In this document: piece after piece, positions 1 to 64,000 of the stretch | Layout: each line of letters begins with the position of its first letter | Position numbering within the stretch: position 1 is the stretch's first letter | DNA from: Candidatus Moraniibacteriota bacterium | GTDB taxonomy: Bacteria > Patescibacteriota > Minisyncoccia > Moranbacterales > GWC2-37-73 | Assembly: GCA_035390125.1 (NCBI GenBank) | Contig: DAOOTD010000002.1 | Span: forward strand, 41,908-105,907 | DNA: 64,000 nt | Reading direction: 5' to 3' | Notes under the pieces: generated by a model | What the model saw: only the letters and a program-made list of their open reading frames with translations | Database searches by the model: none | What the model was told of the DNA's origin: nothing | Made by a program: the position numbers and the translations under genes

Positions 1-299
1 ATTCTGTATATAAAAAAGGATTCTGCATTGAAGAAGATGCTCTTTTAATCAAATATTTGAAATCTGAACAACCCTTAAGCCGTATAGGGTTTTCGGTCAG
101 CAAGCATTTTTCCAAGAAAGCCGTATCAAGAAATCGAACAAAAAGAGTGCTCCAAGAAGTTTGTCGATTTTATCTTCCCTCATTAAAAAATGGCTTTGAT
201 ATAGTAATTACCCCAAGACCAAACCAAGAAAGGATTGAATTTAATAAAACAAAGGATATTTTAAATAACATTTTTATAAAAGCTAATTTGTTTAAATAA
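1..299 (+). CDS. rnpA: RNase P protein component, 5'-partial (frame open to window start)
   Basis: Translation ...SRNRTKRVLQEVCRFYL... matches the RnpA basic motif. The frame is open upstream of the TTG at 57 to position 3. yidC and jag follow directly, the classic rnpA-yidC-jag order. Confidence 0.8.
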   Translation, partial: SVYKKGFCIEEDALLIKYLKSEQPLSRIGFSVSKHFSKKAVSRNRTKRVLQEVCRFYLPSLKNGFDIVITPRPNQERIEFNKTKDILNNIFIKANLFK

Positions 300-333
300 T
301 ATTTCTCCAATTGGGAGATTTTGCTAAAACAAA

Positions 334-1059
334 ATGACTATTCTCTTTCATTCACTTATATATCAGCCTCTCTATAATATGCTTATTTTCCTGTATAATA
401 TTGTTCCGGGAAAAGATTTTGGCATATCAATAATCCTTATTACGATACTTCTCAGGATAGTTTTGATCCCTATATATAAAAAACAGATAGAGTCACAGAA
501 AAAAATGCAAGAGTTGCAGCCTAAAATAAAGGAACTGCAAGAAAGAACAAAGGGAAACAAAGAACAACAGACAAAGCAAATGATGGAATTATATAAGGAG
601 CACAAAACAAATCCTTTTTCCGGTTGCCTGCCTCTTATAGTCCAGCTGATTTTCCTCATTGCAATCTATAGGGTTCTGATAACTATTTCAAATAATGGAT
701 TATTAGCAGACACTTCCCAGCTTTATTCTTTTGTTAAAAACCCGGGACAAATAAACCAGTTTTTTATTGGCATAGTTGATCTCACAAAACCAAGTGTTGT
801 AATTGCGGTTTTAGCGGCTATAGCACAGTATTTCCAAACAAAGATGCTGATGAAACAACAACCTAAGGTTGAAAAGAAAAATGATTCTGACAAGCCAGAT
901 TTAGCACAAATGATGAGCAAGCAAATGCTGTATCTTGGTCCAATTATGACTCTTTTCATAGGAATAAAATTTCCCGCAGGACTTTCTCTTTACTGGTTAA
1001 TCGGAACACTATTCATGCTAGTACAGCAGTTTTTGATTGAAAAGAAATCATTACGCTAA
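334..1059 (+). CDS. yidC: membrane protein insertase YidC (short form)
   Basis: Multi-TM protein with YidC/Oxa1 core motifs (GCLPLIVQL..., PAGLSLYWLIGTLFMLVQQ). Synteny with rnpA and jag. Confidence 0.85.
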   Translation: MTILFHSLIYQPLYNMLIFLYNIVPGKDFGISIILITILLRIVLIPIYKKQIESQKKMQELQPKIKELQERTKGNKEQQTKQMMELYKEHKTNPFSGCLPLIVQLIFLIAIYRVLITISNNGLLADTSQLYSFVKNPGQINQFFIGIVDLTKPSVVIAVLAAIAQYFQTKMLMKQQPKVEKKNDSDKPDLAQMMSKQMLYLGPIMTLFIGIKFPAGLSLYWLIGTLFMLVQQFLIEKKSLR

Positions 1060-1080
1060 TTTTTCACAATTTACAAATAT

Positions 1081-1554
1081 ATGGAAGAACAAATAAGCAA
1101 TGACCTCAAAAAAATTATTACGGATTTAATCCAAAAAATGGGTTTTTCTGCTCAGGTTTCTGTTTCAAATTCCAAAGAAAATGACAGCATAATTTGCAAT
1201 CTTTCGACCGACACTGATTCTCATTTTCTCATAGGACAACATGGTACAAATTTACAAGCAATACAACACATTGTCAGGCTTGTTGTAAGAAAAAAAATAT
1301 CAGAAAAAATAAACTTTATTCTTGATGTAAATTCTTATAAACAGCAGAGAAATGAGTCCATAGCAGAACAGGCTCAATCTGCAGCTAAGGAAGCAATAAC
1401 TCAGCATCGCGCAATAATTATGAAACCCATGTCGACATATGAACGCAGGATTGTCCATATGGAGCTTTCAAAAAATCCTAAAGTTTATACAGAAAGCGTT
1501 GGGGAGGGAGATGAGCGAAAAATAATCGTAAAGCCAAAAGATTCTATCGAATAA
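1081..1554 (+). CDS. jag: Jag/KhpB RNA-binding protein (KH + R3H domains)
   Basis: C-terminal R3H-like segment (YERRIVHMELSKNPKVYTESVGEGDERKIIVKP). Position immediately after yidC. Confidence 0.8.
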   Translation: MEEQISNDLKKIITDLIQKMGFSAQVSVSNSKENDSIICNLSTDTDSHFLIGQHGTNLQAIQHIVRLVVRKKISEKINFILDVNSYKQQRNESIAEQAQSAAKEAITQHRAIIMKPMSTYERRIVHMELSKNPKVYTESVGEGDERKIIVKPKDSIE

Positions 1555-1572
1555 TTTTAGTTTCATAATTAA

Positions 1573-2988
1573 ATGGCTATCGCACGAAAAATTGCGTATA
1601 ATGTGGTTTTTAATGTAATTACTAAGATTCTTTCAACTATTCTTGCTTTAGTTGGGATAGCTTTTATTACGCGATACCTTGGAACACAAGGCTTCGGTGA
1701 TTATTCTACTGTTTTAGCTTTTTTTTCGTTTTTTGGTTCAATTGCTGATCTTGGATTGTATTCCATAACTGCGCGCGAGATTTCACGACCTGGCGCTGAT
1801 GAAAAAAAAATATTAGGCAATGCCTTTTCCCTTCGCCTACTTTCTTCTGTTACAGTTTTTATTATTACCCCCTGTATTATTTTTTTCCTTCCTTATTCTC
1901 ATGACGTAAAATTGGGAATATTTATCGCAGCAGCTTCTTTTGTTTTTTCTTCAACCTACATGGTTCTTAATGGCGTCTTCCAGAAAAATCTAGCCATGGA
2001 TAAGGTGGCGGGAGCAGAAGTCCTTGGAAAATTACTACAAATTATAATAATAGTACTGGCCGTTAAGAATGATTTAGGATTTACATCCATTGTTCTGTCC
2101 GTGCTTTTCTCTATGATTTTTAATTTTCTTGCTGTTCTTCTCATGGTAAATAAATATATCCCCCTTAAGCTCCAGTTTGATTTTGCTTATTGGAAAAAAT
2201 TCCTTAAAGAATCCCTGCCTCTTGGAATATCTGTTGCAGTTATATTTATGTATTTTAAAATGGACACAATTATTTTGTCTATACTAAAAACAAATGCAGA
2301 AGTTGGCATATACAACGCGGCTTATAAGGTCATAGAAAATGCTTCATTTTTTCCATCCATGATTACGGGTTTAATGTTTCCCCTGTTTTCTTTGCATATT
2401 TTTTCTGATAAAAAAAGATTTTACTATTTAGCCAATGAAACATTCAAGGTTTTCACTATTCTTATCGTACCTATAGTAGTTGGAACACTATTTCTTTCGG
2501 AGGGAATAATAAACCTTATTGGTGGAGCAGCTTTTTCCCAATCAGCTGGAACTCTACGAATTTTGGTTTTTGCTTTGGCTTTTATTTTTTTTGGAGGATT
2601 GTTCAATAATATCCTGATTGCAAGTAATCATCAAAAGAAAATGCTTTGGGTTTTTGTGGCCTGCGCCTTATTCAACATAATTTTTAATATCATTTTCATA
2701 CCTTTATTTTCTTATACCGCTTCCGCTGTCATATCTTCTTTCACTGAATTTTTTGTAGCCTTGGCAGGATTTGTTCTCACTGCAAAATATGTTGGCTACA
2801 TTCCTTTGGTAAAAAATTTTCCTCAGATATTATTGTCTGGGCTAGCCATGGGTGTTTTTCTTTACCTTTTCAGAAATCAGGGATTTTTCTTACTTGCAAT
2901 ATCAAGCTCTTTTGTATATGCGACATTCCTTTGGATAACTAAAACAATAACCTTTAAAGAATTCTCTGAAATTTTCACTACCAAATAA
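1573..2988 (+). CDS. polysaccharide biosynthesis flippase (MOP/Wzx-like)
   Basis: 471 aa, about 12-14 predicted TM helices, polysaccharide-biosynthesis-protein-like. Followed by glycosyltransferases. Confidence 0.7.
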   Translation: MAIARKIAYNVVFNVITKILSTILALVGIAFITRYLGTQGFGDYSTVLAFFSFFGSIADLGLYSITAREISRPGADEKKILGNAFSLRLLSSVTVFIITPCIIFFLPYSHDVKLGIFIAAASFVFSSTYMVLNGVFQKNLAMDKVAGAEVLGKLLQIIIIVLAVKNDLGFTSIVLSVLFSMIFNFLAVLLMVNKYIPLKLQFDFAYWKKFLKESLPLGISVAVIFMYFKMDTIILSILKTNAEVGIYNAAYKVIENASFFPSMITGLMFPLFSLHIFSDKKRFYYLANETFKVFTILIVPIVVGTLFLSEGIINLIGGAAFSQSAGTLRILVFALAFIFFGGLFNNILIASNHQKKMLWVFVACALFNIIFNIIFIPLFSYTASAVISSFTEFFVALAGFVLTAKYVGYIPLVKNFPQILLSGLAMGVFLYLFRNQGFFLLAISSSFVYATFLWITKTITFKEFSEIFTTK

Positions 2989-3015
2989 AATACTAGGAGA
3001 TGGCAATAATTTATT

Positions 3016-3891
3016 ATGAGCGAAAAAATATATCCAAAAATTTCTGTCATTGTACTTAATTTTAATGGCAAAAAAACTCTCGACAATTGCTTGTCATCGG
3101 TCTTTCATTCTGATTATTCCAATTTTGATGTTGTGGTTGTAGACAATAATTCTGAAGACGGATCACTAGAACAAGCGATGAAACTTTTTTCCCGTGCATA
3201 TTTTATTAAAAACGATGATAATGTTGGTTTTTCCAAGGGAAATAATATTGGAATCCGCTATGCTTTGGAAAAATTTGCCGACTATGTTTTTATTTTGAAT
3301 AATGACACGCTTGTTGAAAAAAATACTCTTTCCTTATTGATTGATGCTATGGAAAATTATCCTTTGGCTGGAATCGGAAGTCCTTTGGTTTTCACTCCTG
3401 ATAACACAAGCATTTGGTTTGCTGGAGGAAATATCCATTGGAAAAAAATGAAAGCCAGTCATTTGCACAAGATAGAATCGGAAGCTCCATATCCGACCGA
3501 ATATATAAGTGGCTGTGCCATGCTTGTCAAAAAGGATGTTTTTAAAAAAATAGGCCTTTTTGATGAAAGATTTTTTCTTTATTACGAAGATGCTGACTTT
3601 TCTTTTAGAACAAAAGAGGCTGGCTTTAAATTAATAATTATTCCTTCAGCACATATAAGGCATTTTGAGCAAAGCAATGCAATTAATAAAATGAAGGCTT
3701 ATTGGCTAGTTTTATCTGGTCTTATTTTTTTTCGCACTCATTCTTCTTTCTTGAATAAGCTTTGGATCTTTTTTGTATATATTCCGCTCAGAAAATTGAA
3801 AAATTACTACGACGTGTGTTTCGGAAAAAATAATGTTGCGCGTGATGTGCAAAAAGCTTATAAAGATTTTAAAAATGCTTTTAAAAAGTAA
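3016..3891 (+). CDS. glycosyltransferase family 2
   Basis: N-terminal GT-A signature (ISVIVLNFNG...VVVDNNSEDGS) and a DxD-type region (YYEDADF). Confidence 0.8.
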   Translation: MSEKIYPKISVIVLNFNGKKTLDNCLSSVFHSDYSNFDVVVVDNNSEDGSLEQAMKLFSRAYFIKNDDNVGFSKGNNIGIRYALEKFADYVFILNNDTLVEKNTLSLLIDAMENYPLAGIGSPLVFTPDNTSIWFAGGNIHWKKMKASHLHKIESEAPYPTEYISGCAMLVKKDVFKKIGLFDERFFLYYEDADFSFRTKEAGFKLIIIPSAHIRHFEQSNAINKMKAYWLVLSGLIFFRTHSSFLNKLWIFFVYIPLRKLKNYYDVCFGKNNVARDVQKAYKDFKNAFKK

Positions 3892-4670
3892 TGGATGTCT
3901 CTTTTATTATTATTAATTATAGGAGCAGGAATTTTTTAGAAAATTGTATAAAATCCATATTTAAATATGCCACAAATTTTTCCTTTGAGGTTATTATAAT
4001 AAACAACGATAGAGAAGCATTAGAAAAAATCTTAGATTCATATGATTTAAAAATAGTGGAAAATAATTTAAACAAGGGCTTTTCTCACGCTTCAAATCTG
4101 GGAGCTGAAAAAGCGACAGGCAAAATATTGTTTTTTTTAAACGCTGATACTGAACTCACGGATTATAACATCATTGACATTAAGAATTCTTTCAATGATC
4201 CACTTATTGGTGCAGCTGCGCCAAAGCTAATATTGCCGAATGGGCATCCTCAGTCTTGGGGGGCTGGTTATGAAATAACTTTTTGGGATATCATTAAAAA
4301 CAATTTAGGATACATAAAAAGCAAAGCTGTTTGGTTTAAACAAGAAATCAGTGAGGTTGATTGGGCAAGTGGAGCTGCTTTAGCTGTTTCAAAAGAAGTT
4401 TTTGAAAAATGCCATGGGTTTGATGAAAATTTTTTCATGTATTTCGAAGATGTTGATTTGTGCAGACGCATAAGAAATATGGGCAAAAAAATTATACTTT
4501 TCCCAAATGCCCATGTTATCCATAATGGCGGCCAAAGTAAATTAAATGCAAAAAAACAAAAGGAACAATACTATCTGTCACAGGATTACTATTTTAAAAA
4601 GAACTTTGGCACGATTTATTATTTCATGATAAGGACAATCAGAAGTATTTTTTTATTTTTTATAGGATAA
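3891..4670 (+). CDS. glycosyltransferase family 2
   Basis: GT2-like N-terminus (VSFIIINYRS...) with an FEDVDL acidic motif. Start codon overlaps the stop of the previous gene (operon). Confidence 0.75.
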   Translation: MDVSFIIINYRSRNFLENCIKSIFKYATNFSFEVIIINNDREALEKILDSYDLKIVENNLNKGFSHASNLGAEKATGKILFFLNADTELTDYNIIDIKNSFNDPLIGAAAPKLILPNGHPQSWGAGYEITFWDIIKNNLGYIKSKAVWFKQEISEVDWASGAALAVSKEVFEKCHGFDENFFMYFEDVDLCRRIRNMGKKIILFPNAHVIHNGGQSKLNAKKQKEQYYLSQDYYFKKNFGTIYYFMIRTIRSIFLFFIG

Positions 4671-4680
4671 TCTTTGTCTC

Positions 4681-5934
4681 ATGTTTTATAAAATTTTTCT
4701 GATTTTTTGCGCATTTTTGCCGTTTCAATTTGCTCTAAACCCGCTGGAAGGAGTCGATTTAGCCGTGTCCAGAATAATCATACCTTTGCTGTTTATTTTT
4801 TGGATAATCATTTCAATAAAGAACAAATATCCACTGATTATAAAAAATAAAATAACTTACTCTCTTGTTCTTTTTGCTTTACTTGCTGTCATTTCTCTTT
4901 GTTTTTCTCAAAAAATAAGCTGGTCATTGAAAAAATTAATGTTTCTTTTTTCTTTGATGCCTGTTTATTTTATTGCTGCCCACCTATTTTATGAAAAATA
5001 CCGACAACGTAAAATAATCATTGCTCTTGTTGCTGGTGCAGGTATTATTTCCCTTTTTGGACTCTTCCAGTTTGCTTCTCAATTTATTTTTGGAATAGAT
5101 TTTGTTTATTCGTTTTTAGCAGAAAAGATTGCTCCATTTTTTCTCGGAAATTCGTTCTCGAAAGAAGTTCTTTCTTATCCCAGCTGGCTAGTCAACAGTG
5201 ACGGATCTACCTATATGCGTACAATTGCAAACTTTCCCGATCCACATATGTTTTCCTATTATCTTGAAATGCTTATGCCTTGGTCCCTGGTTCTTTGGGC
5301 GACAGCAACTAAATATAAAAAAGCTTTTCTTCTTATTTTTGTTTCGATATTACTGGCTGATATTTTTACTTTTACGCGCGGAAGTTATGTCGCCATCATT
5401 GCTGGCACATTGACGACTTTGCCTTTAGTCTCCAGGCGTGTGGTTAAAAAATTATTGGCTGGAGTTTTGTTTTTTGTCTTATTAATCATGCTTGTTCCGC
5501 ATAACCCAGTTGCTGGCAGACTCATATCAACTTTTGACGTGCAAGAAGGTTCCAATAAAGCAAGAATTTCCAACTGGCAACAAGCATTGGAAATTATAAC
5601 AGAAAAACCCTTGGGAGTAGGTATAGGAGCCTATTCGCTTGAAATCAAGCCAGATGCTGATTATCGCGAGCCTATTTATGCCCACAATTTATACCTGGAT
5701 ATAGCCAGCGAACTTGGTGTTTTGGCGACAGGTGTTTTTCTTTTTCTTTTGCTTTATGTTTTTATTGTTTTTTGGAAAAATGCCAAAAAAAATCCTTTTT
5801 TTATAGCTGGAGTTGCCAGCATAACTATTTTTTCCATTCATTCATTATTTGAAAATCCATTGTTCTCTGTTCATGTCTTAATTCTTTTCTTTATTATTAT
5901 CGCTTTAAGTTCTGCTGTTGAAAAATATGAATAA
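4681..5934 (+). CDS. O-antigen ligase-like (Wzy_C) membrane protein
   Basis: Multi-TM protein. Wzy_C-type motif (EPIYAHNLYLDIASELGVLA) within a large periplasmic loop. Confidence 0.65.
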   Translation: MFYKIFLIFCAFLPFQFALNPLEGVDLAVSRIIIPLLFIFWIIISIKNKYPLIIKNKITYSLVLFALLAVISLCFSQKISWSLKKLMFLFSLMPVYFIAAHLFYEKYRQRKIIIALVAGAGIISLFGLFQFASQFIFGIDFVYSFLAEKIAPFFLGNSFSKEVLSYPSWLVNSDGSTYMRTIANFPDPHMFSYYLEMLMPWSLVLWATATKYKKAFLLIFVSILLADIFTFTRGSYVAIIAGTLTTLPLVSRRVVKKLLAGVLFFVLLIMLVPHNPVAGRLISTFDVQEGSNKARISNWQQALEIITEKPLGVGIGAYSLEIKPDADYREPIYAHNLYLDIASELGVLATGVFLFLLLYVFIVFWKNAKKNPFFIAGVASITIFSIHSLFENPLFSVHVLILFFIIIALSSAVEKYE

Positions 5935-7135
5935 AATACTTTCTATTGAAAATTTTTTCTGCTTGGTTATTTTCAGCCTGCCCTTATATTTGTACCGCTT
6001 AAGCCTTGGAGGAATATCAACCAATCTTTTCGAGATATTAGCGGTTTCAGTTATGTTTTTTTCATTCTTTAAGAGAAAAAAATTATTTATAAATGATTTT
6101 TACGGCCTGCCAAAATATTTTATTGCTTCTGTTGTTCTTGTTGTAACGGGAGTTTTATTTTCAATACTTCTGAATAATTCTTATGCTTCGGGCTTTTCCA
6201 TTTTCAAGAGCTGGTTTATTTTGCCGATTATTTTTTCTTTTATGCTCTATGTTTTTTTGGACTCGGAAATTTTTCTTGAAAAAATATTCATGACAATTTT
6301 TCTTTCTACCGCACTCGTTGGCGCCATAAGCATTGTCTATAAAATATTGGGAATTGTAACTTATGACAATCGCTTGCAATCTTTTTATTTGTCTCCTAAC
6401 TATCTGGCTATGTATATTGCTCCAGGAATATTTTTCGGTTTTTATTTTTTAGCCAAGTCTTTCAGAAAAAATGCGTATGGATACGGTTTTTTTACAAATG
6501 TTTTTTTGCTGTTGCTTGTTTTATCGCCTTTATATTATACCTATTCCTATGGGGCATGGATGGCCGCTTGCACTTCTTTTTTGGTTTTAATAGTACTTGC
6601 TGCAAAAAAAAGGAAGTTTCTGTTTATAGCGATCTTTCTTTTAACTATTGCAGCTGCATTTGTACTTCAGATAAATTCTCCCAAGTTTTTAGATTTGTTT
6701 TCTGAAAGATCATCCTGGGCATCTCGGACTATGGTTTGGAAAGCTTCTGTGCTTATGATTAAACAAAATCCAGTTTGGGGGGTTGGACCAGGAAATTTTC
6801 AGACAAATTATCTTTCTCTTCAGAAATATTTTCCTCCTTATTTACAATGGGCAGTTCCAGAACCTCATAATATTTTCTTGGCTTTTTGGATACAGACTGG
6901 CCTGCTTGGTTTAGCTGGTTTTTTATTTTTATTATTCTATGTTTTCCGAATTCTCTTGGATATTTTAAGAGATAACAAAAAAAATGCAGCTTTTGCTGCA
7001 CCTATTTTTGGTTTTTTTCTTTACACTGTTTTACACGGATTGATAGATACTCCTTACTGGAAAAATGATCTCTCTTTTCTGTTTTGGGTTTGTGTTTTTT
7101 TAACTCTTGTTGTTTATAAAAAATATAAACATTAA
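5918..7135 (+). CDS. O-antigen ligase-like (Wzy_C) membrane protein, paralog
   Basis: Multi-TM protein. Motif VPEPHNIFLAFWIQTGLLGLAGF, the Wzy_C signature. Overlaps the upstream paralog by 17 nt. Confidence 0.65.
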   Translation: MKNMNKILSIENFFCLVIFSLPLYLYRLSLGGISTNLFEILAVSVMFFSFFKRKKLFINDFYGLPKYFIASVVLVVTGVLFSILLNNSYASGFSIFKSWFILPIIFSFMLYVFLDSEIFLEKIFMTIFLSTALVGAISIVYKILGIVTYDNRLQSFYLSPNYLAMYIAPGIFFGFYFLAKSFRKNAYGYGFFTNVFLLLLVLSPLYYTYSYGAWMAACTSFLVLIVLAAKKRKFLFIAIFLLTIAAAFVLQINSPKFLDLFSERSSWASRTMVWKASVLMIKQNPVWGVGPGNFQTNYLSLQKYFPPYLQWAVPEPHNIFLAFWIQTGLLGLAGFLFLLFYVFRILLDILRDNKKNAAFAAPIFGFFLYTVLHGLIDTPYWKNDLSFLFWVCVFLTLVVYKKYKH

Positions 7136-7175
7136 TAACTTTCTTCCACTTTCGTTTTTCATTTTTCTATTTTGT

Positions 7176-8297
7176 TTACATTTCAATTCTGTACAATTTG
7201 CCGTCAATTTTATTTACAAAATAAAGAAAGTCTTCAGTTTTGGAAAGAAATAAATTGCTTGAATCGTATTTTTTGGGAATGTTTGCTGAACTTACCACAC
7301 GCTCTTTCTTGGCTGTAGCAACATCCATTTTCCAAAAAGTATCTTCGGTTGTAAATTTGTTTTCTTGGTAATCGTTTGGCATAACAGCCTTATCGGGTAT
7401 CCCTCCGGGAAGAGCATAATAAATGGTCTTTCCGTCAGATGACCACACACACTTTGAAACCATGGTGGGTATGTTTAAATCATGATACTCGCCACTGCTT
7501 GTTACCAGCCCAAGCGTGGTTATCTTGCTGTTTTCACTAGCCAAGGAACTTACAAGCGCCTGTGTTCCATCCGGAGACCATAAGTAATCCGCTCCATGTT
7601 TCCCCCTAAAAATAGTTTGGGGCTGACCACTGATTGCGTTTACTATTATTAATTGTGATTCTTGCCCTGCGTCAGGATAATTCCAGTAGGAAACATTGGG
7701 AGTTGATGGAACAGCGGACATGGATATTTTTCTGAAATCTATATTGGCAAGCTTCTGCCAGTTTCCTCCGTCCGGATCAGCTATGTTTAAAGATCTTTCC
7801 TTTTTTATCGAGTCATAATATTTATAGAAAATTTTTGCACCTGCATTGTCCCAAACAACTAGGTCGGTGCCATCTTTTAATCTGGTACCCTTTTTGTTTT
7901 GGTGATCATAGGCATAAAAATAAGTCTGCCCATCTTTTTTGAAAGTTGTCAGAACCTTTTTGTGGTCAAGAGACCACAACGCGCCAGCCAGACCATCGAG
8001 CTTGGTCGGGTCTATTTGTTTTTCTCCACTGCCGTTCTCAATCGCTTGCCAAACAGTTCCGTCTTCTGCCGAATAAAAAACTATTGTTCCGTTTTTTTCG
8101 TCAAAAAATGGGCTCATTACTTCCTGATCAGAAACTGATTTTATTTTTTCAGGTATTTTTTGCGGAACCATTTCTTTGTTTTCCTCTGGCTGGACAATTT
8201 TTTCCGGAACATCTTGTTTAAAAGCAAAGTTATATATGCCTAAAAAAAAGAGAATGAATACGAGCAAGGCTGAGGAAAATATAAAAATTTTTTTCAT
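7176..8297 (-). CDS. secreted/anchored protein, beta-propeller-like (TolB/WD40-like repeats)
   Basis: N-terminal TM anchor followed by repeated DG..W/YY beta-strand-rich segments. Last gene of the minus-strand surface cluster. Confidence 0.4.
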   Translation of the reverse strand: MKKIFIFSSALLVFILFFLGIYNFAFKQDVPEKIVQPEENKEMVPQKIPEKIKSVSDQEVMSPFFDEKNGTIVFYSAEDGTVWQAIENGSGEKQIDPTKLDGLAGALWSLDHKKVLTTFKKDGQTYFYAYDHQNKKGTRLKDGTDLVVWDNAGAKIFYKYYDSIKKERSLNIADPDGGNWQKLANIDFRKISMSAVPSTPNVSYWNYPDAGQESQLIIVNAISGQPQTIFRGKHGADYLWSPDGTQALVSSLASENSKITTLGLVTSSGEYHDLNIPTMVSKCVWSSDGKTIYYALPGGIPDKAVMPNDYQENKFTTEDTFWKMDVATAKKERVVSSANIPKKYDSSNLFLSKTEDFLYFVNKIDGKLYRIEM

Positions 8298-8315
8298 AAA
8301 TATTTTGTATTGTTA

Positions 8316-9218
8316 TTAATTGCAAGCTGAAGACATTTTGGGCTTTTCGAAGTGCCAGGGCTCAGAAGCAAGAACGCAAAAACCTTTTTCTTTCATTGCA
8401 TCGATAAGGGGTTTTTGTATTCGTTTGCAATTGCCAATATCTTTTAAACATTGTTTTTGATAAATAACTTGAGCTCCGCCTTTGGCAACCCATATGTCTG
8501 CCGCTGCGCCCACGCAATGTGGACATCTCTTGAGAGAATCTCTTCCGTTTTTTAGTGTGTTGGTTGGTATCCTGCATTGACTTGATCTTTTTGTAGTAGG
8601 ATAACTTCCACAGTTTTGTATCACTAGCGCCTTCTGTTCCTCGAAAGTCCTGATGCCAGAAGTTACTATCGTTTTCACGCCTTTGCTATTAGCATAATCT
8701 AGCGCCTCGATAAACGGCTGGCTAAGTGGCTTGGTGTTGCGTGATTTGCTTTGGGCTATATCTCTTGGTGTCGGCGCTGGTGTTGGTCCAGGAGATATTG
8801 CGTCTTCATCTTCTGCTCCTTCTTCAATAATTACCGGCACAAAAGCTATATTTATATTAGTAAGATCGGGGTTGATGACATATACAATCAGATAAGCTGA
8901 CATGGCCGCCACAATGCCCAGCAGAGAATCAGCAATCAATTGCTTGGCGGTTTCAGCTCTGGCAGTGTTGCCTGCGCTGGTCATATACCAAAATCCGCCT
9001 ATGGTTATCATAAAAAGTCCGGCGATGCCAACTGTCCAGATGCCGAATTTATAGATGGCTAGGATCAGATCCGGAAAACTCTCAACCTTTGCGCCTGCAT
9101 CATAAAAACCAGGAATACCTTGTAGCAGTTTGTATTCCATTATCGCAGCCTGAGTTGTGTTGCTTAGTCCCCAAAAAAGAAAAAGGGCTATGGGGATAAT
9201 TAAAAAAAATTTTTTCAT
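8316..9218 (-). CDS. signal peptide + VirB2/TrbC-like two-helix pilin domain fused to an M15 (VanY-like) D-Ala-D-Ala peptidase domain
   Basis: N-terminus has a signal peptide then two long hydrophobic helices split by a short polar loop (YKFGIWTVGIAGLFMITIGGFWYMTSAGNTARAETAKQLIADSLLGIVAAMSAYLI). The C-terminus carries LAS-family zinc peptidase motifs (HCVGAAADIW and SEPWHFE). Confidence 0.6.
   Translation of the reverse strand: MKKFFLIIPIALFLFWGLSNTTQAAIMEYKLLQGIPGFYDAGAKVESFPDLILAIYKFGIWTVGIAGLFMITIGGFWYMTSAGNTARAETAKQLIADSLLGIVAAMSAYLIVYVINPDLTNINIAFVPVIIEEGAEDEDAISPGPTPAPTPRDIAQSKSRNTKPLSQPFIEALDYANSKGVKTIVTSGIRTFEEQKALVIQNCGSYPTTKRSSQCRIPTNTLKNGRDSLKRCPHCVGAAADIWVAKGGAQVIYQKQCLKDIGNCKRIQKPLIDAMKEKGFCVLASEPWHFEKPKMSSACN
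8889..9078. repeat. 190-bp identical direct repeat, copy 1 (inside the pilin-like domain coding region)
   Basis: Run atcagataagctgacatggccgcc...gatccggaaaa is identical to 9343-9533. Confidence 0.9.
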
Positions 9219-9265
9219 TTTAATTCTTTTGGGTATAATGCAATTCTGTTTTTTATTGATTATTA

Positions 9266-9673
9266 TTACTCTCCGGACTGAAAGGTTCTCTGGATAATAC
9301 TTAGATCAACTTTTGTAAGATCGGGATTGATGATATATAAAATCAGATAAGCTGACATGGCCGCCACAATGCCCAGCAGAGAATCAGCAATCAATTGCTT
9401 GGCGGTTTCAGCTCTGGCAGTGTTGCCTGCGCTGGTCATATACCAAAATCCGCCTATGGTTATCATAAAAAGTCCGGCGATGCCAACTGTCCAGATGCCG
9501 AATTTATAGATGGCTAGGATCAGATCCGGAAAATTATCCACAGTTTCGCCTGCAGCGTAAAAGCCAGGAATCCCTTGCAGTAGATTGTACTTCATTTCTA
9601 CACCATGAACTGCTCTGCCTAAAAATAAAGAGGATAGAAAACTTATTGCTATAATTATTTTTTTTCTTTTCAT
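9266..9673 (-). CDS. VirB2/TrbC-like two-helix pilin-like protein (paralog lacking the peptidase domain)
   Basis: Over 90 percent identical to the N-terminal 110 aa of the 8316-9218 product. Has its own signal peptide. Confidence 0.55.
   Translation of the reverse strand: MKRKKIIIAISFLSSLFLGRAVHGVEMKYNLLQGIPGFYAAGETVDNFPDLILAIYKFGIWTVGIAGLFMITIGGFWYMTSAGNTARAETAKQLIADSLLGIVAAMSAYLILYIINPDLTKVDLSIIQRTFQSGE
9343..9533. repeat. 190-bp identical direct repeat, copy 2
   Basis: Identical to 8889-9078. Flanks diverge immediately outside. Confidence 0.9.
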
Positions 9674-9745
9674 TTTTGTTTTATCTCATAATTATTCTTA
9701 TTGAAATTTTTTAAAACATTTTTAAACAAGCTATCCATTTTGTTT

Positions 9746-12700
9746 TTATTCTTTTTTTTCAAAAATTGATTCTGGCATTAAAGAAAATATTATCCCCATC
9801 GAGAACACCAGAACGATTGAAGTTACTGTTATTCTTAGCAAAAACAACATCTGCTCTGGCAGGTTTGTTATGAGGCTCGCAAAAATACCTGCTTTTTGGG
9901 GACTTTTCATAAACGTTATAGGGTCTTTTGTCACTTCTATAACAAACTCCTGATTAACATAGATGTCTTTATTTGAACTTAGAGGAGAGATGCCCCACTT
10001 ATCTTTAAGCTCTTTGCGCAAAGCATTGAGACCCTCCCTCTCCGCTCTTTCTAGTTTTGCTGTTCTGACTTTATATCCCACCAAATAGCTGTCCTTAGCT
10101 TCTTTTTTAACTGTAAATTCGAATGTGGAAGAATCTCCTGTAGAGGAAATTGTAATATCACCATCATCATTTCCATATGAAGCATCTCCATCTAATACCT
10201 GGACTCCATCAAGATACCATTCAAAAACTGCTTTTTGCCCAAAACTGTTTCCTGCAGTAGCTGTTAAAGAAACCCTCGTGTCTTCTTTAGCTTCCATAAC
10301 TGTATTACTAAAAGAGTCAACTTCATTGTTGTCTACGGTGTAGTATGTGCCCATAAATTTTCTCATAGCTCCTGAGGCACTGGATATCTGAGCATAGGAT
10401 CCGACAATAACAAATCTTTGGGTAATTTCTTGCCTGACGCCATTTTGGTTTGTTCCCCTAGCAACAACATTCACGGATTCTCCCGGATTACCTATAATAG
10501 GAAAGATTAGACCATTAAAACCCTGGCAGAGAGTTGAAAGACATTCCATTGATTGGCCGTTAACTTTCCAGGAATAGCCGCTTCCTCCATCTACCTCGAC
10601 CGCCACTAATTTGTTTTGTGTCACGGGACAAATTGCTTCTCCTTGTCCATTACATATTTGACTTCCTATACTAATCCCTGATGCGGAATAGCTTATCTCT
10701 CTTACTTTTATTGTTTCCGTTTGATTTCTAACCTTAACGATAACCTGCCCTTGGCTTGATTGGCCAGAGTTATTGTCCGTGGTTTTTACTGTAATCCTTA
10801 GATAAAATATGTCGCCCTCTATATCTAATGTGAGCGGGAAGCTTATTTTGCTTTTACCTAAACCGCTTAAAGATCCTATTTTCACGTCCTGTCCGCCCGT
10901 GCTTGATTCAGTTGGCGGAGAAGTAAATGCCTCCACTTTCCACTCATAATAAATGTCTTTCAAATCACCCGAGTTTTTTGACATAGCCTGAACCGTCAGG
11001 GTGTCGCTGTTTAAACCCTCTGGGTCATTCAGGGGATTTGTAGGCGTGGCAGAAAGTTTTGTTTCAAAAGCATATGAGACTCCGCCGGTTGCATCACTGC
11101 TAAGCGGATCCACTAAGTTTTCTTCTAGGCATCTATCTAAATCAAAATCTGTAGTCAATATTCCTTTATTGTTTTCAGGGTCTTTATAAAAAGCTGTCGT
11201 TGCTGTTCCATTAGTTCCTCCGTCTGTCATTTCTTTCCCCACTATGTCCTTTAATTCATCACACTTGCCTTTTGAAAATGCCCACATAATCATATTCTTT
11301 GAATCATTGTGTGGTCCCGCTAGTTGGCTTTCGCCCTCAACAACCACCCCGATTTCATCGCCATCAGTATATGTCCAATTAAATTTTTTAGCTCCCAATC
11401 CAATTACAGTAGCTTCATCTGCTTTTCCTTTAAAATTTTCTCCAAAATAAAAATTTTTTTCATTAGTTTTAAATTGGCCATCCCCGGGCTTAAAATTTTC
11501 GTCCGGATCATAAGGAAATAGGTGTTTGCATAAATTATCTTCCTCCCCCAACGCCGGTCCAAAGGAACAACTTGGTTCAAGATCTGGATTTCCTGTTACC
11601 TCAGAATTAGAATCTTCTACAAACACCCCGCTAATGGTTCCGTCTGACTTTACTCCATTTATCAGGCCCTGCGTCAGATAAGAACAATTTTCATGTTCTG
11701 AACTATAGAGCACTTCATCTAAAATTCCTGGTGGAGGTGCAAGTAGACCAATGTTAGTGTTGGGCTTTCCCAATGAAGAACAAAACGCGCCTTCACTTCT
11801 AACTATAGTCGCTCTAATATTATCAGGCGCAGTTTTATTGTTATCTATCATATTAAAATTCCCGCTTGCCGGCATGCATATCGGTGTTCCTCCATTTTTA
11901 CACGACAAATATGCATGAAACAGTTTATAGTCCTCACTTTTAGTTGTGCAATTAAATACCTGTTTCATTCCGGCTTCTCCAGTTGAGCTTGCAATACTTT
12001 TAACCATGCAGCCACTAAAATTCATGTCATTATGTTTCAGTTCCCAGCATGCATTTGCATCATAAAAAGGCGGTATAGTGTTGGGCGGACTTGTGTTTGT
12101 TGGGTCACAGACCGGCTCTGTTCCTGTAAATGCTGGGTCCAGCACCTCGCAGTTCATTGTTCGGTCTTCTACGCAAGCTGGCACCGGATAGTCATCTGGG
12201 CATGGGGTCTTGAAAATTGGTTCCGTTTTTCTTAATTCATAAATAAGTCCGCTTACTGGTTCCTGTACATAGCAATTTTCTGCTTCATACTTATTGCCGC
12301 TTTCTCTTTTCCAGGTTTTAATCCATCCATCATCATCTTCGACTGAGGGCACCGCCTCTATTCCAGCTTCCGCGGAGGTGTCTCCCTCGGCACTATTTTG
12401 GCCGGCATATCTTAGGGCGGCTAACTTCCAATCGTTAGGCGTTATGACATTATCGTTATCCAAATCACACGAGTCTCCATCGGCTCCTCCGTCCTTATCC
12501 CACCACTCGTCTGTTAAATCACAGTCTTTATTCTTTAAATACCATGTATAATAAAGATTATCACCACTAAATCCTGCCACCACTGCTTCGGCAGTTGCGG
12601 AAGCTCCAGTTTGAGGAACACCTCCTGGGAACATGACTCTTATTTCTACCTTGGGACCCTCTTTTTTGCCTTCAGCGGTTTGTTGCGCTATGGTAATCTC

Positions 12701-12832
12701 ATCTTCATCTTCCTGACTTAAGTCGGAAGAGACAGAAGCTGCTTGCAAATATACTGGAGCAGGAAATGTTTGTAAAAAAAGCATACATAAAATAGTTGCC
12801 AGATAAACTAATTTTTTATTTTTTTTACGCAT
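9746..12832 (-). CDS. giant (1028 aa) Cys-rich secreted surface protein with C-terminal TM anchor
   Basis: N-terminal signal peptide (MRKKNKKLVYLATILCMLFLQTFPAPVYLQAA) and a C-terminal hydrophobic anchor. Many paired Cys and Gly/Asp/Thr-rich segments. First gene of a co-directional cluster with the pilin-like genes. Confidence 0.6.
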   Translation of the reverse strand: MRKKNKKLVYLATILCMLFLQTFPAPVYLQAASVSSDLSQEDEDEITIAQQTAEGKKEGPKVEIRVMFPGGVPQTGASATAEAVVAGFSGDNLYYTWYLKNKDCDLTDEWWDKDGGADGDSCDLDNDNVITPNDWKLAALRYAGQNSAEGDTSAEAGIEAVPSVEDDDGWIKTWKRESGNKYEAENCYVQEPVSGLIYELRKTEPIFKTPCPDDYPVPACVEDRTMNCEVLDPAFTGTEPVCDPTNTSPPNTIPPFYDANACWELKHNDMNFSGCMVKSIASSTGEAGMKQVFNCTTKSEDYKLFHAYLSCKNGGTPICMPASGNFNMIDNNKTAPDNIRATIVRSEGAFCSSLGKPNTNIGLLAPPPGILDEVLYSSEHENCSYLTQGLINGVKSDGTISGVFVEDSNSEVTGNPDLEPSCSFGPALGEEDNLCKHLFPYDPDENFKPGDGQFKTNEKNFYFGENFKGKADEATVIGLGAKKFNWTYTDGDEIGVVVEGESQLAGPHNDSKNMIMWAFSKGKCDELKDIVGKEMTDGGTNGTATTAFYKDPENNKGILTTDFDLDRCLEENLVDPLSSDATGGVSYAFETKLSATPTNPLNDPEGLNSDTLTVQAMSKNSGDLKDIYYEWKVEAFTSPPTESSTGGQDVKIGSLSGLGKSKISFPLTLDIEGDIFYLRITVKTTDNNSGQSSQGQVIVKVRNQTETIKVREISYSASGISIGSQICNGQGEAICPVTQNKLVAVEVDGGSGYSWKVNGQSMECLSTLCQGFNGLIFPIIGNPGESVNVVARGTNQNGVRQEITQRFVIVGSYAQISSASGAMRKFMGTYYTVDNNEVDSFSNTVMEAKEDTRVSLTATAGNSFGQKAVFEWYLDGVQVLDGDASYGNDDGDITISSTGDSSTFEFTVKKEAKDSYLVGYKVRTAKLERAEREGLNALRKELKDKWGISPLSSNKDIYVNQEFVIEVTKDPITFMKSPQKAGIFASLITNLPEQMLFLLRITVTSIVLVFSMGIIFSLMPESIFEKKE

Positions 12833-12863
12833 AAATAAAAAGGGGATTATTTTATTAAAAACA

Positions 12864-13502
12864 TTATATTTGCATATTTATTAAACGCACCATATTTGCA
12901 TGTAAAACAATTATTACAAGAAATTGACAGGCTGTTGCATAAAAAATAGATCTACTCTTATATACAATCCAACCAGCTAAAGGAGCGCTTATTAAATAGG
13001 GAAAAAGAGACCAAGTTAAAGATTTTGTCCCAATAACTAAGGCAAAAAAAAGTAAAAATTGGACCAATATCCCCCACTGGGATATTCTTTTTTCTAGTAT
13101 CAGAAGCACAAATCCCCGGAAGAAAAAATCATATATAAAAATAACAGGCAAAACTCTTGAAAATTCATAAAAAATAAACTCCTTATAATTATTTATAATA
13201 GAAGAAGTTATGGGATATTTTGTTAAAAAATCAAAAAAATAAATAGCTATAAAAAAAGCAAAACCAGTTATAATTAAACTTATGCCACTCCAAATTAATC
13301 CTTGTTTCCAATTGCCAATCTTAATCCCAATATCACTTAACTTTTTTTTTAATATAAATTTATTAAATATTATAGGGATTAAAATAAAAAAAGTAACCAT
13401 TATAATAAGTAGCTGAAAATTATTTCTTGAAGGAAAAAGACCATAGGTAATTAATAAGCAAATAATAAAAAATAAGCTCATTATAAATTCTTTTGTTTTC
13501 AT
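12864..13502 (-). CDS. multi-TM membrane protein, possible CPBP (CAAX protease)-family
   Basis: Six hydrophobic helices. Weak matches to CPBP motifs (YEFSRV...FFFRGFV, LHANM). Confidence 0.3.
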   Translation of the reverse strand: MKTKEFIMSLFFIICLLITYGLFPSRNNFQLLIIMVTFFILIPIIFNKFILKKKLSDIGIKIGNWKQGLIWSGISLIITGFAFFIAIYFFDFLTKYPITSSIINNYKEFIFYEFSRVLPVIFIYDFFFRGFVLLILEKRISQWGILVQFLLFFALVIGTKSLTWSLFPYLISAPLAGWIVYKSRSIFYATACQFLVIIVLHANMVRLINMQI

Positions 13503-13818
13503 GGAAATTTAAATATATTAAAAACTCCTATTGAAATTATATTAGCATATTTTTTAGAAAAATACTAATAAATTAATTTTAATTTATTTAATTATAATAA
13601 ACCTAATTATTATTAAGATAGATGTTTTTGTGGATAAGATAAAAATCAATTAGAAAATTAGGTAACTTTTTGTTTTCCGTGTTGTGTATAAAGCATAACT
13701 AAAAATTATATGTATATGTTGACAAAAATAAACAAAAAGAAATAAATTATGTTTTTATTTTTTATACACAATTAAATAAGGTTATATTAACAAAAGAAAA
13801 CGCCTTAAAAAACTATTA

Positions 13819-14274
13819 TTAACAAATTATCCACTTTTTATTAAAGTTTTTATTTAATAATGTAAGAAACATAATAAAACTTCCAATAAAAATTCCTATA
13901 TCGGCAATATTAAAGACGGGCAATAATTCTCTAAAAAATACAATATAATCAAAAACACACCCAAAAAAAGCCCTATCAAAGGCATTTGAAAGTGCTCCAC
14001 CAATAAAAACTCCTGTGCTTAAAAAAAAGACACATAAATCAGTTTTTATTTTAATCAGGAAGATAATAAAGATCAAGCAAAAAAGGCCTAAAAAAAGCCA
14101 AAAAAAAGCATTTGGCATGCTTATGCTAAAAGATATGCCTTCATTGCATATATAAAATCCGTCTTCATGACGGATTTTATATTTAAAAAACTGATCTATA
14201 AAAAAAATAAGAGAAAAAGCAGTGAAAAAACACAAAAATCTAAAAAAATAGTTTATTAAAATTTTTCTTTGCAT
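13819..14274 (-). CDS. lspA: lipoprotein signal peptidase II
   Basis: Conserved LspA motifs GGALSNAFDR, VFDYIVF and FNIADIGIFIGS. Confidence 0.85.
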   Translation of the reverse strand: MQRKILINYFFRFLCFFTAFSLIFFIDQFFKYKIRHEDGFYICNEGISFSISMPNAFFWLFLGLFCLIFIIFLIKIKTDLCVFFLSTGVFIGGALSNAFDRAFFGCVFDYIVFFRELLPVFNIADIGIFIGSFIMFLTLLNKNFNKKWIIC

Positions 14275-14275
14275 T

Positions 14276-14629
14276 TTACTGGCAATTAAAGCATTTTTTA
14301 GCTGCTGGATAGGCCCTTAAACGTTCTAATGGTATATCAGCCTTACAATTTTCACATTTACCATAATTATCAGTAGCCATTTTATCAAGGGCGTCAGAAA
14401 TTTCTTTTAGCTGTTTTTCAAAAACAGCCTCCAACGCAAGGTTGTCTGCATATTCCTCAACCTCAGTTGCATTTTCATCCTCATCGTCCCCTATATTATC
14501 AAAAGTAGTGTTGTAATCATCAGGATTTTTTGTCGGCTTAGCTATTCTCGCAAGCTCTTCCCGTATCCTCTTTTTTTCTTTAATAAGACTTTCTTTTAAT
14601 TCTGCTAAATTTTGTTGCTCAATAGACAT
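14276..14629 (-). CDS. TraR/DksA-family C4 zinc-finger protein
   Basis: C-terminal CENCKADIPLERLRAYPAAKKCFNC four-Cys finger with an acidic coiled-coil N-terminus. Adjacent to lspA. Confidence 0.75.
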   Translation of the reverse strand: MSIEQQNLAELKESLIKEKKRIREELARIAKPTKNPDDYNTTFDNIGDDEDENATEVEEYADNLALEAVFEKQLKEISDALDKMATDNYGKCENCKADIPLERLRAYPAAKKCFNCQ

Positions 14630-14690
14630 ATAATTATGACAATTAATGGTTTATATCTGAAATTATAGCAAAAAAAAAGTCCGATGTCTA

Positions 14691-15086
14691 CTATAAAAAA
14701 ATGTTTTTTAAATGTCTTAATTCGGAACAATTTTTGTTGTTATCCAACAATATGGAAATAGCATCAAATCGGCAAGAAACATCAAATAAACTATGTTTAT
14801 TAATATAAAAATTAGCTATTTTATTTATTTTATGCAGTTTTTTTGCATTTATGCTTTCTTCAGGTAGAGGAGAATTTTTATTGAAATCTGAGCGAGTTTT
14901 TACTTCAATAAAAACCATTTCTTCCCTGTCTTTGGCGATTATGTCAATTTCGCCTAAACGGCGACCATCCGGATTAGAAAAGTTTGTTTCCAATATCTTG
15001 TATCCATGGCCTTTAAGGTACTCAGTGGCTATTTTTTCTCCGTGCTTACCTATTAAAAGGCTTTTAAATTTAAATGAAAAAGACAT
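14691..15086 (-). CDS. yraN: YraN-family endonuclease (UPF0102)
   Basis: GEIDIIAKD...VFIEVKTR...RFDAISI pattern typical of YraN PD-(D/E)xK-like proteins. Confidence 0.8.
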   Translation of the reverse strand: MSFSFKFKSLLIGKHGEKIATEYLKGHGYKILETNFSNPDGRRLGEIDIIAKDREEMVFIEVKTRSDFNKNSPLPEESINAKKLHKINKIANFYINKHSLFDVSCRFDAISILLDNNKNCSELRHLKNIFL

Positions 15087-15120
15087 ATAATGTGCATAAA
15101 AACAAAAACCCTCTGTTGAG

Positions 15121-15420
15121 GGAAGCGTCTTTAAGGTTAATGTGAGGATAAAACCGGATTTTTATGCTCGCATTATCCCTAAAATAAGGTATGGAAACCC
15201 GGCGCTGTAAAGCGCCCAATTATATAATAAATGGCGAACAGCGCCGAGTGTTTGTATGTATCAACACTCAACGTGGAAATGATATAGCCCGGGTGAAGGC
15301 TTGTTCGTCATTATAGCGTAAGTGTATTTTGTATACATACGGAAATTCATTAGTTTCTAACTTTACTAATGTTTATGCTTCTACCGTTCTCTGGCATGAT
15401 AGCCTTTGATTGGTTGTTTA
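15121..15420. ncRNA. GC-enriched structured intergenic region; candidate unidentified ncRNA
   Basis: In an otherwise AT-rich genome this 300-bp stretch has local GC-rich hairpins (ggcgctgtaaagcgcc, ggcgaacagcgccgagtg, agcccgggtgaagg). It lies in a 760-bp gene-free gap between two minus-strand genes. No rnpB/ssrA/ffs hallmark motif found by eye. Confidence 0.3.
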
Positions 15421-15533
15421 AGGTACTACTTTTTTATTGTTTATTTTTATATTTAAAAAAGTTTTTTGTTTTTGTTTTAGGGTCCCTGGTTAGAATCAGG
15501 GCGGCTTCTTGATTCATTGATCAAGAAACACTT

Positions 15534-15596
15534 GAACAGTGGAAGCGTTCCAATCACAAATAGGGGGAAATTGTGATTGGAACGCTTCCACTGTTC
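15534..15596. repeat. perfect 26-bp inverted repeat with 11-nt G-rich loop
   Basis: gaacagtggaagcgttccaatcacaa + atagggggaaa + ttgtgattggaacgcttccactgttc. No flanking T-run, so not a canonical terminator. Two shorter hairpins lie just upstream (15484-15501, 15506-15527). Confidence 0.9.
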
Positions 15597-15844
15597 CAAA
15601 AAGAAGATTTAATTTAGTAAAGAACATTTTATAACCTAATTATAGCAAAAAAAAGACAATCGGTCAATAATATTTTATAATAAAAGGCTTTTTATGGGGA
15701 AAAATGATGAAAATAACTTTTTTAACAAAAATAACTCAATAAAAAGAAAAGATAGTAAAAATTAAAAAGTAATTTATTTTTGTTTTTTAATTAGCAAAAT
15801 CCACAATTATCCCCAAGTTATCCACAATTAAACAAAAAAGCTGG

Positions 15845-16954
15845 TCACTTTTTGTCTATTAATCGATCAACTATTGCGCGCATGGTGTTTTTACTTGTGG
15901 AAACAATCAATTTATCCGAAATTATAGAATAATCTATCGACATTGTTATGCGGTCATTTACGTTAAAAAACCTTATGGGAATGTCTCTGTAAATGCTGTC
16001 TTTAAAAAGCCCCTTGGCTATCTCGGGTTTTTCATTTAGAAAGAGAAAAGAAGCATCGGTAATAAAACTTTTTTCCTGTTTCAAGAGTTCGGCTATCAAA
16101 ATTTCTTTTTTGACTACATTTGCTGCAAAGGAAAGGCGTGAGTTTCCGGAATCGTTGTAAAGAAATAGAGAAAAATTTTCTCCCAAGCTGCTCAAAATCA
16201 AGGGCGACAAATTAAGCTTTGCTGCAGTTGCAAAAATTGGGAACGCCACCGGCTTATTGTTGGCGTCAACAACAACAAACTCATAGGAAGCTCTTTCTTG
16301 AGATATTGTTTTTAATTCTTCGGCCAAACTAGTAAGTGTTTTTTTAATGTCTTCAGAAGAAATGGTTGTAAAGTCAAGAGACAAATAATTCGGTTTTGTA
16401 GAAGAATATTTTTCCATAGACACGGTGGGCTCAGTCGCGGGCGTAACCCCTGTTGGTTTTTGAGATGTTTCTTCCTCCGCAATCTCAATTGGGACATAGG
16501 CATTTTCACTTTTTTTGTTTAAGAAATAGGATTTTCCTGCATAATATCCTCCCAACATAATAACAATAGTAGCGACTACTCCAGACATAATTATGGCAAT
16601 TTTACGCCTATTGGAAGCACTTTTTTTGTTATTAGAAAAGGCCATATCAAGATCTTTTGTATCTAGCTTCCCATCCTGTTTCACAAAAGGATGAACAAGT
16701 TTAGAAGAAACTTCACCCGGAACGAAAGTCTTTTTTTGCGGAGCTTCCATTGGGGTCGGCTTAGGTATAAATATTTTAGAAACCTCGGCCTGATTTATGT
16801 TTTTTATATCACCTTTATTTTTTTGCAAATAAAGAAGATCATCTTTCATTGTATGGATTGAAAACTCTCCCACTCCCTCAATTTTCTCATCGTTAGTTTT
16901 GTTGGTAACGGTATTATTAATAAAAGGAGACCCTAGATTGGTTGGTGTTGTCAT
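15845..16954 (-). CDS. hypothetical bitopic membrane protein
   Basis: 369 aa with one central TM (IAIIMSGVVATIVIMLGGYYAG), a cytoplasmic N-terminus and an extracytoplasmic C-domain. Confidence 0.5.
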   Translation of the reverse strand: MTTPTNLGSPFINNTVTNKTNDEKIEGVGEFSIHTMKDDLLYLQKNKGDIKNINQAEVSKIFIPKPTPMEAPQKKTFVPGEVSSKLVHPFVKQDGKLDTKDLDMAFSNNKKSASNRRKIAIIMSGVVATIVIMLGGYYAGKSYFLNKKSENAYVPIEIAEEETSQKPTGVTPATEPTVSMEKYSSTKPNYLSLDFTTISSEDIKKTLTSLAEELKTISQERASYEFVVVDANNKPVAFPIFATAAKLNLSPLILSSLGENFSLFLYNDSGNSRLSFAANVVKKEILIAELLKQEKSFITDASFLFLNEKPEIAKGLFKDSIYRDIPIRFFNVNDRITMSIDYSIISDKLIVSTSKNTMRAIVDRLIDKK

Positions 16955-17045
16955 TTTTTTATTTTATAAAATAAATTTACAAAAAATGTAAGCACATTGA
17001 TTGCACTTACATTTTACAATAAACACCTTTTTTTGCCAAGAAAAA

Positions 17046-19154
17046 TTAATTCGTTATTGGCCTTACGTTTTTTGCAGTCAAGTTAATGCGACCTTGATCA
17101 TCAATAAGTTTTACTCTTACTGGAACAATGTCTCCAATTTTTACGACATCCTCAACCCTGGCTATACGCTGGTCGGAAAACTCCGAAATGTGGATAAGGC
17201 CTTCCTGTCCCGGTAAAATTTCTGCAAAAGCGCCAAAAGTCATAAGACGGGTAACCTTAGCATTGAAAATTTCTCCAACCTTTACTTCATGGGTAAGGTT
17301 ATCAATCCATTTTTGAGCTCGGAGAGCTGAAGTTTCATCGGTTGAGGTAATGAAAATAGAACCATCGTCTTCAATGTCGATCTGTACCCCGGTTTCATCG
17401 ATAATTTCATTGATAATTTTACCACCAGTTCCGATAACATTTCTGATTTTGTCAGGGTTTATGTGAAGAGTTATTATTCTAGGAGCATATTGAGACATAT
17501 TTTTTTTTGATTCCGGTATAGTAGCCAGTATTTTGTCTAATATTTCCATGCGATTATTTTTAGATTGCATCAAAACTGCCTTTAACATATCAACAGTTAT
17601 ACCATCAACTTTAACGTCCATTTGCAGGGCAGTAATTCCTTCGCTGGTTCCGGCCGCCTTAAAATCCATGTCGCCATAATGATCTTCAAGGCCCTGAATA
17701 TCAGTTAAAATCTTGAATTTATTGTTTTTTCCAACAATAATTCCCATAGCAATTCCGCTAACTGGCCGTTTTATAGGTACCCCGGCATCCATAAGGGAAA
17801 GAGTCGAACCACAGGTTGAAGCCATTGATGAAGAACCATTTGATTCAAGAATCTCACTTACAACTAAGACAGTATAAGGAAATTCTTCTTTTGGTGGGAT
17901 TACAGGCAAAAGAGCTCGTTCAGCCAAGGCCCCGTGACCAATTTCTCTTCTTCCTGGTCCACGCATGGCTTTTATTTCTCCTACGGAATAAGGAGGAAAA
18001 TTATAATGATGTATATACCTTTTCTTAGTGTCAATTTCCATTGTGTCTATAACCTGTTCATCACCTGGAGACCCTAGGGTCGTTACGGTCAGAGCCTGAG
18101 TTTCTCCGCGAGTGAAAAGTCCTGTACCATGAGTCCTTGGAAGAATTCCAACCTTACAATCAATGTGGCGAATTTCATCTAATTTTCTACCATCAGGTCT
18201 TTTTTCCTTTTCTAAAATATTCGCGTGTACGATCTCATCAGAAGCTTCTTCAAAAACTTGCTCGGCAATTTCTTTTAGCTTTTCTATATCTTCTGTGAAG
18301 GTTTCTTTTATGTATTCATTTACCTTTTCCTTTATTTTCGCGGTTTTTTCTTCTACTATTTTCTTCTTTGGATCATATAAAGCTTCAGCCAGGCCCTCTG
18401 CGAGCAAAATTTCTTTAACTTTAGCTTCAAACTCTTGGGTGCCCTGAATTAAAACTGGCTCAATTTTTTCTTTGCCAACTTCCTTGGCTATTTCTTCAAT
18501 GAAAGTAGCAATTTTTGTAATGGCCTCCTGTCCAAAAGCAAAAGCTTTAACAATTTCTTCTTCCGGAACCTCTTTGGCACCAGCTTCTAGCATGTTTATT
18601 TTGCTTTTTGTTCCAGAAATTACCAAATCAAGATTGCTTTCAGCTAATTCTCCATTTACCGGATTTAAAACAAATTCTCCATTAACTTGACCAACCCTGA
18701 CTGCAGCTACCGGACCGTTCCATGGAATATTTGAAATAGACAAAGCTGTTGAAGCGGCAATAATCGAGACGATATCTGGATCGTTTTCGCCATCAATTGA
18801 AAGTACTGTCACTACAACCTGCACCTCATTTCTCATGCGGCCATTAAAAAGAGGCCTGATGGTTCGGTCAACAACTCGTCCAGTTAAAACGGCTTCTTCT
18901 GAAGGACGGCCATCTCTTTTAATAAATTTTGAACCTTTTATTTTTCCGGCAGCATAATATCTTTCCTCAAATTCAACTGAAAGAGGAAAATAACCGCTGA
19001 CCCTGGCAGCCTCTTTGCTCATAACAGCAGTTGCTAAAACAACTGTATCACCATAACGAGCAGTTACAGCTCCGCCAGCCTGCTTAGCCAAAAGACCAGT
19101 TTCTATTTCAAGAACCCGACCTCCGATCTGGAGAGACCATTTTTTTTGTTCCAT
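17046..19154 (-). CDS. pnp: polyribonucleotide nucleotidyltransferase (PNPase)
   Basis: Two RNase PH domains plus KH and S1 tails. Highly conserved blocks (FTRGETQAL, GxxGxREIGHG). rpsO upstream. Confidence 0.95.
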   Translation of the reverse strand: MEQKKWSLQIGGRVLEIETGLLAKQAGGAVTARYGDTVVLATAVMSKEAARVSGYFPLSVEFEERYYAAGKIKGSKFIKRDGRPSEEAVLTGRVVDRTIRPLFNGRMRNEVQVVVTVLSIDGENDPDIVSIIAASTALSISNIPWNGPVAAVRVGQVNGEFVLNPVNGELAESNLDLVISGTKSKINMLEAGAKEVPEEEIVKAFAFGQEAITKIATFIEEIAKEVGKEKIEPVLIQGTQEFEAKVKEILLAEGLAEALYDPKKKIVEEKTAKIKEKVNEYIKETFTEDIEKLKEIAEQVFEEASDEIVHANILEKEKRPDGRKLDEIRHIDCKVGILPRTHGTGLFTRGETQALTVTTLGSPGDEQVIDTMEIDTKKRYIHHYNFPPYSVGEIKAMRGPGRREIGHGALAERALLPVIPPKEEFPYTVLVVSEILESNGSSSMASTCGSTLSLMDAGVPIKRPVSGIAMGIIVGKNNKFKILTDIQGLEDHYGDMDFKAAGTSEGITALQMDVKVDGITVDMLKAVLMQSKNNRMEILDKILATIPESKKNMSQYAPRIITLHINPDKIRNVIGTGGKIINEIIDETGVQIDIEDDGSIFITSTDETSALRAQKWIDNLTHEVKVGEIFNAKVTRLMTFGAFAEILPGQEGLIHISEFSDQRIARVEDVVKIGDIVPVRVKLIDDQGRINLTAKNVRPITN

Positions 19155-19320
19155 AAGAACGTATCAGCCTATAGCTAATGACGTTATAAACACGATATTA
19201 AACTCAAAAATTAAGTTTATTATTGTGTCTCCTACGCACAGGCCAAGGCTTTGAAATTGTTAATTGTTCGAATAATAGCCTCTTTTTTTATTTTTGTCAA
19301 CGTAAATTTAAAAACAGGAT

Positions 19321-19350
19321 TAAGTATTATTCCTGTTTTTAAATAAAAAA
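19321..19350 (-). terminator. hairpin + T-run downstream of the NYN gene
   Basis: aacaggattaagtattattcctgtt stem-loop with T tracts on both sides. Confidence 0.5.
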
Positions 19351-19357
19351 CAAAGAG

Positions 19358-19855
19358 TTATATCAAAAACTTTTTCTTATTTTCGCTGATATCTATGAAT
19401 CCATCAGCCTTTTCTAGCAGTTTGGTGCTGGCAGATTCTCTGAAAGCCATAACCTCCACGCGGCAGCCGGTGGTATTTTGTATATATTCAACTACGGGGA
19501 TGTAGTCTCCATCGCCAGAAACTAAAATGATAGAATCCAGGCTTTTAGATAATTTAATAGCGTCAACAGCAATGCCGACATCCCAATCTCCCTTTTTAGC
19601 TCCTCCGGGAAAAATTTGCAGATCCTTAGTTTTAACTTCAAACCCTTGTTTTTCCAGAGCTTCAAAAAACTTTTCTTCTTGTCCTTCTAGTGTTTTAATG
19701 CCATAAGCAATGGCGCGAATAATTTTTCTTTCACCCACGCCTAATTTTAGAAGCTGTCCAAAGTTAACCTTCTTTTTATATAAAACCCGAGCGCTGTAGT
19801 AGAGATTTTGGATGTCAACCAAAACTCCGACGCGCTGTTCTTTAAATTGAGCCAT
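19358..19855 (-). CDS. NYN-domain (LabA-like) protein
   Basis: LVDIQNLYYS...ILVSGDGDY pattern of NYN/LabA ribonuclease-fold proteins. Confidence 0.6.
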   Translation of the reverse strand: MAQFKEQRVGVLVDIQNLYYSARVLYKKKVNFGQLLKLGVGERKIIRAIAYGIKTLEGQEEKFFEALEKQGFEVKTKDLQIFPGGAKKGDWDVGIAVDAIKLSKSLDSIILVSGDGDYIPVVEYIQNTTGCRVEVMAFRESASTKLLEKADGFIDISENKKKFLI

Positions 19856-19938
19856 AAGCTTAGAATTTTGAATTATGAATTTATAATTTTGAATAAAGAC
19901 GGAAAAATAAAAGCAGGTTACCCTGCTTTTATAATATA

Positions 19939-20208
19939 TTAACCTTTAAGGTTTAGATCCTTTGTTATTTTCTTATAGGATTTTTCATTGGTCTTTTCGA
20001 GATAAGCCATTAGCTTGCGTCTTTTGGCAACCATCTTAAGAAGTCCTCGGCGTGAATGGAAATCTTTCTTGTTTTTCTTAAGGTGAGAAGTCAGTTTTTT
20101 GATTCTCTCTGTGAACATCGCGATCTGATATTCCGGCGAACCGGTATCTTTTTCGTGACGCTTCACTTCTTTTGTCACTTTTTCCTTTTGCTTGTGCGTT
20201 AAAGCCAT
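19939..20208 (-). CDS. rpsO: 30S ribosomal protein S15
   Basis: DTGSPEYQIAMFTERIKKLTSHLKKNKKDFHSRRGLLKMVAKRRKLMAYL is strong S15 identity. True start is the internal Met (MALTHKQ); the track ORF is over-extended. Confidence 0.9.
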   Translation of the reverse strand: MALTHKQKEKVTKEVKRHEKDTGSPEYQIAMFTERIKKLTSHLKKNKKDFHSRRGLLKMVAKRRKLMAYLEKTNEKSYKKITKDLNLKG

Positions 20209-20351
20209 AGCATTTTGTAGGCGATGAATGAGTTTTGGTTTACCCTCACGCCAACACTGTTGGTTGTGGAGAGCTGTGCCGAAAACCAATCCATGCTCAT
20301 TAAATTATTACTAAAAAACGATATCATAAATAATCTATTATGGCAATATAT

Positions 20352-22817
20352 TTATATTATTGCTGCGGCAGAAACTTTATCTCCCGTGCTTGGTTTCATA
20401 ATTCTGACACCTTGCGTAGCGCGGCCGAGAGTCGAAATGCTAGAGAGCGGGATGCGGATAATTTGTCCCTGAGCGGAAGTTACAATTAAATCACCTTCAA
20501 TGTCATCAACATTAACAATGTGTGCCCCGACAAGCTTGCCAATCTTGGCGGTAACGTTAGCAGTCTTAATTCCTGATCCTCCGCGATGCTGAATTTTGTA
20601 AGCTGAAAGATCGGTGCGTTTTCCGAAACCATTTTCAGAAATTATCAGCAACTGATTTCCTTTTTGTCCTTTAATGACAACATCCATTCCAACAACCCTG
20701 TCGCTTCCTTTGAGTTTGATGCCACGCACGCCGGCTGCATTTCTCCCCATAGCTCTTACATCTGACTCCCTAAATCTAATAGCCTGTCCCCCGGAAGTGC
20801 TAATAATAATCTCATCTGTTCCAGTTGTTGGTAAAACCCAATTTAAAGTGTCGCCTTTGTCTAATGTTATGGCAATGAGTCCACTTCTCCTGACATTATC
20901 AAAGTCTTCCACTTTAGTTTTCTTGACCACTCCAGCTGTTGTGGTAAAGAAAAAGAATTTATATCCATCAGATTTGTTAAATGGAATCATAGCAGTGATT
21001 TTTTCTTCTTGTCCAAGTTGTAAGAAATTTACAATCGCCTGACCTTTAGCAGTCCTAGATGATTCTGGGATTTCATAGGCCTTGGTTTGAAAAACTTTTC
21101 CTGAATTTGTGAAGAACATTAGATTGTCATGGGCCATAACACTGGTAACTTTTTCAATTGAATCTCCTTCGCGCGTAGTGGCGCCAATAACTCCCTTGCC
21201 GCCACGTTTCTGAACTTTATAAACCCCAGGATTCATACGCTTGATATAGCCATCTTGTGAAATAGTGATAATGGCTTCCTCGTTTGGAATCAAATCTTCC
21301 TGCTTGAATTCTTCAATGCCAGTTTTTAGTACTTTAGTTTTGCGTTCGTCACCGTATTTTTCTTTGAGCTCAATGAGTTCATTTTTAACAACAGCCAAAA
21401 TTTTCTTAGGGCTGGCTAATAAACTTTCCAGCTCGGCAATAAGATTTAATTTTTCTTTTAACTCATCTTCAATTTTCTTTCTTTCCAGTCCCGCTAAAGT
21501 CTGAAGTTTCATTTCCAGAATAGCACTAGCCTGTTTCTCGGATAATTTAAATTTTTTCATCAAATTAGCATGAGCCTCTTCTTTAGTTGGAGATTTTTTG
21601 ATAGTTTCAATGACTGCATCAATATGATCCAATGCTTTCTTTAATCCTTCCAGAATATGAGCGCGATCCCTAGCTTTATCCAACTCAAACTGCGTGCGCC
21701 TTTTGACTACTATGTTTCGGTGCTGGATATAGTGTTCCAAAATTGATTTCAAGTTTAAAATCTGTGGATCAATACCATCAACTAAGGCCAGCATGTTTAC
21801 ATTGAAATTCTTCTGCAAATCAGTCGTATCGTAAAGCTTATTTAAAACCTTTTGCGGATAAGCATCCTTTTTAAGGTCAATAACTATACGCACACCCTCT
21901 TTGTCTGACTCATCGCGCAAATCCTTGATACCTAATATTTTTCCGTCTCTTACTAATTCAGCAATTTTAGCTATCAAGGCTGATTTATTAGTGGCATAGG
22001 TTATCTCAGAAACGATGACCTGGAAGTTTCCTGCTTTTGTTTCCACTATTTCTGCCTTGGCTCTGGTTACGATTTTGCCGCGTCCGGTAGAATAAGCTTC
22101 TCGAATTCCTGGTGTATTATACATGATTCCTCCAGTTGGGAAATCAGGCCCTTTTATAAAATGCATCAAATCGTTAACAGTAGCTTCTGGGTTATCAATT
22201 AAGTGATTTATGGCATCAGCTAATTCGCTTAAATTGTGTGGAGGAATGTTTGTAGCCATACCAACAGCAATACCCATTGTTCCGTTAAGTAGAAGCTGGG
22301 GCAATTTGGCTGGCAATACAACTGGCTCTTTATGTACTCCATCAAAATTAGGCACGAAATCGACGGTGTTTTTTTCGATATCAAAAAGCATCTCTTCTGC
22401 AATAGGTCTAAGCTTTGCTTCTGTATAACGATATGCAGCTGCGCCATCCCCATCCATAGAGCCAAAGTTTCCCTGTCCCCAAATTAATGGATAGCGCAAG
22501 GAAAAATCCTGAGCTAAACGCACCATGGATTCATAAACAGCACTGTCGCCATGCGGATGATATTTTCCTAAAACTTCTCCGACAACGGTAGCTGATTTTC
22601 TGAATTTGGCAGAAGGTCTCAGTCCGCTTTCCCACATGGAATATAAAATCCGACGGTGAACAGGTTTTAGTCCATCGCGGACATCAGGCAAAGCGCGAGC
22701 CACGATTACACTCATAGCATAATCAAGATAAGACTGTTGCACTTCAGACACAATCTCTTGTGATGTAATAGTTTCCTTTTCAAGACCTGTTTTTTTGGAA
22801 GACTCTGTTTTCATCAT
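20352..22817 (-). CDS. gyrA: DNA gyrase subunit A
   Basis: Topo IV/gyrase A catalytic core (AAAMRYTEAKL-like block) and a GyrA-box-like QKRGGKGV in the C-terminal beta-pinwheel. Confidence 0.95.
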
Positions 22818-22873
22818 TTATTTTATAAATTTAAATATGGAATGTTTACCTAAAATTTTAATTAACATTATTT

Positions 22874-23257
22874 TCATTGATTGTTAGCTGGCAAATCAAT
22901 ATACCTGTTTGACTCTACCCCACTAGTAATATCAAGCGAGTCAATAGAATTATTATCAGAAGTGTTAGTATCAGGAAGAGTTTTTTCGTTACTAGTGTTG
23001 CTATTAACAGAAGATTCCGGACTGAGTTTTTCTATAGAGAGATTTTGCTCTGATAATGCCCGCATTTGTTCATTAATGCTTGGAATAATTTCATTATTTA
23101 AATTACGATGCTCAGCAATCATTGAATTTATTGAAAAAATCCACACTAAAAAGAAAACAATCATGAAAAAGGCAACACATCCCCACACATATAACATACG
23201 TATATGTTCCGGCTGATTACGAATAAGCTCAATTTTTTTAGAAATATTTATTGACAC
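22874..23257 (-). CDS. hypothetical N-terminally anchored protein (FtsB/DivIC-like topology)
   Basis: Single N-terminal TM, then a coiled-coil-like segment and a Ser/Asn-rich tail. Confidence 0.35.
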   Translation of the reverse strand: MSINISKKIELIRNQPEHIRMLYVWGCVAFFMIVFFLVWIFSINSMIAEHRNLNNEIIPSINEQMRALSEQNLSIEKLSPESSVNSNTSNEKTLPDTNTSDNNSIDSLDITSGVESNRYIDLPANNQ

Positions 23258-23304
23258 AGGTTCTTGCTTTATTTATATTAAAAAGTTTTTTATAAGCACA
23301 ATCA

Positions 23305-23967
23305 CTAAGCCTCATGTTTCATTAGAATTATTTCCATGCCCTTATTTTCAAGGTCTTTTTTCTTTACATTTAATCTGGATATTTTTTCCTTGGGACAATT
23401 TCCTATCTCGGTGCAAAACTTTTTTTCATCTTCTATTTTTAAGTTTAATCCGGGTACTTTGTAATGCATTGGAATAACCAGAGTTGGTTCTATTTTGTGA
23501 ACCAATTCGGCAGCTTTTTTTCCATCCAACGTGTAGGTTCCACCAATTGGAATTAAAAGAATGTCTACGCCGTCAATTTCTTCAAGTTGTTTAGCTGTCA
23601 AATCGCAACCCAAATCTCCCAGATGACAAATTTTTAGACCTTCTGCCTCAATAATAAAAATAGTAGAATGTCCTCTCAGTGTTCCATTTTGATTATCATG
23701 AAAAGAATCTATTCCTAAAACGTTTATGCCTTTAACTGCATATTCTCCGGGTGTATCTATAATAACAGGGTTGCCCTTTATAGCTGTTGTATTGTTGTGG
23801 TCATTATGATCATGAGAAACAAAAACAACATCTGCCTGACCCTGTGGTGGCCTGAGTCCAATTCCCTTATTAAAGGGATCAAAAAAAACAACAATATCTT
23901 CAGTTGCTCTACCTGCTGGTTTTGTTGATATTTTGAAACAAGAGTGTCCGTAATATTGAATTTGCAT
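23305..23967 (-). CDS. MBL-fold metallo-hydrolase
   Basis: HxHxDH-type motif (VVFVSHDHNDHNN) and downstream conserved His/Asp. Confidence 0.75.
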   Translation of the reverse strand: MQIQYYGHSCFKISTKPAGRATEDIVVFFDPFNKGIGLRPPQGQADVVFVSHDHNDHNNTTAIKGNPVIIDTPGEYAVKGINVLGIDSFHDNQNGTLRGHSTIFIIEAEGLKICHLGDLGCDLTAKQLEEIDGVDILLIPIGGTYTLDGKKAAELVHKIEPTLVIPMHYKVPGLNLKIEDEKKFCTEIGNCPKEKISRLNVKKKDLENKGMEIILMKHEA

Positions 23968-24322
23968 ATAATATCTTATTTATACAAAATTAGTATATCA
24001 CGCTGGAGACTTTTTGTCGAGAGTTTTTAGGCAAAAAAACACTCATTTAAAAGCAAAAAAAATAACTATAAAATAATTTCTGAGCTATAATTGATTTATA
24101 AAAGCATAAAACAACAATTGACCCGGCAATACAAAAACAGTGCTGGGCTTGTCAAATTAATAAATATACTATATACTTATCCTGCAGTTAATTATTAAGA
24201 AAATTAAATAGCGAAATGCTTCAATTTCGCAATAAAGATTTCTTTTTAATTTCCTGAAGGGAAATTTTTTTGTGCCTTTTAATTATTAAGGCAGGTTGGG
24301 CACACCTGATAATACTAAAAAT

Positions 24323-25546
24323 ATGGCAAAAAATATACTAGATAAGTTGGCCGAGGAAGTTGATAAAATAAAAAGCAACATTGCTTCTACAGAGCCAAAA
24401 AAAAGCAAGAAAACCATTTCTAAAATAGCAAAAACAACAAAAGAAGGAAATGTTTCTTTAATGGAAAGTTTGCTGGAGAAAAATCCGGTAAAAATACCTC
24501 AAATAGGGGATGTTTTAGAGGGAACTGTCATGGATATTACCTCAAACTCATTACTGCTTGACTTAGGAGCTCTAGGAACTGGCGTTGTTTTGGGAAAAGA
24601 AATAAAGGATGGCCTAGCTCTAAATAAAGTAAAAAAAGGAGACAAAGTCGGAGCAACGCTTGTTGATTTTGAAAATGAAGATGGCTATATAGAACTCTCA
24701 ATTCGCGAGGCTTCTTATGAACGAGCATGGGACGACCTTGAATCAAAAAGAGATTCTATGTCAGCGGTTACAACTAAAGTTCTCGATGCGAATAAAGGGG
24801 GTCTTATGGTTGAAATAAATGGAATAACCGGTTTTATTCCTGTTTCACAGCTTTCAAGCGAACATTATCCAAGAGTTGAAGATGGTGATAAAAACAAAAT
24901 ACTTGAGCTTCTTAAAAAAATGGTAGGCAAGGAAATTCTAGTAAGAATATTGGATGTAGATAGGGAAGCGGAAAAACTGATTATAAGCGAAAGAGCTGCA
25001 TCAAGCGAAAAAGAAAAAGAGGTGATTTCTCAGTTACAGGTGGGAGATATTATAGAAGGCGAAATCAGTGGAGTTGTTGATTTTGGAGCATTTGTAAAAT
25101 TTCTGCCACCATCAAAAGCAGATTCGACTAACGAAAGTGATAAAATAGAAGGGTTGGTACATATTTCTGAATTAGCTTGGCAACTAATTGATGATCCAAG
25201 AACGATCATCAAAACAAATGATAAAGTTAAAGCTAAAATAATTGGAATTGATGATACCAGAATCTCCCTTTCTATGAAGGCCTTAGCTAAAGATCCGTGG
25301 AGTGAAATTGCAGAGAAGTATAAAGTTGGAGATACGGTTCAAGGAAAAATAGACAAAATTAACCCGTTTGGAGCTTTTGTATATTTAGACAAGGACATTC
25401 ATGGTCTAGCTCATGTTAGCGAATTCCAGGAAGTTTATCCGGGCAAAAAAATGGATGAAATTCTAAAAGCTGGAGAAACATATTCTTGGAAAATTCTTTC
25501 CATTGAGCCGAAAGACCATAGGATGGGATTAATAATTGTTAAATAA
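24323..25546 (+). CDS. rpsA: 30S ribosomal protein S1-like (four S1 domains)
   Basis: Repeated S1 OB-fold segments (GDVLEGTVMDI..., GGLMVEINGITGFIPVSQL, GDIIEGEISGVVDFGAFVKF, GDTVQGKIDKINPFGAFVYL). ATG at 24323 preferred over the upstream TTG. Confidence 0.8.
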   Translation: MAKNILDKLAEEVDKIKSNIASTEPKKSKKTISKIAKTTKEGNVSLMESLLEKNPVKIPQIGDVLEGTVMDITSNSLLLDLGALGTGVVLGKEIKDGLALNKVKKGDKVGATLVDFENEDGYIELSIREASYERAWDDLESKRDSMSAVTTKVLDANKGGLMVEINGITGFIPVSQLSSEHYPRVEDGDKNKILELLKKMVGKEILVRILDVDREAEKLIISERAASSEKEKEVISQLQVGDIIEGEISGVVDFGAFVKFLPPSKADSTNESDKIEGLVHISELAWQLIDDPRTIIKTNDKVKAKIIGIDDTRISLSMKALAKDPWSEIAEKYKVGDTVQGKIDKINPFGAFVYLDKDIHGLAHVSEFQEVYPGKKMDEILKAGETYSWKILSIEPKDHRMGLIIVK

Positions 25547-25569
25547 TAGAAGTATTTTTGATAAATATG

Positions 25570-25597
25570 AAAACCCCGATTTTTATCGGGGTTTTTT
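25570..25597 (+). terminator. rho-independent terminator after rpsA
   Basis: aaaaccccgatttttatcggggtttttt. Confidence 0.8.
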
Positions 25598-25656
25598 GTT
25601 TTCAGACATTGCATTATGTTAAAATATATATATATACTTATATAACCAATAAAAAC

Positions 25657-26232
25657 ATGAAAAAATCAAAAATTATTATAATAGCGGGACCTACTGGTTG
25701 CGGTGAAAGCACTGTAACTAAAGAAATTATAAAAAAATTCCCGAAGTTTAAACGCTTAGTAACTGCAACGACTCGAATGCCAAGACTTAATGAAAAAAAT
25801 AAAATTGATTATTATTTTTTTTCAAAAAAAAGATTTAAAAATGAAATTGAAAAAGGAAACATTTTAGAATATACGTATATTAAAAACAGAGACACTTATT
25901 ATGGCACATACAAAAAAGACTTAGAAAAAAAATTAAATAGTGGCTTTAGTTTGATAATTAATCCAGACGTTATAGGTGCAAAATTTTTTAAAGAGAATTA
26001 TAGAGCAGTGACTATTTTTGTAAAACCAGAATCCATAGAAAGTCTCAAAAAGCGCCTAATGGATCGTGACCCGAATATTTCTCAAACTGAGCTAAAAAAA
26101 CGGCTTGAAAACGCAAAAAAAGAAATTAAAAATGAAGAGAGATTTTACGACTATACGATTATAAATAAATATGGAAAATTAAATCAAGCAGTCAAAGAAG
26201 TAATAAAAATAATTAAAAAAAATAATGTCTAA
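25657..26232 (+). CDS. gmk: guanylate kinase
   Basis: P-loop IIIIAGPTGCGEST and TTRMPR...Y motif. The track ORF start lies inside the rpsA terminator, so the true start is ATG 25657. Confidence 0.85.
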   Translation: MKKSKIIIIAGPTGCGESTVTKEIIKKFPKFKRLVTATTRMPRLNEKNKIDYYFFSKKRFKNEIEKGNILEYTYIKNRDTYYGTYKKDLEKKLNSGFSLIINPDVIGAKFFKENYRAVTIFVKPESIESLKKRLMDRDPNISQTELKKRLENAKKEIKNEERFYDYTIINKYGKLNQAVKEVIKIIKKNNV

Positions 26233-27187
26233 CCTCATCAAAAACATCCAGAATTTTGCTTTTCAAAACAATCTTTGGGAAAAAGGAGCAAAGATTGTTT
26301 TGGGTGTGTCTGGCGGGCCAGACAGTGTTTGTCTTTTAGATATTTTCAATAAACTATCTAAAAAATATGATTTTGAATTGCACATTGTTCATGTAAATTA
26401 TAATCTTCGCGGGAAAGACTCAAAAAAAGACGAATTATTCGTGAAAGATTTGGCAAAAAAATATAAGATTGCCATCGATGCTCTTTCTTCAAAGAAAAAA
26501 AATAAAGGCAATTTGGAAAATAATCTGCGCAAAATCCGTTATGATTACCTTGAACAAATCCGCAAAAAATTAAAATTCGATATTATCGCAGTTGCACACA
26601 ATCAGGATGATCAGGCTGAGACTGTTTTAATGCGTATTATAAGAGGCACAGGTCTCAATGGCCTTTCGGCCATGAAAGCTAAAAATGGAAAAATTATCCG
26701 ACCGCTTCTAGGTATTAGCCGCAAAGAAATACTTGGTTATCTGAAAAAAAATAAACTTAAATACAGAATTGATAAATCTAATAGTGATACAAAATTTACC
26801 CGAAACGCTGTAAGACATAAACTTATCCCATTTTTAGAAAAAAAATTCAATTCCTCGATTAAAAAAACTCTTAGTCATTGGTCATTTTCAGTAGCAGACG
26901 ACTATGAGTTTATAAATAAAAACACAGAAGACTTTATGAATAATATCCATAAAAGCAATTACGTTAAATTTAGCGCTAAAAATTTTCTTAAATTACACAG
27001 TGCTATTCAGCGGCAAACACTAAGAAATATTTTTCAAGAACTGAAAATAATAGCAGACGTTGATAATCAGCAAATTGAAGAAATTTCTAAAATAATCAGG
27101 AGCACCAAAAACAAGAGTCAGAAAAGCTTAATAGGAGGCTTGAGTATATTAAAAAAAGGTGATAAGGTTATTATGTTTTTGAAATAA
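26225..27187 (+). CDS. tilS: tRNA(Ile)-lysidine synthetase
   Basis: PP-loop SGGPDS (VLGVSGGPDSVCLL). Upstream of ftsH as in many bacteria. Confidence 0.85.
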   Translation: MSNLIKNIQNFAFQNNLWEKGAKIVLGVSGGPDSVCLLDIFNKLSKKYDFELHIVHVNYNLRGKDSKKDELFVKDLAKKYKIAIDALSSKKKNKGNLENNLRKIRYDYLEQIRKKLKFDIIAVAHNQDDQAETVLMRIIRGTGLNGLSAMKAKNGKIIRPLLGISRKEILGYLKKNKLKYRIDKSNSDTKFTRNAVRHKLIPFLEKKFNSSIKKTLSHWSFSVADDYEFINKNTEDFMNNIHKSNYVKFSAKNFLKLHSAIQRQTLRNIFQELKIIADVDNQQIEEISKIIRSTKNKSQKSLIGGLSILKKGDKVIMFLK

Positions 27188-27222
27188 CAAAATAAAGAAA
27201 ATAACTCGTAAAATTTAAAAAA

Positions 27223-29064
27223 ATGGAAAAATTTTTAAAAAATATAGGTTTTGTTGTATTGTTTTTTCTTCTTCTTTCAACAATAATGATTCTTTACAGC
27301 GGACCAGCTCAAAAACCAGCCACTATCTCATTGAGCGAACTAGTCACTCAGATAAATGAGGGAAAGGTTAGGGCTATTTCCATAAAAGGAAATGACTTAG
27401 AAATTGAATTAAATGATGGCACAAAAGAAATTTCTATTAAGGAACCTCAAAGCGCTCTGACTGATTCACTTAATAATTATGGAGCTGATAAAGAAAAATT
27501 TAAGGCAGTTCAAATGAAAATTATTCAAGAATCAGGCTTTAGTTCTTTTGCTAAAAATATACTTATTCCGATATTTCTCCCATTTGTTATTATAGGTGCC
27601 TTTATTTGGTTTATGTTTAGGCAAGCCCAAAGAGGAAATTCCCAGGCCTTATCTTTTGGTTTAAGCAAAGCAAGAATGACCGATCCAAAAGATAAAAATA
27701 AAAAAACAACCTTTGCAGACGTTGCTGGAGCCAAGGAGGCAAAAGAAGAGCTGGGGGAAATTGTAGAATTTTTAAAACATCCCAAAAAATTTATCTCAAT
27801 CGGAGCAAAAATTCCAAAAGGCGTTTTGCTTCTTGGCTCCCCAGGAACAGGAAAAACGCTTATTGCAAAAGCAGTGGCCGGTGAAGCCGGAGTGCCATTT
27901 TTTAATATAAGTGGTTCTGAATTCGTAGAAATGTTTGTAGGCGTTGGAGCAAGCAGGGTGCGTGATCTTTTTAAACAAGCGAAAAAAAATGCGCCAGCGA
28001 TAGTTTTTATTGACGAAATAGATGCAGTAGGCAGACACAGAGGGGCTGGTCTAGGAGGCGGTCACGACGAAAGAGAGCAGACACTGAATCAAATTTTGGT
28101 AGAAATGGATGGTTTTGAGAGCAATGTTAGCGTTATTGTAATCGCTGCCACAAATCGTCCGGATGTATTGGACCCAGCGCTTTTAAGGCCAGGACGCTTT
28201 GATCGACGCGTAGTTATGGACTTACCAGACATAAACGAGAGAGAAGAAATCTTAAAGATACATATGAAAAATAAACCTTTAGCAAAAGACATAAATGTCA
28301 GGACTTTGGCCGAAAGGACAGCGGGATTTTCTGGAGCAGATTTGGCTAACCTGGTAAATGAGGCTGCTATATTATCTGTAAGACGTGACAAAAAATCTAT
28401 AACGGAAGATGAACTGAAAGAATCAATAGAAAAAGTTATTCTTGGTCCAGAAAGGCGCAGTAAGGCCATAAACAAGAAAGAAAAAGAAATAATAGCCTAT
28501 CATGAAGCGGGACATGCCTTGGTAGGAGCCACCCTGCCAAATGCTGATCCTGTACAGAAAGTTTCTGTTATTGCCCGCGGACAAGCTGGCGGATACACAT
28601 TATCTGCTCCGACAGAAGATAAAAGACTTCAATCAAAAGCTTATTTTCTTGATGAATTAGCAACGCTTCTTGGCGGACATGTTAGCGAGAAAATGTTTAT
28701 TGGTGACCTTACTACCGGACCATCAAATGATTTAGAAAGAGCCACTCATATGGCCAGAGCTATGGTTACCAGATATGGCATGAGCAGTTTAGGGCCCAGG
28801 ACATTTGGCAAAAAAGAGGAACTCGTTTTTCTGGGCCGGGAAATAAGTGAAGAAAAAGATTATTCGGAACACACAGCTGAAGCTATAGACAAAGAAGTTT
28901 CTTTTTTGATAAAGAATGCTTTTGATACTGCCGAAAAAATCCTAAAGGAAAAGCAGGACATCTTGAAGAAGCTGGTTGCTGAGCTTTTAGAAAAAGAAAC
29001 TCTTGAAAAAGATGAATTCGATGAAATTGTTGGTATAAAAACGACCAAGAACGAATCCGAATAA
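27223..29064 (+). CDS. ftsH: ATP-dependent zinc metalloprotease FtsH
   Basis: N-terminal TM pair, AAA Walker [12 protein letters not shown] region, zinc site HEAGHA. Confidence 0.95.
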
Positions 29065-29109
29065 AAAACCAAGACAAAAAACAAACAGATAATCGAAAGA
29101 ATATTATTT

Positions 29110-30036
29110 ATGAAAATAAAAGCAATTAAATATTCCGATATCTTCAGAAAATCATTAGCTATGGCACTTAGAAACAAACCAATGTGGTTTTTCGGCTTGC
29201 TTATTTTTCTTAGTTCAATTTTTTCAAATGTAATGAATGTTTTTTCTACAACCGGAAACAAAGAACAAGTGCAATCCCTGATAATAGTGGTGAAAGAAAA
29301 TCCCTCATTTTTTCTAAAAGCAGTCATTGTTTTTGTTTTATTATGGCTGGTATTTTTTCTTTTAAGGTTTATTGCAATTGCTGGAATTATAAAGTCTGCA
29401 AACAACATTAATATATATAAGCAAAGCAAAATTAGAGCTATCTTTTACGAGGGGACAATATATTTATGGCCCATGTTCTTAATTGAAATTATAATCAGTT
29501 TCGCATTAGCTGTAATTTTTTTGGCACTTTATTTTCCTGTTTTATATTTATTGATTCTTGGAGAAAAGTTTTTTGCAGCAAGCTTATTTTTAACTGCTTC
29601 TTTTATCATTACTGTAATAGTTGTTGTGGCATATTATTTAAAAAAATATGCCTATTTATATGTTGTTATTGGCAATATGAAAATAAAAATGGCCATAGAA
29701 GAAGCTTATCGTTTGCTGGCGAAAAATATTTGGGAAAGTCTGATAATGGGATGCTTTATTGGAATTTTACAAGTGTTATTTTCAGCGGTGCTTTTATCAT
29801 TGTTATTTCTTGACTTAATGATATATTCTCAAATATTTGAGATGAAAAATATCTTTGTGGGCTTGATTATGGTTATTGAAATTTTAATTTTTATAGCATT
29901 GTTCTCAATATATGCCTCTTTTTATCAGATTGTCTGGGTTTTATTTTTTCAGGAAATTTCTTTAGATAAAAAGGAAAATATAGCTGTTAGGGAATTGGAA
30001 ACTGAAACAAAAGAAGCAACAATTGAAACAATATAA
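29110..30036 (+). CDS. hypothetical multi-TM membrane protein
   Basis: 308 aa with about six hydrophobic helices and no recognisable motif. Confidence 0.5.
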   Translation: MKIKAIKYSDIFRKSLAMALRNKPMWFFGLLIFLSSIFSNVMNVFSTTGNKEQVQSLIIVVKENPSFFLKAVIVFVLLWLVFFLLRFIAIAGIIKSANNINIYKQSKIRAIFYEGTIYLWPMFLIEIIISFALAVIFLALYFPVLYLLILGEKFFAASLFLTASFIITVIVVVAYYLKKYAYLYVVIGNMKIKMAIEEAYRLLAKNIWESLIMGCFIGILQVLFSAVLLSLLFLDLMIYSQIFEMKNIFVGLIMVIEILIFIALFSIYASFYQIVWVLFFQEISLDKKENIAVRELETETKEATIETI

Positions 30037-30063
30037 AAATTTAATTTATCTATTTTCATTAAT

Positions 30064-30137
30064 GGGCCTATAGCTCAGTTGGTTAGAGCGCTACATTGAC
30101 ATTGTAGAGGTCTGCAGTTCGAGTCTGCATAGGCCCA
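30064..30137 (+). tRNA. tRNA-Val (anticodon GAC)
   Basis: Cloverleaf folds by eye. Acceptor gggccta/taggccc, anticodon loop ttGACat, T-loop ttcgagt. Confidence 0.85.
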
Positions 30138-30158
30138 CAAAAATTTTTAAAAACAAAA

Positions 30159-30189
30159 AAGAGAATCCAATGGGATTCTCTTTTTTTTG
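30159..30189 (+). terminator. rho-independent terminator
   Basis: gagaatccaatgggattctc followed by T8. Confidence 0.8.
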
Positions 30190-30200
30190 CTTAAATAAGT

Positions 30201-31373
30201 TTAATAACCATAATAATCCAATTCTGCATTACGTTCAGCATCACTGTTATTATTACTGGTAGCATTTCTGACTCCTTCAACAGCAGATCCAATGGCGCCT
30301 ACCTGAGCAGCATTTACAGTGTCAATAGCGCTGTTAAGAGAATCAGTGACTTTATTTGTAACACCGGTTACAGCATTAGTAATAACGTTGTTATAAGCTG
30401 TGCTGAAAGGGAATTGGTTGTTTTGCGCAATAATTGCTGCTTTTCCTTCATCATCAGAAATGCCATAATTAGCCGATCGAGCTAGTGTACTTATAACCAT
30501 GCCTTCAGCAATTTGGGCAAGTGCTGCTCCTGCATCATCAACTCCAGTGGCTTCTGCAGTCATGATGAGATCAGTTCCCATTTTGTCAAGAGTTGAAAAA
30601 GCACTGCTTATGAGGGCTGTTGGCTTGATTATACGTCCAAGCTTTTTTTGTGGTATAAGCCCATTGTTCTGCTCTGTTTTGGCCTGCTCCTTGTTTTGCT
30701 TTAAATATTCATCATATTGGGTCTGAGACATAATAGAAAAACAAGGCAGATTATTGGCGCATTTGACATATGCCATCACTCCTCTCATATTTCTACTCTT
30801 GAAAAGGCTTTGGCGGGGATCACCTCCTCCTGTAATGTCTTGGATATCAGTTGCGTGTTTCTCGCCGCCCTTTATCATTTTGGTGGCACCTGAGCTCAAA
30901 TAAACATCATAAATCGAACCGACACCTTCATAATTAGCAGAAGAAAGCCTTCCTTTGGCGACAGTATTATAAAAGGTTTCCATTTGATTCATGGCTTTCT
31001 GTGCTGGAGCCGTAAATAAATAATTAGCATAGTCTCTTATCATTAAAGACCCACCGCTATCCTCGGAGTCGCCACCGATAAGTTCAGCTGTAAACTTCTG
31101 AACTGCATATAAAGCAACCATTTTAGCAGCAAATACGGCTAAAGCAGCAAGATAATTTTTCAAAACCTCATAAACTTCCCAAGCAAATTCTCCTATGGCT
31201 GTCATCCAATCGCCGAGGTTGGTCACCCAATCTCCGGTATTTGGTACAAAATTCGGTGCATCAAAAACTGTATAAGCTTGGGCTACCTTTAAGTTTGTAA
31301 CAAAAACGCCATAAAATATTATGGAAAAGCATAATATAACTGAGATTACTGAAAAAAAAGGCTTCTTTTTCAT
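30201..31373 (-). CDS. hypothetical secreted/anchored protein
   Basis: N-terminal signal/anchor (MKKKPFFSVISVILCFSIIFYGVFV). Gly/Ala/Thr-rich C-terminal region. Confidence 0.5.
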   Translation of the reverse strand: MKKKPFFSVISVILCFSIIFYGVFVTNLKVAQAYTVFDAPNFVPNTGDWVTNLGDWMTAIGEFAWEVYEVLKNYLAALAVFAAKMVALYAVQKFTAELIGGDSEDSGGSLMIRDYANYLFTAPAQKAMNQMETFYNTVAKGRLSSANYEGVGSIYDVYLSSGATKMIKGGEKHATDIQDITGGGDPRQSLFKSRNMRGVMAYVKCANNLPCFSIMSQTQYDEYLKQNKEQAKTEQNNGLIPQKKLGRIIKPTALISSAFSTLDKMGTDLIMTAEATGVDDAGAALAQIAEGMVISTLARSANYGISDDEGKAAIIAQNNQFPFSTAYNNVITNAVTGVTNKVTDSLNSAIDTVNAAQVGAIGSAVEGVRNATSNNNSDAERNAELDYYGY

Positions 31374-31389
31374 AGCTTGAAAAACTTAT

Positions 31390-32373
31390 TTAATTAGCAC
31401 TTATTTCTTTATAGTATGATTGAAAATCATTTTTAAAAAAATCAGCAAATAGGTCTAAATAGGCAGTTGCTTTGTTTGCAATGACTAGCTTTCCCATTGG
31501 GTCGTTTGAACTCAAAGAATAGTCTTTTAATGTCAAAACGCCCTTGATAAGCCTTAAAAATTTTACATGTAAATCAACCATGGTCTCTGGAACCTGGACA
31601 CTACTGACTTGATTTGAAAACGCTTCTAATCTATTACCAAGATCAGAAAAATAGGAGATATTTTCTTTTGAATTTCCAACATCAGCTACCTTTGAAAGGA
31701 AATCTTCTTGAAATGCAGTAAAATCATCTTTTGTTAAAATTTGAACAGGAAGATTATTGGCCATTAGATATAATACCTGATTCAAATATCTTGCGGAGTC
31801 TTCAGCTTCTCTCTTTTTCCTGTCTGCATCACTGAGTGATGAATAATTTTGTTTCAGTATGTTGAGTTGTGTTTCATCAACAAAAGGTAACGTATCCCAA
31901 GTTATAGAATCTCCCATATTTTTAGCAATTTGTTCATCGGCAAAATTGCGCAAATCGGTTACTGAAACATTCTGGCCTTCTTTCGAGGAAACAAATGCAC
32001 TTAAGTTTTGCAAATATTCATCTGTGAGTGTTGAACTGTTGCTAACTGAAGATGTGCTTTTTGAAGAAGCATCAGAAGTCTTTATTCCAGTTTCAATTTT
32101 ATCTCCCGGGGCCGGCTTAAGAGGATCATATCCGCTTTGGACTTCAATGCCATCCGAATAGCTATCATTATCGGTGTCATTTTTGTTAATGTCTGTTCCG
32201 TATAAATTTTCTTCTGTGTTTGTAAGTCCGTCACAATCAGAATCAATATTTTTATCACAAGAATTTGAGTCTGAATCAATATTTTCTGCATATGTAAAAT
32301 AATTGAAACTTGCAAAAAAAATACAAACCATGATTAGGAATAATTTTTTAAGAGTGTTTATTTTTATATACAT
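31390..32373 (-). CDS. hypothetical secreted protein with Asp-rich (TSP3-like) calcium-binding-type repeats
   Basis: Signal peptide, then DSDCDGLTNTEEN...DTDNDSYSDGIE repeats. Confidence 0.5.
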   Translation of the reverse strand: MYIKINTLKKLFLIMVCIFFASFNYFTYAENIDSDSNSCDKNIDSDCDGLTNTEENLYGTDINKNDTDNDSYSDGIEVQSGYDPLKPAPGDKIETGIKTSDASSKSTSSVSNSSTLTDEYLQNLSAFVSSKEGQNVSVTDLRNFADEQIAKNMGDSITWDTLPFVDETQLNILKQNYSSLSDADRKKREAEDSARYLNQVLYLMANNLPVQILTKDDFTAFQEDFLSKVADVGNSKENISYFSDLGNRLEAFSNQVSSVQVPETMVDLHVKFLRLIKGVLTLKDYSLSSNDPMGKLVIANKATAYLDLFADFFKNDFQSYYKEISAN

Positions 32374-32651
32374 AACATTTATTATTTTATGTCGTAATTA
32401 TACTATTATTTTTAAAAGCAGTAAAGTATCCTATTTAAAAAATTTAATATATTTCAAAAATATGTTTTTAGGATAAAAATAAAAACGTAATGCACAATTA
32501 ATACACCACGCGTGAAATCTATAATAAATAAAAAATTTATATTTTTTATTATCAGAATTAAATAATTTTAATTTTTAAAAAACATACTAAACAATTAAAA
32601 AAAGAGTACAGCCATTTTTATATTAAGACATAATATATTTATATTGTCAAG

Positions 32652-34265
32652 TTAAATAAAGCTCTTCTTGTTACTTAAAATAAATCCAAATATAAGCCAC
32701 AACAGTATTTGCCCCTGTTGGATATCCCAAAAGTAATGATCGAAAAGCATTATAAAAAGAAATGAAACAAGTACCGCCCTAAAATGATAATTTTCTAAGG
32801 TATTTATTTGTATATTTTTTTCAATAGACTCATTATTTTTAAAGTTACTTAAATTGTTCCACGTGGAACAAATGTCAATTTTTTCACCGAATAGCTTAAA
32901 CAAAAAGATTAAAAAAAGAAAAAGCATCAATATACCAAAATCATTTAATAAAAGCAAAAAAACATTATGGACGGGCTGAAATTGCCATATTTGTACATCT
33001 TTTATTTTTTCTATGTAAGCAATAAATTGTCCACTACCTAATCCTAGAATTGGGTTTAGAGCAAAAATTTGGCTTGAAATACTTGTATAAAATCCTCTTT
33101 CTTGAAGGCTTTTATAAAATATTGAATTCAGATCTGTATTTAGTAGAAAAAATAGAAAGAAAAATATACATAAAATCAAGAAAAATTTTTTAATAAAGAC
33201 TATTTTATTAAAAAAAATGAAATTGTTCCACGTGGAACAATTTTTTTTACAGAGGTAAATAAAAGCTATTATAAGACCTAAGATTGCGGATTTTGAAAAT
33301 GTTAAAAAAATGGCTAAAAACTGAATTAATATAATGAAAAAAAATATAAATGTTTCACGTGGAACATTTATATTAAAAACATTAATAAATAACATTTTTT
33401 CAGGTGCTTTTTTAAGCCTTGAAAATTGTTCCACGCGGAACAATTTAAAATATAGTATAGATATGATTATAGAAAAAACTAAAAAACCTCCAAGTATATT
33501 TGGATGAGGAAAAAGACCGTAAGCTCTCAGGTATGTTGATCCATTTATGATAATTTTAGCGACTCCTGTTAATTGAGTTGAAATAATGCTTTCTTTCAGC
33601 CATATTAAACCTAGGGATTGTTGGCTTAAAATCTGAATTATTCCGATAATTGATTGTAATATACCTATTCCTATAATTATCTTAAAAATTATTCTAAGCC
33701 TATATAAATGTTCCACGTGGAACATTTTGCTTATATAAATAAAAAGTAGAACAAATTCGAGAATTTTTAATGATCTAAATAGAGCAATTTGGTGACTTTC
33801 TGACCATAGGATAGATATAAAAGAAAAAATAACTAAAAATAAAGGAAAAAATAATAGTAAGTTGTGATTAAATTGTTGATAAAGGTTTTTTAAACATGAA
33901 AAAAGATTATTAAATGTTTTTTTATTTAATATTTTGTTGTAATTGTTCCACGTGGAACAATTTATTTTTAGAGTAGAAAAAGCTGTCAATATTGACAGAA
34001 TACTATTTTTATTGCATAATATTAAAAACCAAGTAAATAATGTCAGAAAAAGGAATATGTCAGACAAGTATATGTATACTCCCATATATTCATTAAATAC
34101 ACCTTTTACAGGATAATAGAAAAGCACTTTTCTTATGGATAATGTGCTTGTGGCAAGAAAAGCACAAAAAAACCAAAAATCTGGTTTTTTTCTAAAAGAG
34201 ATTAAAGTTTTTCTGATTAAATCAGTCATATTCTTATTATAATGTATTTTTAGCAAAAAAAACAT
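32652..34265 (-). CDS. Wzy_C/O-antigen-ligase-like polytopic membrane protein carrying six in-frame palindrome insertions
   Basis: 537-aa ORF open in AT-rich DNA with many TM helices and a Wzy_C-like segment (FPHPNILGGFLVFSI). Palindrome copies translate as CSTWNN (three times), NVPRETF, LFRVEQF and MFHVEHL. Confidence 0.55.
   Translation of the reverse strand: MFFLLKIHYNKNMTDLIRKTLISFRKKPDFWFFCAFLATSTLSIRKVLFYYPVKGVFNEYMGVYIYLSDIFLFLTLFTWFLILCNKNSILSILTAFSTLKINCSTWNNYNKILNKKTFNNLFSCLKNLYQQFNHNLLLFFPLFLVIFSFISILWSESHQIALFRSLKILEFVLLFIYISKMFHVEHLYRLRIIFKIIIGIGILQSIIGIIQILSQQSLGLIWLKESIISTQLTGVAKIIINGSTYLRAYGLFPHPNILGGFLVFSIIISILYFKLFRVEQFSRLKKAPEKMLFINVFNINVPRETFIFFFIILIQFLAIFLTFSKSAILGLIIAFIYLCKKNCSTWNNFIFFNKIVFIKKFFLILCIFFFLFFLLNTDLNSIFYKSLQERGFYTSISSQIFALNPILGLGSGQFIAYIEKIKDVQIWQFQPVHNVFLLLLNDFGILMLFLFLIFLFKLFGEKIDICSTWNNLSNFKNNESIEKNIQINTLENYHFRAVLVSFLFIMLFDHYFWDIQQGQILLWLIFGFILSNKKSFI
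32854..33960. repeat. array of six copies of an 18-22 bp perfect palindrome (AA)TTGTTCCACGTGGAACAA(TT)
   Basis: Copies at 32854, 33223, 33351 (variant), 33427 (CACGCG variant), 33709 and 33943. All lie inside one ORF and occupy three different reading frames. Confidence 0.9.
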
Positions 34266-34316
34266 TGACCTATTTTTTATGGTTGTTATGATAGAAAGAG
34301 CTCAAGTTTGAAACAC

Positions 34317-34387
34317 GGGCCTATAGTAAAATGGTATTACGCGTCCATGGCATGGATGAAGCTGGAGTTCAATTCTCCATAGGTCCA
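34317..34387 (+). tRNA. tRNA-Ala (anticodon GGC)
   Basis: Acceptor gggccta/taggtcc, anticodon loop atGGCat, T-arm tggagttcaattctcca. Confidence 0.75.
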
Positions 34388-34415
34388 CAGAATAAAAAAT
34401 TAAAAATTAAATCAA

Positions 34416-34487
34416 GCCCCCATAGCTCAACGGATAGAGCGGATCCGTCCTAAGGATACGATGTGTGTTCAATTCATGCTGGGGGCA
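34416..34487 (+). tRNA. tRNA-Arg (anticodon CCU)
   Basis: Acceptor gccccca/tgggggc, D-arm gctc...gagc, anticodon loop gtCCTaa, T-loop ttcaatt. Confidence 0.7.
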
Positions 34488-34497
34488 CAAAAGCTAA

Positions 34498-35946
34498 ATG
34501 ATAAAAAAAATTCCAAAATCAATAATCAATGTTTTGGATAAAATAGAAAAAGCTGGATTCGAAGCTTATATTGTTGGGGGTTCCGTGCGTGATTTATTGA
34601 TGAAACGTGAAGTCAGGGATTGGGATATAACAACCAATGCTAAGCCTAGAGATATTTTAGAAATTTTTACGGAAAGTTTTTATGAAAATGATTTTGGGAC
34701 GGTGGGAGTGAAAATAAAAGAAAAAGGAATAACAAAAAATATTGTAGAAATAACAACTTATCGTACCGAATCACAATATTCAGACAAAAGACATCCAGAC
34801 AAAATAAAATTCGCCAAAACCATAGAAGAAGATTTGAGTCGCAGGGATTTTACCATGAATGCTTTAGCTGCAAGAGTCAAAAAAAATAGTTTTGAAGTGG
34901 TTGATCTCTTTAATGGACAAAATGATATTAAAAATAAAATCATTCGTGCAGTGGGAGATGCTGAAAGCAGATTTTCTGAAGATGCTCTCCGCATGATGCG
35001 TGCAGTTCGTTTCCAAGCTGAATTGGGCTTTTCTATTGAAGAAAAAACTTTAGAGGCCATTAAAAAAAATGCACAGCTTATCAAGTTGGTTGCTTTGGAA
35101 AGGATTAAAGATGAATTAACCCGCATAATCATTTCAGAAAATCCTGCAGGAGGAATTGATGCTATGCAAAAAACTGGTCTGCTTTCTTATATAATGCCGG
35201 AGCTTGAGAAAGGAATCGGGGTAGCTCAAAACAGGCATCATATACATACTATATACAAGCACAGCCTTTTAGCTCTCAAATATTGCCCATCAAAAAATGT
35301 AAGTGTAAGATTGGCGGCGCTTCTGCATGACATCGCAAAACCACAGACAAAAAGAGGTGAGGGCACATATGCAACATTTTATAACCATGATCATGTGGGC
35401 GCATGTGTGGCGGAAAAAATTCTTTCTAGACTAAGATTTTCAAAAGAAATCATAGAAAAGGTGAAACTGCTTGTGGATAATCATATGTTTTATTACAATC
35501 CCGACGAGGTTGGTGAAAGTAGCGTAAGAAAGCTTATAAAAAAAGTCGGGTTGGAAAACATTAAAGACTTGATCGAACTTAGAATCGCTGATCGCCTGGG
35601 AAGTGGAACTCCGAAAGCAAAACCTTATAAACTGAGGCATTTGGAATATATGATAGATAGGGTTTCGCACGATGCGGTTTCAGTCAAAATGCTTAAAATA
35701 AATGGCAATGATCTTATAAAAAAAATAAAAATTAAACCTGGTCCTAAAATAGGCGCTATCCTAGACGTTCTTTTAGCTGAAGTTATTGAAAATCCTGAAA
35801 AAAATGAAAAAAAACATCTCCTCGCTTTAGCCGAAGAATTGAGTAAAAAAGACCTGACAAATCTTCGTGAAATGGCGCAGGAAAAAATAGAAGATAGAAA
35901 AGAAGAAAATGACAAAGAGATAAAAAATAAATATTGGGTAAAATAA
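34498..35946 (+). CDS. cca: CCA-adding tRNA nucleotidyltransferase with HD domain
   Basis: Pol-beta NTase head (YIVGGSVRDLLMKREVRDWDITT) and HD motif (LLHDIAKP). Immediately follows two tRNA genes. Confidence 0.85.
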   Translation: MIKKIPKSIINVLDKIEKAGFEAYIVGGSVRDLLMKREVRDWDITTNAKPRDILEIFTESFYENDFGTVGVKIKEKGITKNIVEITTYRTESQYSDKRHPDKIKFAKTIEEDLSRRDFTMNALAARVKKNSFEVVDLFNGQNDIKNKIIRAVGDAESRFSEDALRMMRAVRFQAELGFSIEEKTLEAIKKNAQLIKLVALERIKDELTRIIISENPAGGIDAMQKTGLLSYIMPELEKGIGVAQNRHHIHTIYKHSLLALKYCPSKNVSVRLAALLHDIAKPQTKRGEGTYATFYNHDHVGACVAEKILSRLRFSKEIIEKVKLLVDNHMFYYNPDEVGESSVRKLIKKVGLENIKDLIELRIADRLGSGTPKAKPYKLRHLEYMIDRVSHDAVSVKMLKINGNDLIKKIKIKPGPKIGAILDVLLAEVIENPEKNEKKHLLALAEELSKKDLTNLREMAQEKIEDRKEENDKEIKNKYWVK

Positions 35947-36965
35947 TTATGCAAATCAATAGAAAAAGCAAGATAATTTTTTGTTGGGCATTATTTTTTA
36001 TTATTGTTTTTCTGGTTGTTTTCAAAGATCAAATGATTTTAAAAACTCATGCTTATTTTTCAATTAGGAAAAGCTTGTCTTATATTTTTTCTCAGCAATC
36101 GGAAAACGGAGAATTTAAAACATATGCCTGCAAGAACGAAAACATGGATGAATGTATTTTAGATTCCACATCTTATAATGTTTCCATGGTGATTAATTCA
36201 ATACAAAATATAAAAATAAAAAAGTCAAAGAAGAATATAATTTTAAAAAAGGGAGCCAATTTTTTATTAAAGAGCCAGGAAAAAAATGGAGCATGGCATT
36301 ATTGGACAAGTAAAGTTTTAAAAGGATTTATAATACCGCCGGACGTCGATGATACAGTAAATGCTTCTTATGCTTTGCTTAAAAATAATATCAAATTTAT
36401 CGACAATAAAGATTTGATAGAAAAAAATAGAGACGAAAGAGGACTTTTCTATACTTACATAAGAGAAAAACACACCGGATTTGACCCGGATATTGATTGT
36501 GTCGTAAATATAAGCGCACTGCTGTATTTGCAGAGCAATGATCCGAGGATATGTTCATATATAAATGAATCAATACGTTCTGAAAATAAGTGTTCCCCGT
36601 ATTATTATCCGGATAGACTGGGGATGTACTATTTTTTATCCAGGGCATATACAAACGGCATAACATGTCTAGGAGATGAAAAAAATATTATTATTTCTTC
36701 CATATTGAAAAAGCAAAATAAAGATGGATCTTTTGGTAATGATTTGCAAAATGGATTAGCAATCAACGCTCTTTTGGATATGGGCTATTCTGGTCCGGAA
36801 ATAAAAAAAGGAATTTCATTGATAATAAAAAATCAGAAAGAAGATGGTTCCTGGGAAAATGAAAGTTTTTGGATGGGTATGCAACCATATCAACACAACG
36901 GATCACCCGTATTAACAACAGCTATAAATAGTGAAGCGCTAAATAAATATTTGTTTAAATTATAG
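35934..36965 (+). CDS. alpha/alpha-toroid repeat protein (prenyltransferase / terpene-cyclase-like), N-terminally anchored
   Basis: Repeated Q/K-x-x-DGS/W motifs (KNGAWHYW, KDGSFGN, EDGSWEN) typical of squalene-cyclase/prenyltransferase beta-subunit repeats. Confidence 0.5.
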   Translation: MGKIIMQINRKSKIIFCWALFFIIVFLVVFKDQMILKTHAYFSIRKSLSYIFSQQSENGEFKTYACKNENMDECILDSTSYNVSMVINSIQNIKIKKSKKNIILKKGANFLLKSQEKNGAWHYWTSKVLKGFIIPPDVDDTVNASYALLKNNIKFIDNKDLIEKNRDERGLFYTYIREKHTGFDPDIDCVVNISALLYLQSNDPRICSYINESIRSENKCSPYYYPDRLGMYYFLSRAYTNGITCLGDEKNIIISSILKKQNKDGSFGNDLQNGLAINALLDMGYSGPEIKKGISLIIKNQKEDGSWENESFWMGMQPYQHNGSPVLTTAINSEALNKYLFKL

Positions 36966-38690
36966 CGAAGAAACAAACAAAAGAAGCAGATATAAAAATA
37001 TAGATAGAAATATATATTTTTCCTGGTATATTTTTTTAATAAATAGATAAAATAAGAACGAGGCTATTAAAATAGAAAAAAACAACATTGAGTACATCTT
37101 TAATATAATAGGTATAGTAATAATAACGATAGCACATAAAGTTGCAATTATGTATTTCGCATTTTTAAGCCCAAAAACAACCGGAATAGTTTTTATGTTT
37201 TCATAACTATCTCCTTCAAAATCTTTTATATCTTTAAGGTTTGAAACAAGAGCATAAGAAATTCCCAGGATGACGATAGCTTTTATAGGAAAAACGAAAA
37301 AAGATTGATTCGGGGAAACTAGGAAAAATCCCGACATTGCAACTGAAATAGTAGCAAAACCAATCAAAATAGAAGAAAACAAGAAATGCTTCTTTAGTCT
37401 TAATGGCTTGGCGGAATAAATATAGTAGGGGGCTTGCGCTAAAAGAAGCAAAAAAGCGGTGGCATTATTCAAGGTGGCCAGACCAAAGGCGATAAAGATG
37501 CAAAGAACAACTTGGGCTGTATGCCATTCTTGTTCTGAGAATTCTTTTTTTACAAGAGGTCTTTCAGGATTTGATATTTTGTCGATCTCGATGTCTTCCG
37601 CATCATTGATAAAAACAGCCAGCCAGATATTCAAAGCAATCAATGAAAAAAACAATAATAAGGAAATAAAATTTACGGGATTTTGCAAATTAATACTTCC
37701 GAACATTTTTTGGTTTATAATAATTCCAATGGTTGCAATAATAAACCAGTATGCAATTCTTTCTATGCGCAAGTTTTTTTTGAAAGAACTCCAAAGGCGC
37801 TTATTGGTTATAAATAGTATTATTATTATTTCAATGAATATATATATCCAAAAGAAACGTGCGATTGCAATCTCATTCCAAAAATTTAATGTAGTCGGAG
37901 TTATCAAAAAACTGTCCAGATTATTAGAAATATTTTCAAATGAATTGGTTATCCAGCTGTCTTTTAAAATAAAAGCATAGGAAGATATGGCAGACTGGTC
38001 ATGAATAAAATTTTTATTTCCGAAAAAAGAAATTATGCTTGGAATCACAGCATCAACAAAAAGGATTGCATAACCTGCTATTATTGAAAATAAAGATTTT
38101 GAAACACTTCTTGTTTTTTTATAAATAAAAATAGCTAAGGATATAAAAATGGCATAAGCCCCAATATGCTGACCAAGTGTTATTCCTTGTCCGCTGAAAG
38201 GATTCATTATTTTAAAAAAGGTTACTAAAATTTCATTTGTTTCGGTAACTAAATAAATTGGCGGACTAGTCTTGCCTATTGTAAAAACGAGATCAGTCAG
38301 TGGTACTAACAAAATAAACAGAAATACTTTTGTTAAAAAATTTAAAACATCTTTGAAGGATATTTTTGTAAGGAGATAAACTAAAATTGAGAGTGCAAGA
38401 AAAACAGAAAAATAATATAAAGAAGCATGGACAGCTCTTTCATAAGGCAGAAAATAATTACCTGTACTTTGGTAAGCTAATTTATCCAGGGGCATTCTTA
38501 TGCCGATTATGCAGAAAACGGTAAATATGACCTTAAGTAAAGAAAAATCACTGTCGTTTTCAGATGCTTCATTATTTGAATTTGACATATGTTTCGAAAG
38601 GTTTATCTTAAGAGTAATACAAAATCTTAATATTATTATGAGGCTAAAATTCGAAAATATCAAGGAAAATTCAGCTATGCTAATGCGCAA
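36960..38690 (-). CDS. polytopic membrane protein with C-terminal UbiA-family prenyltransferase domain
   Basis: Asp-rich motifs NDAEDIEID and KDIKDFEGD in the UbiA spacing. About 16 TM helices. Confidence 0.6.
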   Translation of the reverse strand: MRISIAEFSLIFSNFSLIIILRFCITLKINLSKHMSNSNNEASENDSDFSLLKVIFTVFCIIGIRMPLDKLAYQSTGNYFLPYERAVHASLYYFSVFLALSILVYLLTKISFKDVLNFLTKVFLFILLVPLTDLVFTIGKTSPPIYLVTETNEILVTFFKIMNPFSGQGITLGQHIGAYAIFISLAIFIYKKTRSVSKSLFSIIAGYAILFVDAVIPSIISFFGNKNFIHDQSAISSYAFILKDSWITNSFENISNNLDSFLITPTTLNFWNEIAIARFFWIYIFIEIIIILFITNKRLWSSFKKNLRIERIAYWFIIATIGIIINQKMFGSINLQNPVNFISLLLFFSLIALNIWLAVFINDAEDIEIDKISNPERPLVKKEFSEQEWHTAQVVLCIFIAFGLATLNNATAFLLLLAQAPYYIYSAKPLRLKKHFLFSSILIGFATISVAMSGFFLVSPNQSFFVFPIKAIVILGISYALVSNLKDIKDFEGDSYENIKTIPVVFGLKNAKYIIATLCAIVIITIPIILKMYSMLFFSILIASFLFYLFIKKIYQEKYIFLSIFLYLLLLFVSSL

Positions 38691-38934
38691 GGCAGGATAT
38701 ATTTTTCAGCATAAGGAAGGGGCAAAGATGAGTTTTATTAAGCCTCTTGCCAGAAGTGGTTATCCTCGTTTCCATGCATATATTGAAGTCGATGGTGCTA
38801 ACCTGATTCTGAATTTGCATTTAGATCAGAAAAAAGTGACTTATGGAAGAGCAACGAGGCATCATGGTGAGTATGAAGACAGCGATTTAGTAAAAAACGA
38901 AGCAGAAAGAATAAAAAAGACAGCGAATCCATAA
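38677..38934 (+). CDS. hypothetical small protein
   Basis: Open frame with internal ATG at 38677 (MLMRKAGYIFQHKEGAK...HHGEY). Start uncertain because it overlaps the start of the divergent UbiA gene. Confidence 0.3.
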   Translation: MLMRKAGYIFQHKEGAKMSFIKPLARSGYPRFHAYIEVDGANLILNLHLDQKKVTYGRATRHHGEYEDSDLVKNEAERIKKTANP

Positions 38935-38972
38935 TTGACTTAATGGAATAATTTGGATAGAATCTTATTTAT

Positions 38973-39056
38973 GCCGCGGTGGTGGAATTGGTATACACGC
39001 CAGTCTTAGGAACTGGTAGAGCAATCTGTGCGAGTTCGAGTCTCGCTCGCGGCACC
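38973..39056 (+). tRNA. tRNA-Leu (anticodon UAG), type II
   Basis: D-arm ggtggaattggtatacac, anticodon loop ctTAGga, long variable arm, T-arm gcgagttcgagtctcgc. Confidence 0.85.
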
Positions 39057-39094
39057 GGCTTAAAATTAAATAAAATTTTTTAAAGGAGGTTAAT

Positions 39095-39274
39095 GTGGCC
39101 AGAAGAGAAGATATTTGCAAGTTTTGTGGTCATCCAAAGGAGGATCACACATCGAAGCTTTTTCATGAATACAAGTTAAAGTACAAGGATACTGAAAAGG
39201 CTTGGAAAGTGCTAAAGGAAATTCACCCCAAACTTCTAAAATGTTTTGGTTTCAAACCAGCTGATAAGAATTAA
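39095..39274 (+). CDS. small (59 aa) Cys/His-containing protein absent from the ORF track
   Basis: GTG start 5 nt after a consensus AGGAGG. Product MARREDICKFCGHPKEDHTSKLFHEYKLKYKDTEKAWKVLKEIHPKLLKCFGFKPADKN. Followed by a hairpin terminator. Confidence 0.45.
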   Translation: MARREDICKFCGHPKEDHTSKLFHEYKLKYKDTEKAWKVLKEIHPKLLKCFGFKPADKN

Positions 39275-39287
39275 CAATAAGCCAAAA

Positions 39288-39325
39288 GAAGAGAGTGTGC
39301 TTATTTTTCGCACTCTCTTTATCTA
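39288..39325 (+). terminator. hairpin terminator
   Basis: agagagtgtgc ttatttttc gcactctct. Confidence 0.5.
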
Positions 39326-39341
39326 ATTTTTTATTCTAAAT

Positions 39342-40271
39342 ATGCAAAATATAGTAGTTAAAAAAAAATTTGCAGATATCCGATTAGACAAATTCCTTTC
39401 CAAGGAATTTTTTTCGCATACTCGCGGAGAAATTATTAAAAAAATAAAAGAGGAAAAAATTTCAGTTAATGGTAAAAAAACAAAACCTAGCTATATTCTC
39501 AAGGAAAATGATATTGTCGGATTGAAAAATTTTTCAAAGGAAGGTGCTGATAAAAAACTTATTAAAAATAGCAAAATTCCTTTGGAAATAATATTTGAAA
39601 ACAGTGATATTGTCGTTATCAATAAACAAGCAGGAATACAGGTTCACCCAAGTCACAATGAAAAAATAAACACTATAGCTAACGCACTTTTGGCACATTT
39701 TCCTGAGATTGCCAAGGTTCATGACGATTCTGTTGGTGGTGAGTCTCGACCTGGCATAGTACACAGGCTCGACAAAGATACTTCCGGGGTTATGGTAATT
39801 GCACGCAATAAAAAAACATTCAATGAATTGAAAAAAAAATTTAAAGACAGAAGCATTTCCAAAAAATATGTTGCAATTTGTGAAGGAATTTTTGAAAAAA
39901 AGCAGGGAGTCATAAAAAAACCCATCGCACGCTCTTCGAATTACCGCAAACAGATTATCGCCAAAAAAAATACGAAAACAAAAATAAGGCCTGCCGAAAC
40001 AGAATATAAAGTCATAAAGGAATCAAAGGAATATTCTTTTGTTGAGGTGGTTCCAAAAACGGGCAGGATGCATCAGATCAGGCTTCATCTTGCTTCGATG
40101 GGTCATCCAGTAGTGGGAGATTTATTGTATAAAAATAGGGGAGATAAAGACAAAGCAAAACGGCAACTTCTGCATGCTGAAAAATTGGAATTTGAAATTT
40201 TTAATAAAAAATATACTTTTTTAGTTCCATTGCCACAAGATTTCATCGATTTTTTGGCTAATATTGACTAA
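39342..40271 (+). CDS. RluA-family pseudouridine synthase (RluD-like, S4 + catalytic domain)
   Basis: Catalytic motif HRLDKDTSGVMVIA. N-terminal S4-like segment. Confidence 0.85.
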   Translation: MQNIVVKKKFADIRLDKFLSKEFFSHTRGEIIKKIKEEKISVNGKKTKPSYILKENDIVGLKNFSKEGADKKLIKNSKIPLEIIFENSDIVVINKQAGIQVHPSHNEKINTIANALLAHFPEIAKVHDDSVGGESRPGIVHRLDKDTSGVMVIARNKKTFNELKKKFKDRSISKKYVAICEGIFEKKQGVIKKPIARSSNYRKQIIAKKNTKTKIRPAETEYKVIKESKEYSFVEVVPKTGRMHQIRLHLASMGHPVVGDLLYKNRGDKDKAKRQLLHAEKLEFEIFNKKYTFLVPLPQDFIDFLANID

Positions 40272-40383
40272 ACTTTATTTTTTTATTATTATAAAATAGC
40301 TTTTTAATTTACATTTAACTTATTTTCCGATGCCTCCTGAGGGCTGTTTTAGCAGTATGCTCATGTCGGATTGGGATTAAAAT

Positions 40384-40842
40384 ATGAACAAGAAATTATT
40401 GGAATTCAACATGTTACAAAAAACTTCAAAAATGCCAGTTTTTAGAGCTGGTGATGTGGTTAAGGTTTATCGAAAAATTGTTGAAGGCGGGAAAGAAAGA
40501 TCTCAGGTTTTTGAGGGTATGATCATTGCAGTTAAAGGTAACCAAAGCTCATCTACAATGATAACTGTGCGTAAAGTATCAAACGGGGTTGGAGTAGAAA
40601 TTATCGTACCTATCCAGTCACCAAATATTGAGAAAATAGTCCTTGTAAAAAGAGCCAAAGTCCGTCAAGGAAAACTATATTTTATTCGTGAAAAAAGCGC
40701 CAAGTCTTTAAAAATGAAATATAAAGATTTAGCTGCTGTGGCCAAGGTTGAAGAAGAGATTGTCCCGGAGGTTCAAGTAGAAACTAAAACTGAAACAGTA
40801 GAAAATACCGAAAATAAAGCTGAAGAAAAAAAGGAAAACTAA
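40384..40842 (+). CDS. rplS: 50S ribosomal protein L19 with C-terminal extension
   Basis: FRAGDVVKVYRKIVEGGKERSQVFEGMIIAVKG...ITVRKVSNGVGVE matches the L19 core. Confidence 0.85.
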   Translation: MNKKLLEFNMLQKTSKMPVFRAGDVVKVYRKIVEGGKERSQVFEGMIIAVKGNQSSSTMITVRKVSNGVGVEIIVPIQSPNIEKIVLVKRAKVRQGKLYFIREKSAKSLKMKYKDLAAVAKVEEEIVPEVQVETKTETVENTENKAEEKKEN

Positions 40843-40856
40843 TTATATTTTCTTTT

Positions 40857-40937
40857 GGGGATATGGTGGAATTGGTATACACACACGTTTGAGGGGCGTG
40901 ACCGAAAGGTGTGAGGGTTCGAGTCCCTCTATCCCCA
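40857..40937 (+). tRNA. tRNA-Leu (anticodon GAG), type II
   Basis: Acceptor ggggata/tatcccc, same D-arm as the other Leu genes, anticodon loop ttGAGgg, T-arm gagggttcgagtccctc. Confidence 0.85.
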
Positions 40938-40946
40938 CGTGTTCAA

Positions 40947-41025
40947 AAGGATGTTTAGCTCAGTTGGCTAGAGCACTTCTCTTACAAAGAAGGGGTCACT
41001 GGTTCGAGTCCAGTAACATCCACCA
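40947..41025 (+). tRNA. tRNA-Val (anticodon UAC), CCA encoded
   Basis: Acceptor ggatgtt/aacatcc + a + cca. Anticodon stem-loop cttct-ctTACaa-agaag. Confidence 0.85.
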
Positions 41026-41040
41026 TGCAAAAAAGATAGA

Positions 41041-41113
41041 GCCGAAATAGCTCAGCGGTAGAGCGAAGGACTGAAAATCCTTGCGTCGGCAGTTCAACTC
41101 TGCCTTTCGGCAC
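41041..41113 (+). tRNA. tRNA-Phe (anticodon GAA)
   Basis: Anticodon stem-loop aagga-ctGAAaa-tcctt. T-arm ggcagttcaactctgcc. Confidence 0.85.
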
Positions 41114-41141
41114 ATTTTAAAAATCAAAGATTGAGCTAAGA

Positions 41142-41213
41142 GGGACCATAGCTCAGCGGTAGAGCAGGCGACTCATAATCGCTTGGTCATAGGTTCGAAT
41201 CCTATTGGTCCCA
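41142..41213 (+). tRNA. tRNA-Met (anticodon CAU)
   Basis: Anticodon stem-loop ggcga-ctCATaa-tcgct. Initiator versus elongator not resolved. Confidence 0.8.
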
Positions 41214-41228
41214 CAAGAATTTAAAAAT

Positions 41229-41300
41229 GCGGGTATCGTATAGTGGCTATTATACGTCCTTGCCAAGGATGAGACGGCAGTTCGATTCTGCTTACCCGCT
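41229..41300 (+). tRNA. tRNA-Gly (anticodon GCC)
   Basis: Anticodon stem-loop cgtcc-ttGCCaa-ggatg. The 3' end overlaps the stop of the recombinase gene. Confidence 0.85.
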
Positions 41301-42899
41301 CAGAAGTTCAAAAACGGCCTTAGATTGGGCTGTTTTTGTTTTATCTAAGGCAAAATTAGTCAGTTCTAACCTTGGACATTCTGCCTTTATGGTTTCCAAT
41401 CCTTTTTCAATGAGTTGGTATTGTTTTCTTAGTGTGATATCTAGCACGCCATCCTTGAGGGTGAAATCTGATCCCAAAGCCCGTAAAATGTTGGTTTTCT
41501 CGGTATAATCACCAACATTAAAATTATGTTTTGCATATACCGCAAACTTGAATGTTTTTTCGGTCAGTTCTAACCATTCATCGGCTCGCTGGTTTATGTC
41601 ATCTAAAGATTGTTGAATCTTGTCTTTTTCTTTCAGTAGGGTCGCTTTTCTTTCCTTGAATTCGTCATCGCCAATTAAATCCTTGTTGGCATTTTCGGGT
41701 GAGATGTAGATATCTAACAACTTATCAATCCTATCTTGGCATTTCTTCAATGCTTTTTGTTGGTTTTCAATCATTATGTTCCTATTATCAACTTCGAGTT
41801 CGTTATCTCGCCTTAAGATTTTCAAAGCATAATCCAAAAAACTTTTAGGTATAGTGATTTTATCCAACTTATCTGCAATCTGCTTGTTGATGTCGTTGTA
41901 GGTAATGGATTTTTGTTTGCAATTAACATTCAACTTCTTTCTAGTGCAGTTATGATAGATGAATGTTCGGACAACATTTTCGGTTTTTATATGCTTCAGT
42001 TTTAGTTGGGTAGTAATATGACATCCGCACTCACCGCAACGGATAGTTCCTCGATAGGGAAGAATTTTATGTTTTGTTTGTGGCTTAGTTTTATTTCCCA
42101 AAAGTCCTTGAACATAATCAAATTCAGCTTCGGTTATCATCGGTGTGTGATTTCCTTCATAAACCTTACCAGTCCATTCATATTTTCCACAATAAAAAGG
42201 ATTGGTAAAAATATCGTATCCATGGCTAGCGTGCAGTTTTATTTCTTGCCCCTTGCACATTCTTCGCAAACCCCATTCATTGTTGGCAATCTCGATAATT
42301 TTTGAAACAGAATAGTCGCCAGTTAACATCAAGTCCCACATCTTACGAACAATGGGGAATTTTACTTCATCTACAAAAATCTGTTTTTTACCTTGGTCTG
42401 TTCCTTTGTCATTTTTATATCCTATCGGTGCACGACCAGGTCTCCAGCCTTGCTCTGCCTTATTCAACAGTCCTCGTCGGACATCTTTTCCTAAATCAAT
42501 AACATATTGGTTCGCCATTCCAAATTCAACACTCATCATTATCACATTGTCTACGGTTTTGTATTCTCTGCCGACTGTTTGGATGGACTGGATGAGTCCT
42601 TGTTGAAGCAACCACATTATCTCACCACCATCAACGGGATTTCTTGCTAGACGATTTAACTTCCAGCATATAATTCCATCTGCCTTGCCTTGTTTAATAG
42701 CAGACAGCATTTTGTTGAATTGTTCCCGACCTGGCTTTTTCGCTGATTTGCTCTCTTGAAAAACACCGACAATTTTAACATCGAGATGGCGTGCTAATTT
42801 TTCCAGTTCTTTTTTCTGGCTTTCAATAGATTGCGTTTGACGATCTTCCGCTTCGGTACTTTTGCGAAGATACATCAGATATTTTTGTTTTGTTTCCAT
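41292..42899 (-). CDS. large serine recombinase (phage-integrase type)
   Basis: N-terminal resolvase catalytic domain (YLRKSTEAEDRQTQSIESQ with the nucleophilic Ser), recombinase domain, zinc-ribbon CGECGCH...C and a C-terminal coiled-coil. The stop overlaps the tRNA-Gly 3' end. Confidence 0.85.
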   Translation of the reverse strand: METKQKYLMYLRKSTEAEDRQTQSIESQKKELEKLARHLDVKIVGVFQESKSAKKPGREQFNKMLSAIKQGKADGIICWKLNRLARNPVDGGEIMWLLQQGLIQSIQTVGREYKTVDNVIMMSVEFGMANQYVIDLGKDVRRGLLNKAEQGWRPGRAPIGYKNDKGTDQGKKQIFVDEVKFPIVRKMWDLMLTGDYSVSKIIEIANNEWGLRRMCKGQEIKLHASHGYDIFTNPFYCGKYEWTGKVYEGNHTPMITEAEFDYVQGLLGNKTKPQTKHKILPYRGTIRCGECGCHITTQLKLKHIKTENVVRTFIYHNCTRKKLNVNCKQKSITYNDINKQIADKLDKITIPKSFLDYALKILRRDNELEVDNRNIMIENQQKALKKCQDRIDKLLDIYISPENANKDLIGDDEFKERKATLLKEKDKIQQSLDDINQRADEWLELTEKTFKFAVYAKHNFNVGDYTEKTNILRALGSDFTLKDGVLDITLRKQYQLIEKGLETIKAECPRLELTNFALDKTKTAQSKAVFELLSG

Positions 42900-42932
42900 A
42901 TTAGTGTGTACAGAATTTATGCCACGGATTGA

Positions 42933-43115
42933 TTATATTATGTTCTCTCTTCTTGTACATGGCTCAGAGTCGACCTTTCTGAGAGGTTTATATATATGTC
43001 TAATCATTTCAACCAAAGTTTCCGCACATTCCAAAGACTCCTCGGATGACAGTTTTTGTCCGAATTCTTTTTCATAAAGTGCTTGAAATTTTTTTGCGTC
43101 AGCCTTGGTTATCAT
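42933..43115 (-). CDS. small acidic protein upstream of the integrase (candidate directionality factor / regulator)
   Basis: 60 aa, co-directional and 33 nt from the integrase start. Palindromic operator-like sites lie upstream. Confidence 0.35.
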   Translation of the reverse strand: MITKADAKKFQALYEKEFGQKLSSEESLECAETLVEMIRHIYKPLRKVDSEPCTRRENII

Positions 43116-43221
43116 TTTAATTTAATAAAATAAGATAGATGAATAGGATATTTATAGATTTAGGATATGTATAGTTCCTCTTATTTAGAGGTATATATAG
43201 ACTAAAGTAAAAATTATAGTA

Positions 43222-43263
43222 TTTACTATAGTAAGGAGGAGAATTATCCTTACTATAGTAAGG
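43222..43263. promoter_or_regulatory. two tandem copies of the palindrome CCTTACTATAGTAAGG
   Basis: ttactatagtaagg-aggagaattat-ccttactatagtaagg, in the 150-bp gap upstream of the integrase operon. Confidence 0.5.
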
Positions 43264-43266
43264 TTA

Positions 43267-43575
43267 TTATTCTTCAACGATTTCAATACTGGCATAGTCA
43301 TAAGCGTCTAAAATAAATTTTCTGATTTTATTCCAAATCGCTTTTTCAAAAAGACAGAATTTGAATCCAGCTTTCTGTGGCATCGTGACATTTAATCCCT
43401 CAAACTTGCTTTTCCAAACACCAAAGCCAGTGACCGTAAAGTATTCTCCAGTTTCAAACTTGAAACTCACATTGGCGTTGGCAAGCAAGTTCTCGTGCTT
43501 TCCTTTAATCATGTTTATTTTTATCGACACTTCTTTAAGATGTAGGTCGAGCGGGTAGGTGGTAAATGGTTTCAT
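43267..43575 (-). CDS. hypothetical protein
   Basis: 102-aa ORF with no recognisable motif. Confidence 0.4.
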   Translation of the reverse strand: MKPFTTYPLDLHLKEVSIKINMIKGKHENLLANANVSFKFETGEYFTVTGFGVWKSKFEGLNVTMPQKAGFKFCLFEKAIWNKIRKFILDAYDYASIEIVEE

Positions 43576-43592
43576 AATTTTCGGTAATTTTG

Positions 43593-43808
43593 TTAAGATG
43601 GTTCAGTTTTATTTTTTTGTTTAGATTTTTCTGCCATTATTCTGTCGACAGACTCATTAAAATAACTCAACATATCAGAGGCAACTTTCCAAAAATCGTC
43701 ATCGTTAAAATTTGCATTAGGTATTAGTTTCATGTACTTTACAACAAATTCATCAAGGTCAGCCCATAAGTTTTCTTCAATTGACAGTTCTTCATTGATT
43801 GATTCCAT
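43593..43808 (-). CDS. hypothetical acidic small protein
   Basis: 71 aa. Tightly spaced with the 43267-43575 gene. Confidence 0.35.
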   Translation of the reverse strand: MESINEELSIEENLWADLDEFVVKYMKLIPNANFNDDDFWKVASDMLSYFNESVDRIMAEKSKQKNKTEPS

Positions 43809-44043
43809 AAAATTAAAATTTAATAATTAGACACACACCCCGATTTTTCAGTGGGAGAACGACATTTTGGGGAATTTTTCATAAAATATTCTTTAAATTA
43901 TTTTTTATTTTTTCATTATATTTAACCCACTATTTGATAAAGAATTAGTGGGTTGCTAGTGGTTTAAAAAAACAAAAAAAGACTTTTAATAAAGTCTTTT
44001 GATACAACTAAAGAAGTTTTAAGTTTAGGTATAAACCACTCTT

Positions 44044-44844
44044 TTACCTATAAGATAGCCATGCTTTATCGCTGTCAATTTTAAATTTAAATTTTTTATT
44101 AACATCATGTGCTGATAACAATCTCTGCAACTCTTTTATTGTTCCCTCAATTTTAAGTTTCTTGTAATTTTTTTTCAAATATTCATCAGCTTCATCCGAT
44201 GCATTTTTTTTGGTAAATCTCTTTATTTTTTCAAATAAATATTCCAAAGTTCGTGCTGTTCCAATAGGATTACAAAAAGATTTTAATAATTGATACTTGG
44301 CTGTTTCAGCGTTACCAACTTCAATATTTTTCTTATCAACCTTTAAATAACCGATCCCATTTTTTTCAAATGTGGCAACTTTTATTTTACTTGTTTTTTC
44401 CTTCAATTTTTCAATTTTATTGTTTCCTATTCGATAACTGGAATATTCTAATATTTTATTCAAGCTTTCTTTGAATTTACCAGCCTCGTTTTTATTTGCC
44501 TTAAACAATAATGGATGCGTGGATTTACAAATAATGTTAAATAGTATTTTCTTGTTTTTCTTGCATGAATAATAAAGCAATATATTATGAAGTAGTTTTT
44601 GTCTTGAGTTGAAATAATTTGTCTTTAAAGATTCAGCCATATAATTGAGTGTAGATATATGGCCATATAAATCTTTTTTTACACCGCATTCATTTAAAAA
44701 ATCGCCCATTTTTATGTGAGATTTTAAACTTTCTATGGCATTTATTTTTTTAGCAATAAGTTCCAATGACTGCTCATTTAATATACAGCCTTCTTTTTTA
44801 AGGGAGCTTACTGTTATTGCTAATTCAATTTCATTTTTAAACAT
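44044..44844 (-). CDS. hypothetical protein (Lys-rich)
   Basis: 266-aa ORF with no recognisable domain. Confidence 0.45.
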   Translation of the reverse strand: MFKNEIELAITVSSLKKEGCILNEQSLELIAKKINAIESLKSHIKMGDFLNECGVKKDLYGHISTLNYMAESLKTNYFNSRQKLLHNILLYYSCKKNKKILFNIICKSTHPLLFKANKNEAGKFKESLNKILEYSSYRIGNNKIEKLKEKTSKIKVATFEKNGIGYLKVDKKNIEVGNAETAKYQLLKSFCNPIGTARTLEYLFEKIKRFTKKNASDEADEYLKKNYKKLKIEGTIKELQRLLSAHDVNKKFKFKIDSDKAWLSYR

Positions 44845-44924
44845 ATATTTATTATTGATATTTTCTCACTAGATAGGCTTAAAAGCAAGATAAATGTTTA
44901 CTTTTAGCCATTTTTATATTACAT

Positions 44925-45078
44925 TGTAAGTGGTACCATACTCATATAGACACTGAGAGTAATCTCAGTAATTTTGCTTCATCACGCCTTTAAGCGGGCG
45001 GCTCGGCGCACATGATGGGGCATTTCGGTGTCTTTTGAGTGTGGTACCCGTCGGGTCGTCCACTCAAGCGGAACTTCT
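44925..45078 (+). ncRNA. GC-rich structured element; candidate ncRNA or cis-acting site
   Basis: A 13-bp long-range helix (GGTACCATACTCA at 44928 pairs with TGAGTGTGGTACC at 45035) encloses local hairpins. GC is about 50 percent versus about 28 percent around it. Ends at a strong terminator. Confidence 0.3.
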
Positions 45079-45112
45079 CGACGACTTAATTATTAAGTCG
45101 TTTTTTGTTTTT
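45079..45112 (+). terminator. rho-independent terminator
   Basis: acgacttaattattaagtcgt followed by T6. Confidence 0.75.
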
Positions 45113-45138
45113 AAAAAACAAATTACACAATAAAAAAT

Positions 45139-45489
45139 ATGGGTGTAATTGAATCAATCGGAGCTAACCGAGCAAGAATCATTTTCGATGATTTTTGTGT
45201 TAGATTATTTTTAAAATATAAAGGAAACTATTGCTCTGATGTTAGAATATGGAAATTATCAAAATCCAATATACTTTTTGGCATGTTTAATAGTAAAAAT
45301 TTATACTGGGCTGTTTGTGATGAGGCGGCCAATTCTTTACACGGTTGGTTTTATAAAGAAGGCGATCTACTTAAGTCATTGGCGCATAGAATAGAGCAAT
45401 GCTCTAATGAGAATGAACTGAAAAGATTGTGTCTTAATCTGGAAAATATAATTGAAAAAGGAATTCCATTAGATATAGGAGAATTTTAA
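45139..45489 (+). CDS. hypothetical protein
   Basis: 116-aa ORF, Cys-containing, no motif recognised. Confidence 0.45.
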   Translation: MGVIESIGANRARIIFDDFCVRLFLKYKGNYCSDVRIWKLSKSNILFGMFNSKNLYWAVCDEAANSLHGWFYKEGDLLKSLAHRIEQCSNENELKRLCLNLENIIEKGIPLDIGEF

Positions 45490-45490
45490 T

Positions 45491-45700
45491 ATGGAAAATA
45501 AAAAACATCGTCTCCAATCAAATTTCGAATTTATTGCTGAAACATCCTTGCGAGTAGTGCGAGCGTTTTCATATTTCTTTATGGTTGCGATACCCCTTTT
45601 GAATTATAAAGATCTGCGATTTTCAATTAAAACTATCTTGATTTGCTTGAGTTTGGTTTTTATTTCTAATAGACTACTTGGCAAAATTAGAAGCAAATAA
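45491..45700 (+). CDS. hypothetical small membrane protein
   Basis: 69 aa with one or two hydrophobic helices. Start is 2 nt after the previous stop. Confidence 0.35.
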   Translation: MENKKHRLQSNFEFIAETSLRVVRAFSYFFMVAIPLLNYKDLRFSIKTILICLSLVFISNRLLGKIRSK

Positions 45701-46130
45701 GGTTTTATCTAAAACGAATAATCGTGTTTGGTCGCGGATTCTAGCTATGCAAGATATAACAAAAAACGACCCTCTCTTTTTTGCGAAGGTCTTTTTTTAT
45801 TCCTCTTTTGTCACCAAAACACTCTCTTTTGGCTTTAAATAGCCAAAGATATAAAGTTATATGGCTGACCAGCCAAGACATCCTCTAGGGATGAAATAAA
45901 GCCTCCAGGGGCAGTGAGAGTGTCTCGCCAAATGGGCTTTTTGGCTAAAATAAGGCAAAGATTTCTTAATTAAACGATAAAAGGTTTTAAATAGCGGAAA
46001 TTATCGTGTTTGGTCGATTAATTTGTGTAGTATGATAACTGTTTAAAGAATTAATTATTATATAAGTTTATGGGTTAAAAAGCTATATATTGGCATAAGG
46101 CAATTTAAGTGATAAGCTAAAAATACAAAT

Positions 46131-47045
46131 ATGGCATTATTTAGCATACAAGGCGAGAAAACTAAAAAGATTTTATCTAAAAGCTTAGATTTAGAAAAAA
46201 AACTTCAAAAATTATTCGAGAATAATCTTGAAGACGTTTTGAATATCACTTTTTTAGCCCATGAATATTCCACAAGTTTTGGCGGAAGAATTGATACATT
46301 GGGAATAGATAAAAACGGATCTCCCGCAATAATAGAATATAAAAAGAACCAAAATGATAATGTAATTAATCAAGGACTCTCCTATTTGCGATGGCTTTTA
46401 GATCATAAGGCTGATTTTGAAATATTATGCAGAAATAATAAAGTTGCAGTTGAAATTGATTGGGATTCGCCAAGGGTTATCTGTATAGCAGAAAACTATA
46501 ATAAATTTGATATTGACACTGCGGATATTTTGCCTATAAATATTGAATTGCTAAGATATAGGATCTATGAAAACGATATTTTATCTCTAGACATAGAAAA
46601 TTATCAAAAAGTAAGAATTTCAACTTCTGGCATATTAAAGAAAGCAAGAAATCAAAAAGAGAAGCAGAATGTTCTTCAGAAAAATTATTTATTAGAAGAT
46701 CATCTGAAAAATGCGCAAAAGGAAATAAAATTACTTTTTTATAAGTTGCGAGAAAAGATCACAGCACTTGATGAAAATATTATTGAAGAGGCTAAGGCAA
46801 AGTATATCGCCTATAAAACTTCAACTAATTTTGTTGATATTGTGGTGCTTGGCAATAGTTTAAAAATATTTTTAAATGTGAAAAGTGGAAAACTTATTGA
46901 TAAAAATTCAATAGCCAGAGACTTAACTAAGCCAAAATCCGTTGGTCATTGGGGGAATGGTGATTATGAGGTAAAATTGCAAAGCGAAAATGATTTAGAA
47001 AAAGTTTTTGACCTAATAAAACAAAGTTATGGTTATAATAAATAA
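46131..47045 (+). CDS. PD-(D/E)xK nuclease-fold protein (NucS/DUF91-like core) with C-terminal extension
   Basis: GRIDTLGIDKNGSPAIIEYKKN...NVINQGLSYLRWL carries the D...D...ExK...Q..Y signature. Overlaps the downstream gene by 17 nt. Confidence 0.6.
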   Translation: MALFSIQGEKTKKILSKSLDLEKKLQKLFENNLEDVLNITFLAHEYSTSFGGRIDTLGIDKNGSPAIIEYKKNQNDNVINQGLSYLRWLLDHKADFEILCRNNKVAVEIDWDSPRVICIAENYNKFDIDTADILPINIELLRYRIYENDILSLDIENYQKVRISTSGILKKARNQKEKQNVLQKNYLLEDHLKNAQKEIKLLFYKLREKITALDENIIEEAKAKYIAYKTSTNFVDIVVLGNSLKIFLNVKSGKLIDKNSIARDLTKPKSVGHWGNGDYEVKLQSENDLEKVFDLIKQSYGYNK

Positions 47046-48348
47046 AACTATGTACCAAGTAAAAATACCTAAGATATTATTTTTAGCACTAGGGACAGCA
47101 AGATTTTATTATAAAGGTTATTATAATACAAATGATCTCGCTGGAATTGCAAATAAATATGCCGAACATCTCGTTCGTTTAAGATCAGACAAAAAAGATT
47201 ATAAGTATTTGGATGATACTAATTTTGGTGGATTAAGAGGAAATTTTTCAACACTTCTTACGTGGAAAGGGTTTGTTAAAAGGGGAAATGCCATAGTAAG
47301 TAGATATTATATTGGCAGGGATAAAAGATTGGCTAATGCAGTATGTAATGGTGAAATTATACTAAATGAGAGTAATATGACTGCGTATACTACAAATGAA
47401 AAATTAAAAGAACTTTTAGAATTAGAAGCATGGCTTTTCACCGTAAAGGAAACACAGGCACATATAAAAGTTATGTTAGGAAAAGATAAGAGCATACCTC
47501 TTTCTAGAGATAACGATAATTTCAAAAAAGTATCTGTCGTAAGGAGTGCAAATGGTCAATATTTTATAAGATCGTTAGTTAACAATTTTATTGATTCAAA
47601 AAATAAAGTTCTGGAGTACAGTATAGTTAATTTTTGGGAAGGAAAAAAGTTAAAGAAGAAAAATCTTCATCCATTAATAGTTATTCCTACGAAAGATACT
47701 CCTTGGAGTAAAATATTTGCAATAAAAATGGAAGATTTGATTGATAATAAACCTTTGACATTATTGGTTGATTTAGAAAAAGAAATTTGTTTTGATACGG
47801 ACAATAATAAATACAAGCTATATTCTCTAAGGGAAGCCGTTGACGAATTTACAACTGGAGATGAAAATATACCTCAAAGGCTTTCATATTCCTGGGAAAA
47901 AATAAAAGAGGCTCACTGTGATAAAGAAGCTGATTTTTCTGAAATCAAAGAAGATGAATTTATAATTTTTCTAGAGAAATTCCTCAAGTGGCAAAAAGAA
48001 TTTGAAGTTGGAGAAAAGAAAGTTGTGGGTGTAAATGTATCGAGCTCTGGTGGTCCCGATGTTCACTTAACATTTTCGGGTGGCACAGCCCAAAAATTAG
48101 AACTTGAACATAACTGGAAAAGCTACTTAGATCACAGGCATCACGAAAGTAATGCATGGGTAGATACATGGCTTTTTGCAGAAGAAGAATGGAATCCTAA
48201 AAGAATATTAAGTTTATACAAGACACATAGAAAAACCAATGGTCAAAGAATTCCTAATGTATTTTTATGTTTAGAAAGAGGAGAACGCAAGTGCTATGAA
48301 GCAAATTGGGATGAAGAAACATTTACAGAAATACCTTTAAAATTTTAG
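47029..48348 (+). CDS. hypothetical 439-aa protein, candidate second endonuclease subunit / specificity partner
   Basis: No family recognised. Possible D...ExK-like patch (PTKD...LLVDLEKE). Start overlaps the PD-(D/E)xK gene and the 3' end overlaps the convergent methyltransferase by 12 nt. Confidence 0.45.
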   Translation: MVIINKTMYQVKIPKILFLALGTARFYYKGYYNTNDLAGIANKYAEHLVRLRSDKKDYKYLDDTNFGGLRGNFSTLLTWKGFVKRGNAIVSRYYIGRDKRLANAVCNGEIILNESNMTAYTTNEKLKELLELEAWLFTVKETQAHIKVMLGKDKSIPLSRDNDNFKKVSVVRSANGQYFIRSLVNNFIDSKNKVLEYSIVNFWEGKKLKKKNLHPLIVIPTKDTPWSKIFAIKMEDLIDNKPLTLLVDLEKEICFDTDNNKYKLYSLREAVDEFTTGDENIPQRLSYSWEKIKEAHCDKEADFSEIKEDEFIIFLEKFLKWQKEFEVGEKKVVGVNVSSSGGPDVHLTFSGGTAQKLELEHNWKSYLDHRHHESNAWVDTWLFAEEEWNPKRILSLYKTHRKTNGQRIPNVFLCLERGERKCYEANWDEETFTEIPLKF

Positions 48349-49128
48349 TTTACTTAATTGATTTTTATTTTTTAACACAACTATTTTCGAGGTTGTGTTA
48401 TTTTTTTTCGCTCGATTTTTCATTATTTCAAAATATTCATTGTCATTCTCTATACTTATACTGTTCCTTTTTAATTGATCCGCTGAAGATTGAAGCGTTC
48501 CACTGCCGGCAAAACAATCTAAAACCCAGTCATTTTCATTAGTAAATATTTTTAGTAAGTGCTCTAAAACCTTGGCTGGTTTTTGAGTGGGATGTTTCGT
48601 TCTTTCATTGCCCATGCATATCGGAGTTTCTACAAAATCAGCCTTGATGTGATTATGCATTTCATTTTGCTTTGTAAAATTGAAAGTATAATCTATTTTT
48701 TTTTCATTAAATCCTTTCGTTGCCCATAAAATTGCCTCACATGAAGATAAAAAACCTGTTTTTCTAATTTGGGGGGCTGGATTAGTTTTGTGCCAAATAA
48801 TAGTAGCATGGTGTTTAAAATCATGCTTTTCATATATTCTTTTTATATCACTAATATATTCTAATTTGCTAAAAATTAACAAATTTCCAGATTCTTTAAC
48901 TTTATTTTTTGTATTCTTTATCCATTTATCAGTAAATAATAGATATTCATCATCAGAAAAATAATCCCACTTTCCAAAATCTGATGATCTAGCCTTTCTT
49001 CCTTTTAATATCTTGGTATTTTTATTAGCAGTATTGTAAGGAGGATCAACAATTACGGCATCGAATTTTTTATTGATTTTTGGCAAAATATCCAAAGCAT
49101 CTCCGAATATTAAATAATGTGAATTCAT
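48337..49128 (-). CDS. DNA methyltransferase, beta-class amino-MTase (N6A or N4C)
   Basis: Motif IV DPPY (AVIVDPPYNT) precedes motif I FxGxG (LDCFAGSGTL). Confidence 0.85.
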   Translation of the reverse strand: MNSHYLIFGDALDILPKINKKFDAVIVDPPYNTANKNTKILKGRKARSSDFGKWDYFSDDEYLLFTDKWIKNTKNKVKESGNLLIFSKLEYISDIKRIYEKHDFKHHATIIWHKTNPAPQIRKTGFLSSCEAILWATKGFNEKKIDYTFNFTKQNEMHNHIKADFVETPICMGNERTKHPTQKPAKVLEHLLKIFTNENDWVLDCFAGSGTLQSSADQLKRNSISIENDNEYFEIMKNRAKKNNTTSKIVVLKNKNQLSKLKF

Positions 49129-49133
49129 AAAGT

Positions 49134-49898
49134 TTATTTTTTTAGTCGTTTAAGTGAATCAATATAATAACCCTTGTCAACTTCAGAACCTATAAAATTT
49201 CTTTTTAATCTTTTCGCCACAACCGCAGTAGTCCCTGAACCCATAAAAGGATCGAATATAATATCATTTTCATTTGAAGTTGCTAGTATTATTTTCTCTA
49301 AAAGCCATTCTGGTTTTTGTGTAGGATGTATTTTTTTTCCTCCCGCAGTTTTTCCTCTTGTCAAAACAGCTTCTCCATACCACATGCACCTCATTTGCTT
49401 TCCGTGATTAATCTTTTTCATCTCACCATAATTAAATGTATTTTTTTTAGTTTTTCTTGCCCATATGAAATTTTCATGATCAGCTACAAATCTCGTACAA
49501 GACAAATTTGGTGTAGCATCAGATTTGTGCCATATTATTTCATTTAAAGGCTCAAGCCCTATTTTTTTTAATAAGTATCCTGTTAAATAAATATTATGAT
49601 AAGTTCCTGCAACCCATATTGCTCCTTCATTTTTTAATATTCTATAACATTCTTGTAGCCATTTCTTTGTAAATTCTTCGAATTCAATATCTCCAAAATT
49701 ATCCCAATGCCCTTTATTTGTGCTTAAATCAGAACCGCCAGATTTTATGAATTTTATCTTAAAATTGCTTTTGCTTAGGTTATAGGGAGGATCTGCAAAT
49801 ATCAAGTCAATAGAGTTGCTTTTAATTTTTTTCATTAATTTTAAGCAATCTTCATTGTAGATTTTATTTATTTTCAGTTTTTTATCTGTAAAAATCAT
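49134..49898 (-). CDS. DNA methyltransferase, beta-class amino-MTase (N6A or N4C), second copy
   Basis: IFADPPYNL then FDPFMGSGTTAVVA. Lies 5 nt upstream of the other MTase. Confidence 0.85.
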   Translation of the reverse strand: MIFTDKKLKINKIYNEDCLKLMKKIKSNSIDLIFADPPYNLSKSNFKIKFIKSGGSDLSTNKGHWDNFGDIEFEEFTKKWLQECYRILKNEGAIWVAGTYHNIYLTGYLLKKIGLEPLNEIIWHKSDATPNLSCTRFVADHENFIWARKTKKNTFNYGEMKKINHGKQMRCMWYGEAVLTRGKTAGGKKIHPTQKPEWLLEKIILATSNENDIIFDPFMGSGTTAVVAKRLKRNFIGSEVDKGYYIDSLKRLKK

Positions 49899-50198
49899 CC
49901 TTATTTTTTAATTTATAGATTATAGGTTAATTATAACCTTAAAAGAGAGAAAAATACACCCCCAGGGCAATTTATTAAAAATATGCGAATTCTGTGTTTA
50001 AAATGTACCTAAATTGCTTTGACAAAGCACTTATTCCATGCTATAGTTTTTTCTAAAGACGAGGCATAGCTTTAAAGCTTTTAGGTATATCTCGATCGCT
50101 CTTATCTGAGTAGCGGCATTGGAACGGGCCGTGAAGAACGGTATAAGAAGAAAGTGGTCGAGCCTTCTTGTGTAATTAAGACATAATAAGAGAGCCAT

Positions 50199-50408
50199 AT
50201 GCCAAAGAAGCAAGATGCTTCTGGTATGCGAGGATATCGAACTCGAAACGAAGATGGAGAATTGCGCGATAAGCGTGATGATACCCACATTGGGACCATT
50301 GAGAAGCAGTACGATATAGATCTCGAAGTCAGAAGTGATATGCACTTAGGAACATATCTTAAGGAGCATAAAATAAAATCCCTTAACGACCTAATTAATG
50401 GTCAATAA
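50199..50408 (+). CDS. hypothetical small charged protein
   Basis: 69-aa ORF after a GC-rich leader. Flanked by a 14-bp inverted repeat (50059 / 50426). Confidence 0.3.
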   Translation: MPKKQDASGMRGYRTRNEDGELRDKRDDTHIGTIEKQYDIDLEVRSDMHLGTYLKEHKIKSLNDLINGQ

Positions 50409-50465
50409 GAGATTTTAGAACAAGAAGCTATTGCCTCGTCTTTATTTTACCATAAAATAGAGCAA

Positions 50466-51368
50466 TTGTTATCCACAACAAATATGTCTGATGGTGAAGA
50501 ACTTAAAATCTATATAGACGGATCTGCTATAACAAATCCAGGAAAATTAGTTGGATGTGCGGGAATAGTTTGCTATCCAGAATTCCTTAATATCCCAAAC
50601 AAAGAGCTCAGATGGTCCTACTCATTGGGGTCAATTGGCAGCATGGAACTTCTGGCTTTGATAAATGCTTTAAAGTGGATTAACAAAAATGTAGCACATC
50701 TTCTTGAAAATTCTATAAGTTCAATATTAATCCTAAGTGATTCTGACTACATTGTTAGTTCGGCCAATTCATGGGTCTATAAATGGAGCAATCCATGGAA
50801 TAAAAATAAATGGAAAAAATCTGATGGTGGTACGGTTAAACACGAGAAATTATGGAAAGAATTTCTAAAAGAACGTAAAAAAACACGGATCAATTTCAAT
50901 ATTACAATTGAATGGATTGAAGGCAAGAGTACCCAAGAGACGAAAAGTGTCGATAAGGCAGCAAAAAGATCAGCAAGAAGTCTGGTGAAAAAGCCGAATT
51001 TTGAACAAATGCCTTATAAACAAGGGCGATCTTTACTGGGAAAAAAATCAAAATTAGAGTTATTTCTTGAAGTTGGAGAAACACACTTAATAAGAGTTTA
51101 CTCTCATTGTTTAGTCAGTAGAAAAAAAGATGCCGAATGTGAAGTTAGATTTGAGGTGATTAAAGACAAAAGCATCGAAGGAAGATTTAAAGCTTTCACA
51201 TCTCAGAAAATAGGTATTAGCAATATTGATAGGGGGCATTATTATTATGCGACTTTTGCTGACAATAAAATATTGCCGTGGATTGATAAAATAGAAGAAA
51301 TTGAAGAAAAAGAGGTTGAAATTATTAAGAAAAAGGCAAAGACCATAATAAAAGCGAAAACTAGTTAA
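50466..51368 (+). CDS. RNase H (type 1) domain protein with about 130-aa C-terminal extension
   Basis: DEDD-type pattern: IYIDGSA..., SMELLALINAL, ILSDSDYIV, KSVDKAAKRSA. Alternative start at 50484. Confidence 0.65.
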   Translation: MLSTTNMSDGEELKIYIDGSAITNPGKLVGCAGIVCYPEFLNIPNKELRWSYSLGSIGSMELLALINALKWINKNVAHLLENSISSILILSDSDYIVSSANSWVYKWSNPWNKNKWKKSDGGTVKHEKLWKEFLKERKKTRINFNITIEWIEGKSTQETKSVDKAAKRSARSLVKKPNFEQMPYKQGRSLLGKKSKLELFLEVGETHLIRVYSHCLVSRKKDAECEVRFEVIKDKSIEGRFKAFTSQKIGISNIDRGHYYYATFADNKILPWIDKIEEIEEKEVEIIKKKAKTIIKAKTS

Positions 51369-51439
51369 GATAAAGCACCTTGTAGGGTTGATTCAATTGT
51401 ATTAGGATATTAATATGTTTAGACAATATTTTTTACCAT

Positions 51440-51522
51440 AAATCCAGTTCTAACCGTATTAACTAGCCCGCTCAGGTATAAATTTACGGCTTTGTTAAGC
51501 CGTATTTTTGTTGTGGTATAAT
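51440..51522 (+). promoter_or_regulatory. cassette module A: 19-nt boundary motif + palindromic operator ACGGCTTTGTTAAGCCGT + extended -10 TGGTATAAT
   Basis: Operator 51486-51503, TATAAT 51517-51522. Same module recurs at 52209, 53200, 55932 and 57671. Confidence 0.7.
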
Positions 51523-51547
51523 AGAAATATAAAATTAAAATAAAAAA

Positions 51548-52171
51548 ATGCTAAACATTGATTCTGCAAATAAATTAAATCCAAAAGCTATATATTTATT
51601 TGCACTTAGATCATTTATCGCTTGGAGCTTACTAATGCTTGTTGTCGTCGGTCTTACAATATTTGTTATAAACATTTTTAATCAGAAAGAAATTATCTTA
51701 TCATCTAGCACAAAAGTTGGAGTTGGAATTCTAAATGAATACGACTATAGCAAAGCATTTCTTTTATTAATTTGGTTATTGCCAACAATAATTTTGTCTA
51801 TCCTTAGTTCGCTAATTTGGGGATTTCTAGTCTGGAAAAATTATACTTTTGAAATAACCGAAAATTCGATAAATATCAACTATGGAATTATAAAAAAAAC
51901 AAAAGATGTGATTTTTTATTTGGATATTGAAAAAATTGAATCTGAAAAACTAATAGCAGAAACATTAACAGGATTGGTAGCTCTAACTTTCTATTGTTCT
52001 GAAAATAAAACAAGCTCATTTCATAAAATAGTAAGAAATAGAATTATGCAAGCAACTTATTCAAGTGATTTTGTTGATGGCAGATCAATTCCAGGACTTT
52101 CGCCTGAAGAAGCATTAAAATTGAAAGAGACAATCTTGTCGTTCATAGGAAACAAGATAAATAAGAATTAA
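51548..52171 (+). CDS. membrane protein with bacterial PH-like (YdbS/YdbT-type) topology
   Basis: Two N-terminal TM helices then a roughly 120-aa soluble domain. Similar in architecture to bPH_2/DUF304 proteins. Confidence 0.4.
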   Translation: MLNIDSANKLNPKAIYLFALRSFIAWSLLMLVVVGLTIFVINIFNQKEIILSSSTKVGVGILNEYDYSKAFLLLIWLLPTIILSILSSLIWGFLVWKNYTFEITENSININYGIIKKTKDVIFYLDIEKIESEKLIAETLTGLVALTFYCSENKTSSFHKIVRNRIMQATYSSDFVDGRSIPGLSPEEALKLKETILSFIGNKINKN

Positions 52172-52208
52172 CAATGCATTTAAAATTTTAAATAAGGAAT
52201 TCTCCCCT

Positions 52209-52291
52209 AAACTCATTTCGAACATCATCTGCTAATGGGCTCACCTATGAATTTACGGCTTTTTTAAGCCGTATTTTTGTTGTGGTATAAT
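52209..52291 (+). promoter_or_regulatory. cassette module B (operator ACGGCTTTTTTAAGCCGT + TGGTATAAT)
   Basis: Operator 52254-52272, TATAAT 52286-52291. ATG lies 6 nt after the -10, so leaderless geometry. Confidence 0.7.
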
Positions 52292-52297
52292 GAAAAC

Positions 52298-53182
52298 ATG
52301 AATTCTATGAATCCAGAATGGCAAAAGCAAAAGATAGAAAAACAAGAAGCCAAAATTAACATTGGAGATGTTTATTTTAGTGAAGGCTTAAAATCTGTTT
52401 TTGAGAAAGAGGAGTTTGAGAATGAAATACTAAAAATAAATAAGGAAATCGAAAAATACTTGGGAGAGAATAAAAATTCAGCCGTTTACGATTTTAGGAT
52501 ATATGACAACAGAAAAGAATATGAAGAATATTTCAGAACCAATTATCCAGAAAAATCTGATTATATGGAAAATGACATGGTTTTTTATTCTCCAGATGAA
52601 AAACATAATAAAAATGTTATAGCTAAGTTTATGGAGCAAGCGACCTTAGATCCAAATGATTTAAAGATTCGAAAATATCTCGAAAAAGAAAAAATCAAAT
52701 TCGATGAGTTAGAGGCTTTGTCTAAGCAGAATTATAAAAATAATATTTATCCAACAATAGCACATGAATTAACTCATTCTCACCCATTTTTTAAAGGAAT
52801 GGATAATAAATCATCTAGAAGTAAATGGGAACAAGAAATGGTGTGTGTGTTTATTGACCAAAAAATGTGGGAGGAATATGTTCCATCCTATGGCAAAATG
52901 ATAAGAACAAAAGCAAAAGATCAATCTTTAGGTAGAGATTTGTTTGATGAAATCATTAAAGATTTTGAAGAAGGTGATTTTCAGGTTGAAGACTGGGAAA
53001 GGCTTTTTTACAACTTTTTGGAAAACAGACATGGCAAAGAAAAATTAAAAGATTTTTGGAATATTTTGGCCGAACTAAAAGACAAAGCTAATTTTGAACG
53101 ATGCTATGAAAAAATTTTTAGAGAAAATTTGAAAGATGCTATGATTATATTTCAAGAAAGAATAACAACAGATAAAATTTAA
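52298..53182 (+). CDS. HExxH-motif protein (putative zinc metallopeptidase)
   Basis: IAHELTHSHPFF. The track ORF start at 52277 is an artefact that reads through the promoter (TTG TTG TGG TAT AAT). Confidence 0.5.
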   Translation: MNSMNPEWQKQKIEKQEAKINIGDVYFSEGLKSVFEKEEFENEILKINKEIEKYLGENKNSAVYDFRIYDNRKEYEEYFRTNYPEKSDYMENDMVFYSPDEKHNKNVIAKFMEQATLDPNDLKIRKYLEKEKIKFDELEALSKQNYKNNIYPTIAHELTHSHPFFKGMDNKSSRSKWEQEMVCVFIDQKMWEEYVPSYGKMIRTKAKDQSLGRDLFDEIIKDFEEGDFQVEDWERLFYNFLENRHGKEKLKDFWNILAELKDKANFERCYEKIFRENLKDAMIIFQERITTDKI

Positions 53183-53199
53183 ATAAAGCTCTTATTCAC

Positions 53200-53310
53200 A
53201 AACCCAGTTCGAACGTCATCTACTAAGGGGCTCAGTTTTCTAAATTATGGCTTGCTAAAGCCATTTTTTGGTATTAGACATTGACATAATTATTAAAAAT
53301 ATACTATCAT
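53200..53310 (+). promoter_or_regulatory. cassette module C (boundary motif + variant palindrome ATGGCTTGCTAAAGCCAT + TTGACA promoter)
   Basis: Boundary motif 53200-53218, palindrome 53247-53264, consensus -35 TTGACA at 53281. Confidence 0.55.
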
Positions 53311-53388
53311 CAAATATTAGTTTTAGTTCGTTAATATAGATTAATAAATAATTTTACAAAAACAAAAAATATCGAAAGGAGAGAGGAA

Positions 53389-53961
53389 ATGAAATTTAAA
53401 ATACTCTGTATTCACGATACCAAAGGTATCAATTCTAATGAAACAGTAGCAGACTACCACCCGTTAACACTAGTGGATGTCTCAATGCTGATTCACGTGG
53501 CGTATGCCTTTAGAAAAAATGACCAAAAAGTTGCTGACATTCAAGCGCGACTCATTCAGGGGGTTATAGGTATGACCTGTCCATTTCCTGAAAAAGGTGA
53601 AATTAACGAAAGGGCAATAATAATTAAACGATTGTTTATGGAGGCAATGAGAAATAATAAACCCCCAGTTTATTCACAGTTAGCTCTACAACTTTTCGAA
53701 AACATGATGTTTGAAACAGACGCTGATATATTTACGCCAAAGTCTTCAGAAGATGACATGCTTACAAAAAGCATTGAGGAACTCGAATTACCTATTCGTG
53801 CATACAGATTTCTCAAAAGCATCAACATTAATACAATTGGAGAGTTAGTTCAAAAGACAGAAACAGAAATACTTAAGGAAAGAAATGCAGGCCAAAAGAT
53901 ACTTAGCCAAATAAAAGATGCTCTCATTGAGCATGATCTGTATTTCGCCGTAAGAACATAA
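53389..53961 (+). CDS. protein with C-terminal RNA polymerase alpha-subunit CTD-like (helix-hairpin-helix) domain
   Basis: SIEELELPIRAYRFLKSININTIGELVQKTETEILKERNAGQKILSQIKDALIEHDL aligns position-by-position with the bacterial RpoA alpha-CTD (IEELELSVRSANCLK...GELVQRTE.ELLK.PNLGKKSL.EIKD.L). The roughly 120-aa N-terminal domain is unknown. Confidence 0.6.
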   Translation: MKFKILCIHDTKGINSNETVADYHPLTLVDVSMLIHVAYAFRKNDQKVADIQARLIQGVIGMTCPFPEKGEINERAIIIKRLFMEAMRNNKPPVYSQLALQLFENMMFETDADIFTPKSSEDDMLTKSIEELELPIRAYRFLKSININTIGELVQKTETEILKERNAGQKILSQIKDALIEHDLYFAVRT

Positions 53962-54045
53962 AAAAATCCAATTTGATATTAAAAAAAGCCGAAAACCTGG
54001 ATTCAAGTCGTAGGCTTTTTTATTTTAAATAAAACATTTTTTCAT

Positions 54046-54064
54046 AAACCCAGTTCAAACGTCA
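54046..54064 (+). repeat. boundary motif AAACCCAGTTCAAACGTCA (copy D, without operator module)
   Basis: Identical 19-mer directly after the stop of the alpha-CTD-like gene. Downstream promoter differs (TTGACA at 54098 and 54118). Confidence 0.8.
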
Positions 54065-54217
54065 TATACTTAAGTAATTATTTAATAACACTTTAAATTG
54101 ACATTTAGGCTGTGATCTTGACAAATTAGCGCAGAAAGAGGACAATAGAAAACTAATTAGAGGAAAGTTTTTAGTAATTTTAAAACAAGTTCGAAATTCG
54201 AACAGAGAGGTGCAATA

Positions 54218-54613
54218 ATGAAAGAAAAGGTGAAAAATGCATGGTTTTTTGGAAAAGACAGCCCGGAAAAGAACGTTTTGCTTTTGTATTGTATCCTGCT
54301 GCAATTCCATACAAGCGGGTACAAAGACAGAGAGGCTCCCCTGAGAATTCTTAGCAAAAAGGAGCGGAACTTTGTTAATGAGAAAAAAAAGGAGGTCAGA
54401 GAAGATGGTGAAGGAAGAATACCATTCAGATTTTTTCAACTGATAGTGAAAAAAGGAGATGCATTATTGCAAGATGAATGTGTAATGATCCACTTTTGTC
54501 GCTACAAAAACAACTCTTCAATGATTGAGGAACTGAAAAAAGTGGGGAGCAAAAACAACTTCCTGCTGATTAAAAAGAAAAAAAACCTGTTCATATTGAA
54601 ATTCGAAGAATAA
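54218..54613 (+). CDS. hypothetical protein
   Basis: GAGAGG RBS 7 nt upstream of ATG. 131 aa. The overlapping minus-strand ORF 54062-54439 is rejected. Confidence 0.45.
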   Translation: MKEKVKNAWFFGKDSPEKNVLLLYCILLQFHTSGYKDREAPLRILSKKERNFVNEKKKEVREDGEGRIPFRFFQLIVKKGDALLQDECVMIHFCRYKNNSSMIEELKKVGSKNNFLLIKKKKNLFILKFEE

Positions 54614-54626
54614 AGGTTGAAAAAGT

Positions 54627-54678
54627 AGAGCCTCATGAGATAAACACTTTCTCATGAGGCTCTTGTTCTTTGTGTTTT
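54627..54678 (+). terminator. rho-independent terminator (12-bp perfect stem)
   Basis: gagcctcatgag-ataaacacttt-ctcatgaggctc followed by a T-rich run. Confidence 0.7.
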
Positions 54679-54726
54679 ACAATGGTAACATTAGGTAGTA
54701 TTGTAAAAATTAATGACTTAAATCTT

Positions 54727-55812
54727 ATGCCAAGACAAGAAAAATTCGAAACATTTGTGGGCAAAACCTACAAGGAAGGTAGTTTGGAAAAAAGAAAAGA
54801 AATAAGAACTGACTATGAAAATATAGAAGATCAAATAAATTCTTATTATGAAAAGAAAATCACCGCAAAAAATTTAGTTGATAACTTGGGGCTAGTTATT
54901 CTTGGTTCACAAGGTGAGCATGCCAGCACTCAAATTTATGCCTATGAAAATTTGATAAAAACAATTGCTGAAACAGAAAAAGAAGAAGACATAGACATAA
55001 TAGCTGAAGAAATTTTTTATAGCGCAGCAACTGAAAATAATCCAATGAAAAAAGCTTATTTGTTGGGGATATTAAATAATTTTTCTAATCTGGAAAGACT
55101 GGAAGAATTGTTTGGTAAAAAAGATGAAACAAACAATTCAGCAGATGTAAAAATTACAGAAGAAATAAATATAATTCAAAAAATCAGAAAAGCTGCACTA
55201 AGAATAAAAAAAGAAGGGAAAGTTTCCGAACAAGAGGAAGAAGTGTTAAATTATGTCCTAGATAATTTTCCAAGAGATAATAACGAGTGCGAATCCGCTC
55301 GGTTGGTGTCAGCTTATTATAGCAAGGAAAATTATGCGACAAGAATGCCTGCGCTAGGAAAACAAAAATTGCTCGAAGATGAAGTGTGGAAATGTTTAGA
55401 AGGAAACGGAATTCCTCGCTATGTGTATGCTCTTCCGGCGGGATGGCATCCTTCTGGCGAAAAATTAGATGAGGCTGATAGGTTTGGTATTAATTTGACT
55501 CAACAAGCGGCTATTTTCGAAGGAAAAGAAAAAATATTTATTGAATACGACATGAATCCACGATTATCGCGGCTTTATAATAGAAGAATAAAATATTATA
55601 GAGATCAAAAAAATCTCAAGAAAGTTGAAGAACTAGAAAATGCTTTAAAATTGAGGGTGTGGAGAGAAATTGAAAAAGATCCTGAAGCTATGGAAACATT
55701 CCAAAATATTGATAATATAGTTATTATCAAAAAAACAATTCGAGATTACGCAGACGATGTTGATATTAATAATTTAATGGAAAAAGACTTCCGTGATGAT
55801 GCAGTTCGATAA
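54727..55812 (+). CDS. hypothetical protein
   Basis: About 360 aa, Glu/Lys-rich, no motif recognised. Start taken at MPRQEKF just after the terminator. Confidence 0.45.
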   Translation: MPRQEKFETFVGKTYKEGSLEKRKEIRTDYENIEDQINSYYEKKITAKNLVDNLGLVILGSQGEHASTQIYAYENLIKTIAETEKEEDIDIIAEEIFYSAATENNPMKKAYLLGILNNFSNLERLEELFGKKDETNNSADVKITEEINIIQKIRKAALRIKKEGKVSEQEEEVLNYVLDNFPRDNNECESARLVSAYYSKENYATRMPALGKQKLLEDEVWKCLEGNGIPRYVYALPAGWHPSGEKLDEADRFGINLTQQAAIFEGKEKIFIEYDMNPRLSRLYNRRIKYYRDQKNLKKVEELENALKLRVWREIEKDPEAMETFQNIDNIVIIKKTIRDYADDVDINNLMEKDFRDDAVR

Positions 55813-55931
55813 TTAGCTTAATGTTTTAAATCTAAATTCTATTTTTAAATAAAAAACTTCCATTTTGGGAGTTTTTTATTAATATTTATTTATATTTAGA
55901 GCTTCTGAATAAAAGCAGATAGGGCACATTT

Positions 55932-55969
55932 ACTGCTTTGTTAAGCCGTATTTTTTGTTGTGGTATAAT
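55932..55969 (+). promoter_or_regulatory. cassette module E (operator ACTGCTTTGTTAAGCCGT + TGGTATAAT)
   Basis: One-mismatch palindrome 55932-55949, TATAAT 55964-55969. Confidence 0.65.
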
Positions 55970-55993
55970 GAAAAATGTAAATTGATAAATAAT

Positions 55994-56512
55994 ATGGAAA
56001 TCAAAAATAAGCTTCTATTTAAAACTGAAGTAAAAAAGAAAATAGATAGATTTATCAAAGAATTCCCTATATATTTTTTTATAAACATCGTTATTAACAT
56101 TTCTCTCATAGTAATGATATTGGGAAGTGCCTTTTTTGTAGCTTTTAGCCTTGAAATGCTCGGCACCGGAATACATGCATATATAATCTTATTTATTGCT
56201 TTTTTATCTCTCGTTTTCAGAATAACCATAAAAGGCTTTTTTCGAAATATTAAAATTCTGAAAAGCATTCAAGCGGGCGACTATGAATTTGGAATTGAAA
56301 ATCATGAGCTGGATAATGCGATAGAATTTATTGAAGACATGCCGATAAAAAAAGACGAAGTTGAAAAAATGAGAGTAGCTCTTTCTTTTAATAAATTGAT
56401 TGATGTACTTGAGTACGCGCGTATTATAAAATGTAGCAAAGGCTTATATGATGTTGATTTGGTTTTTAAATATAGAGTAGAAAAAGTTATAGAAGATTGT
56501 ATTAAAATGTAA
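55994..56512 (+). CDS. hypothetical membrane protein
   Basis: Three N-terminal TM helices and a cytoplasmic C-domain. The track start 55955 reads through the promoter (the same MLWYNE artefact). Confidence 0.5.
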   Translation: MEIKNKLLFKTEVKKKIDRFIKEFPIYFFINIVINISLIVMILGSAFFVAFSLEMLGTGIHAYIILFIAFLSLVFRITIKGFFRNIKILKSIQAGDYEFGIENHELDNAIEFIEDMPIKKDEVEKMRVALSFNKLIDVLEYARIIKCSKGLYDVDLVFKYRVEKVIEDCIKM

Positions 56513-56534
56513 ATTTGTAAACTAATAGAAAAAC

Positions 56535-56855
56535 ATGATTCCAATAGAATTTCTCAGGCAGTTTCGCGTTGGTGAATATGCAATCTTCGATCTAGCAGTA
56601 TCTTTTCTAGGAATTTATTTATTATCCTCTTTGCTGTCAAAAATGTTTCTTAAAATAAGAATCAATGTTCCTAAACATAACTGGTTGTTTCTAACTTTGC
56701 CAATTGGCATTGTTGCTCATCTGATTTTCGGACATATGACACCCATGACTAAAAATTTCCTGGATATTCATGGTCATTATGTTCTAAAAAGCTTAATTGT
56801 AGGTCTGTTGATTCTTGGTTTGAGGAATATAAAAATAATTAAGAAAAATAAATAA
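56535..56855 (+). CDS. hypothetical small membrane protein
   Basis: 106 aa with three hydrophobic helices. Confidence 0.4.
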   Translation: MIPIEFLRQFRVGEYAIFDLAVSFLGIYLLSSLLSKMFLKIRINVPKHNWLFLTLPIGIVAHLIFGHMTPMTKNFLDIHGHYVLKSLIVGLLILGLRNIKIIKKNK

Positions 56856-56878
56856 TCTTTTTCCGATAGAATATTTTC

Positions 56879-57649
56879 ATGGAAAAAATAATTATCAAAA
56901 ACAGGAAAGATCAAAACGTTGTAGTTTTGTTAGAAAGAGCTGCAAATCAAAAAGGATTGGCATTTGTTATGCATGGACTAGGGGGTTTTAAGGAGCAAGA
57001 ACATATTGAAACATTTGCCGATGCTTTCAAGAAAAAGAACTATACCGTAATTAGATTTGATACAACAAATACAATAGGTGAAAGCGATGGAAACATGGTT
57101 GACGCAACACTTACTAATTATTATGAAGACTTAGAAGATGTGATTGATTGGGCGAGTAAACAAAATCTTTATCAACAACCATTTGTTTTGTGTGGTCATA
57201 GTCTTGGTGCAATATCCTCGGCTTTATATGCTGAAAAATATCCAGAAAAAATAAAAGCTCTCGCTCCTATTTCCACGGTGATTTCCGGAAAGCTAACAGA
57301 AGAAACGCCAAATTTCATGGAAATTGGAAAAGAATGGGAAGAAAAAGGCATAAGAGAATGGGAAAGCAAAAGTCAGCCAGGTTTAGTTAAAAAATTAAAA
57401 TGGTCGCATGTTGAAGACAGAAGGAAATACGATTTGCTTCCAGCGGTTAAAAAATTAAAAATGCCTGTACTTTTAATTGTTGGTGATTTAGACGATACCA
57501 CTCCACTTAATCAACAAGAATTGCTATATAATAGTTTACCCGGGAAGAGAGAGCTCCATATTATAAGGGGCGCAGAACATACTTTTAGAGAAAAAGAGCA
57601 TCTCGATGAAATATATAAAATATTTTTGAGGTGGATTGAAAGTCTATAG
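56879..57649 (+). CDS. alpha/beta-hydrolase fold protein (esterase/lipase-like)
   Basis: Nucleophile elbow GHSLG. Downstream Asp/His in the usual order (VGDLDD..., GAEHTF). Confidence 0.7.
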   Translation: MEKIIIKNRKDQNVVVLLERAANQKGLAFVMHGLGGFKEQEHIETFADAFKKKNYTVIRFDTTNTIGESDGNMVDATLTNYYEDLEDVIDWASKQNLYQQPFVLCGHSLGAISSALYAEKYPEKIKALAPISTVISGKLTEETPNFMEIGKEWEEKGIREWESKSQPGLVKKLKWSHVEDRRKYDLLPAVKKLKMPVLLIVGDLDDTTPLNQQELLYNSLPGKRELHIIRGAEHTFREKEHLDEIYKIFLRWIESL

Positions 57650-57670
57650 TCTAAATGAAGCATTTTCTCT

Positions 57671-57754
57671 AAACCCAGTTCAAACGTCAGATAATAATGG
57701 GCTCAGGTATGAATCTACAGCTTTGTTAAGCTGTATTTTTTGTTGTGATATAAT
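57671..57754 (+). promoter_or_regulatory. cassette module F (boundary motif + operator ACAGCTTTGTTAAGCTGT + TGATATAAT)
   Basis: Motif 57671-57689, perfect palindrome 57717-57734, TATAAT 57749-57754. ATG 6 nt downstream (leaderless geometry). Confidence 0.7.
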
Positions 57755-57760
57755 TTAATT

Positions 57761-58249
57761 ATGAAGAAAAAAACGAAAGAAGCTTTTGATTGGATAATTA
57801 AAATATTCAGAGATAATAATATACCCTTTCAATTATCCGGAGGCCTTGCTGCTAAAATTTATGGTTCGCCAAAAGATTTGTGGGATATTGATTTTGATAT
57901 TCCAGATAGCTGTTTTTCCAAGGTGAGAAATTTAGTTTCCAAATATGTTATATTTGGTCCTAAAAAAACAACCGCCGAAGGTTTTGATTGTATGCTTTTA
58001 AGGCTGAATTATCATGGGCAGCAAATTGATGTGAGCGGAAATTGTATAAAAATTTTTGATAAGGTTAAAAAGAAATGGGTCAAAGATAATACTGACTTTG
58101 AAAGATCAGCCAAAAAAAGAGTGTTCGATAGAATTGTTCCGGTGATATGTCCGGAAGATCTGCTAAAGTATAAAAGCAAACTCTCAAGAAAGGCGGATTC
58201 AATAGACATAAAGGCTTTAAAAAAATATCTATTACAAAAAAATAAATAA
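57761..58249 (+). CDS. minimal nucleotidyltransferase-fold (Pol-beta superfamily) protein
   Basis: hG[GS]-x9-DhD pattern: LSGGLAAKIYGSPKDLWDIDFDI. Confidence 0.5.
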   Translation: MKKKTKEAFDWIIKIFRDNNIPFQLSGGLAAKIYGSPKDLWDIDFDIPDSCFSKVRNLVSKYVIFGPKKTTAEGFDCMLLRLNYHGQQIDVSGNCIKIFDKVKKKWVKDNTDFERSAKKRVFDRIVPVICPEDLLKYKSKLSRKADSIDIKALKKYLLQKNK

Positions 58250-58355
58250 AGTATTTCTATCTTAAAAGGATAGTGTCATCAACTCTTGTTTTATAAATTA
58301 TGCAATTTTTGTTATAATAAAGGCGTAAGAATAAAGGCAATAATCAAATAAGCAT

Positions 58356-58643
58356 ATGAATAAACCAAAAGTAAATTATGTTATAGATTTTTTAGCTTTT
58401 ATTTCTTTTATCATCACCGCCCTCTCGGGTTTAGTGATAAAGTTTTTTATGCCTAGTGGAGTGAGGCAGGGCAGATTCCAGGAATTTCTTGGTGTCCAAA
58501 AAGGAGCTTGGTCAGAAGTCCACGATTTTTTTGGAATACTGATGATCATTCTTGTTTTGGTTCATTTTATCCTGCACTGGGACTGGATTGTTTGTATGAC
58601 GAAAAATATATTAAAATCAAATAATTGTGAAGTTAAAAAATAA
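58356..58643 (+). CDS. hypothetical small membrane protein
   Basis: Two TM helices with conserved His (HDFFG...HFILHWDW). Confidence 0.4.
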   Translation: MNKPKVNYVIDFLAFISFIITALSGLVIKFFMPSGVRQGRFQEFLGVQKGAWSEVHDFFGILMIILVLVHFILHWDWIVCMTKNILKSNNCEVKK

Positions 58644-58660
58644 TAATTAATAACAAATCA

Positions 58661-59326
58661 ATGAAAAAGACACTACTCATTGCTTTCCTTCTGATGTTTG
58701 GTTTGGTCATCCAAGCTCAGGCGGCAAGTACTAATGCCAATCAGGGGAATAAAACGGGGCAGGAAAATTCCCAGGGGAATCAAAACGGTAATACTGTCCA
58801 AGTTCAAGAAAAAAATCAGGTTCAAAATCAAGGGGAAGAAACTCAAGTTCAGACGCAAGAACAGAATACAGTCCAGACAAAGGATAAAAATGAAAACAAA
58901 AAACAAGACAATGCCGAGGTGCACAGAAGCGCAGTAGCTAACTTTGTGCAAAATTTATTATCTGTAGCTGATCGGGAAGGCGGAATTGGTCAGGAAGTGA
59001 GAGTGATTGCTCAGCAGCAAAATGATATGAAAGACAGAGCAGCGGATCTGATATATGCCGTGGAAAACAGAAACAAAGTGAAAACATTTTTTATCGGTAC
59101 CAGCTATAGAAATGTCGGGGAACTAAGGAGCCAAATGGTGCAAACAAGGAATCAAGTTGAGCAATTGAAAAGATTGATAGAAAAAACCACCAACGAACAA
59201 GACAAGACGGAGTTGCAAAACCAGATTCAAACAATGGAGCAGGAACAAGCAAGGATTAATGATTTTATAACTCAAAATGAAAGCAAATTCAGCTTGTTTG
59301 GATGGGCGGTAAAAATGTTTAGATAG
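58661..59326 (+). CDS. secreted Gln/Asn-rich coiled-coil protein
   Basis: Signal peptide MKKTLLIAFLLMFGLVIQAQA. Q/N/T-rich low-complexity region then a coiled-coil. Confidence 0.5.
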   Translation: MKKTLLIAFLLMFGLVIQAQAASTNANQGNKTGQENSQGNQNGNTVQVQEKNQVQNQGEETQVQTQEQNTVQTKDKNENKKQDNAEVHRSAVANFVQNLLSVADREGGIGQEVRVIAQQQNDMKDRAADLIYAVENRNKVKTFFIGTSYRNVGELRSQMVQTRNQVEQLKRLIEKTTNEQDKTELQNQIQTMEQEQARINDFITQNESKFSLFGWAVKMFR

Positions 59327-59344
59327 GTTTGCTTTTAATAAATA

Positions 59345-59368
59345 AAAAACACCCGAAAGGTGTTTTTT
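59345..59368 (+). terminator. rho-independent terminator
   Basis: aaaaacacccgaaaggtgtttttt. Confidence 0.85.
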
Positions 59369-59509
59369 ATTATGTCTCAAAAATCCAATTCTATAATTAA
59401 TCTGCTTATGTATAAAAATAGAAGAGAAAATTTTTCATTGACAGTTTAATATTTTAGACTAAACTCAAAGCAGTTATTTGTATCTATTTTTTAAAACAGG
59501 AGGTTGAAA

Positions 59510-59671
59510 ATGGCAACTAGAGAAATAGCAAAAAATGAAGACAGGGAAATAATCAAAAAAATAAATCGTCTTCAAGCAGATCATGAAAAGGAGGAGGAAG
59601 AGCTTTGTTTTTGTGATATATGTGCCTTTTCCAGAGCTCTAAAGGGCGGTCTTGAAAAAAGAGCAAAATAA
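59510..59671 (+). CDS. small (53 aa) protein with CxC..C motif, absent from the ORF track
   Basis: Consensus SD AGGAGG 6 nt upstream. Product MATREIAKNEDREIIKKINRLQADHEKEEEELCFCDICAFSRALKGGLEKRAK. Followed by a hairpin. Confidence 0.4.
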   Translation: MATREIAKNEDREIIKKINRLQADHEKEEEELCFCDICAFSRALKGGLEKRAK

Positions 59672-59689
59672 AAATCAAAGTTCTGCACA

Positions 59690-59727
59690 GGGGCTATTTG
59701 TATGTTTACAATAGCCCCTCATTTTTA
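59690..59727 (+). terminator. hairpin terminator
   Basis: aggggctatt-tgtatgtttaca-aatagcccct then a T-rich run. Confidence 0.55.
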
Positions 59728-60067
59728 ATTAAATTTATACAAAGAGAATATTTTTTAGAAATACTTTATTTAAGCCACGAAAAGTGTATTTTTTATTAAT
59801 TCTCAAAATAAAATGGCTTATTTAAGCAAAAAATATCTTTTAAGTGTTGACCATATAATTATAATGTGCTAATATTAGTTGTTGACAATAATAAACAATA
59901 AAGATCCCTAGATTAAGGGATTTTTGGTTTAAATAAGTGTTGACTCGCTTATTGCAGAAGCATAACTGAACTAAAACCTACACTTCTACGTGAAGATTTT
60001 TGTTTAGCGAATTAGTTATAGCGGAGTAAATGCAAATCAATAGCGAATAACAATTAAGATATATTGC

Positions 60068-60652
60068 ATGCGTATTGTAAAGTTAGTCGTATTTTTATTA
60101 ATAGCTGTTTGCTCTGTTTTACCACAAACAACATTAGCTAGTGAAAAAAGTATAAATGTGGAAGAAAATAAAAACACATTCTCAGAAATTATAGGCCTTC
60201 TTTCTCCCGGATCCATTACAATGAGAGAAAAAGCCTCTAGAGATAAAATGAAAAATGATTTTATCCTAAAAAAAGAAACCAAATCAGAAGAAGACATAAA
60301 AAGAGAACAAGTATTAAACAAATGGAAAGAAAAACAATATAAAAAATGGAAAAACTTGCCCGAAGGACAATTTAGAATAAATGCTTCAGCCTATACGGCA
60401 GCAGCCGATGAATGCGGTAAAAACGATGGAATTACAGCCTCGGGGCTAAAAGTGAAAGAAAACAGAACTATTGCCTGTCCCAAAGAATTTCCTTTCGGAG
60501 TTAAATTAAAAATAGAAGGAATGGGAATATACACCTGCGAAGATCGTGGGGGAGCGATCAAGGGTAATAAAATTGATATCTACATGGAAACAAAGAAAGA
60601 AGCATTTAGATTCGGGCGTCAGCATTTAAAAGCTGAAATTATCGAAGGATAA
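60068..60652 (+). CDS. 3D-domain (MltA-like / YuiC-like) cell-wall-binding protein
   Basis: Signal peptide. C-terminal NASAYTAAADECGKNDGITASG...CEDRGGAIKGNKIDIY has the three conserved Asp of the 3D domain. Confidence 0.7.
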   Translation: MRIVKLVVFLLIAVCSVLPQTTLASEKSINVEENKNTFSEIIGLLSPGSITMREKASRDKMKNDFILKKETKSEEDIKREQVLNKWKEKQYKKWKNLPEGQFRINASAYTAAADECGKNDGITASGLKVKENRTIACPKEFPFGVKLKIEGMGIYTCEDRGGAIKGNKIDIYMETKKEAFRFGRQHLKAEIIEG

Positions 60653-60671
60653 AAATTGAGAAAGAAACAAA

Positions 60672-60699
60672 AAACATCCGTTCAAAGCGGATGTTTTTT
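60672..60699 (+). terminator. rho-independent terminator
   Basis: aaaacatccgttcaaagcggatgtttttt. Confidence 0.85.
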
Positions 60700-60759
60700 A
60701 ATATTTGTGGATTGACCTCGCATAATAATTTTGCTAATCTGAAAGAAGTTTAAAATAAT

Positions 60760-60830
60760 GGTCACATGGCGGAAAGGTTACGCAGCGGTCTGCAAAACCG
60801 CGTATGCCGGTTCAATTCCGGCTGTGACCT
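60760..60830 (+). tRNA. tRNA-Cys (anticodon GCA)
   Basis: Acceptor ggtcaca/tgtgacc, anticodon stem-loop gcggt-ctGCAaa-accgc, T-arm gccggttcaattccggc. Short D-stem. Confidence 0.75.
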
Positions 60831-60836
60831 CATTTT

Positions 60837-60920
60837 GCCCGGATGGTGGAATTGGTATACACAAGGGACTTAAAATCCCTCGGTAGTAATACCTTGCGAG
60901 TTCGAGTCTCGCTCCGGGCA
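60837..60920 (+). tRNA. tRNA-Leu (anticodon UAA), type II
   Basis: Same D-arm as the other Leu genes. Anticodon stem-loop aggga-ctTAAaa-tccct. Long variable arm. Confidence 0.85.
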
Positions 60921-60924
60921 CAAC

Positions 60925-60950
60925 TAAAAAAGAGCATTACTGCTCTTTTT
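60925..60950. terminator. bidirectional hairpin terminator between tRNA-Leu and the convergent udg
   Basis: aaaaaagagcattactgctcttttttt. Confidence 0.7.
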
Positions 60951-61527
60951 TTGTTTTTTCTAAAATCTTTGGAATTTTTCTGAAATCTTTTATGAGCACT
61001 TCGCGCATACTTCCATTATAGAGTGCAGCAGCCGGATGATAGAGCGCGTAGAAAACCCGGGAACCTATTTTGGGAAAATTTCGACGAAATGCTTTCCCGT
61101 GAACTTCAGAAATTTTCATAAGCGGGAAGAATCTTCCCAAAGAATGCCTTCCCAGCGTTATTATCAGTTTGGGATCAATAATTTCGATTTGTTTTTCTAG
61201 CCATGGCCAGCAAGCTCCAATTTCTTCCGGCAGCGGATCGCGATTTTCCGGTGGACGGCACTTTATTACATTGGCGATATAGATATCTTCACGTTTTAAA
61301 TTTATAGATGCCAGCATTTCATTGAGGAATTTTCCGGCTGCTCCGACGAAAGGAATTCCCATTTCATCTTCTTTTTTTCCTGGTGCTTCACCAATAAACA
61401 TAATTTCAGCTTCAGGATTGCCGTCCCCAGAGACAACCTGAGAACAACCTTTGCGGAGCGCGCAGTTATTACAGAGAGAAGCGAGCATATTTAATTGTTC
61501 CATTTGTTCCTTTTTTGTCATAAGCAT
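60937..61527 (-). CDS. uracil-DNA glycosylase, family 4 (Fe-S type)
   Basis: Motif A GEAPG (FIGEAPGKKEDEMGIPFVGAAGKFL), N-terminal Cys cluster and C-terminal HPAA. Confidence 0.85.
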   Translation of the reverse strand: MLMTKKEQMEQLNMLASLCNNCALRKGCSQVVSGDGNPEAEIMFIGEAPGKKEDEMGIPFVGAAGKFLNEMLASINLKREDIYIANVIKCRPPENRDPLPEEIGACWPWLEKQIEIIDPKLIITLGRHSLGRFFPLMKISEVHGKAFRRNFPKIGSRVFYALYHPAAALYNGSMREVLIKDFRKIPKILEKTKKEQ

Positions 61528-61528
61528 C

Positions 61529-62035
61529 TTATACTAGTTCATTTATTTTGATCAGATCAAATTTGTTATTTTCTGTATGCCACACCGCAAATGTTGGCGG
61601 ATAAATCTGATTGGCAACATTGCCGGGATTAAGAATCGTACGGTTGTTTATTTTTTCAGTCCATGGCTTGTGAGTATGGCCATGGAAAACGAAATCATAT
61701 TTTCCTGTTTCGCATAAGTTTTTAGCTGGTTCCGGCTTATGTACAAAAGCAATTTTTTGTTTTTCAATTTCAGCTTCGCCAAAGTCTTTGAATATTTTGG
61801 TGTGTTTGTATATATTATTTTCAAAAGGATAATTTCTGAGATAATCATCATCCATGTTACCGAAAACAAAAAATATTTCTTTCTGAAAATTATCATTCAG
61901 GAAATCCAGAGTTTCCAGCGACGCCAAATCTCCGCAGCAGATTGTTTTTTCAATTTTATGCTCACGGCAATAATCCAACACTTTCGTGAGATTGGTGATA
62001 TTGTCATGAATGTCAGAAATAATAGCGATTTGCAT
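61529..62035 (-). CDS. metallophosphoesterase (YfcE-like)
   Basis: MPP motifs ISDIHDN, CCGDL, GNMD and GHTHKP. Confidence 0.8.
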   Translation of the reverse strand: MQIAIISDIHDNITNLTKVLDYCREHKIEKTICCGDLASLETLDFLNDNFQKEIFFVFGNMDDDYLRNYPFENNIYKHTKIFKDFGEAEIEKQKIAFVHKPEPAKNLCETGKYDFVFHGHTHKPWTEKINNRTILNPGNVANQIYPPTFAVWHTENNKFDLIKINELV

Positions 62036-62047
62036 AAATAAATAATT

Positions 62048-62836
62048 TTAATTTTTATCTAAAGTATTCTCCGGCAGTTTTTTCCAAAGCAATTCAAAAA
62101 TTGATTTCATGGTTTTGCAGACCTCTGTGCTTTCAATGATGGCTGCCATAGATTCTTTGGCTGATATCAAGGAAACTTTTGAATCACCATAAATATCAAT
62201 TTCAATCGAGAAAGGAAAATCTTTCGAGTCAATAAATTTCATCGACCTCAATTGCTCCTTATCTTTCTCCAAGAGATTTTTTGCATAATATTCCGTCTGG
62301 GGGACAATGGCTCTTACGGATATTTTATTTTTTACCCGATCTTTAATGAAGCTGTCCATCCATTCATTGCCCAAAACATCGGCCATGTTTTCAGATCCAA
62401 AGGCTAGAAATTCCTGTCCATGTTTCAGGGTGTCTTTGTAAACTTCTTTCACGCCCTCCGGTCCCTCGAAATAGGAAACATTTACTTTGCCTATGTTTTT
62501 CTTTTGCATTGCCAAAAGTTCCGGCAAAATTTCTTTGGCTTCGTTAAATTTTTGCTGAACTAAATTTATACATTCCTGGGGAGATTTAGCTATGTAGAAG
62601 CTTTTTTTATCTTGAGGGGTTTTCAAAACAAAGCCCCTTTTGACTAATTCTTCTAAAATAACATAGGTTGTTGGCTTTTTTAAGCCGCTTTTGAGGGCAA
62701 TATAATAGGCTGTAGCTTTTTGTAGAGGCAAAAGAGCTAAGTATACTTTAGCCTCTTTTTCATTTAAGCCCAAATTAATTAGTTTTTCAATGTATTCCAT
62801 ATAATCTATTTTAGCATGTTTTTGCAGTATGGTCAA
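62048..62836 (-). CDS. TrmB-like HTH transcriptional regulator
   Basis: N-terminal winged helix (LNEKEAKVYLALL...ATAYYIALKSGLKKPTTYVILEELVKRGFV) and a C-terminal effector-like domain. Confidence 0.6.
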   Translation of the reverse strand: MTILQKHAKIDYMEYIEKLINLGLNEKEAKVYLALLPLQKATAYYIALKSGLKKPTTYVILEELVKRGFVLKTPQDKKSFYIAKSPQECINLVQQKFNEAKEILPELLAMQKKNIGKVNVSYFEGPEGVKEVYKDTLKHGQEFLAFGSENMADVLGNEWMDSFIKDRVKNKISVRAIVPQTEYYAKNLLEKDKEQLRSMKFIDSKDFPFSIEIDIYGDSKVSLISAKESMAAIIESTEVCKTMKSIFELLWKKLPENTLDKN

Positions 62837-63074
62837 TATTTTTGACGAATATATTATTTATATCAATATTTTGCTTTATTGAAGCAATAAATAGCTAGAT
62901 TATATATTCTCCATAATTGACTATTTGCTGTTTTTGGTATATAATAAGCTGTTAAGATGAAAATTAAAAAACATCCTAACAAGTTCATTGAAAATCAAAT
63001 AAGAATTTCTCCGAATATTATGCTATCCGGCCGGAAGCATAATATTAACTAAACTAAAAAAGGAGAAAAAATCA

Positions 63075-64000
63075 TGAAACAAATTACACAACATGGGTTG
63101 GGGAGAAAGAATGCGGGTAATTTGCAGACAATCTGGGTTGAACTGCCTGGTTACTGCAATTTAGCATGTTCCTACTGCTTTGCTCGCGGTGGAGAAAACA
63201 TTGATGTTGCAAATTTGTTGACCTGGGAAAATTATGAATTGATTATCGATGAAGCAAAAAAAATCGGAATCAATTCGATATCCATTCCAGGAGCTGGTGA
63301 GCCGTTCATCGCCAAGAATCTTGATCTGGCAATGAGGTTTTTGCATAAATGTAAAGAAGTCGGCATATTTGTAACTTTGTTTACAACTGCCGAATTCATT
63401 ACCGATGAATTGGCCGACGAGTTGTTTTCTTTACCAGTCGAATTGATGGTTAAGGGAAACAGTCTTAACCCGGAAATGCAGGATCGTTTTGTTTCTGACC
63501 CTAATCGTGGAAGAATTATTCACGGCTTTGGGGAAAGACGCAACGCGGCTATCGAACTTCTTATGCAACATGGCTTCAACGACGAAGCTAAGTGTATGGA
63601 AAGTTTCGGTTGCAAATCACGCATGGCACTGGTATCGTCGATCATGACGGACGAAAGTGAATTGTCCAACTATGATGAAATCGTAGACATCCTGCGGTTT
63701 TGTCGGAAAAACAATTTCATTTTCGATTGTGACAGTGTTCTGGGGATTGGCCGCGGTGCATCCTGCAGTCTTTGTACAGCAGACGAGAGATTGAAAGCCA
63801 AAATGATCGAGCTTCAGCGAGTTGATCGCGAAGAGTTCGGGAATTTTTGGGAAATCTCGCAGAGCTATGTCGGGGCGGTGTGTGATCGCTTCCATCACCA
63901 TTTATACATTAATCAGTATGGCGATATTCGCCCCTGTATTGGTGCAAATGGTGTGGATCTCGGAAACGTAAGAGGCATTTCTTTATTTGATGCTTTTAAC
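63075..64000 (+). CDS. radical SAM protein, 3'-partial (runs off window)
   Basis: CxxxCxxC cluster (CNLACSYC) 30 aa from the N-terminus, SD-like AAGGAG upstream. Visibly GC-richer than the rest of the window. Not reported in the ORF track because there is no stop within the window. Confidence 0.75.

Follow-up and report, generated by a model that had tools for sequence, protein, structure and literature searches.

In the ZTP/pfl and fluoride/crcB riboswitches, which are 5′ leaders, a long-range pseudoknot closes the aptamer, and its 3′ strand competes with a terminator or anti-terminator. The regulated ORF follows shortly after an intrinsic terminator. The CI RNA of P4 and the c4 RNAs of P1 and P7 belong to untranslated operon leaders of integrative mobile elements that carry a self-complementary leader segment. 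In P4 immunity, the CI RNA pairs with a nearby complementary leader sequence, which promotes premature transcription termination. At lambda pR′, a short leader transcript (6S) ends at the strong terminator tR′, and the downstream genes need read-through with Q, while the put RNAs of HK022 make the polymerase terminator-resistant. In the attenuation systems of pT181, pIP501 and pCF10 (Anti-Q), the leader of a mobile replicon adopts mutually exclusive terminator and anti-terminator folds. The IS110 bridge RNA and the IS1111 seekRNA are structured non-coding RNAs of ~180 nt beside the recombinase gene of a mobile element.

In this study, we analyzed a structured GC-rich element in a 64,000-nt stretch of DNA from a Candidatus Moraniibacteriota bacterium, the whole of which is referred to as the window. 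CPR bacteria (Patescibacteria) are mostly uncultured, and to our knowledge almost nothing is known of their gene regulation or mobile elements. The element shares with the ZTP/pfl and fluoride/crcB leaders the pseudoknot closure, a 3′ strand that is predicted to compete and the position of the terminator. In contrast, it has no Rfam match, its 13-bp pseudoknot is unusually long and abuts the closing helix P1 without a linker, and unrelated mobile-element cargo lies downstream instead of a coherent metabolic regulon. Like the CI and c4 RNAs, it would lead an operon of an integrative element and contains a self-complementary segment; however, it does not match Rfam C4, the segment pairs inside its own folded unit to give a pseudoknot, there is no sign of RNase P processing, and the host belongs to the CPR and not to the enterobacteria. 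Similar to the lambda arrangement, a short leader transcript would end at a strong terminator and downstream genes would need read-through, whereas covarying structure is not a feature of the lambda 6S transcript, and no Q-like protein was identified here. Unlike the put RNAs, the element RNA forms the terminator instead. As in the plasmid systems, the predicted terminator and anti-terminator folds would be mutually exclusive, but no countertranscript is evident, and the balance would be tipped by a loop within the RNA itself. Finally, compared with integron attI/attC, the recombinase here is of the serine type and not a tyrosine integrase, no repeated sites follow each cassette, and the replacement of the first gene is flanked by ordinary conserved sequence. 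Based on the observations below, we favor with moderate confidence a cis-acting, pseudoknot-gated transcription attenuator that leads the accessory-gene operon of a recombinase-bearing integrative element of Moranbacteria.

The element occupies positions 44932–45106 on the + strand (~175 nt). The window is AT-rich throughout (~33% GC), and the GC content is 0.51–0.53 in 44950–45099 compared with 0.24–0.28 in the flanks, which bears out the enrichment noted in an earlier, sequence-only reading of this DNA. The fold energy is −73.4 kcal/mol (z = −6.2), and none of 200 shuffles was as stable. The Rfam search proposed in that reading returned no family for the element at either gathering or permissive thresholds. 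Against the 4227 covariance models of Rfam 15, which include riboswitches, ribozymes, C4, 6S, tmRNA and SRP, the element stayed below every gathering threshold; tRNAs alone passed in the whole-window scan, and a sensitive scan of 44700–45300 gave only chance-level matches (E ≥ 2, ≤ 20 bits against gathering scores of 47–55). Similarly, blastn of the element against phage and plasmid collections gave no match. In the literature on non-coding RNAs of CPR and Moranbacteria and on serine-recombinase-associated RNAs, which was covered incompletely, the motif is not described. We rate the element as a new RNA family. Its general kind, a terminator-coupled structured leader, is known; what is new is the architecture and the link to large-serine-recombinase elements of the CPR.

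To collect homologues, a degenerate pattern was derived from the most conserved core, and it matched 51 metagenome loci and 39 genome loci. About 22 of the former and 20 of the latter lay in high-GC contigs and were discarded as chance matches. The true homologues comprise ~29 metagenome and ~19 genome loci (~48), all of low GC. The pattern matched nothing in viral contigs, and the sole match of a 20-mer scan of viral contigs (L002), inside a GC-rich phage coding region, was rejected as chance. The genome matches are mostly labeled as Candidatus Moraniibacteriota or Parcubacteria group MAGs, and a few as Bdellovibrionales, Micavibrio or Saccharibacteria.

Alignment A4 comprises 41 distinct sequences, and the structure scored in it consists of helices P1, P2 and P4, the pseudoknot and the terminator (52 pairs, 2102 cells). 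Standard pairs occur in 97.4% of these cells compared with 33–47% when the partners are slid by 1–3 columns, and 28 of the 52 pairs show changes on both sides. None of 500 shuffles attained the observed pairing values. Both-side changes are found in 9/13 pairs of P1, 7/10 of P2, 6/8 of P4 and 5/8 of the terminator. The sequence-only reading had asked for a comparison with other copies and had named a lack of helix covariation among homologues, together with a missing transcript, as the result that would speak against it; the ~48 homologous loci share a covarying structure, with covariation present across the 41 distinct homologues. Compensatory changes on one strand, as expected for a structured non-coding RNA in general, were thus observed. 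An RNAalifold hairpin at columns 101–110 and local hairpins in the P4 loop were dropped in favor of P2 and the pseudoknot. For a tertiary or alternative pairing UCAAG:CUUGA, inspection by eye found most sequences compatible with several exceptions, and no claim is made for it.

The non-Watson-Crick cells are distributed asymmetrically, with 292 G-U against 11 A-C. Moreover, covariance model R1 scores the + strand at 147–192 bits and the reverse strand at 27 bits or less. Together, these two results indicate an RNA structure of the + strand and not an inverted repeat of duplex DNA. They bear directly on a DNA-level explanation, in which the 13-bp inverted repeat would bound an inverton, or the locus would serve as an att or oriT site or as an origin of single-strand replication. 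Such a site would fit the position of the repeat beside a recombinase gene and upstream of variable, often membrane or secreted genes, as in invertons, and also the recombination junctions right after the T-run. However, selection on duplex DNA would give no bias toward G-T over A-C mismatches (292 and 11 on the + strand), four further helices and the pseudoknot covary under a strongly strand-specific model, and no inverted copy was found, as all ~50 copies share one orientation relative to the terminator and ORF. In addition, a pair of related loci described below (L029 and L064) places the RNA inside the element and not at its end. A single-stranded DNA form of the + strand is formally conceivable. 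The strand asymmetry largely rules out the readings at the DNA level, and we consider this explanation extremely unlikely. The oriT or packaging site raised in the sequence-only reading is disfavored by the G-U excess, the covariance scores, the nested helices and the pseudoknot.

A promoter-like region at 44896–44925 (+) precedes the RNA and contains a −10-like TATATT/TATTAC box at 44915–44922. In relatives, a conserved extended −10-like box of the TGnTAnnnT type lies 6–9 nt 5′ of P1. The promoter is thus predicted from sequence, and the transcription start presumably lies at or just before P1. Conservation between loci spans from ~35 nt 5′ of P1 to the U-run, so that a discrete promoter-to-terminator block is conserved while both flanks change.

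The closing helix P1 pairs 44932–44944 (GGTACCATACTCA, or GGUACCAUACUCA as RNA) with 45036–45048 (TGAGTGTGGTACC, or UGAGUGUGGUACC as RNA), and 99.8% of its cells are paired across the 41 sequences. The 13-bp helix with one U-G pair had been recognized in the sequence-only reading, which placed its strands at 44928 and 45035, 1–4 nt from the coordinates found here. P2 stacks inside P1 and pairs 44948–44957 (AGACACUGAG) with 45024–45033; 87% of its cells pair, in an alignment that is imperfect in P2. A local hairpin proposed earlier at CTGAGAGTAATCTCAG holds in part, but in relatives its CUGAG arm pairs with CUCGG as helix P2. The variable P3 hairpin and its linker (44958–44976), placed from single-sequence folds and alignment A4, are optional; P3 is missing from short copies, among them L037, L043, L061 and L062, and from the mini-variants described below. 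P4 pairs 44977–44984 (CUUCAUCA) with 45013–45020 (UGAUGGGG), with 99.1% of cells paired. Its apical loop contains a conserved segment at 44985–44995 (CGCCUUUAAGC), whose A4 columns are invariant or near-invariant and whose AG is invariant in all 41 sequences. A short ATG ORF inside the RNA is not conserved in A4, and a leader peptide was rejected as a candidate.

A further part of the P4 loop forms the pseudoknot. Positions 44996–45008 (GGGCGGCUCGGCG) are fully complementary to 45049–45061 (CGUCGGGUCGUCC), which begins directly after P1, and all 13 of 13 pairs form in the window. The local hairpin that had been suggested here does not stand: its segment, GCGGGCGGCTCGGCGC or GCGGGCGGCUCGGCGC, lies in the P4 apical loop and supplies the 5′ strand of this pseudoknot. 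Across the 41 sequences, 99.8% of the pseudoknot cells pair, and all 13 pairs form in 39 of them. The exceptions are L062, with one mismatch, and L009, with a 1-nt deletion in each strand that appears as gaps in the column check but leaves 12/12 pairs in register. Much of this helix was fixed by the search pattern. Columns 131–135 were free of it, and pair 85:133 in this region is AU in 17 sequences, GU in 15 and GC in 9, with no mismatch. Compensatory indels or substitutions occur in L009, L011, L061b and L069b. The strongest support comes from copies that were found without the pattern. L011, found via its protein, carries GGGCAGUCGAGU:GCUCGGCUGUCC, with 12/12 positions paired and four compensatory changes, and the two mini-variants carry GGGCGGUUCUG:CAGAACCGCCU and GGGCGGUCUG:CAGACCGUCC, with a matched indel. 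From helix lengths, we estimate that the P4-stacked pseudoknot could lie beside the P2-stacked P1.

The RNA ends in an intrinsic terminator at 45081–45106 (+). At the DNA level, it reads ACGACTTAA-TTA-TTAAGTCGT (45081–45101) followed by T6 (45101–45106); in the RNA, the arms ACGACUUAA and UUAAGUCGU form a stem of 9–10 bp (45081–45089/45093–45101) with U6 behind it. A terminator scan confirmed the terminator and U-run that had been noticed ahead of the gene at 45139. Across the 41 sequences, 99.7% of the terminator cells pair, including U-G pairs. Two candidate anti-terminator helices share the 3′ partner region 45077–45086, namely P5 (CGUCGGG:CUCGACG) and AT (GGUCGUC:GACGACU). Their 5′ strands (45049–45055 and 45054–45060, respectively) overlap the 3′ strand of the pseudoknot, and both helices use the 5′ half of the terminator stem. 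P5 is pairable in 96.7% of cells, with seven C-A mismatches, and AT in every cell (100%) of the 41 sequences. Neither helix shows both-side changes, since the 5′ strand does not vary, and this is a point against the attenuator reading. Energy calculations gave −22 kcal/mol for the pseudoknot duplex. When the pseudoknot strand is sequestered in the calculation, the complete 10-bp terminator forms in the 3′ domain (−9.9); when it is free, P5 (−13.8) forms before the 3′ half of the terminator is transcribed, and a 7-bp AU-rich stem remains.

Based on this geometry, we infer transcription of the unit, its 3′ end, read-through, a switch between two states and the direction of regulation as follows. 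The element's own promoter would drive rightward transcription of a structured RNA of ~175 nt, in which the P1–P2 stack is topped by a junction bearing the optional P3 and the P4 hairpin. Thirteen nucleotides of the P4 loop would then pair with the 13 nt after P1. With the pseudoknot formed, the full 10-bp terminator would be free, transcription would stop at the U-run, and a short stable RNA would result. If the pseudoknot is prevented, P5 or AT might form instead, which would weaken the terminator and allow read-through into the adjacent ORF. The freed A/U-rich stretch might also expose the start codon, and the leader probably also gates start-codon access into the cargo genes. Candidate triggers are a small ligand, a host or element protein, and simple leaky read-through.

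The same logic may extend to shorter copies. The mini-variant consists of P1, P2, P4, the pseudoknot and a U-run, without P3 and without a separate terminator. Two were found, L069:6750–6860 (+) and L061:~11150–11255 (+), and both lie directly 5′ of a co-oriented large serine recombinase ORF, in its 5′ UTR. Both loci also bear a full-size RNA in the opposite direction. With the exception of this mini-variant ahead of the recombinase, each locus yields one RNA copy under the covariance model. In the divergent copy L011 and in both mini-variants (L061b and L069b), a separate terminator is absent and the U-run directly follows the 3′ strand of the pseudoknot. In these copies, the pseudoknot helix itself would be the terminator stem, and the mini form would gate the recombinase gene. 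The full-size and mini arrangements would therefore share one logic, in which a formed pseudoknot means termination.

Regarding the genomic setting, the genes left of the RNA are all on the − strand and comprise a large serine recombinase (41292–42899; Resolvase, Recombinase and Zn_ribbon_recom domains), three small ORFs and a divergent gene for a 266-aa protein (44044–44844). The latter combines a helical domain at the N-terminus with an OmpR/PhoB-like winged helix at the C-terminus; E-values of the predicted C-terminal fold against OmpR/PhoB-type DNA-binding domains are weak, and the top matches are consistent. It is probably a DNA-binding regulator of the element, as the fold prediction suggests. 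A homologous RNA lies divergently upstream of every full-length 266-aa homologue, and compensatory changes in P1 are visible there; a protein scan of metagenome contigs with the 266-aa family found nothing. Among the homologous loci, a divergent gene is always present upstream of the RNA, and in most loci the spacing between its start and P1 is similar. This gene encodes either the recombinase itself or a diverse protein that appears DNA-binding-like by eye from C-terminal sequence features. Scans with Pfam and PHROGs gave almost no annotation for the upstream divergent proteins and the first cargo proteins. The link to the large serine recombinase, like the pseudoknot and the restriction to the CPR, had no place in the sequence-only reading.

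Seventeen loci extend 4 kb or more upstream of the RNA; in 15 of them, a large serine recombinase occurs no further than ~5.3 kb away, and it is the only consistently nearby protein. Moreover, it is directly divergent from the RNA in some loci and immediately downstream of the mini-variants. An RNA cofactor of the recombinase, loosely comparable to the IS110 bridge RNA or IS1111 seekRNA and affecting directionality, target choice or recombinase expression through binding to the enzyme, would account for this proximity. However, the variable parts of the RNA are covarying stems and its unpaired loops are conserved and not element-specific, which is the opposite of programmable guide loops. Large serine recombinases recognize att sites through protein domains, and two loci with 4.5–7 kb of flank contain no recombinase. 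The enzyme also differs from the DEDD type of IS110 and IS1111, and a cofactor role would leave the terminator, the ORF next to it and the switch logic without explanation. In addition, this RNA carries a terminator and leads into ORFs, unlike the bridge RNA and seekRNA. We consider such a role very unlikely. A retron was rightly dismissed in the sequence-only reading, as no reverse transcriptase (RVT) domain was found in the 10 neighboring proteins or in the conserved module of related loci.

Returning to the attenuator reading, the genes right of the RNA bear on what it would control. On the + strand lie a 116-aa ORF (45139–45489), a 69-aa ORF, a DUF5655/NucS-like protein and a 439-aa protein, followed by two DNA methyltransferases on the − strand. 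The first of these, which is the first co-oriented ORF downstream of the RNA, belongs to no known family and occupies a slot that is variable in homologous loci. An intrinsic terminator thus lies directly 5′ of a co-oriented ORF, as in an attenuator. In most loci, this ORF starts 0–8 nt past the U-run, which leaves no room for a separate promoter. In the window, the ATG at 45139 lies 32 nt past the U-run, further than in most loci, which is a point against the attenuator reading. The first downstream ORFs are mutually unrelated; many encode small membrane or secreted-like proteins, and others GIY-YIG or nuclease-like proteins. L029 and L064 agree at 95% identity upstream, across the RNA and again from the second gene on, but differ completely in the first ORF, with the left junction shortly past the ATG, and this pattern indicates that the first gene is a swappable slot and that the RNA is internal to the element. 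Measured from the RNA core, the replacement between them spans +124 to ~+620/+660. The sequence-only reading proposed a leader for the 45139 gene, but a role specific to that gene is not supported, because homologues of the 116-aa protein occur without the RNA (L003, L004 and L006) and the RNA precedes unrelated genes elsewhere. The broader suggestion of a small regulatory RNA or riboswitch-like leader is the best fit, given the strand-specific structure, the promoter-like box, the terminator and the nearby ORF start.

The unrelated downstream genes also weigh against the attenuator reading, since they do not form a coherent regulon from which an effector could be inferred. They give no clue to a ligand, which is unusual for a metabolite riboswitch. 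Moreover, the discrete promoter-to-terminator block also fits a self-contained trans-acting RNA. Such a stand-alone small RNA, released at the U-run, could serve in immunity or copy control like the CI RNA of satellite phage P4; its conserved P4 loop would target other transcripts or a protein, and any influence on the ORF behind it would be a by-product. The unit is sharply bounded, and near-identical RNAs occur between flanks that are unrelated on both sides (L027, L029, L033 and L038). The terminator is strong and the fold very stable, the sequences of the loop and pseudoknot hardly vary from one element to another, as for recognition of a common partner, and one genome can hold two copies (L071 and L073). 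In contrast, neither pseudoknot strand recurs in the 64-kb window, which offers no local trans target, and the best complement of the loop lies in the same RNA, 40 nt downstream, and covaries with it. Furthermore, ORFs that start 0–8 nt past the U-run must be transcribed through the RNA gene, and immunity RNAs are expected to differ between elements, whereas these are nearly invariant. We therefore regard a trans-acting RNA as unlikely and retain the cis-acting attenuator as the preferred reading.

An extension of the attenuator reading is a true sensor, namely a riboswitch that responds to a small molecule, or else an RNA with the large serine recombinase or a host factor as its binding partner. 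It would switch the cargo and recombinase units together as the 13-bp pseudoknot forms or opens, with the pseudoknot either acting as a terminator or unmasking one. We hold this proposal to be quite unlikely. If it were true, it would represent a new class of regulatory RNA specific to recombinase-borne elements of ultrasmall symbiotic bacteria. If the element is a switch of any kind, it would add a candidate to the orphan riboswitches and provide a handle on how the expression of cargo and recombinase is controlled. The family is well supported and has an unusual architecture, a 13-bp pseudoknot that abuts a 13-bp closing helix. It is tied to elements with large serine recombinases, enzymes of current interest in genome engineering, and the RNA sits exactly at the site of variable cargo exchange. 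The alignment and covariance model suffice for the design of termination assays and structure probing without culture of the host.

Several further features of the RNA family and of the island were observed. One Parcubacteria MAG (JBAYWF01) contains two different RNA copies, on contigs 1 (L073) and 9 (L071), so that one genome can host more than one such element. Several RNA-bearing MAGs are labeled as Bdellovibrionales or Micavibrio (L064, L077, L082, L087, L088 and L101), and their loci are of low GC. The recombinase of L087 shares 65–80% nucleotide identity with those of Moraniibacteriota and Parcubacteria MAGs (L031, L065 and L071), and the labels point to mislabeled bins or to transfer of the element. 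Five copies (L009, L021, L089, L093 and L098) contain an insert of 17–21 nt between the pseudoknot and the terminator. This insert consists of two extra GUGAAC(AU) units, compared with a single GCGGAAC in the window, and could be a product of slippage or a repeated protein-binding motif.

The island starts at tRNA-Gly(GCC) (41229–41301), the last gene of a five-tRNA cluster at 40857–41301. At its stop codon, the recombinase ORF shares the final 10 nt of this tRNA, which suggests that the element integrated at the 3′ end of the tRNA. The right-hand end presumably lies near 49900–50400, and the sole variant contig (L104) ends inside the tRNA cluster. The cargo at 46131–49898 includes two adjacent N6/N4 DNA methyltransferases on the − strand (48337–49128 and 49134–49898), which face the DUF5655/NucS-like protein of 304 aa and the unannotated 439-aa protein. 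This cargo looks like a restriction-modification module. The 116-aa protein has 13 homologue clusters (59–100% identity, all of 115–116 aa), and homologues occur in quite different Moranbacteria neighborhoods (L003, L004, L005 and L006). Its gene looks like a small gene that moves on its own.

Finally, a 36-nt direct repeat (45699–45734/45981–46016, 78% identical) brackets a non-coding segment of 282 bp. About 255 nt of this segment (45763–46017) are ~82% conserved in L007 and also conserved in L021, and in both of these loci the conserved stretch follows the variable first genes downstream of the RNA. At its start, the segment has the terminator that belongs to the ORF before it, and it may contain another structured RNA, with the closing helix ACACUCUC...GAGAGUGU (fold z = −2.5, three sequences).

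Follow-up and report, generated by a model that had tools for sequence, protein, structure and literature searches.

The genes at positions 47029 to 49898 of the window, i.e. the whole 64,000-nucleotide stretch of DNA that was analysed, probably form a three-gene Type II restriction-modification (R-M) system for an asymmetric site that is most like the Type IIS systems, while the gene directly in front of them, here called S18, would encode an accessory nuclease rather than a subunit of the restriction enzyme. The module is carried by an uncultured member of Candidatus Moranbacteria of the Candidate Phyla Radiation (CPR). ORF calling on the window recovered the four open reading frames between 46131 and 49898 exactly as reported in the initial annotation; they are listed here together with a hairpin:

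46131 to 47045, forward strand: S18 gene, 304 aa, candidate accessory nuclease PDC-S18 with an N-terminal NucS-like PD-(D/E)xK domain and a C-terminal DUF5655 domain
47029 to 48348, forward strand: gene of the putative restriction endonuclease, 439 aa if started at ATG 47029 and 432 aa if started at ATG 47050, the more likely start
48337 to 49128, reverse strand: methyltransferase M263 gene, 263 aa, beta-class amino-methyltransferase
49134 to 49898, reverse strand: methyltransferase M254 gene, 254 aa, beta-class amino-methyltransferase, CcrM/HinfI-like
48373 to 48400, forward strand: hairpin resembling a terminator, with a 10-bp stem and a T-run, found by a consensus scan only; it follows the stop codon of the endonuclease gene at a distance of 25 nt and lies within the 3' end of the gene for M263

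The 12-nt convergent overlap that had been described for the 439-aa protein and M263 genes is real and lies within the palindrome TAAAATTTTA. The 17-nt overlap reported for the two forward genes exists if translation starts at ATG 47029, but not if it starts at ATG 47050, where the homologues begin (alignment A1); the latter start gives a 432-aa endonuclease and a 4-nt spacer after the S18 stop codon at 47045. The S18 and endonuclease genes are closely packed whichever start applies.

The 439-aa protein is most likely a restriction endonuclease of a new, previously uncharacterised family. All of its 190 homologues are annotated as 'hypothetical', only 29 matches to the family were present among 1.84 billion (1.84e9) representative proteins, and searches of Pfam (including the RE_* models), NCBIfam, PADLOC and the PDB yielded no match. 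A plasmid or phage relative of the family was not found either. In 26 of 26 distinct related loci whose sequence extends far enough, corresponding to 31 copies having both methyltransferase genes and derived from Patescibacteria, Omnitrophota and gut Bacilli, the homologue is followed by two convergent methyltransferase genes. The arrangement is not due to chance; it recurs in every related locus with enough flanking sequence. The claim of an R-M module has been borne out, with the 439-aa protein gene and the two methyltransferase genes as the conserved unit that is characteristic of Type II systems. The roles first given to the two forward proteins have to be exchanged: it is the 439-aa protein rather than the 304-aa protein that invariably accompanies the methyltransferases, and the 439-aa protein has a putative catalytic motif of its own. 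Moreover, a C-type HTH_3 gene abuts the endonuclease start in six loci and a MazE/AbrB-type gene lies 80-100 nt upstream of it in two loci, which is the classical controller-endonuclease layout. C-type HTH genes are present in the relatives L001, L005, L011, L014, L024, L042 and L021; an HTH gene or a remnant of one, and with it a candidate C protein, was absent from 44800 to 46200 and from the window as a whole. In locus L039, the endonuclease gene is broken and both methyltransferase genes are intact, a pattern of decay that is typical of a toxic restriction gene.

The 439-aa protein can be divided into two parts, to which the following features belong:

47029 to 47931, forward strand: N-terminal region of about 300 aa, presumed DNA-recognition part (alignment A1 and AlphaFold2 model)
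47953 to 48345, forward strand: putative C-terminal PD-(D/E)xK-like cleavage domain, residues 309-439
47956 to 47958, forward strand: invariant E310 (alignment A1)
48058 to 48060, forward strand: invariant P343-D344 (alignment A1)
48100 to 48108, forward strand: invariant E358-L-E360-H361 (alignment A1)

An E…PD…ExE motif is invariant in the C-terminal α/β domain of the family. In the AlphaFold2 model (mean pLDDT 85.6), residues 302-308 form a linker of low confidence that is taken to be flexible, and the strands and helices of the catalytic domain follow each other in the canonical order. The C-terminal domain, which is about 130 aa long and carries the BamHI-like motif, is regarded as a putative nuclease. 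The N-terminal region contains an invariant loop, D63-T-x-x-G-G-x-R-G-N-x-S74 (alignment A1), and gave only weak winged-helix-type matches with Foldseek (PadR, TrmB and ArsR; E 0.3-2). The modelled build of recognition region, linker and cleavage domain fits a FokI-like Type IIS enzyme, and the combination of a linker with a single catalytic centre in a small C-terminal domain suggests that transient dimerisation is needed or that the enzyme nicks DNA. An ExE in place of an ExK is uncommon and counts against the proposed reading.

The two methyltransferases carry the following motifs:

49036 to 49047, reverse strand: DPPY, residues 28-31 of M263
48499 to 48513, reverse strand: FAGSG, residues 206-210 of M263
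49782 to 49793, reverse strand: DPPY, residues 36-39 of M254
49233 to 49247, reverse strand: FMGSG, residues 218-222 of M254

Both M263 (E=1.5e-39) and M254 (E=6.6e-55) match the Pfam model PF01555 N6_N4_Mtase, and both contain the AdoMet-binding FxGxG motif and the catalytic (D/N/S)PP(Y/F) motif of Type II R-M methyltransferases. The DPPY precedes the FxGxG motif, which is the motif order of the beta class to which the initial annotation had assigned the two enzymes. The closest solved structure is that of M1.HpyAVI for M263 (5HFJ/5HEK, E=5.5e-36) and that of CcrM for M254 (6PBD, E=1e-59), which also matched M.MboIIA. Since both enzymes contain a DPPY motif, they are probably both N6-adenine methyltransferases. 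Orthology to CcrM, the GANTC methyltransferase, was considered and rejected: the scores against the CcrM equivalog NF050803 of NCBIfam (255 bits for M254 and 137 bits for M263) are far below the cut-off of 830, and the two proteins are merely related beta-class enzymes for which GANTC specificity should not be assumed. In some related loci, a D12 enzyme and a large N6_N4 enzyme, i.e. a non-homologous pair, take the place of the M263/M254-type pair. The endonucleases that are served by the two kinds of pair are about 56% identical, which speaks for a requirement for two methyltransferases. An asymmetric target with strand-specific methylation, as had been proposed, would fit such a constant and exchangeable pair. 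No usable signal for the recognition sequence was obtained from an analysis of k-mer depletion that covered the window and 240 kb of related loci.

The 304-aa protein S18 matches the PADLOC model PDC-S18 (PDLC04946) end to end (E=1.8e-97, residues 2-301) and the Pfam family DUF5655 (PF18899) with 46 bits at a cut-off of 24, and is thus a full-length member of the family. Its relevant parts are:

46293 to 46343, forward strand: catalytic core D55 ... E69-Y-K71, invariant in 33 homologues
46695 to 47036, forward strand: DUF5655 domain (residues 189-302), in which the motif GHWGNGDYE is invariant

All residues of the nuclease core (E45, D55, E69-x-K71, Q81 and Y85) are invariant in these homologues, and the sequence is that of a predicted DNA nuclease. 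The two forward proteins both resemble nucleases. The DUF5655 domain was modelled with a pLDDT of 85-97; its fold resembles YdhG, YjbR and the C-terminal domain of MotA, and such a YdhG/YjbR-like domain probably binds DNA. An assignment of S18 to NucS/EndoMS was rejected. S18 reaches 17 bits against PF01939 (NucS_C; cut-off 24) and 14-20 bits against the NucS equivalogs of NCBIfam (cut-offs 216-252; for instance, 19.7 vs 216 for NF003270), and the catalytic fold is all that the proteins have in common.

The initial annotation had suggested that the 304-aa and 439-aa proteins form a BbvCI-style heterodimer. Such a single nuclease, comparable to BbvCI/Bpu10I or BspD6I/BtsI and with one strand cut by each protein, is very improbable. 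The genes of both subunits of a BbvCI/Bpu10I-style enzyme would always accompany the methyltransferase genes, whereas S18 is found beside the endonuclease in just 8 of the 26 related loci, in three different positions, and is missing from the other 18. In L009, L013 and L003, S18 lies on the far side of the methyltransferase genes or is divergently oriented, and in L021 it lies between a C-type HTH gene and the endonuclease gene. In L042, S18 has been removed by a 764-nt deletion, and the R-M genes are otherwise 99.5% identical to those of a near-identical locus. Moreover, the two subunits should be homologous, but profile comparison of the S18 and 439-aa protein families revealed no similarity (hhalign probability 0.4%). 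The trees of the two families are not congruent; for instance, L016 and L021 share 76% identity in the endonuclease and 42% in S18. Finally, S18 homologues that are 72-78% identical adjoin self-sufficient EcoRV-like, TaqI-like, AlwI-like, Type I, IIG and III systems. Taken together, the comparisons of sequences and loci argue that S18 is not a subunit of the endonuclease, although the tight coupling of the two genes in the present locus makes a functional interaction of some kind possible. The fallback proposal, in which an undescribed defence effector travels with the methyltransferases, is nearly true for the 304-aa protein, which matches PDC-S18, but it does not hold for the pair.

It is possible, albeit doubtful, that S18 is a self-contained defence gene, such as a Type IV-like modification-dependent nuclease or another sensor-nuclease, which shares operons and islands with R-M systems without a mechanistic link. 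However, its position is not random with respect to the island. In a survey of 80 independent metagenome loci (downstream counts on 65 and upstream counts on 71 of them), a gene on the same strand begins 1-12 nt downstream of S18 in 35/65 loci, and at least 27/65 loci have a Pfam-recognised R-M component directly downstream. Methyltransferase motif IV is enriched specifically at the +1 position (32% of the genes vs 5-10% at other positions), and an HTH_3 gene precedes S18 in 19/71 loci. S18 is found at the head or in the interior of Type I, II, IIG and III restriction operons, and it also adjoins Type IV genes; on plasmids of the Proteobacteria Cupriavidus and Acinetobacter it lies between hsdS and hsdR. 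The spacing, the enrichment at +1 and the positions in the hsdS-hsdR interval and in L021 speak for co-regulation with restriction genes, which does not by itself prove joint action. A published report of this operon linkage was not found in a literature search. From these associations, S18 appears to be an optional add-on, a recurrent accessory nuclease beside many kinds of restriction systems. A further-reaching reading, to which we give about as little credence as to a self-contained defence gene, is that S18 is a type-independent restriction cofactor acting on the products or the failure of restriction and that the 439-aa protein founds a new Type IIS family with a new specificity. Operons of Type I, II, IIS, IIG and III in different phyla would then have acquired S18 independently, and the gene would be co-regulated with the restriction genes, frequently by a C-type controller common to both. 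The S18 protein might shred DNA, starting at the ends made by restriction, which would be helpful to nucleotide-scavenging CPR bacteria, or fire when restriction is blocked. By contrast, we consider it unlikely that the 439-aa protein is a non-nuclease specificity, regulatory or anti-restriction factor, with cleavage performed by S18 or, in an orphan methylation module, not at all. The invariant E…PD…ExE residues on canonical secondary-structure elements, the convergent layout with abutting C-type HTH genes and the selective disruption in L039 argue against this explanation, and most loci, lacking S18, would possess no nuclease. Least probable of all is a role of S18 in mobility or homing, in which the nuclease would spread R-M cassettes instead of acting in defence. 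Homing endonucleases of the PD-(D/E)xK type exist, S18 stays 72-78% identical across CPR lineages while the downstream cassette varies, and the module is associated with serine-recombinase islands. However, terminal repeats or conserved flanks around the S18-R-M units were not found, and S18 occurs inside Type I operons and, as restriction genes do, under C-type HTH genes. In the window, the likely edge of a mobile island carrying the R-M module is formed by two features:

41229 to 41301, forward strand: tRNA-Gly
41292 to 42899, reverse strand: large serine recombinase gene, overlapping tRNA-Gly

Serine recombinases are also located near the homologous R-M genes in L001, L003, L009 and L010. 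A second copy of the 3' end of tRNA-Gly, which would mark the other boundary of the island, was searched for and not found.

In the preferred reading, a Type II system accompanied by an accessory nuclease, M263 and M254 would each methylate one strand of the host sites. The N-terminal region of the 439-aa protein would read the sequence, and its C-terminal PD-(D/E)xK-type domain would cut unmethylated DNA at a position that may lie beside the site, as in Type IIS enzymes. S18, directly upstream of the endonuclease gene and presumably co-transcribed with it, would be a sequence-non-specific nuclease that has been recruited repeatedly to the head or the interior of restriction operons. It would most likely act on DNA alongside restriction or afterwards, either by degrading restriction-generated ends or as a back-up once restriction is evaded.

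Restriction endonucleases are difficult to recognise by sequence. With the 439-aa protein, there is a well-supported candidate endonuclease family whose members have about 430 aa and occur only in uncultured Patescibacteria, Omnitrophota and some gut Bacilli. Since the site is probably asymmetric, the enzyme could become a tool with a new Type IIS specificity. S18, which is conserved at the above-mentioned identity in hundreds of lineages, ranks among the best-conserved genes linked to R-M systems in CPR bacteria, with a fixed operon position beside every class of restriction system. If S18 cooperates with restriction, it would represent a general, undescribed layer of R-M biology; if not, the locus would consist of an ordinary R-M system and a hitch-hiking defence candidate. 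The finding is a probable new restriction-enzyme family within an ordinary kind of R-M system, together with a recurrent, putative accessory nuclease.

MboII and FokI have the size and build of Type IIS enzymes, i.e. a recognition region and a small C-terminal cleavage domain, and the endonuclease described here is similar. Its predicted layout, with a flexible linker and one catalytic centre in a C-terminal part of some 130 aa, is shared with FokI, but comparison of profiles revealed no similarity between the 439-aa protein and the FokI catalytic domain (hhalign probability 0.2%). Sequence relatives of the 439-aa protein were not detectable beyond its own small family. In the MboII system, an m6A enzyme is paired with an m4C enzyme, whereas M263 and M254 both carry DPPY. 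As in the present locus, one endonuclease gene lies beside two small beta-class methyltransferase genes in the MboII (M1/M2.MboII) and HpyAVI/MnlI (M1/M2.HpyAVI) systems, of which the HpyAVI system is a Type II system with two methyltransferases and a putative restriction enzyme (PMC5173035). In contrast to both, other loci of the family use a D12 alpha-class and a large N6_N4 enzyme. In PADLOC, PDC-S18 is listed as a single-gene candidate, whereas in the present locus and in 80 others its gene is linked within operons to R-M systems of many types. S18 also differs from NucS/EndoMS in that it has DUF5655 instead of the N-terminal DNA-binding domain of NucS. With PrrC, a back-up effector that is encoded inside the EcoprrI Type I operon, S18 shares the location of a nuclease gene within or at the head of an R-M operon. 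PrrC is an anticodon nuclease that forms a specific protein-protein latch with EcoprrI, whereas S18 is an unrelated, predicted DNA nuclease. Its presence beside all R-M types speaks against a specific latch of this kind.

The four open reading frames of the module were recovered at the positions proposed in the initial annotation:

46131-47045 (+): S18, 304 aa, predicted NucS-like PD-(D/E)xK nuclease with DUF5655 (PADLOC candidate PDC-S18)
47029-48348 (+): putative restriction endonuclease, 439 aa
48337-49128 (-): M263, beta-class methyltransferase, 263 aa
49134-49898 (-): M254, beta-class methyltransferase, 254 aa

The convergent overlap of 12 nt between the endonuclease gene and M263 was confirmed and lies inside the palindrome TAAAATTTTA. 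The 17-nt overlap claimed for the two forward genes exists if the ATG at 47029 is used, and it disappears with the ATG at 47050, where 36 aligned homologues begin; the latter start yields an endonuclease of 432 aa and a spacer of 4 nt after the S18 gene. On the minus strand, the methyltransferase operon has the order M254, M263 with a 5-nt spacer. The assignment of both reverse genes to the beta class was also borne out because they encode PF01555 amino-methyltransferases with DPPY before FxGxG, and the nuclease core noted for the 304-aa protein is present as the invariant residues E45, D55, E69-x-K71, Q81 and Y85. The stop codons of M263 and the endonuclease gene overlap within TAAAATTTTA (48337-48348), which gives both proteins the C-terminus -LKF. 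In three homologous loci (L001, L003 and L010), the convergent genes likewise overlap, by 4-11 nt.

The 439-aa protein had no match in Pfam, NCBIfam, PADLOC, PHROGs or the PDB, either as single sequence or as profile, and its family was not found in the plasmid, phage and IMG/VR collections. Its close homologues, 190 in number and about 433 aa long, are all annotated as "hypothetical" and derive from metagenome-assembled genomes of Patescibacteria/CPR and Omnitrophota. When 1.84 billion representative proteins were searched exhaustively with an HMM, just 29 matched, comprising four full-length clusters and fragments, none of them named. Thus, the family is small and isolated. The alignment revealed that E310, P343-D344, E358-L-E360-H361 and further histidines are invariant. 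In an AlphaFold2 model (mean pLDDT 85.6), these residues are located on a succession of helix, three strands, helix and strand. The third strand holds E358 and E360, and the second begins with D344. As modelled, the C-terminal fold has the PD-(D/E)xK topology in a BamHI-like ExE variant. This domain comprises about 130 aa and is preceded by a low-confidence linker (residues 302-308). On the other side of the linker, the N-terminal region of about 300 aa contains a strongly conserved yet disordered loop (residues 52-66) followed by a GGLRGN motif. A comparison with the FokI cleavage domain using hhalign detected no relationship. With moderate confidence, the protein can be regarded as a two-part endonuclease of Type IIS-like build belonging to an undescribed family.

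To analyse the genomic context of the 439-aa gene, eight contigs were looked up and one genome of each species was scanned; the loci were parsed by ORF calling and phmmer. In all 26 distinct loci with enough sequence downstream, two convergent methyltransferase genes directly follow the endonuclease homologue. The pair occurs in two non-homologous forms. In one, an M263-like enzyme is combined with an M254-like one that usually carries fused LexA_DNA_bind and Peptidase_S24 domains; the other, to which the loci from gut Bacilli belong, combines a D12 alpha-class enzyme with a large N6_N4 enzyme. Upstream, a C-type HTH_3 gene, the small controller type, abuts the start of the homologue in six loci, and a MazE/AbrB-type gene lies 80-100 nt away in two; in the remaining loci the neighbour is a gene of the 304-aa family or an unrelated one. 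No HTH controller gene or remnant was found upstream of the 304-aa gene in the window. Moreover, the endonuclease gene of one locus is split into two ORFs of 131 and 195 aa (L039:6007-7073), while both downstream methyltransferase genes are intact. This context pattern is the signature of a Type II restriction gene whose target needs two methyltransferases. The small MazE/AbrB-type genes (L017:131-319 and L027:5729-5917) stand where other loci have the abutting C-type HTH_3 gene and may be alternative controllers. The endonuclease ORF of another locus, L024, is also shortened (360 aa).

Among solved structures, CcrM is nearest to M254 (E=1e-59) and M1.HpyAVI to M263 (E=5.5e-36). The DPPY motif favours N6-adenine over N4-cytosine methylation, and for M254 and M263, which both carry it, N6-adenine methylation would be favoured. 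Both enzymes score far under the CcrM equivalog cut-off and, therefore, GANTC specificity should not be assumed. M1.HpyAVI comes from a Type II system that comprises a putative endonuclease and two methyltransferases (PMC5173035). In most related loci, a LexA_DNA_bind and Peptidase_S24 module of the LexA autocleavage type is present at the N-terminus of the CcrM-like methyltransferase, for instance:

L001:8052-9434 (-): LexA-fused methyltransferase
L005:8063-9493: LexA-fused methyltransferase
L011:7032-8432: LexA-fused methyltransferase
L044:6933-8456: LexA-fused methyltransferase

M254 of the window (49134-49898) lacks this fusion, which also occurs beside a TaqI-like endonuclease. It is possibly a self-cleaving repressor domain on the methyltransferase, perhaps tying expression of the restriction-modification (R-M) system to DNA damage.

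To find the recognition site, word avoidance was analysed with Markov-corrected 4-6-mers, both in the window and in the pool of related loci (L001-L043). None of the candidate sites, GAGTC, GANTC, GAGG, GAAGA, GGATG and CCATC among them, was depleted, and the analysis did not reveal the methyltransferase target. The most under-represented 5-mer of the window was TAAGA/TCTTA (z -4.5), and it also ranked first in those loci that have the beta-class methyltransferase pair (z -8.2 or -8.0). It is strongly depleted, too, in loci with the other pair (z -4.4), and its shortage is probably a compositional or codon effect. GATC and GGCC were depleted as well in the window and the pooled loci L001-L043, again probably through composition.

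The gene content of the core system is plain from the loci, and for its enzymology we infer the following scheme. The methyltransferase operon would methylate both strands of an asymmetric site, and the endonuclease would bind unmethylated sites via its N-terminal region and cut through a single C-terminal catalytic centre. Because there is only one such centre, the enzyme would dimerise transiently or nick.

The upstream protein S18 matches PADLOC PDC-S18 end to end (E=1.8e-97) as well as Pfam DUF5655. The family has at least 2361 matches, the best 120 of which are 71-100% identical and 301-304 aa long. Judged by its sequence, the 304-aa protein belongs to the PDC-S18/DUF5655 family of catalogued candidates and is no NucS orthologue. 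We found no published description of the function of PDC-S18, DUF5655 or PF18899, or of a linkage of PDC-S18/DUF5655 to R-M systems. The AlphaFold2 model of S18 has a mean pLDDT of 69 with a good C-terminal domain. Residues 121-183 (window 46491-46679) are highly conserved, with invariant residues including Y123, K125, F126, D127, E139-R144 and Y158-K160, yet their pLDDT is below 50; this segment may be an interaction surface or fold only upon binding. When the DNA upstream of S18 was searched for conservation across the loci, only the same-species contig L006 matched. Its S18, endonuclease and methyltransferase proteins are identical to those of the window, and over the 350 nt preceding the S18 gene the identity is only 87.7% (L006:4940-5285 vs window 45690-46135). 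This spacer contains a 36-nt imperfect direct repeat (45699-45734 and 45981-46016).

It had been proposed that the 304-aa and 439-aa proteins form a heterodimeric nuclease, and several results speak against it. S18 adjoins the 439-aa gene in just 8 of the 26 loci and in three arrangements, and the profiles of the two families showed no similarity with hhalign. The pairwise identities are incongruent: L016 and L021 share 76% identity in the endonuclease and 42% in S18, and L003 and L009 share 79% and 38%, respectively. Moreover, L042 is 99.5% identical to L021 over the endonuclease and both methyltransferases, yet a 764-nt deletion has removed most of S18, so that the HTH and endonuclease genes remain together with a stump of S18 (L021:1870-4303 vs L042:5633-7296). 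In L021, the HTH, S18 and endonuclease genes are packed with gaps of 1-3 nt.

The association of S18 with restriction is broader than this module. Each of three random look-ups placed the gene immediately upstream of another kind of system. One was a TaqI-like endonuclease accompanied by a LexA-fused methyltransferase, another a Type III mod/res pair, itself preceded by an HTH gene, and the third a fusion enzyme of Type IIG. When 80 metagenome loci were surveyed, a same-strand gene was found within 12 nt downstream of S18 in 35 of 65 loci. The immediate downstream gene is a Pfam-recognised R-M component in at least 27 of 65 (N6_Mtase 8, N6_N4 6, EcoRI methylase 5, D12 3, EcoRV endonuclease 4, AlwI 1), and the second gene adds Methylase_S, D12, GmrSD, HNH, AlwI and DpnI. 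The amino-methyltransferase motif IV was present in 32% of the +1 genes vs 5-10% at positions -4 to -1, +2 and +3, and HTH_3 was found upstream of S18 in 19 of 71 genes. Genes annotated as "DUF5655 domain-containing protein" are also embedded between hsdS and hsdR of Type I operons, their products being 30-37% identical to the 304-aa protein:

L128:4986-5918: Cupriavidus plasmid NZ_CP038637.1
L129:5001-5912: Acinetobacter plasmid NZ_CP047974.1

A homologue is carried by 15 Acinetobacter plasmids; on a Staphylococcus plasmid with a DUF5655 gene, no annotated R-M gene was nearby. These data are evidence that the link of S18 to restriction systems is not accidental.

What S18 does has to be compatible with this range of partners. 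It would be co-transcribed with the endonuclease gene, and its predicted active site is intact. A role as cognate sequence-specific endonuclease of its neighbours was rejected, since S18 keeps an identity of 72-78% next to methyltransferases of wholly different families. Because it is near-invariant while the R-M neighbours switch type, S18 cannot read their specificities, and specific binding to each of them is unlikely. Most likely, S18 would act on something common to all restriction, which could be DNA ends or damaged DNA made by restriction, or a phage countermeasure against which S18 would serve as a back-up. Alternatively, S18 could be an independent defence nuclease that is merely co-regulated with the R-M system.

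The module is located in a low-GC stretch (27-31%) from about 43 to 50 kb of the window, next to the following features:

40857-41301: cluster of five tRNA genes, tRNA-Gly being the last
within 41229-42899: large serine recombinase gene, 535 aa, on the strand opposite tRNA-Gly and overlapping its 3' end

Recombinases of the same type recur near homologous R-M systems in other loci. Together with the low GC content and the recombinase at tRNA-Gly, this indicates that the module is mobile, and the stretch is probably an integrated island. No second copy of the tRNA-Gly 3' end that would delimit the island was detected, and neither an att repeat nor the far boundary was found. Directly after the module lies a gene (50466-51368), also present in L006, for a 300-aa protein that starts with an RNase H domain (E=1.5e-18) at the N-terminus and whose C-terminal half of about 130 aa has no assignment. 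Further downstream, an intergenic cassette is repeated between small genes, in copies that are 64-96% alike:

51409-51545: cassette copy
52178-52302: cassette copy
53178-53270: cassette copy
54024-54070: cassette copy
55928-55992: cassette copy

In each copy, TTGTGGTATAAT comes after a hairpin (ATTTACGGCTTTGTTAAGCCGTATTTTT), an arrangement resembling a terminator plus an extended -10 promoter.

Taken as a whole, this is a sound and fairly ordinary finding. The most interesting by-product is that PDC-S18 is tied at the operon level to every restriction type and sits between the C-type gene and the restriction genes. Systems of this kind are already known, namely Type II/IIS R-M with two methyltransferases; among them, the putative endonuclease represents a new family, which belongs neither to the FokI type nor to the BbvCI type.

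Follow-up and report, generated by a model that had tools for sequence, protein, structure and literature searches.

Relic attachment sites of tRNA-Gly-specific large serine recombinase elements as the probable origin of a cassette array in a Patescibacterium

SCCmec and composite SCC elements are inserted by recombinases of the large serine recombinase (LSR) type (Ccr) into a conserved gene, orfX, at its 3' end, and short repeated copies of the integration-site sequence lie between successive cassettes of SCC arrays, some cassettes having no ccr genes. The locus described here would resemble these arrays, the differences being that the SCCmec target is protein-coding and its cassettes are much larger. 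The closest precedent, however, is provided by the ssrA-specific genomic islands of Dehalococcoides (McMurdie et al. 2011), of which 15 of 31 have no recombinase module (PMC3146451, where the Ccr recombinases are also compared with DsiB). In both places the 3' end of a small stable-RNA gene carries attL, directly beside which an LSR of ~540 aa is encoded on the reverse strand; tandem islands follow downstream, flanked in each case by a repeat of that 3' end and showing a conserved motif 5' of the repeat which does not match the RNA gene. The likeness extends to units devoid of an integration module, about half of the islands in Dehalococcoides, where they are read as cis-mobilisable elements (PMC3146451). 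Our locus differs in its target (tRNA-Gly rather than tmRNA), in its host (a CPR bacterium), in a shared core of only ~5 nt as against 20 bp, in the tiny size of the recombinase-less units (0.8-1.9 kb, one to three genes, own promoters) and in an LSR ORF that spans attP. A second parallel is the accretion of streptococcal ICEs and IMEs: decayed elements that keep attL and attR (CIMEs) persist beside the target gene and new elements integrate beside them, giving tandem arrays (PMC5704250) to which the one here is comparable. Those systems mostly use tyrosine integrases, have longer identity segments and consist of multi-kb elements, and, in contrast to them, the locus here shows no genes for conjugation or mobilisation. 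An attP in the 3' end of a gene, resulting in two C-terminal protein forms, is also known from the integration-dependent immunity of mycobacteriophage BPs, in which the integrated and free proteins differ at their C-termini (PMC4557955); there the gene is that of the repressor and the integrase a tyrosine recombinase, whereas here it is that of the serine recombinase itself. Integrons, too, carry mostly single-gene cassettes in one orientation with a recombination site after each ORF. However, our cassettes have their own promoters, and their recombination site derives from a tRNA gene and belongs to the LSR type. Among the ORFs scanned at 39.3-63.9 kb we detected no IntI tyrosine recombinase, and inspection of the module alignments showed the module ends to be free of R''/R' core sites (RYYYAAC...GTTRRRY).

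In the window (the whole 64-kb stretch of DNA analysed), the 3' end of a tRNA-Gly(GCC) gene (41229..41301, + strand; ARAGORN and Rfam) is the left arm of attB, now part of attL, with the crossover core GCTCA at 41298-41302. Across this core runs, on the - strand, the ORF of a 535-aa LSR (41292..42899; Pfam Resolvase, Recombinase and Zn_ribbon_recom), which ends in ..AVFELLSG with its stop codon inside the tRNA. The LSR gene also adjoins tRNA-Gly(GCC) in L046, L047, L048, L051, L053, L054, L056 and L058, and tRNA-Gly(TCC) instead in L057. It belongs to a 10.2-kb island (41303..51469) that carries, among other cargo, genes for a DUF5655 protein, two N6/N4 DNA methylases and an RNase H-domain protein. 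Among related Patescibacteria we identified both ends of six such islands (window, L046, L051, L058, L054 and L057), the LSRs of the other five being 56-79% identical to that of the window. The LSR gene adjoins a tRNA-Gly 3' end in 6/6, and in 6/6 the far end reads TAAAyCCAGTyCkAAC, a stretch of fixed length and GCTCA, then a terminator. The identity of these element-side arms (P arms) tracks that of the LSRs, with a Pearson r of 0.87 for 15 non-independent pairs. The right end of the window island and the end of the L046 island show an 84% match over 67 nt; the repeat copy at 51440 is the attR of the window island.

The original prediction had envisaged at least five uniform ~85-bp modules, each with a 19-mer, a conserved segment (GGGCTCAGGTATGAAT), a palindrome with 7-bp arms and a 4-nt spacer and the promoter TGTGGTATAAT, and each driving one gene. 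The repeats are confirmed as real and far beyond chance: the window holds three 19-mer matches with no more than 3 mismatches against 0.02 expected, four matches to the hairpin plus T-run against 0, and TTTTGTTGTGGTATAAT in four module copies against about 1. Their uniformity is not borne out, with four near-complete copies (51440, 52209, 53200 and 57671) and two fragments (54046 and 55932). In an alignment of all copies only two have an exact 19-mer, 57671 and 54046, the latter missed by the prediction; a single mismatch is seen at 53200 and 4-5 at 52209 and 51440, and copy 55932 lacks the 19-mer. Likewise, GGGCTCAGGTATGAAT is exact at 57699 only, with 2-3 mismatches at 52237 and 51468; the palindrome stands at 51486, 52255, 53247 and 57717 and has one mismatched pair (ACTGCTT/AAGCCGT) in the 55932 copy; TGTGGTATAAT follows four copies, copy 53200 having a separate TTGACA-type promoter-like site (53281-53310) in its place; and copy 55932 lies upstream of three genes.

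A module combines part of an LSR attachment site (left arm plus the crossover core GCTCA), an intrinsic terminator of the type found after tRNA-Gly genes (the palindrome) and an extended -10 element with predicted promoter activity; similar sequences (TGTGGTATAAT, TGTTATAAT, TATGGTATAAT) at the equivalent position in five related loci make this part of the prediction plausible. All modules and cassettes are on the + strand. Module 1 (51420..51522), the attR, has its P arm at 51420-51469, the core at 51470-51474, the hairpin at 51486-51503 followed by a T-run, and the extended -10 at 51512-51522; it precedes a gene for a bPH_2-domain membrane protein (51548..52171; Pfam match). Module 2 (52187..52291; degenerate P arm 52187-52238, core 52239-52243, hairpin 52255-52272, extended -10 at 52281-52291) precedes a gene for an HExxH protein (52298..53182; recognized from the sequence and a gene call in L040), which has no match in a Pfam search and whose ATG lies 6 nt downstream of the -10. 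Module 3 (53180..53264; core 53230-53234, hairpin 53247-53264) has an intact P arm (53180-53229), with SPLVDDVRTGFVNKSFI and a stop encoded on its reverse complement, and is followed by a gene for the RNA polymerase alpha C-terminal domain only (53389..53961; Pfam E=6e-17). Module 4 (54024..54071) is truncated to the P arm, the left ~45 nt of the module, with an exact 19-mer (54046-54064); at about 54072, a breakpoint defined against the sister genome L059, it joins the upstream region of a two-gene block (products of 131 and 376 aa, function unassigned; 54218..55812) found elsewhere within the array in L059. Module 5 (55922..55969; degenerate core GGGCACA, hairpin 55932-55949, extended -10 at 55959-55969), homologous to the 3' flank of a genuine tRNA-Gly(TCC) gene in L002, precedes genes for a 172-aa membrane protein, a 106-aa membrane protein and an alpha/beta hydrolase (55994..57649), which in L059 and L002 are module-separated or at a different tRNA-Gly gene. 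Module 6 (57650..57754; core 57701-57705, hairpin 57717-57734, extended -10 at 57746-57754) has a P arm with an exact 19-mer (57671-57689), though a stop now interrupts its tail frame (see below); the ATG of its cassette gene, a putative nucleotidyltransferase (57761..58249) with 48% identity to the first gene after tRNA-Gly(TCC) in L015, lies 6 nt downstream of the -10.

The 19-mer, rather than being a mere boundary motif as first supposed, is part of a recombinase attachment-site arm. A T-arm-like octamer is positioned 12 nt from GCTCA in 12/12 real tRNA-Gly genes scanned and 17 nt from it in 12/12 matching modules and island ends; this spacing rule is the 5-bp attB/attP shift known for motifs of the LSR zinc-ribbon domain (PMC3783163). 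In L051, attL has GCTCC and attR GCTCA, which places the crossover inside GCTC; GCTCA, the last bases of tRNA-Gly, contains the 2-bp crossover, of which we infer the exact dinucleotide. Joining 51436-51474 to 41303-41345 reconstructs the window attP with outer inverted motifs CCAGTTCTAA and TTAGATTGGG, and an excised-form LSR of 550 aa ending in SGLVNTVRTGFMVKNIV and a stop. Such an attP-form protein exists in the database: P0002, also of 550 aa and 88% identical, ends in SSLVNTVRTGFMGKSFV. The reverse complement of the 19-mer encodes the C-terminal tail (..DVRTGF..) specific to this excised form, and the same tail is encoded on the reverse complement of nearly all modules. Moreover, the P arms bear a coding signature: most variability in the tail frame falls at third codon positions, and 21% of differing codons are synonymous there versus 7% and 1.6% in the other two frames. 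On these comparisons, the modules are homologous to the LSR island ends. None of the LSR islands found has an end of the exact 19-mer type, and the window LSR's own arm agrees with the module consensus at 20/34 positions; we infer which LSR acted on sites of the 19-mer type.

The predicted integration and shuffling are upheld by related genomes. In L051 the order is tRNA cluster, island, attR, ~190 nt, a 3D-domain gene and tRNA-Cys; where it has ~190 nt the window has an extra ~8.5 kb, the array, which is an insertion relative to that genome. In L015 and L007 the tRNA body is replaced by a module, followed by the same 77-nt flank as the real tRNA-Gly(TCC). The cassettes, as predicted a modular set of unrelated accessory genes, occur in a different order in L059, and content and order also vary between L005 and L015 and in L002, with modules near many of the breakpoints. 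The alpha-CTD protein is encoded in identical form on 16 contigs; at 6/6 of the places where gene order was compared it is the same over the stretch covered, and thus there is no sign of current cassette movement there.

On these sequence grounds the modules are probably what remains of attachment-site junctions formed by a family of LSR integrative elements, whose target is the 3' end of tRNA-Gly genes in Patescibacteria (Moranbacteria/Parcubacteria). Each insertion beside tRNA-Gly would have left a module as its junction, making the gene array a pile-up of inserted cassettes. The left part of the module (~50 nt up to GCTCA, including the 19-mer) would be the element-side left arm of attP; the right part would be an arm belonging to the older insertion next in line, namely the intrinsic terminator normally 3' of the tRNA, itself probably a remnant of the final codons of an LSR gene. 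The extended -10 promoter would then drive the cassette gene or genes. The array may have grown by successive insertions at tRNA-Gly(GCC) in this presumed order, with the LSR island, of which copy 51440 is the attR, as the newest and sole autonomous element. The five recombinase-less units to its right could be deletion remnants or trans-mobilisable (CIME-like) units, later reshuffled and partly eroded. LSRs normally recombine only attP with attB, so that repeated insertion beside an occupied site would need relaxed specificity or site regeneration.

An origin without site-specific recombination, by local duplication of the tRNA 3' end and its flank or by unequal crossing-over (compare the repeats that follow E. 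coli tyrT), with genes later inserted or exchanged through homologous recombination between repeats, is unlikely. Common descent or gene conversion is indeed suggested by the promoter stretch that four copies share beyond any att half-site. Further, the window and L059 have different P arms at the 'same' hydrolase cassette, and some window/L059 breakpoints, such as 54072, fall outside the GCTCA core, indicating that other recombination also shaped the array. However, the left half of the module is LSR element arm and tail-coding end rather than tRNA sequence, the cargo genes are unrelated, the attP-form LSR exists, and an intact LSR island holds the tRNA-proximal position.

That the segment from the 19-mer to GGGCTCA is a functional 3' UTR RNA element, be it a protein or RNase site or a 3'-UTR-derived small RNA ending at the terminator, and owes its conservation to this function, is quite improbable. 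It always lies between stop codon and terminator on the coding strand, and at least seven distinct genomes share an identical 19-mer; yet an Rfam search gave no match, the + strand has no consensus structure, single folds are no better than shuffles, and a conserved upstream promoter is absent. Further, the element recurs at LSR island ends at a fixed distance from the tRNA-derived core, and its coding signature is on the opposite strand.

The original prediction read the 18-bp palindrome, which overlaps the -35 region, as the operator of one dimeric repressor that co-regulates all cassette promoters. Its conservation with symmetric, compensatory variants and its position just 5' of the -10 in four copies fit this, but its nature is terminator-like, and an operator is very doubtful. 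A T-run follows, four copies score as + strand intrinsic terminators, and two homologous copies preserve pairing through G.U alone, a feature that makes sense in + strand RNA but not in a palindromic DNA site. Homologous modules from other genomes retain a hairpin and T-run, with a completely different stem sequence and loop length; the same hairpin occurs 3' of real tRNA-Gly genes and within the 3' ends of LSR genes, and copy 53200 combines it with a different promoter. A dispersed miniature repeat (REP/MITE/Correia-like) with a terminator and outward promoter would also be short, intergenic and multicopy with a hairpin and promoter, but is extremely improbable, all copies in the 64-kb window being in one 6.3-kb stretch and one orientation, those in other genomes lying 3' of tRNA-Gly genes, and no terminal inverted repeats or target duplications being seen.

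Although the array was first taken for an undescribed cassette system, tandem recombinase-less, att-bounded islands beside an LSR island have been described (PMC3146451, PMC5704250). The array thus probably represents a genomic island of a known kind, found here in an ultra-small (CPR) bacterium, rather than a regulon under the control of a repressor.

The repeat family described in the original prediction is real: within the window, the 19-mer has three matches at three or fewer mismatches against 0.02 expected, the hairpin with its T-run has four against none expected, and the promoter stretch has seven, four of them in modules, against about one expected. Its proposed uniform layout is only partly right, since the copies are in different states of completeness. 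Alignment of six intergenic regions shows copies of one ancestral module, with a left P arm bearing the 19-mer, a GCTCA core, the hairpin with T-run and usually an extended -10 promoter. The copies at 51440, 52209 and 57671 are near-complete; that at 53200 is complete, but with a promoter of another type; that at 54046 retains only the left ~45 nt, and that at 55932 only a degenerate core, the hairpin and the promoter. We interpret the modules as putative attachment-site scars of a large serine recombinase (LSR) to which a terminator of tRNA type and an extended -10 promoter have become joined, and the array as the probable outcome of tandem accretion at tRNA-Gly. Separately, AACCTGGATTCAAGTCGTA (53994-54012) may be a second, older arm remnant: it lies in an A/T-flanked stem that follows the alpha-CTD gene and, small indels apart, is similar to the 19-mer.

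The window, of about 33% GC and with 11 tRNA genes, encodes on its minus strand (41292-42899) an LSR of 535 aa with Resolvase, Recombinase and zinc ribbon domains, and the end of this gene overlaps the 3' end of tRNA-Gly(GCC) (41229-41301). The interval between it and the array holds genes for a DUF5655 protein, two N6/N4 methylases and an RNase H-domain protein, and the ORFs scanned in the five downstream cassettes include no recombinase gene. Homologs of the LSR number more than 2,700 at E<=1e-20. The LSR gene adjoins the att site both in the island (41303-51469) and in eight related loci with DNA, where it abuts the tRNA-Gly 3' end just as in the window, seven times at tRNA-Gly(GCC) and once at tRNA-Gly(TCC) (L057). 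The cargo varies between related islands, and includes CBASS-like genes, Dcm with restriction enzymes, and LexA-like and primase-like proteins. In five of the eight loci the far island end is reached, and it reads (C)TAAAyCCAGTyCkAAC.., followed at fixed length by GCTCA and a terminator. The island end of one of them, L046, matches window positions 51409-51474 at 84%; together with the shared far-end motif, this match therefore identifies copy 51440 as the attR of a 10.2-kb island. The modules with the 19-mer are paralogous arms, identical to six island arms at 16-20 of 34 positions, and P-arm identity tracks LSR identity with r = 0.87 across 15 pairs that are not independent of each other. 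Among the island ends examined, none was found to end in the exact 19-mer type, and scanning viral contigs with both arm types gave only chance matches in coding DNA.

Two further features of these islands deserve mention. First, two non-coding stretches within the island of the window (44882-45117 and 45816-46035) are 73-83% identical to the L046, L051 and L048 islands despite different cargo; they lie between divergent genes, contain short direct and inverted repeats, and may serve the element in regulation or replication. Second, the related islands carry defence-type cargo, namely SMODS with SLATT, SAVED-HNH, Fic and Dcm with an EcoRV-like enzyme (L046:416-2249; L047:1-873; L051:1542-4338). 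Along with these go LexA-like or HTH and M78 pairs and a primase-like gene of zinc-ribbon type, and the combination suggests that these integrative elements are self-replicating and disseminate defence systems among CPR. PADLOC returned nothing meaningful for the cargo proteins.

The geometry of the sites fits that of serine recombinase substrates. In such sites the zinc-ribbon-domain motif of attB lies 5 bp nearer the centre than that of attP (Rutherford et al., PMC3783163). Here, the corresponding distal motif common to both sites is the T-arm octamer (CAGTTCGA or close to it), which is 12 nt from GCTCA in 12/12 tRNA-Gly genes scanned and 17 nt from it in all 12 of the modules and island ends that matched. 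In L051, attL has GCTCC and attR GCTCA, shrinking the shared sequence to GCTC and thereby placing the crossover within it. In the reconstructed attP of the window, the outer inverted motifs stand about 17-18 bp away from a TC centre.

The tie to tRNA-Gly extends beyond the window. Several other Patescibacteria MAGs and metagenome contigs also have the 19-mer with TTGCA..GGGGCTCA and the terminator. There it lies 1-2 kb 3' of tRNA-Gly(TCC), and frequently at least two copies are present 0.6-1.7 kb apart, with one to three genes between them and all in the orientation of the tRNA. In L002, the sequence that forms the right half of the window module (GCTCAGG..hairpin..TGTGGTATAAT) belongs to a genuine tRNA-Gly(TCC), as its 3' end and flank, and the next gene is 78% identical to its homolog in the window, 55994-56512. 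In L015 and L007, one and the same 77-nt flank lies 3' of both the module and the real tRNA-Gly(TCC). Thus, the segment from the 19-mer to GGGGCTCA occupies the place of the tRNA body. No recombinase lies beside tRNA-Gly(TCC) in L015, where the neighbors are FKBP, NUDIX and SOD genes. Other tRNA arrangements were noted in related loci. At L002:7400-7611, a second gene resembling tRNA-Gly(CCC) appears to be split in its anticodon-loop region by a complete tRNA-Gly(CCC), with the halves GCGAGCATAGTATAGTGGCAGTACACGACCTTCCCAAG and AAGGTTGGAGCGTGGGTTCGATTCTCATTGCTCGC around the insert, whose ends pair (CCCCGCACT...AGTGCGGGG). Further, a ~150-nt GC-rich segment without a match in Rfam (L005:2171-2361, minus strand; L010:~150-300; L015:4540-4690) separates the tRNA-Gly(TCC) terminator from a second, partial tRNA 3' end (..GACGCGGAATTCyAACCCTACCCGCTCA); inverted tRNA 3'-end copies (GCGGGTAGGGGGAATCGAAC) lie just 5' of -10 boxes.

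The P arm proved to have a further identity, as coding sequence. The LSR ORF crosses the core (ORF and P arm, 41292-41302 and 51420-51474), such that the integrated form of 535 aa ends ..AVFELLSG with a stop codon from the tRNA, while the reconstructed excised form would have 550 aa and end SGLVNTVRTGFMVKNIV, its 17-residue tail being encoded by the P arm in reverse complement. A database homolog of 550 aa, P0002 (88% identical; longest contig 11,977 nt), ends SSLVNTVRTGFMGKSFV, that is, with the tail of the excised form. As only the attP junction can encode this tail, its presence is indirect evidence that the junction, and with it the predicted attP form with the P arm joined to the P' arm, exists in nature. 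On the opposite strand, in the LSR frame, almost every module, including recombinase-less ones elsewhere, encodes S-x-L-x-[ND]-[DT]-V-R-T-G-F-.. and a stop, and the 19-mer is simply DVRTGF, reversed. Variation between modules is highest at the third codon positions of this frame, and the synonymous share of differing codons is 21% in it, as opposed to 7% and 1.6% in the other two. In the same frame, the right part of the window-type module reads ..LNKAVxxxLS and resembles the LSR C-terminus ..SKAVFELLS; thus, each internal module looks like a relic attP, with the last LSR codons lying across the crossover site. In the LSR-less modules of seven genomes, ~36 nt by the core are almost invariant and the remainder of the former tail-coding sequence has diverged. 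Since attP lies inside the LSR ORF, the 17-residue tail is confined to the free element and lost on integration, and it could act as a built-in, integration-dependent switch that governs stability or directionality. In mycobacteriophage BPs the repressor gene likewise contains attP, and its product differs in its C-terminus between the free and integrated states (PMC4557955). In the literature searched, we found no report of an attP within a serine-recombinase gene that gives state-dependent C-termini, which does not prove that none exists.

The palindrome had been taken as the operator of one dimeric repressor governing a new, co-regulated cassette system. It is a repeated, paired element; however, both stem and loop vary in homologous modules, and no repressor was identified. 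The evidence instead indicates an intrinsic terminator. A terminator scan gave 16 sites where 5.1 were expected for the region, and four module hairpins are among them on the plus strand. Pairing holds in 96.8% of cells across nine homologous copies, three of seven pairs show double changes, and two copies stay paired through G.U alone, which is valid only in plus-strand RNA. Modules of other genomes have a wholly different stem sequence and loop length but retain the hairpin and T-run, and hairpins of the same type occur 3' of real tRNA-Gly genes. The stem and loop divergence, the retained T-run, the G.U pairing and the association with tRNA-Gly together argue against a sequence-specific operator; a G+C-containing hairpin with a T-run directly after it on the transcribed strand is what an intrinsic terminator comprises, and on these comparative grounds the palindrome is most probably one.

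Readings of the module as a functional RNA or small ORF found no support. With Rfam 15, the window and seven loci gave only tRNAs at the gathering score and nothing credible for the modules at E<=5, and RNAalifold found no consensus structure for plus-strand modules. A minus-strand stem (TGAGCCC/GGGTTTA; z = -3.5 in one copy) fails in island-type arms. An independent small-RNA gene is disfavored, as the contexts of the 19-mer matches have no conserved promoter 5' of it; a tRNA T-arm or pseudo-tRNA fold shows no pairing and nothing by ARAGORN; and a short peptide from the ATG within the reverse complement of the 19-mer is not conserved, the true coding signal being the continued LSR frame.

As to expression of the cassettes, the ATG lies 6 nt after TATAAT and lacks a Shine-Dalgarno sequence at 52286-52300 and 57749-57763, which suggests leaderless mRNAs for the genes at 52298 and 57761. 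Unlike these, genes 53389 and 54218 have GGAG-type ribosome-binding sites. The ribosome-binding site of ORF 54218 is directly preceded by a palindrome, GTTCGAAATTCGAAC (54189-54203), that is kept in the sister genome (L059:7259-7273); the related ATATCGAAAGGAG precedes gene 53389.

Genome comparisons present the array as inserted and rearranged DNA. The order in L051 is tRNA cluster, LSR island, attR, about 190 nt, 3D-domain gene, tRNA-Cys and tRNA-Leu; the window shares this frame, with about 8.5 kb extra from attR to the 3D-domain gene. In L059 the cassettes are reordered, shared genes are roughly 78-95% identical at the DNA level, extra units such as a methyltransferase and an M23 peptidase appear, and modules separate genes that adjoin in the window. 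L015 differs from L005 by an extra block (nucleotidyltransferase, peptidase and module) at a tRNA-end-type junction, and in L002, L015 and L059 the cassettes shared with the window sit elsewhere or at other tRNA-Gly genes. Breakpoints are partly off the core, as at 54072. At the strain level, no variation of cassettes was seen among the matches listed for the identical alpha-CTD protein: six places of 16 contigs share one gene order over the stretch that each covers. The alpha-CTD gene (53389-53961) encodes 190 aa with only the C-terminal domain of RNA polymerase alpha and an uncharacterized N-terminal half; its product has just eight relatives among 5.8 billion clustered proteins, and in L059 an extra 126-aa Cys-rich ORF precedes it.

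Recombinase-less, att-flanked units thus stand in tandem with an autonomous element at one target gene, and a largely known mechanism replaces the proposed new regulatory system. The array is not an integron, as the original prediction had held: the ORFs scanned from 39.3 to 63.9 kb include no Phage_integrase match such as an IntI-type tyrosine recombinase would give, and inspection of the aligned copies found no attC sites (R'' RYYYAAC, R' GTTRRRY and paired L boxes); a GTTRRRY-like heptamer occurs only inside some hairpins, is not conserved, and the left end lacks RYYYAAC. The closest described system is that of the ssrA-specific genomic islands of Dehalococcoides, which have a ~540-aa LSR on the reverse strand beside attL, are arranged in tandem and bounded by RNA-gene-end repeats, each with a conserved upstream non-ssrA motif, and of which 15 of 31 lack the integration module and were read as cis-mobilizable elements (PMC3146451). 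The accretion of decayed elements with retained att sites has also been reviewed (PMC5704250). The tandem LSR-island kind is therefore known; the host phylum, the target and the unusually small units are new. A more ambitious, linked proposal would go further: the promoter-bearing mini-cassettes (0.6-1.9 kb) would keep a minimal attP, and LSRs specific for tRNA-Gly would capture and excise them in trans. That the recombinase-less units are maintained as such trans-mobilized cassettes and that the LSR tail is a built-in switch strikes us, as a pair, as rather unlikely.

Finally, the genomes of CPR/Patescibacteria are tiny, their mobile elements are poorly known and genetic tools for them are lacking, and this locus offers a concrete entry way for accessory genes into them, which include restriction-modification methylases in the window, CBASS-like genes in its relatives, nucleotidyltransferases, peptidases and membrane proteins. 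The recombinases form a widespread family whose target, the last bases of tRNA-Gly, is small, well-defined and conserved; the family could serve CPR genetics or provide another orthogonal integrase, with its integration-dependent C-terminal tail as a possible regulatory feature. If the trans-mobilization proposal were true, the mini-cassettes would be the serine-recombinase counterpart of the integron and a principal way for the ultra-small CPR genomes to acquire genes.
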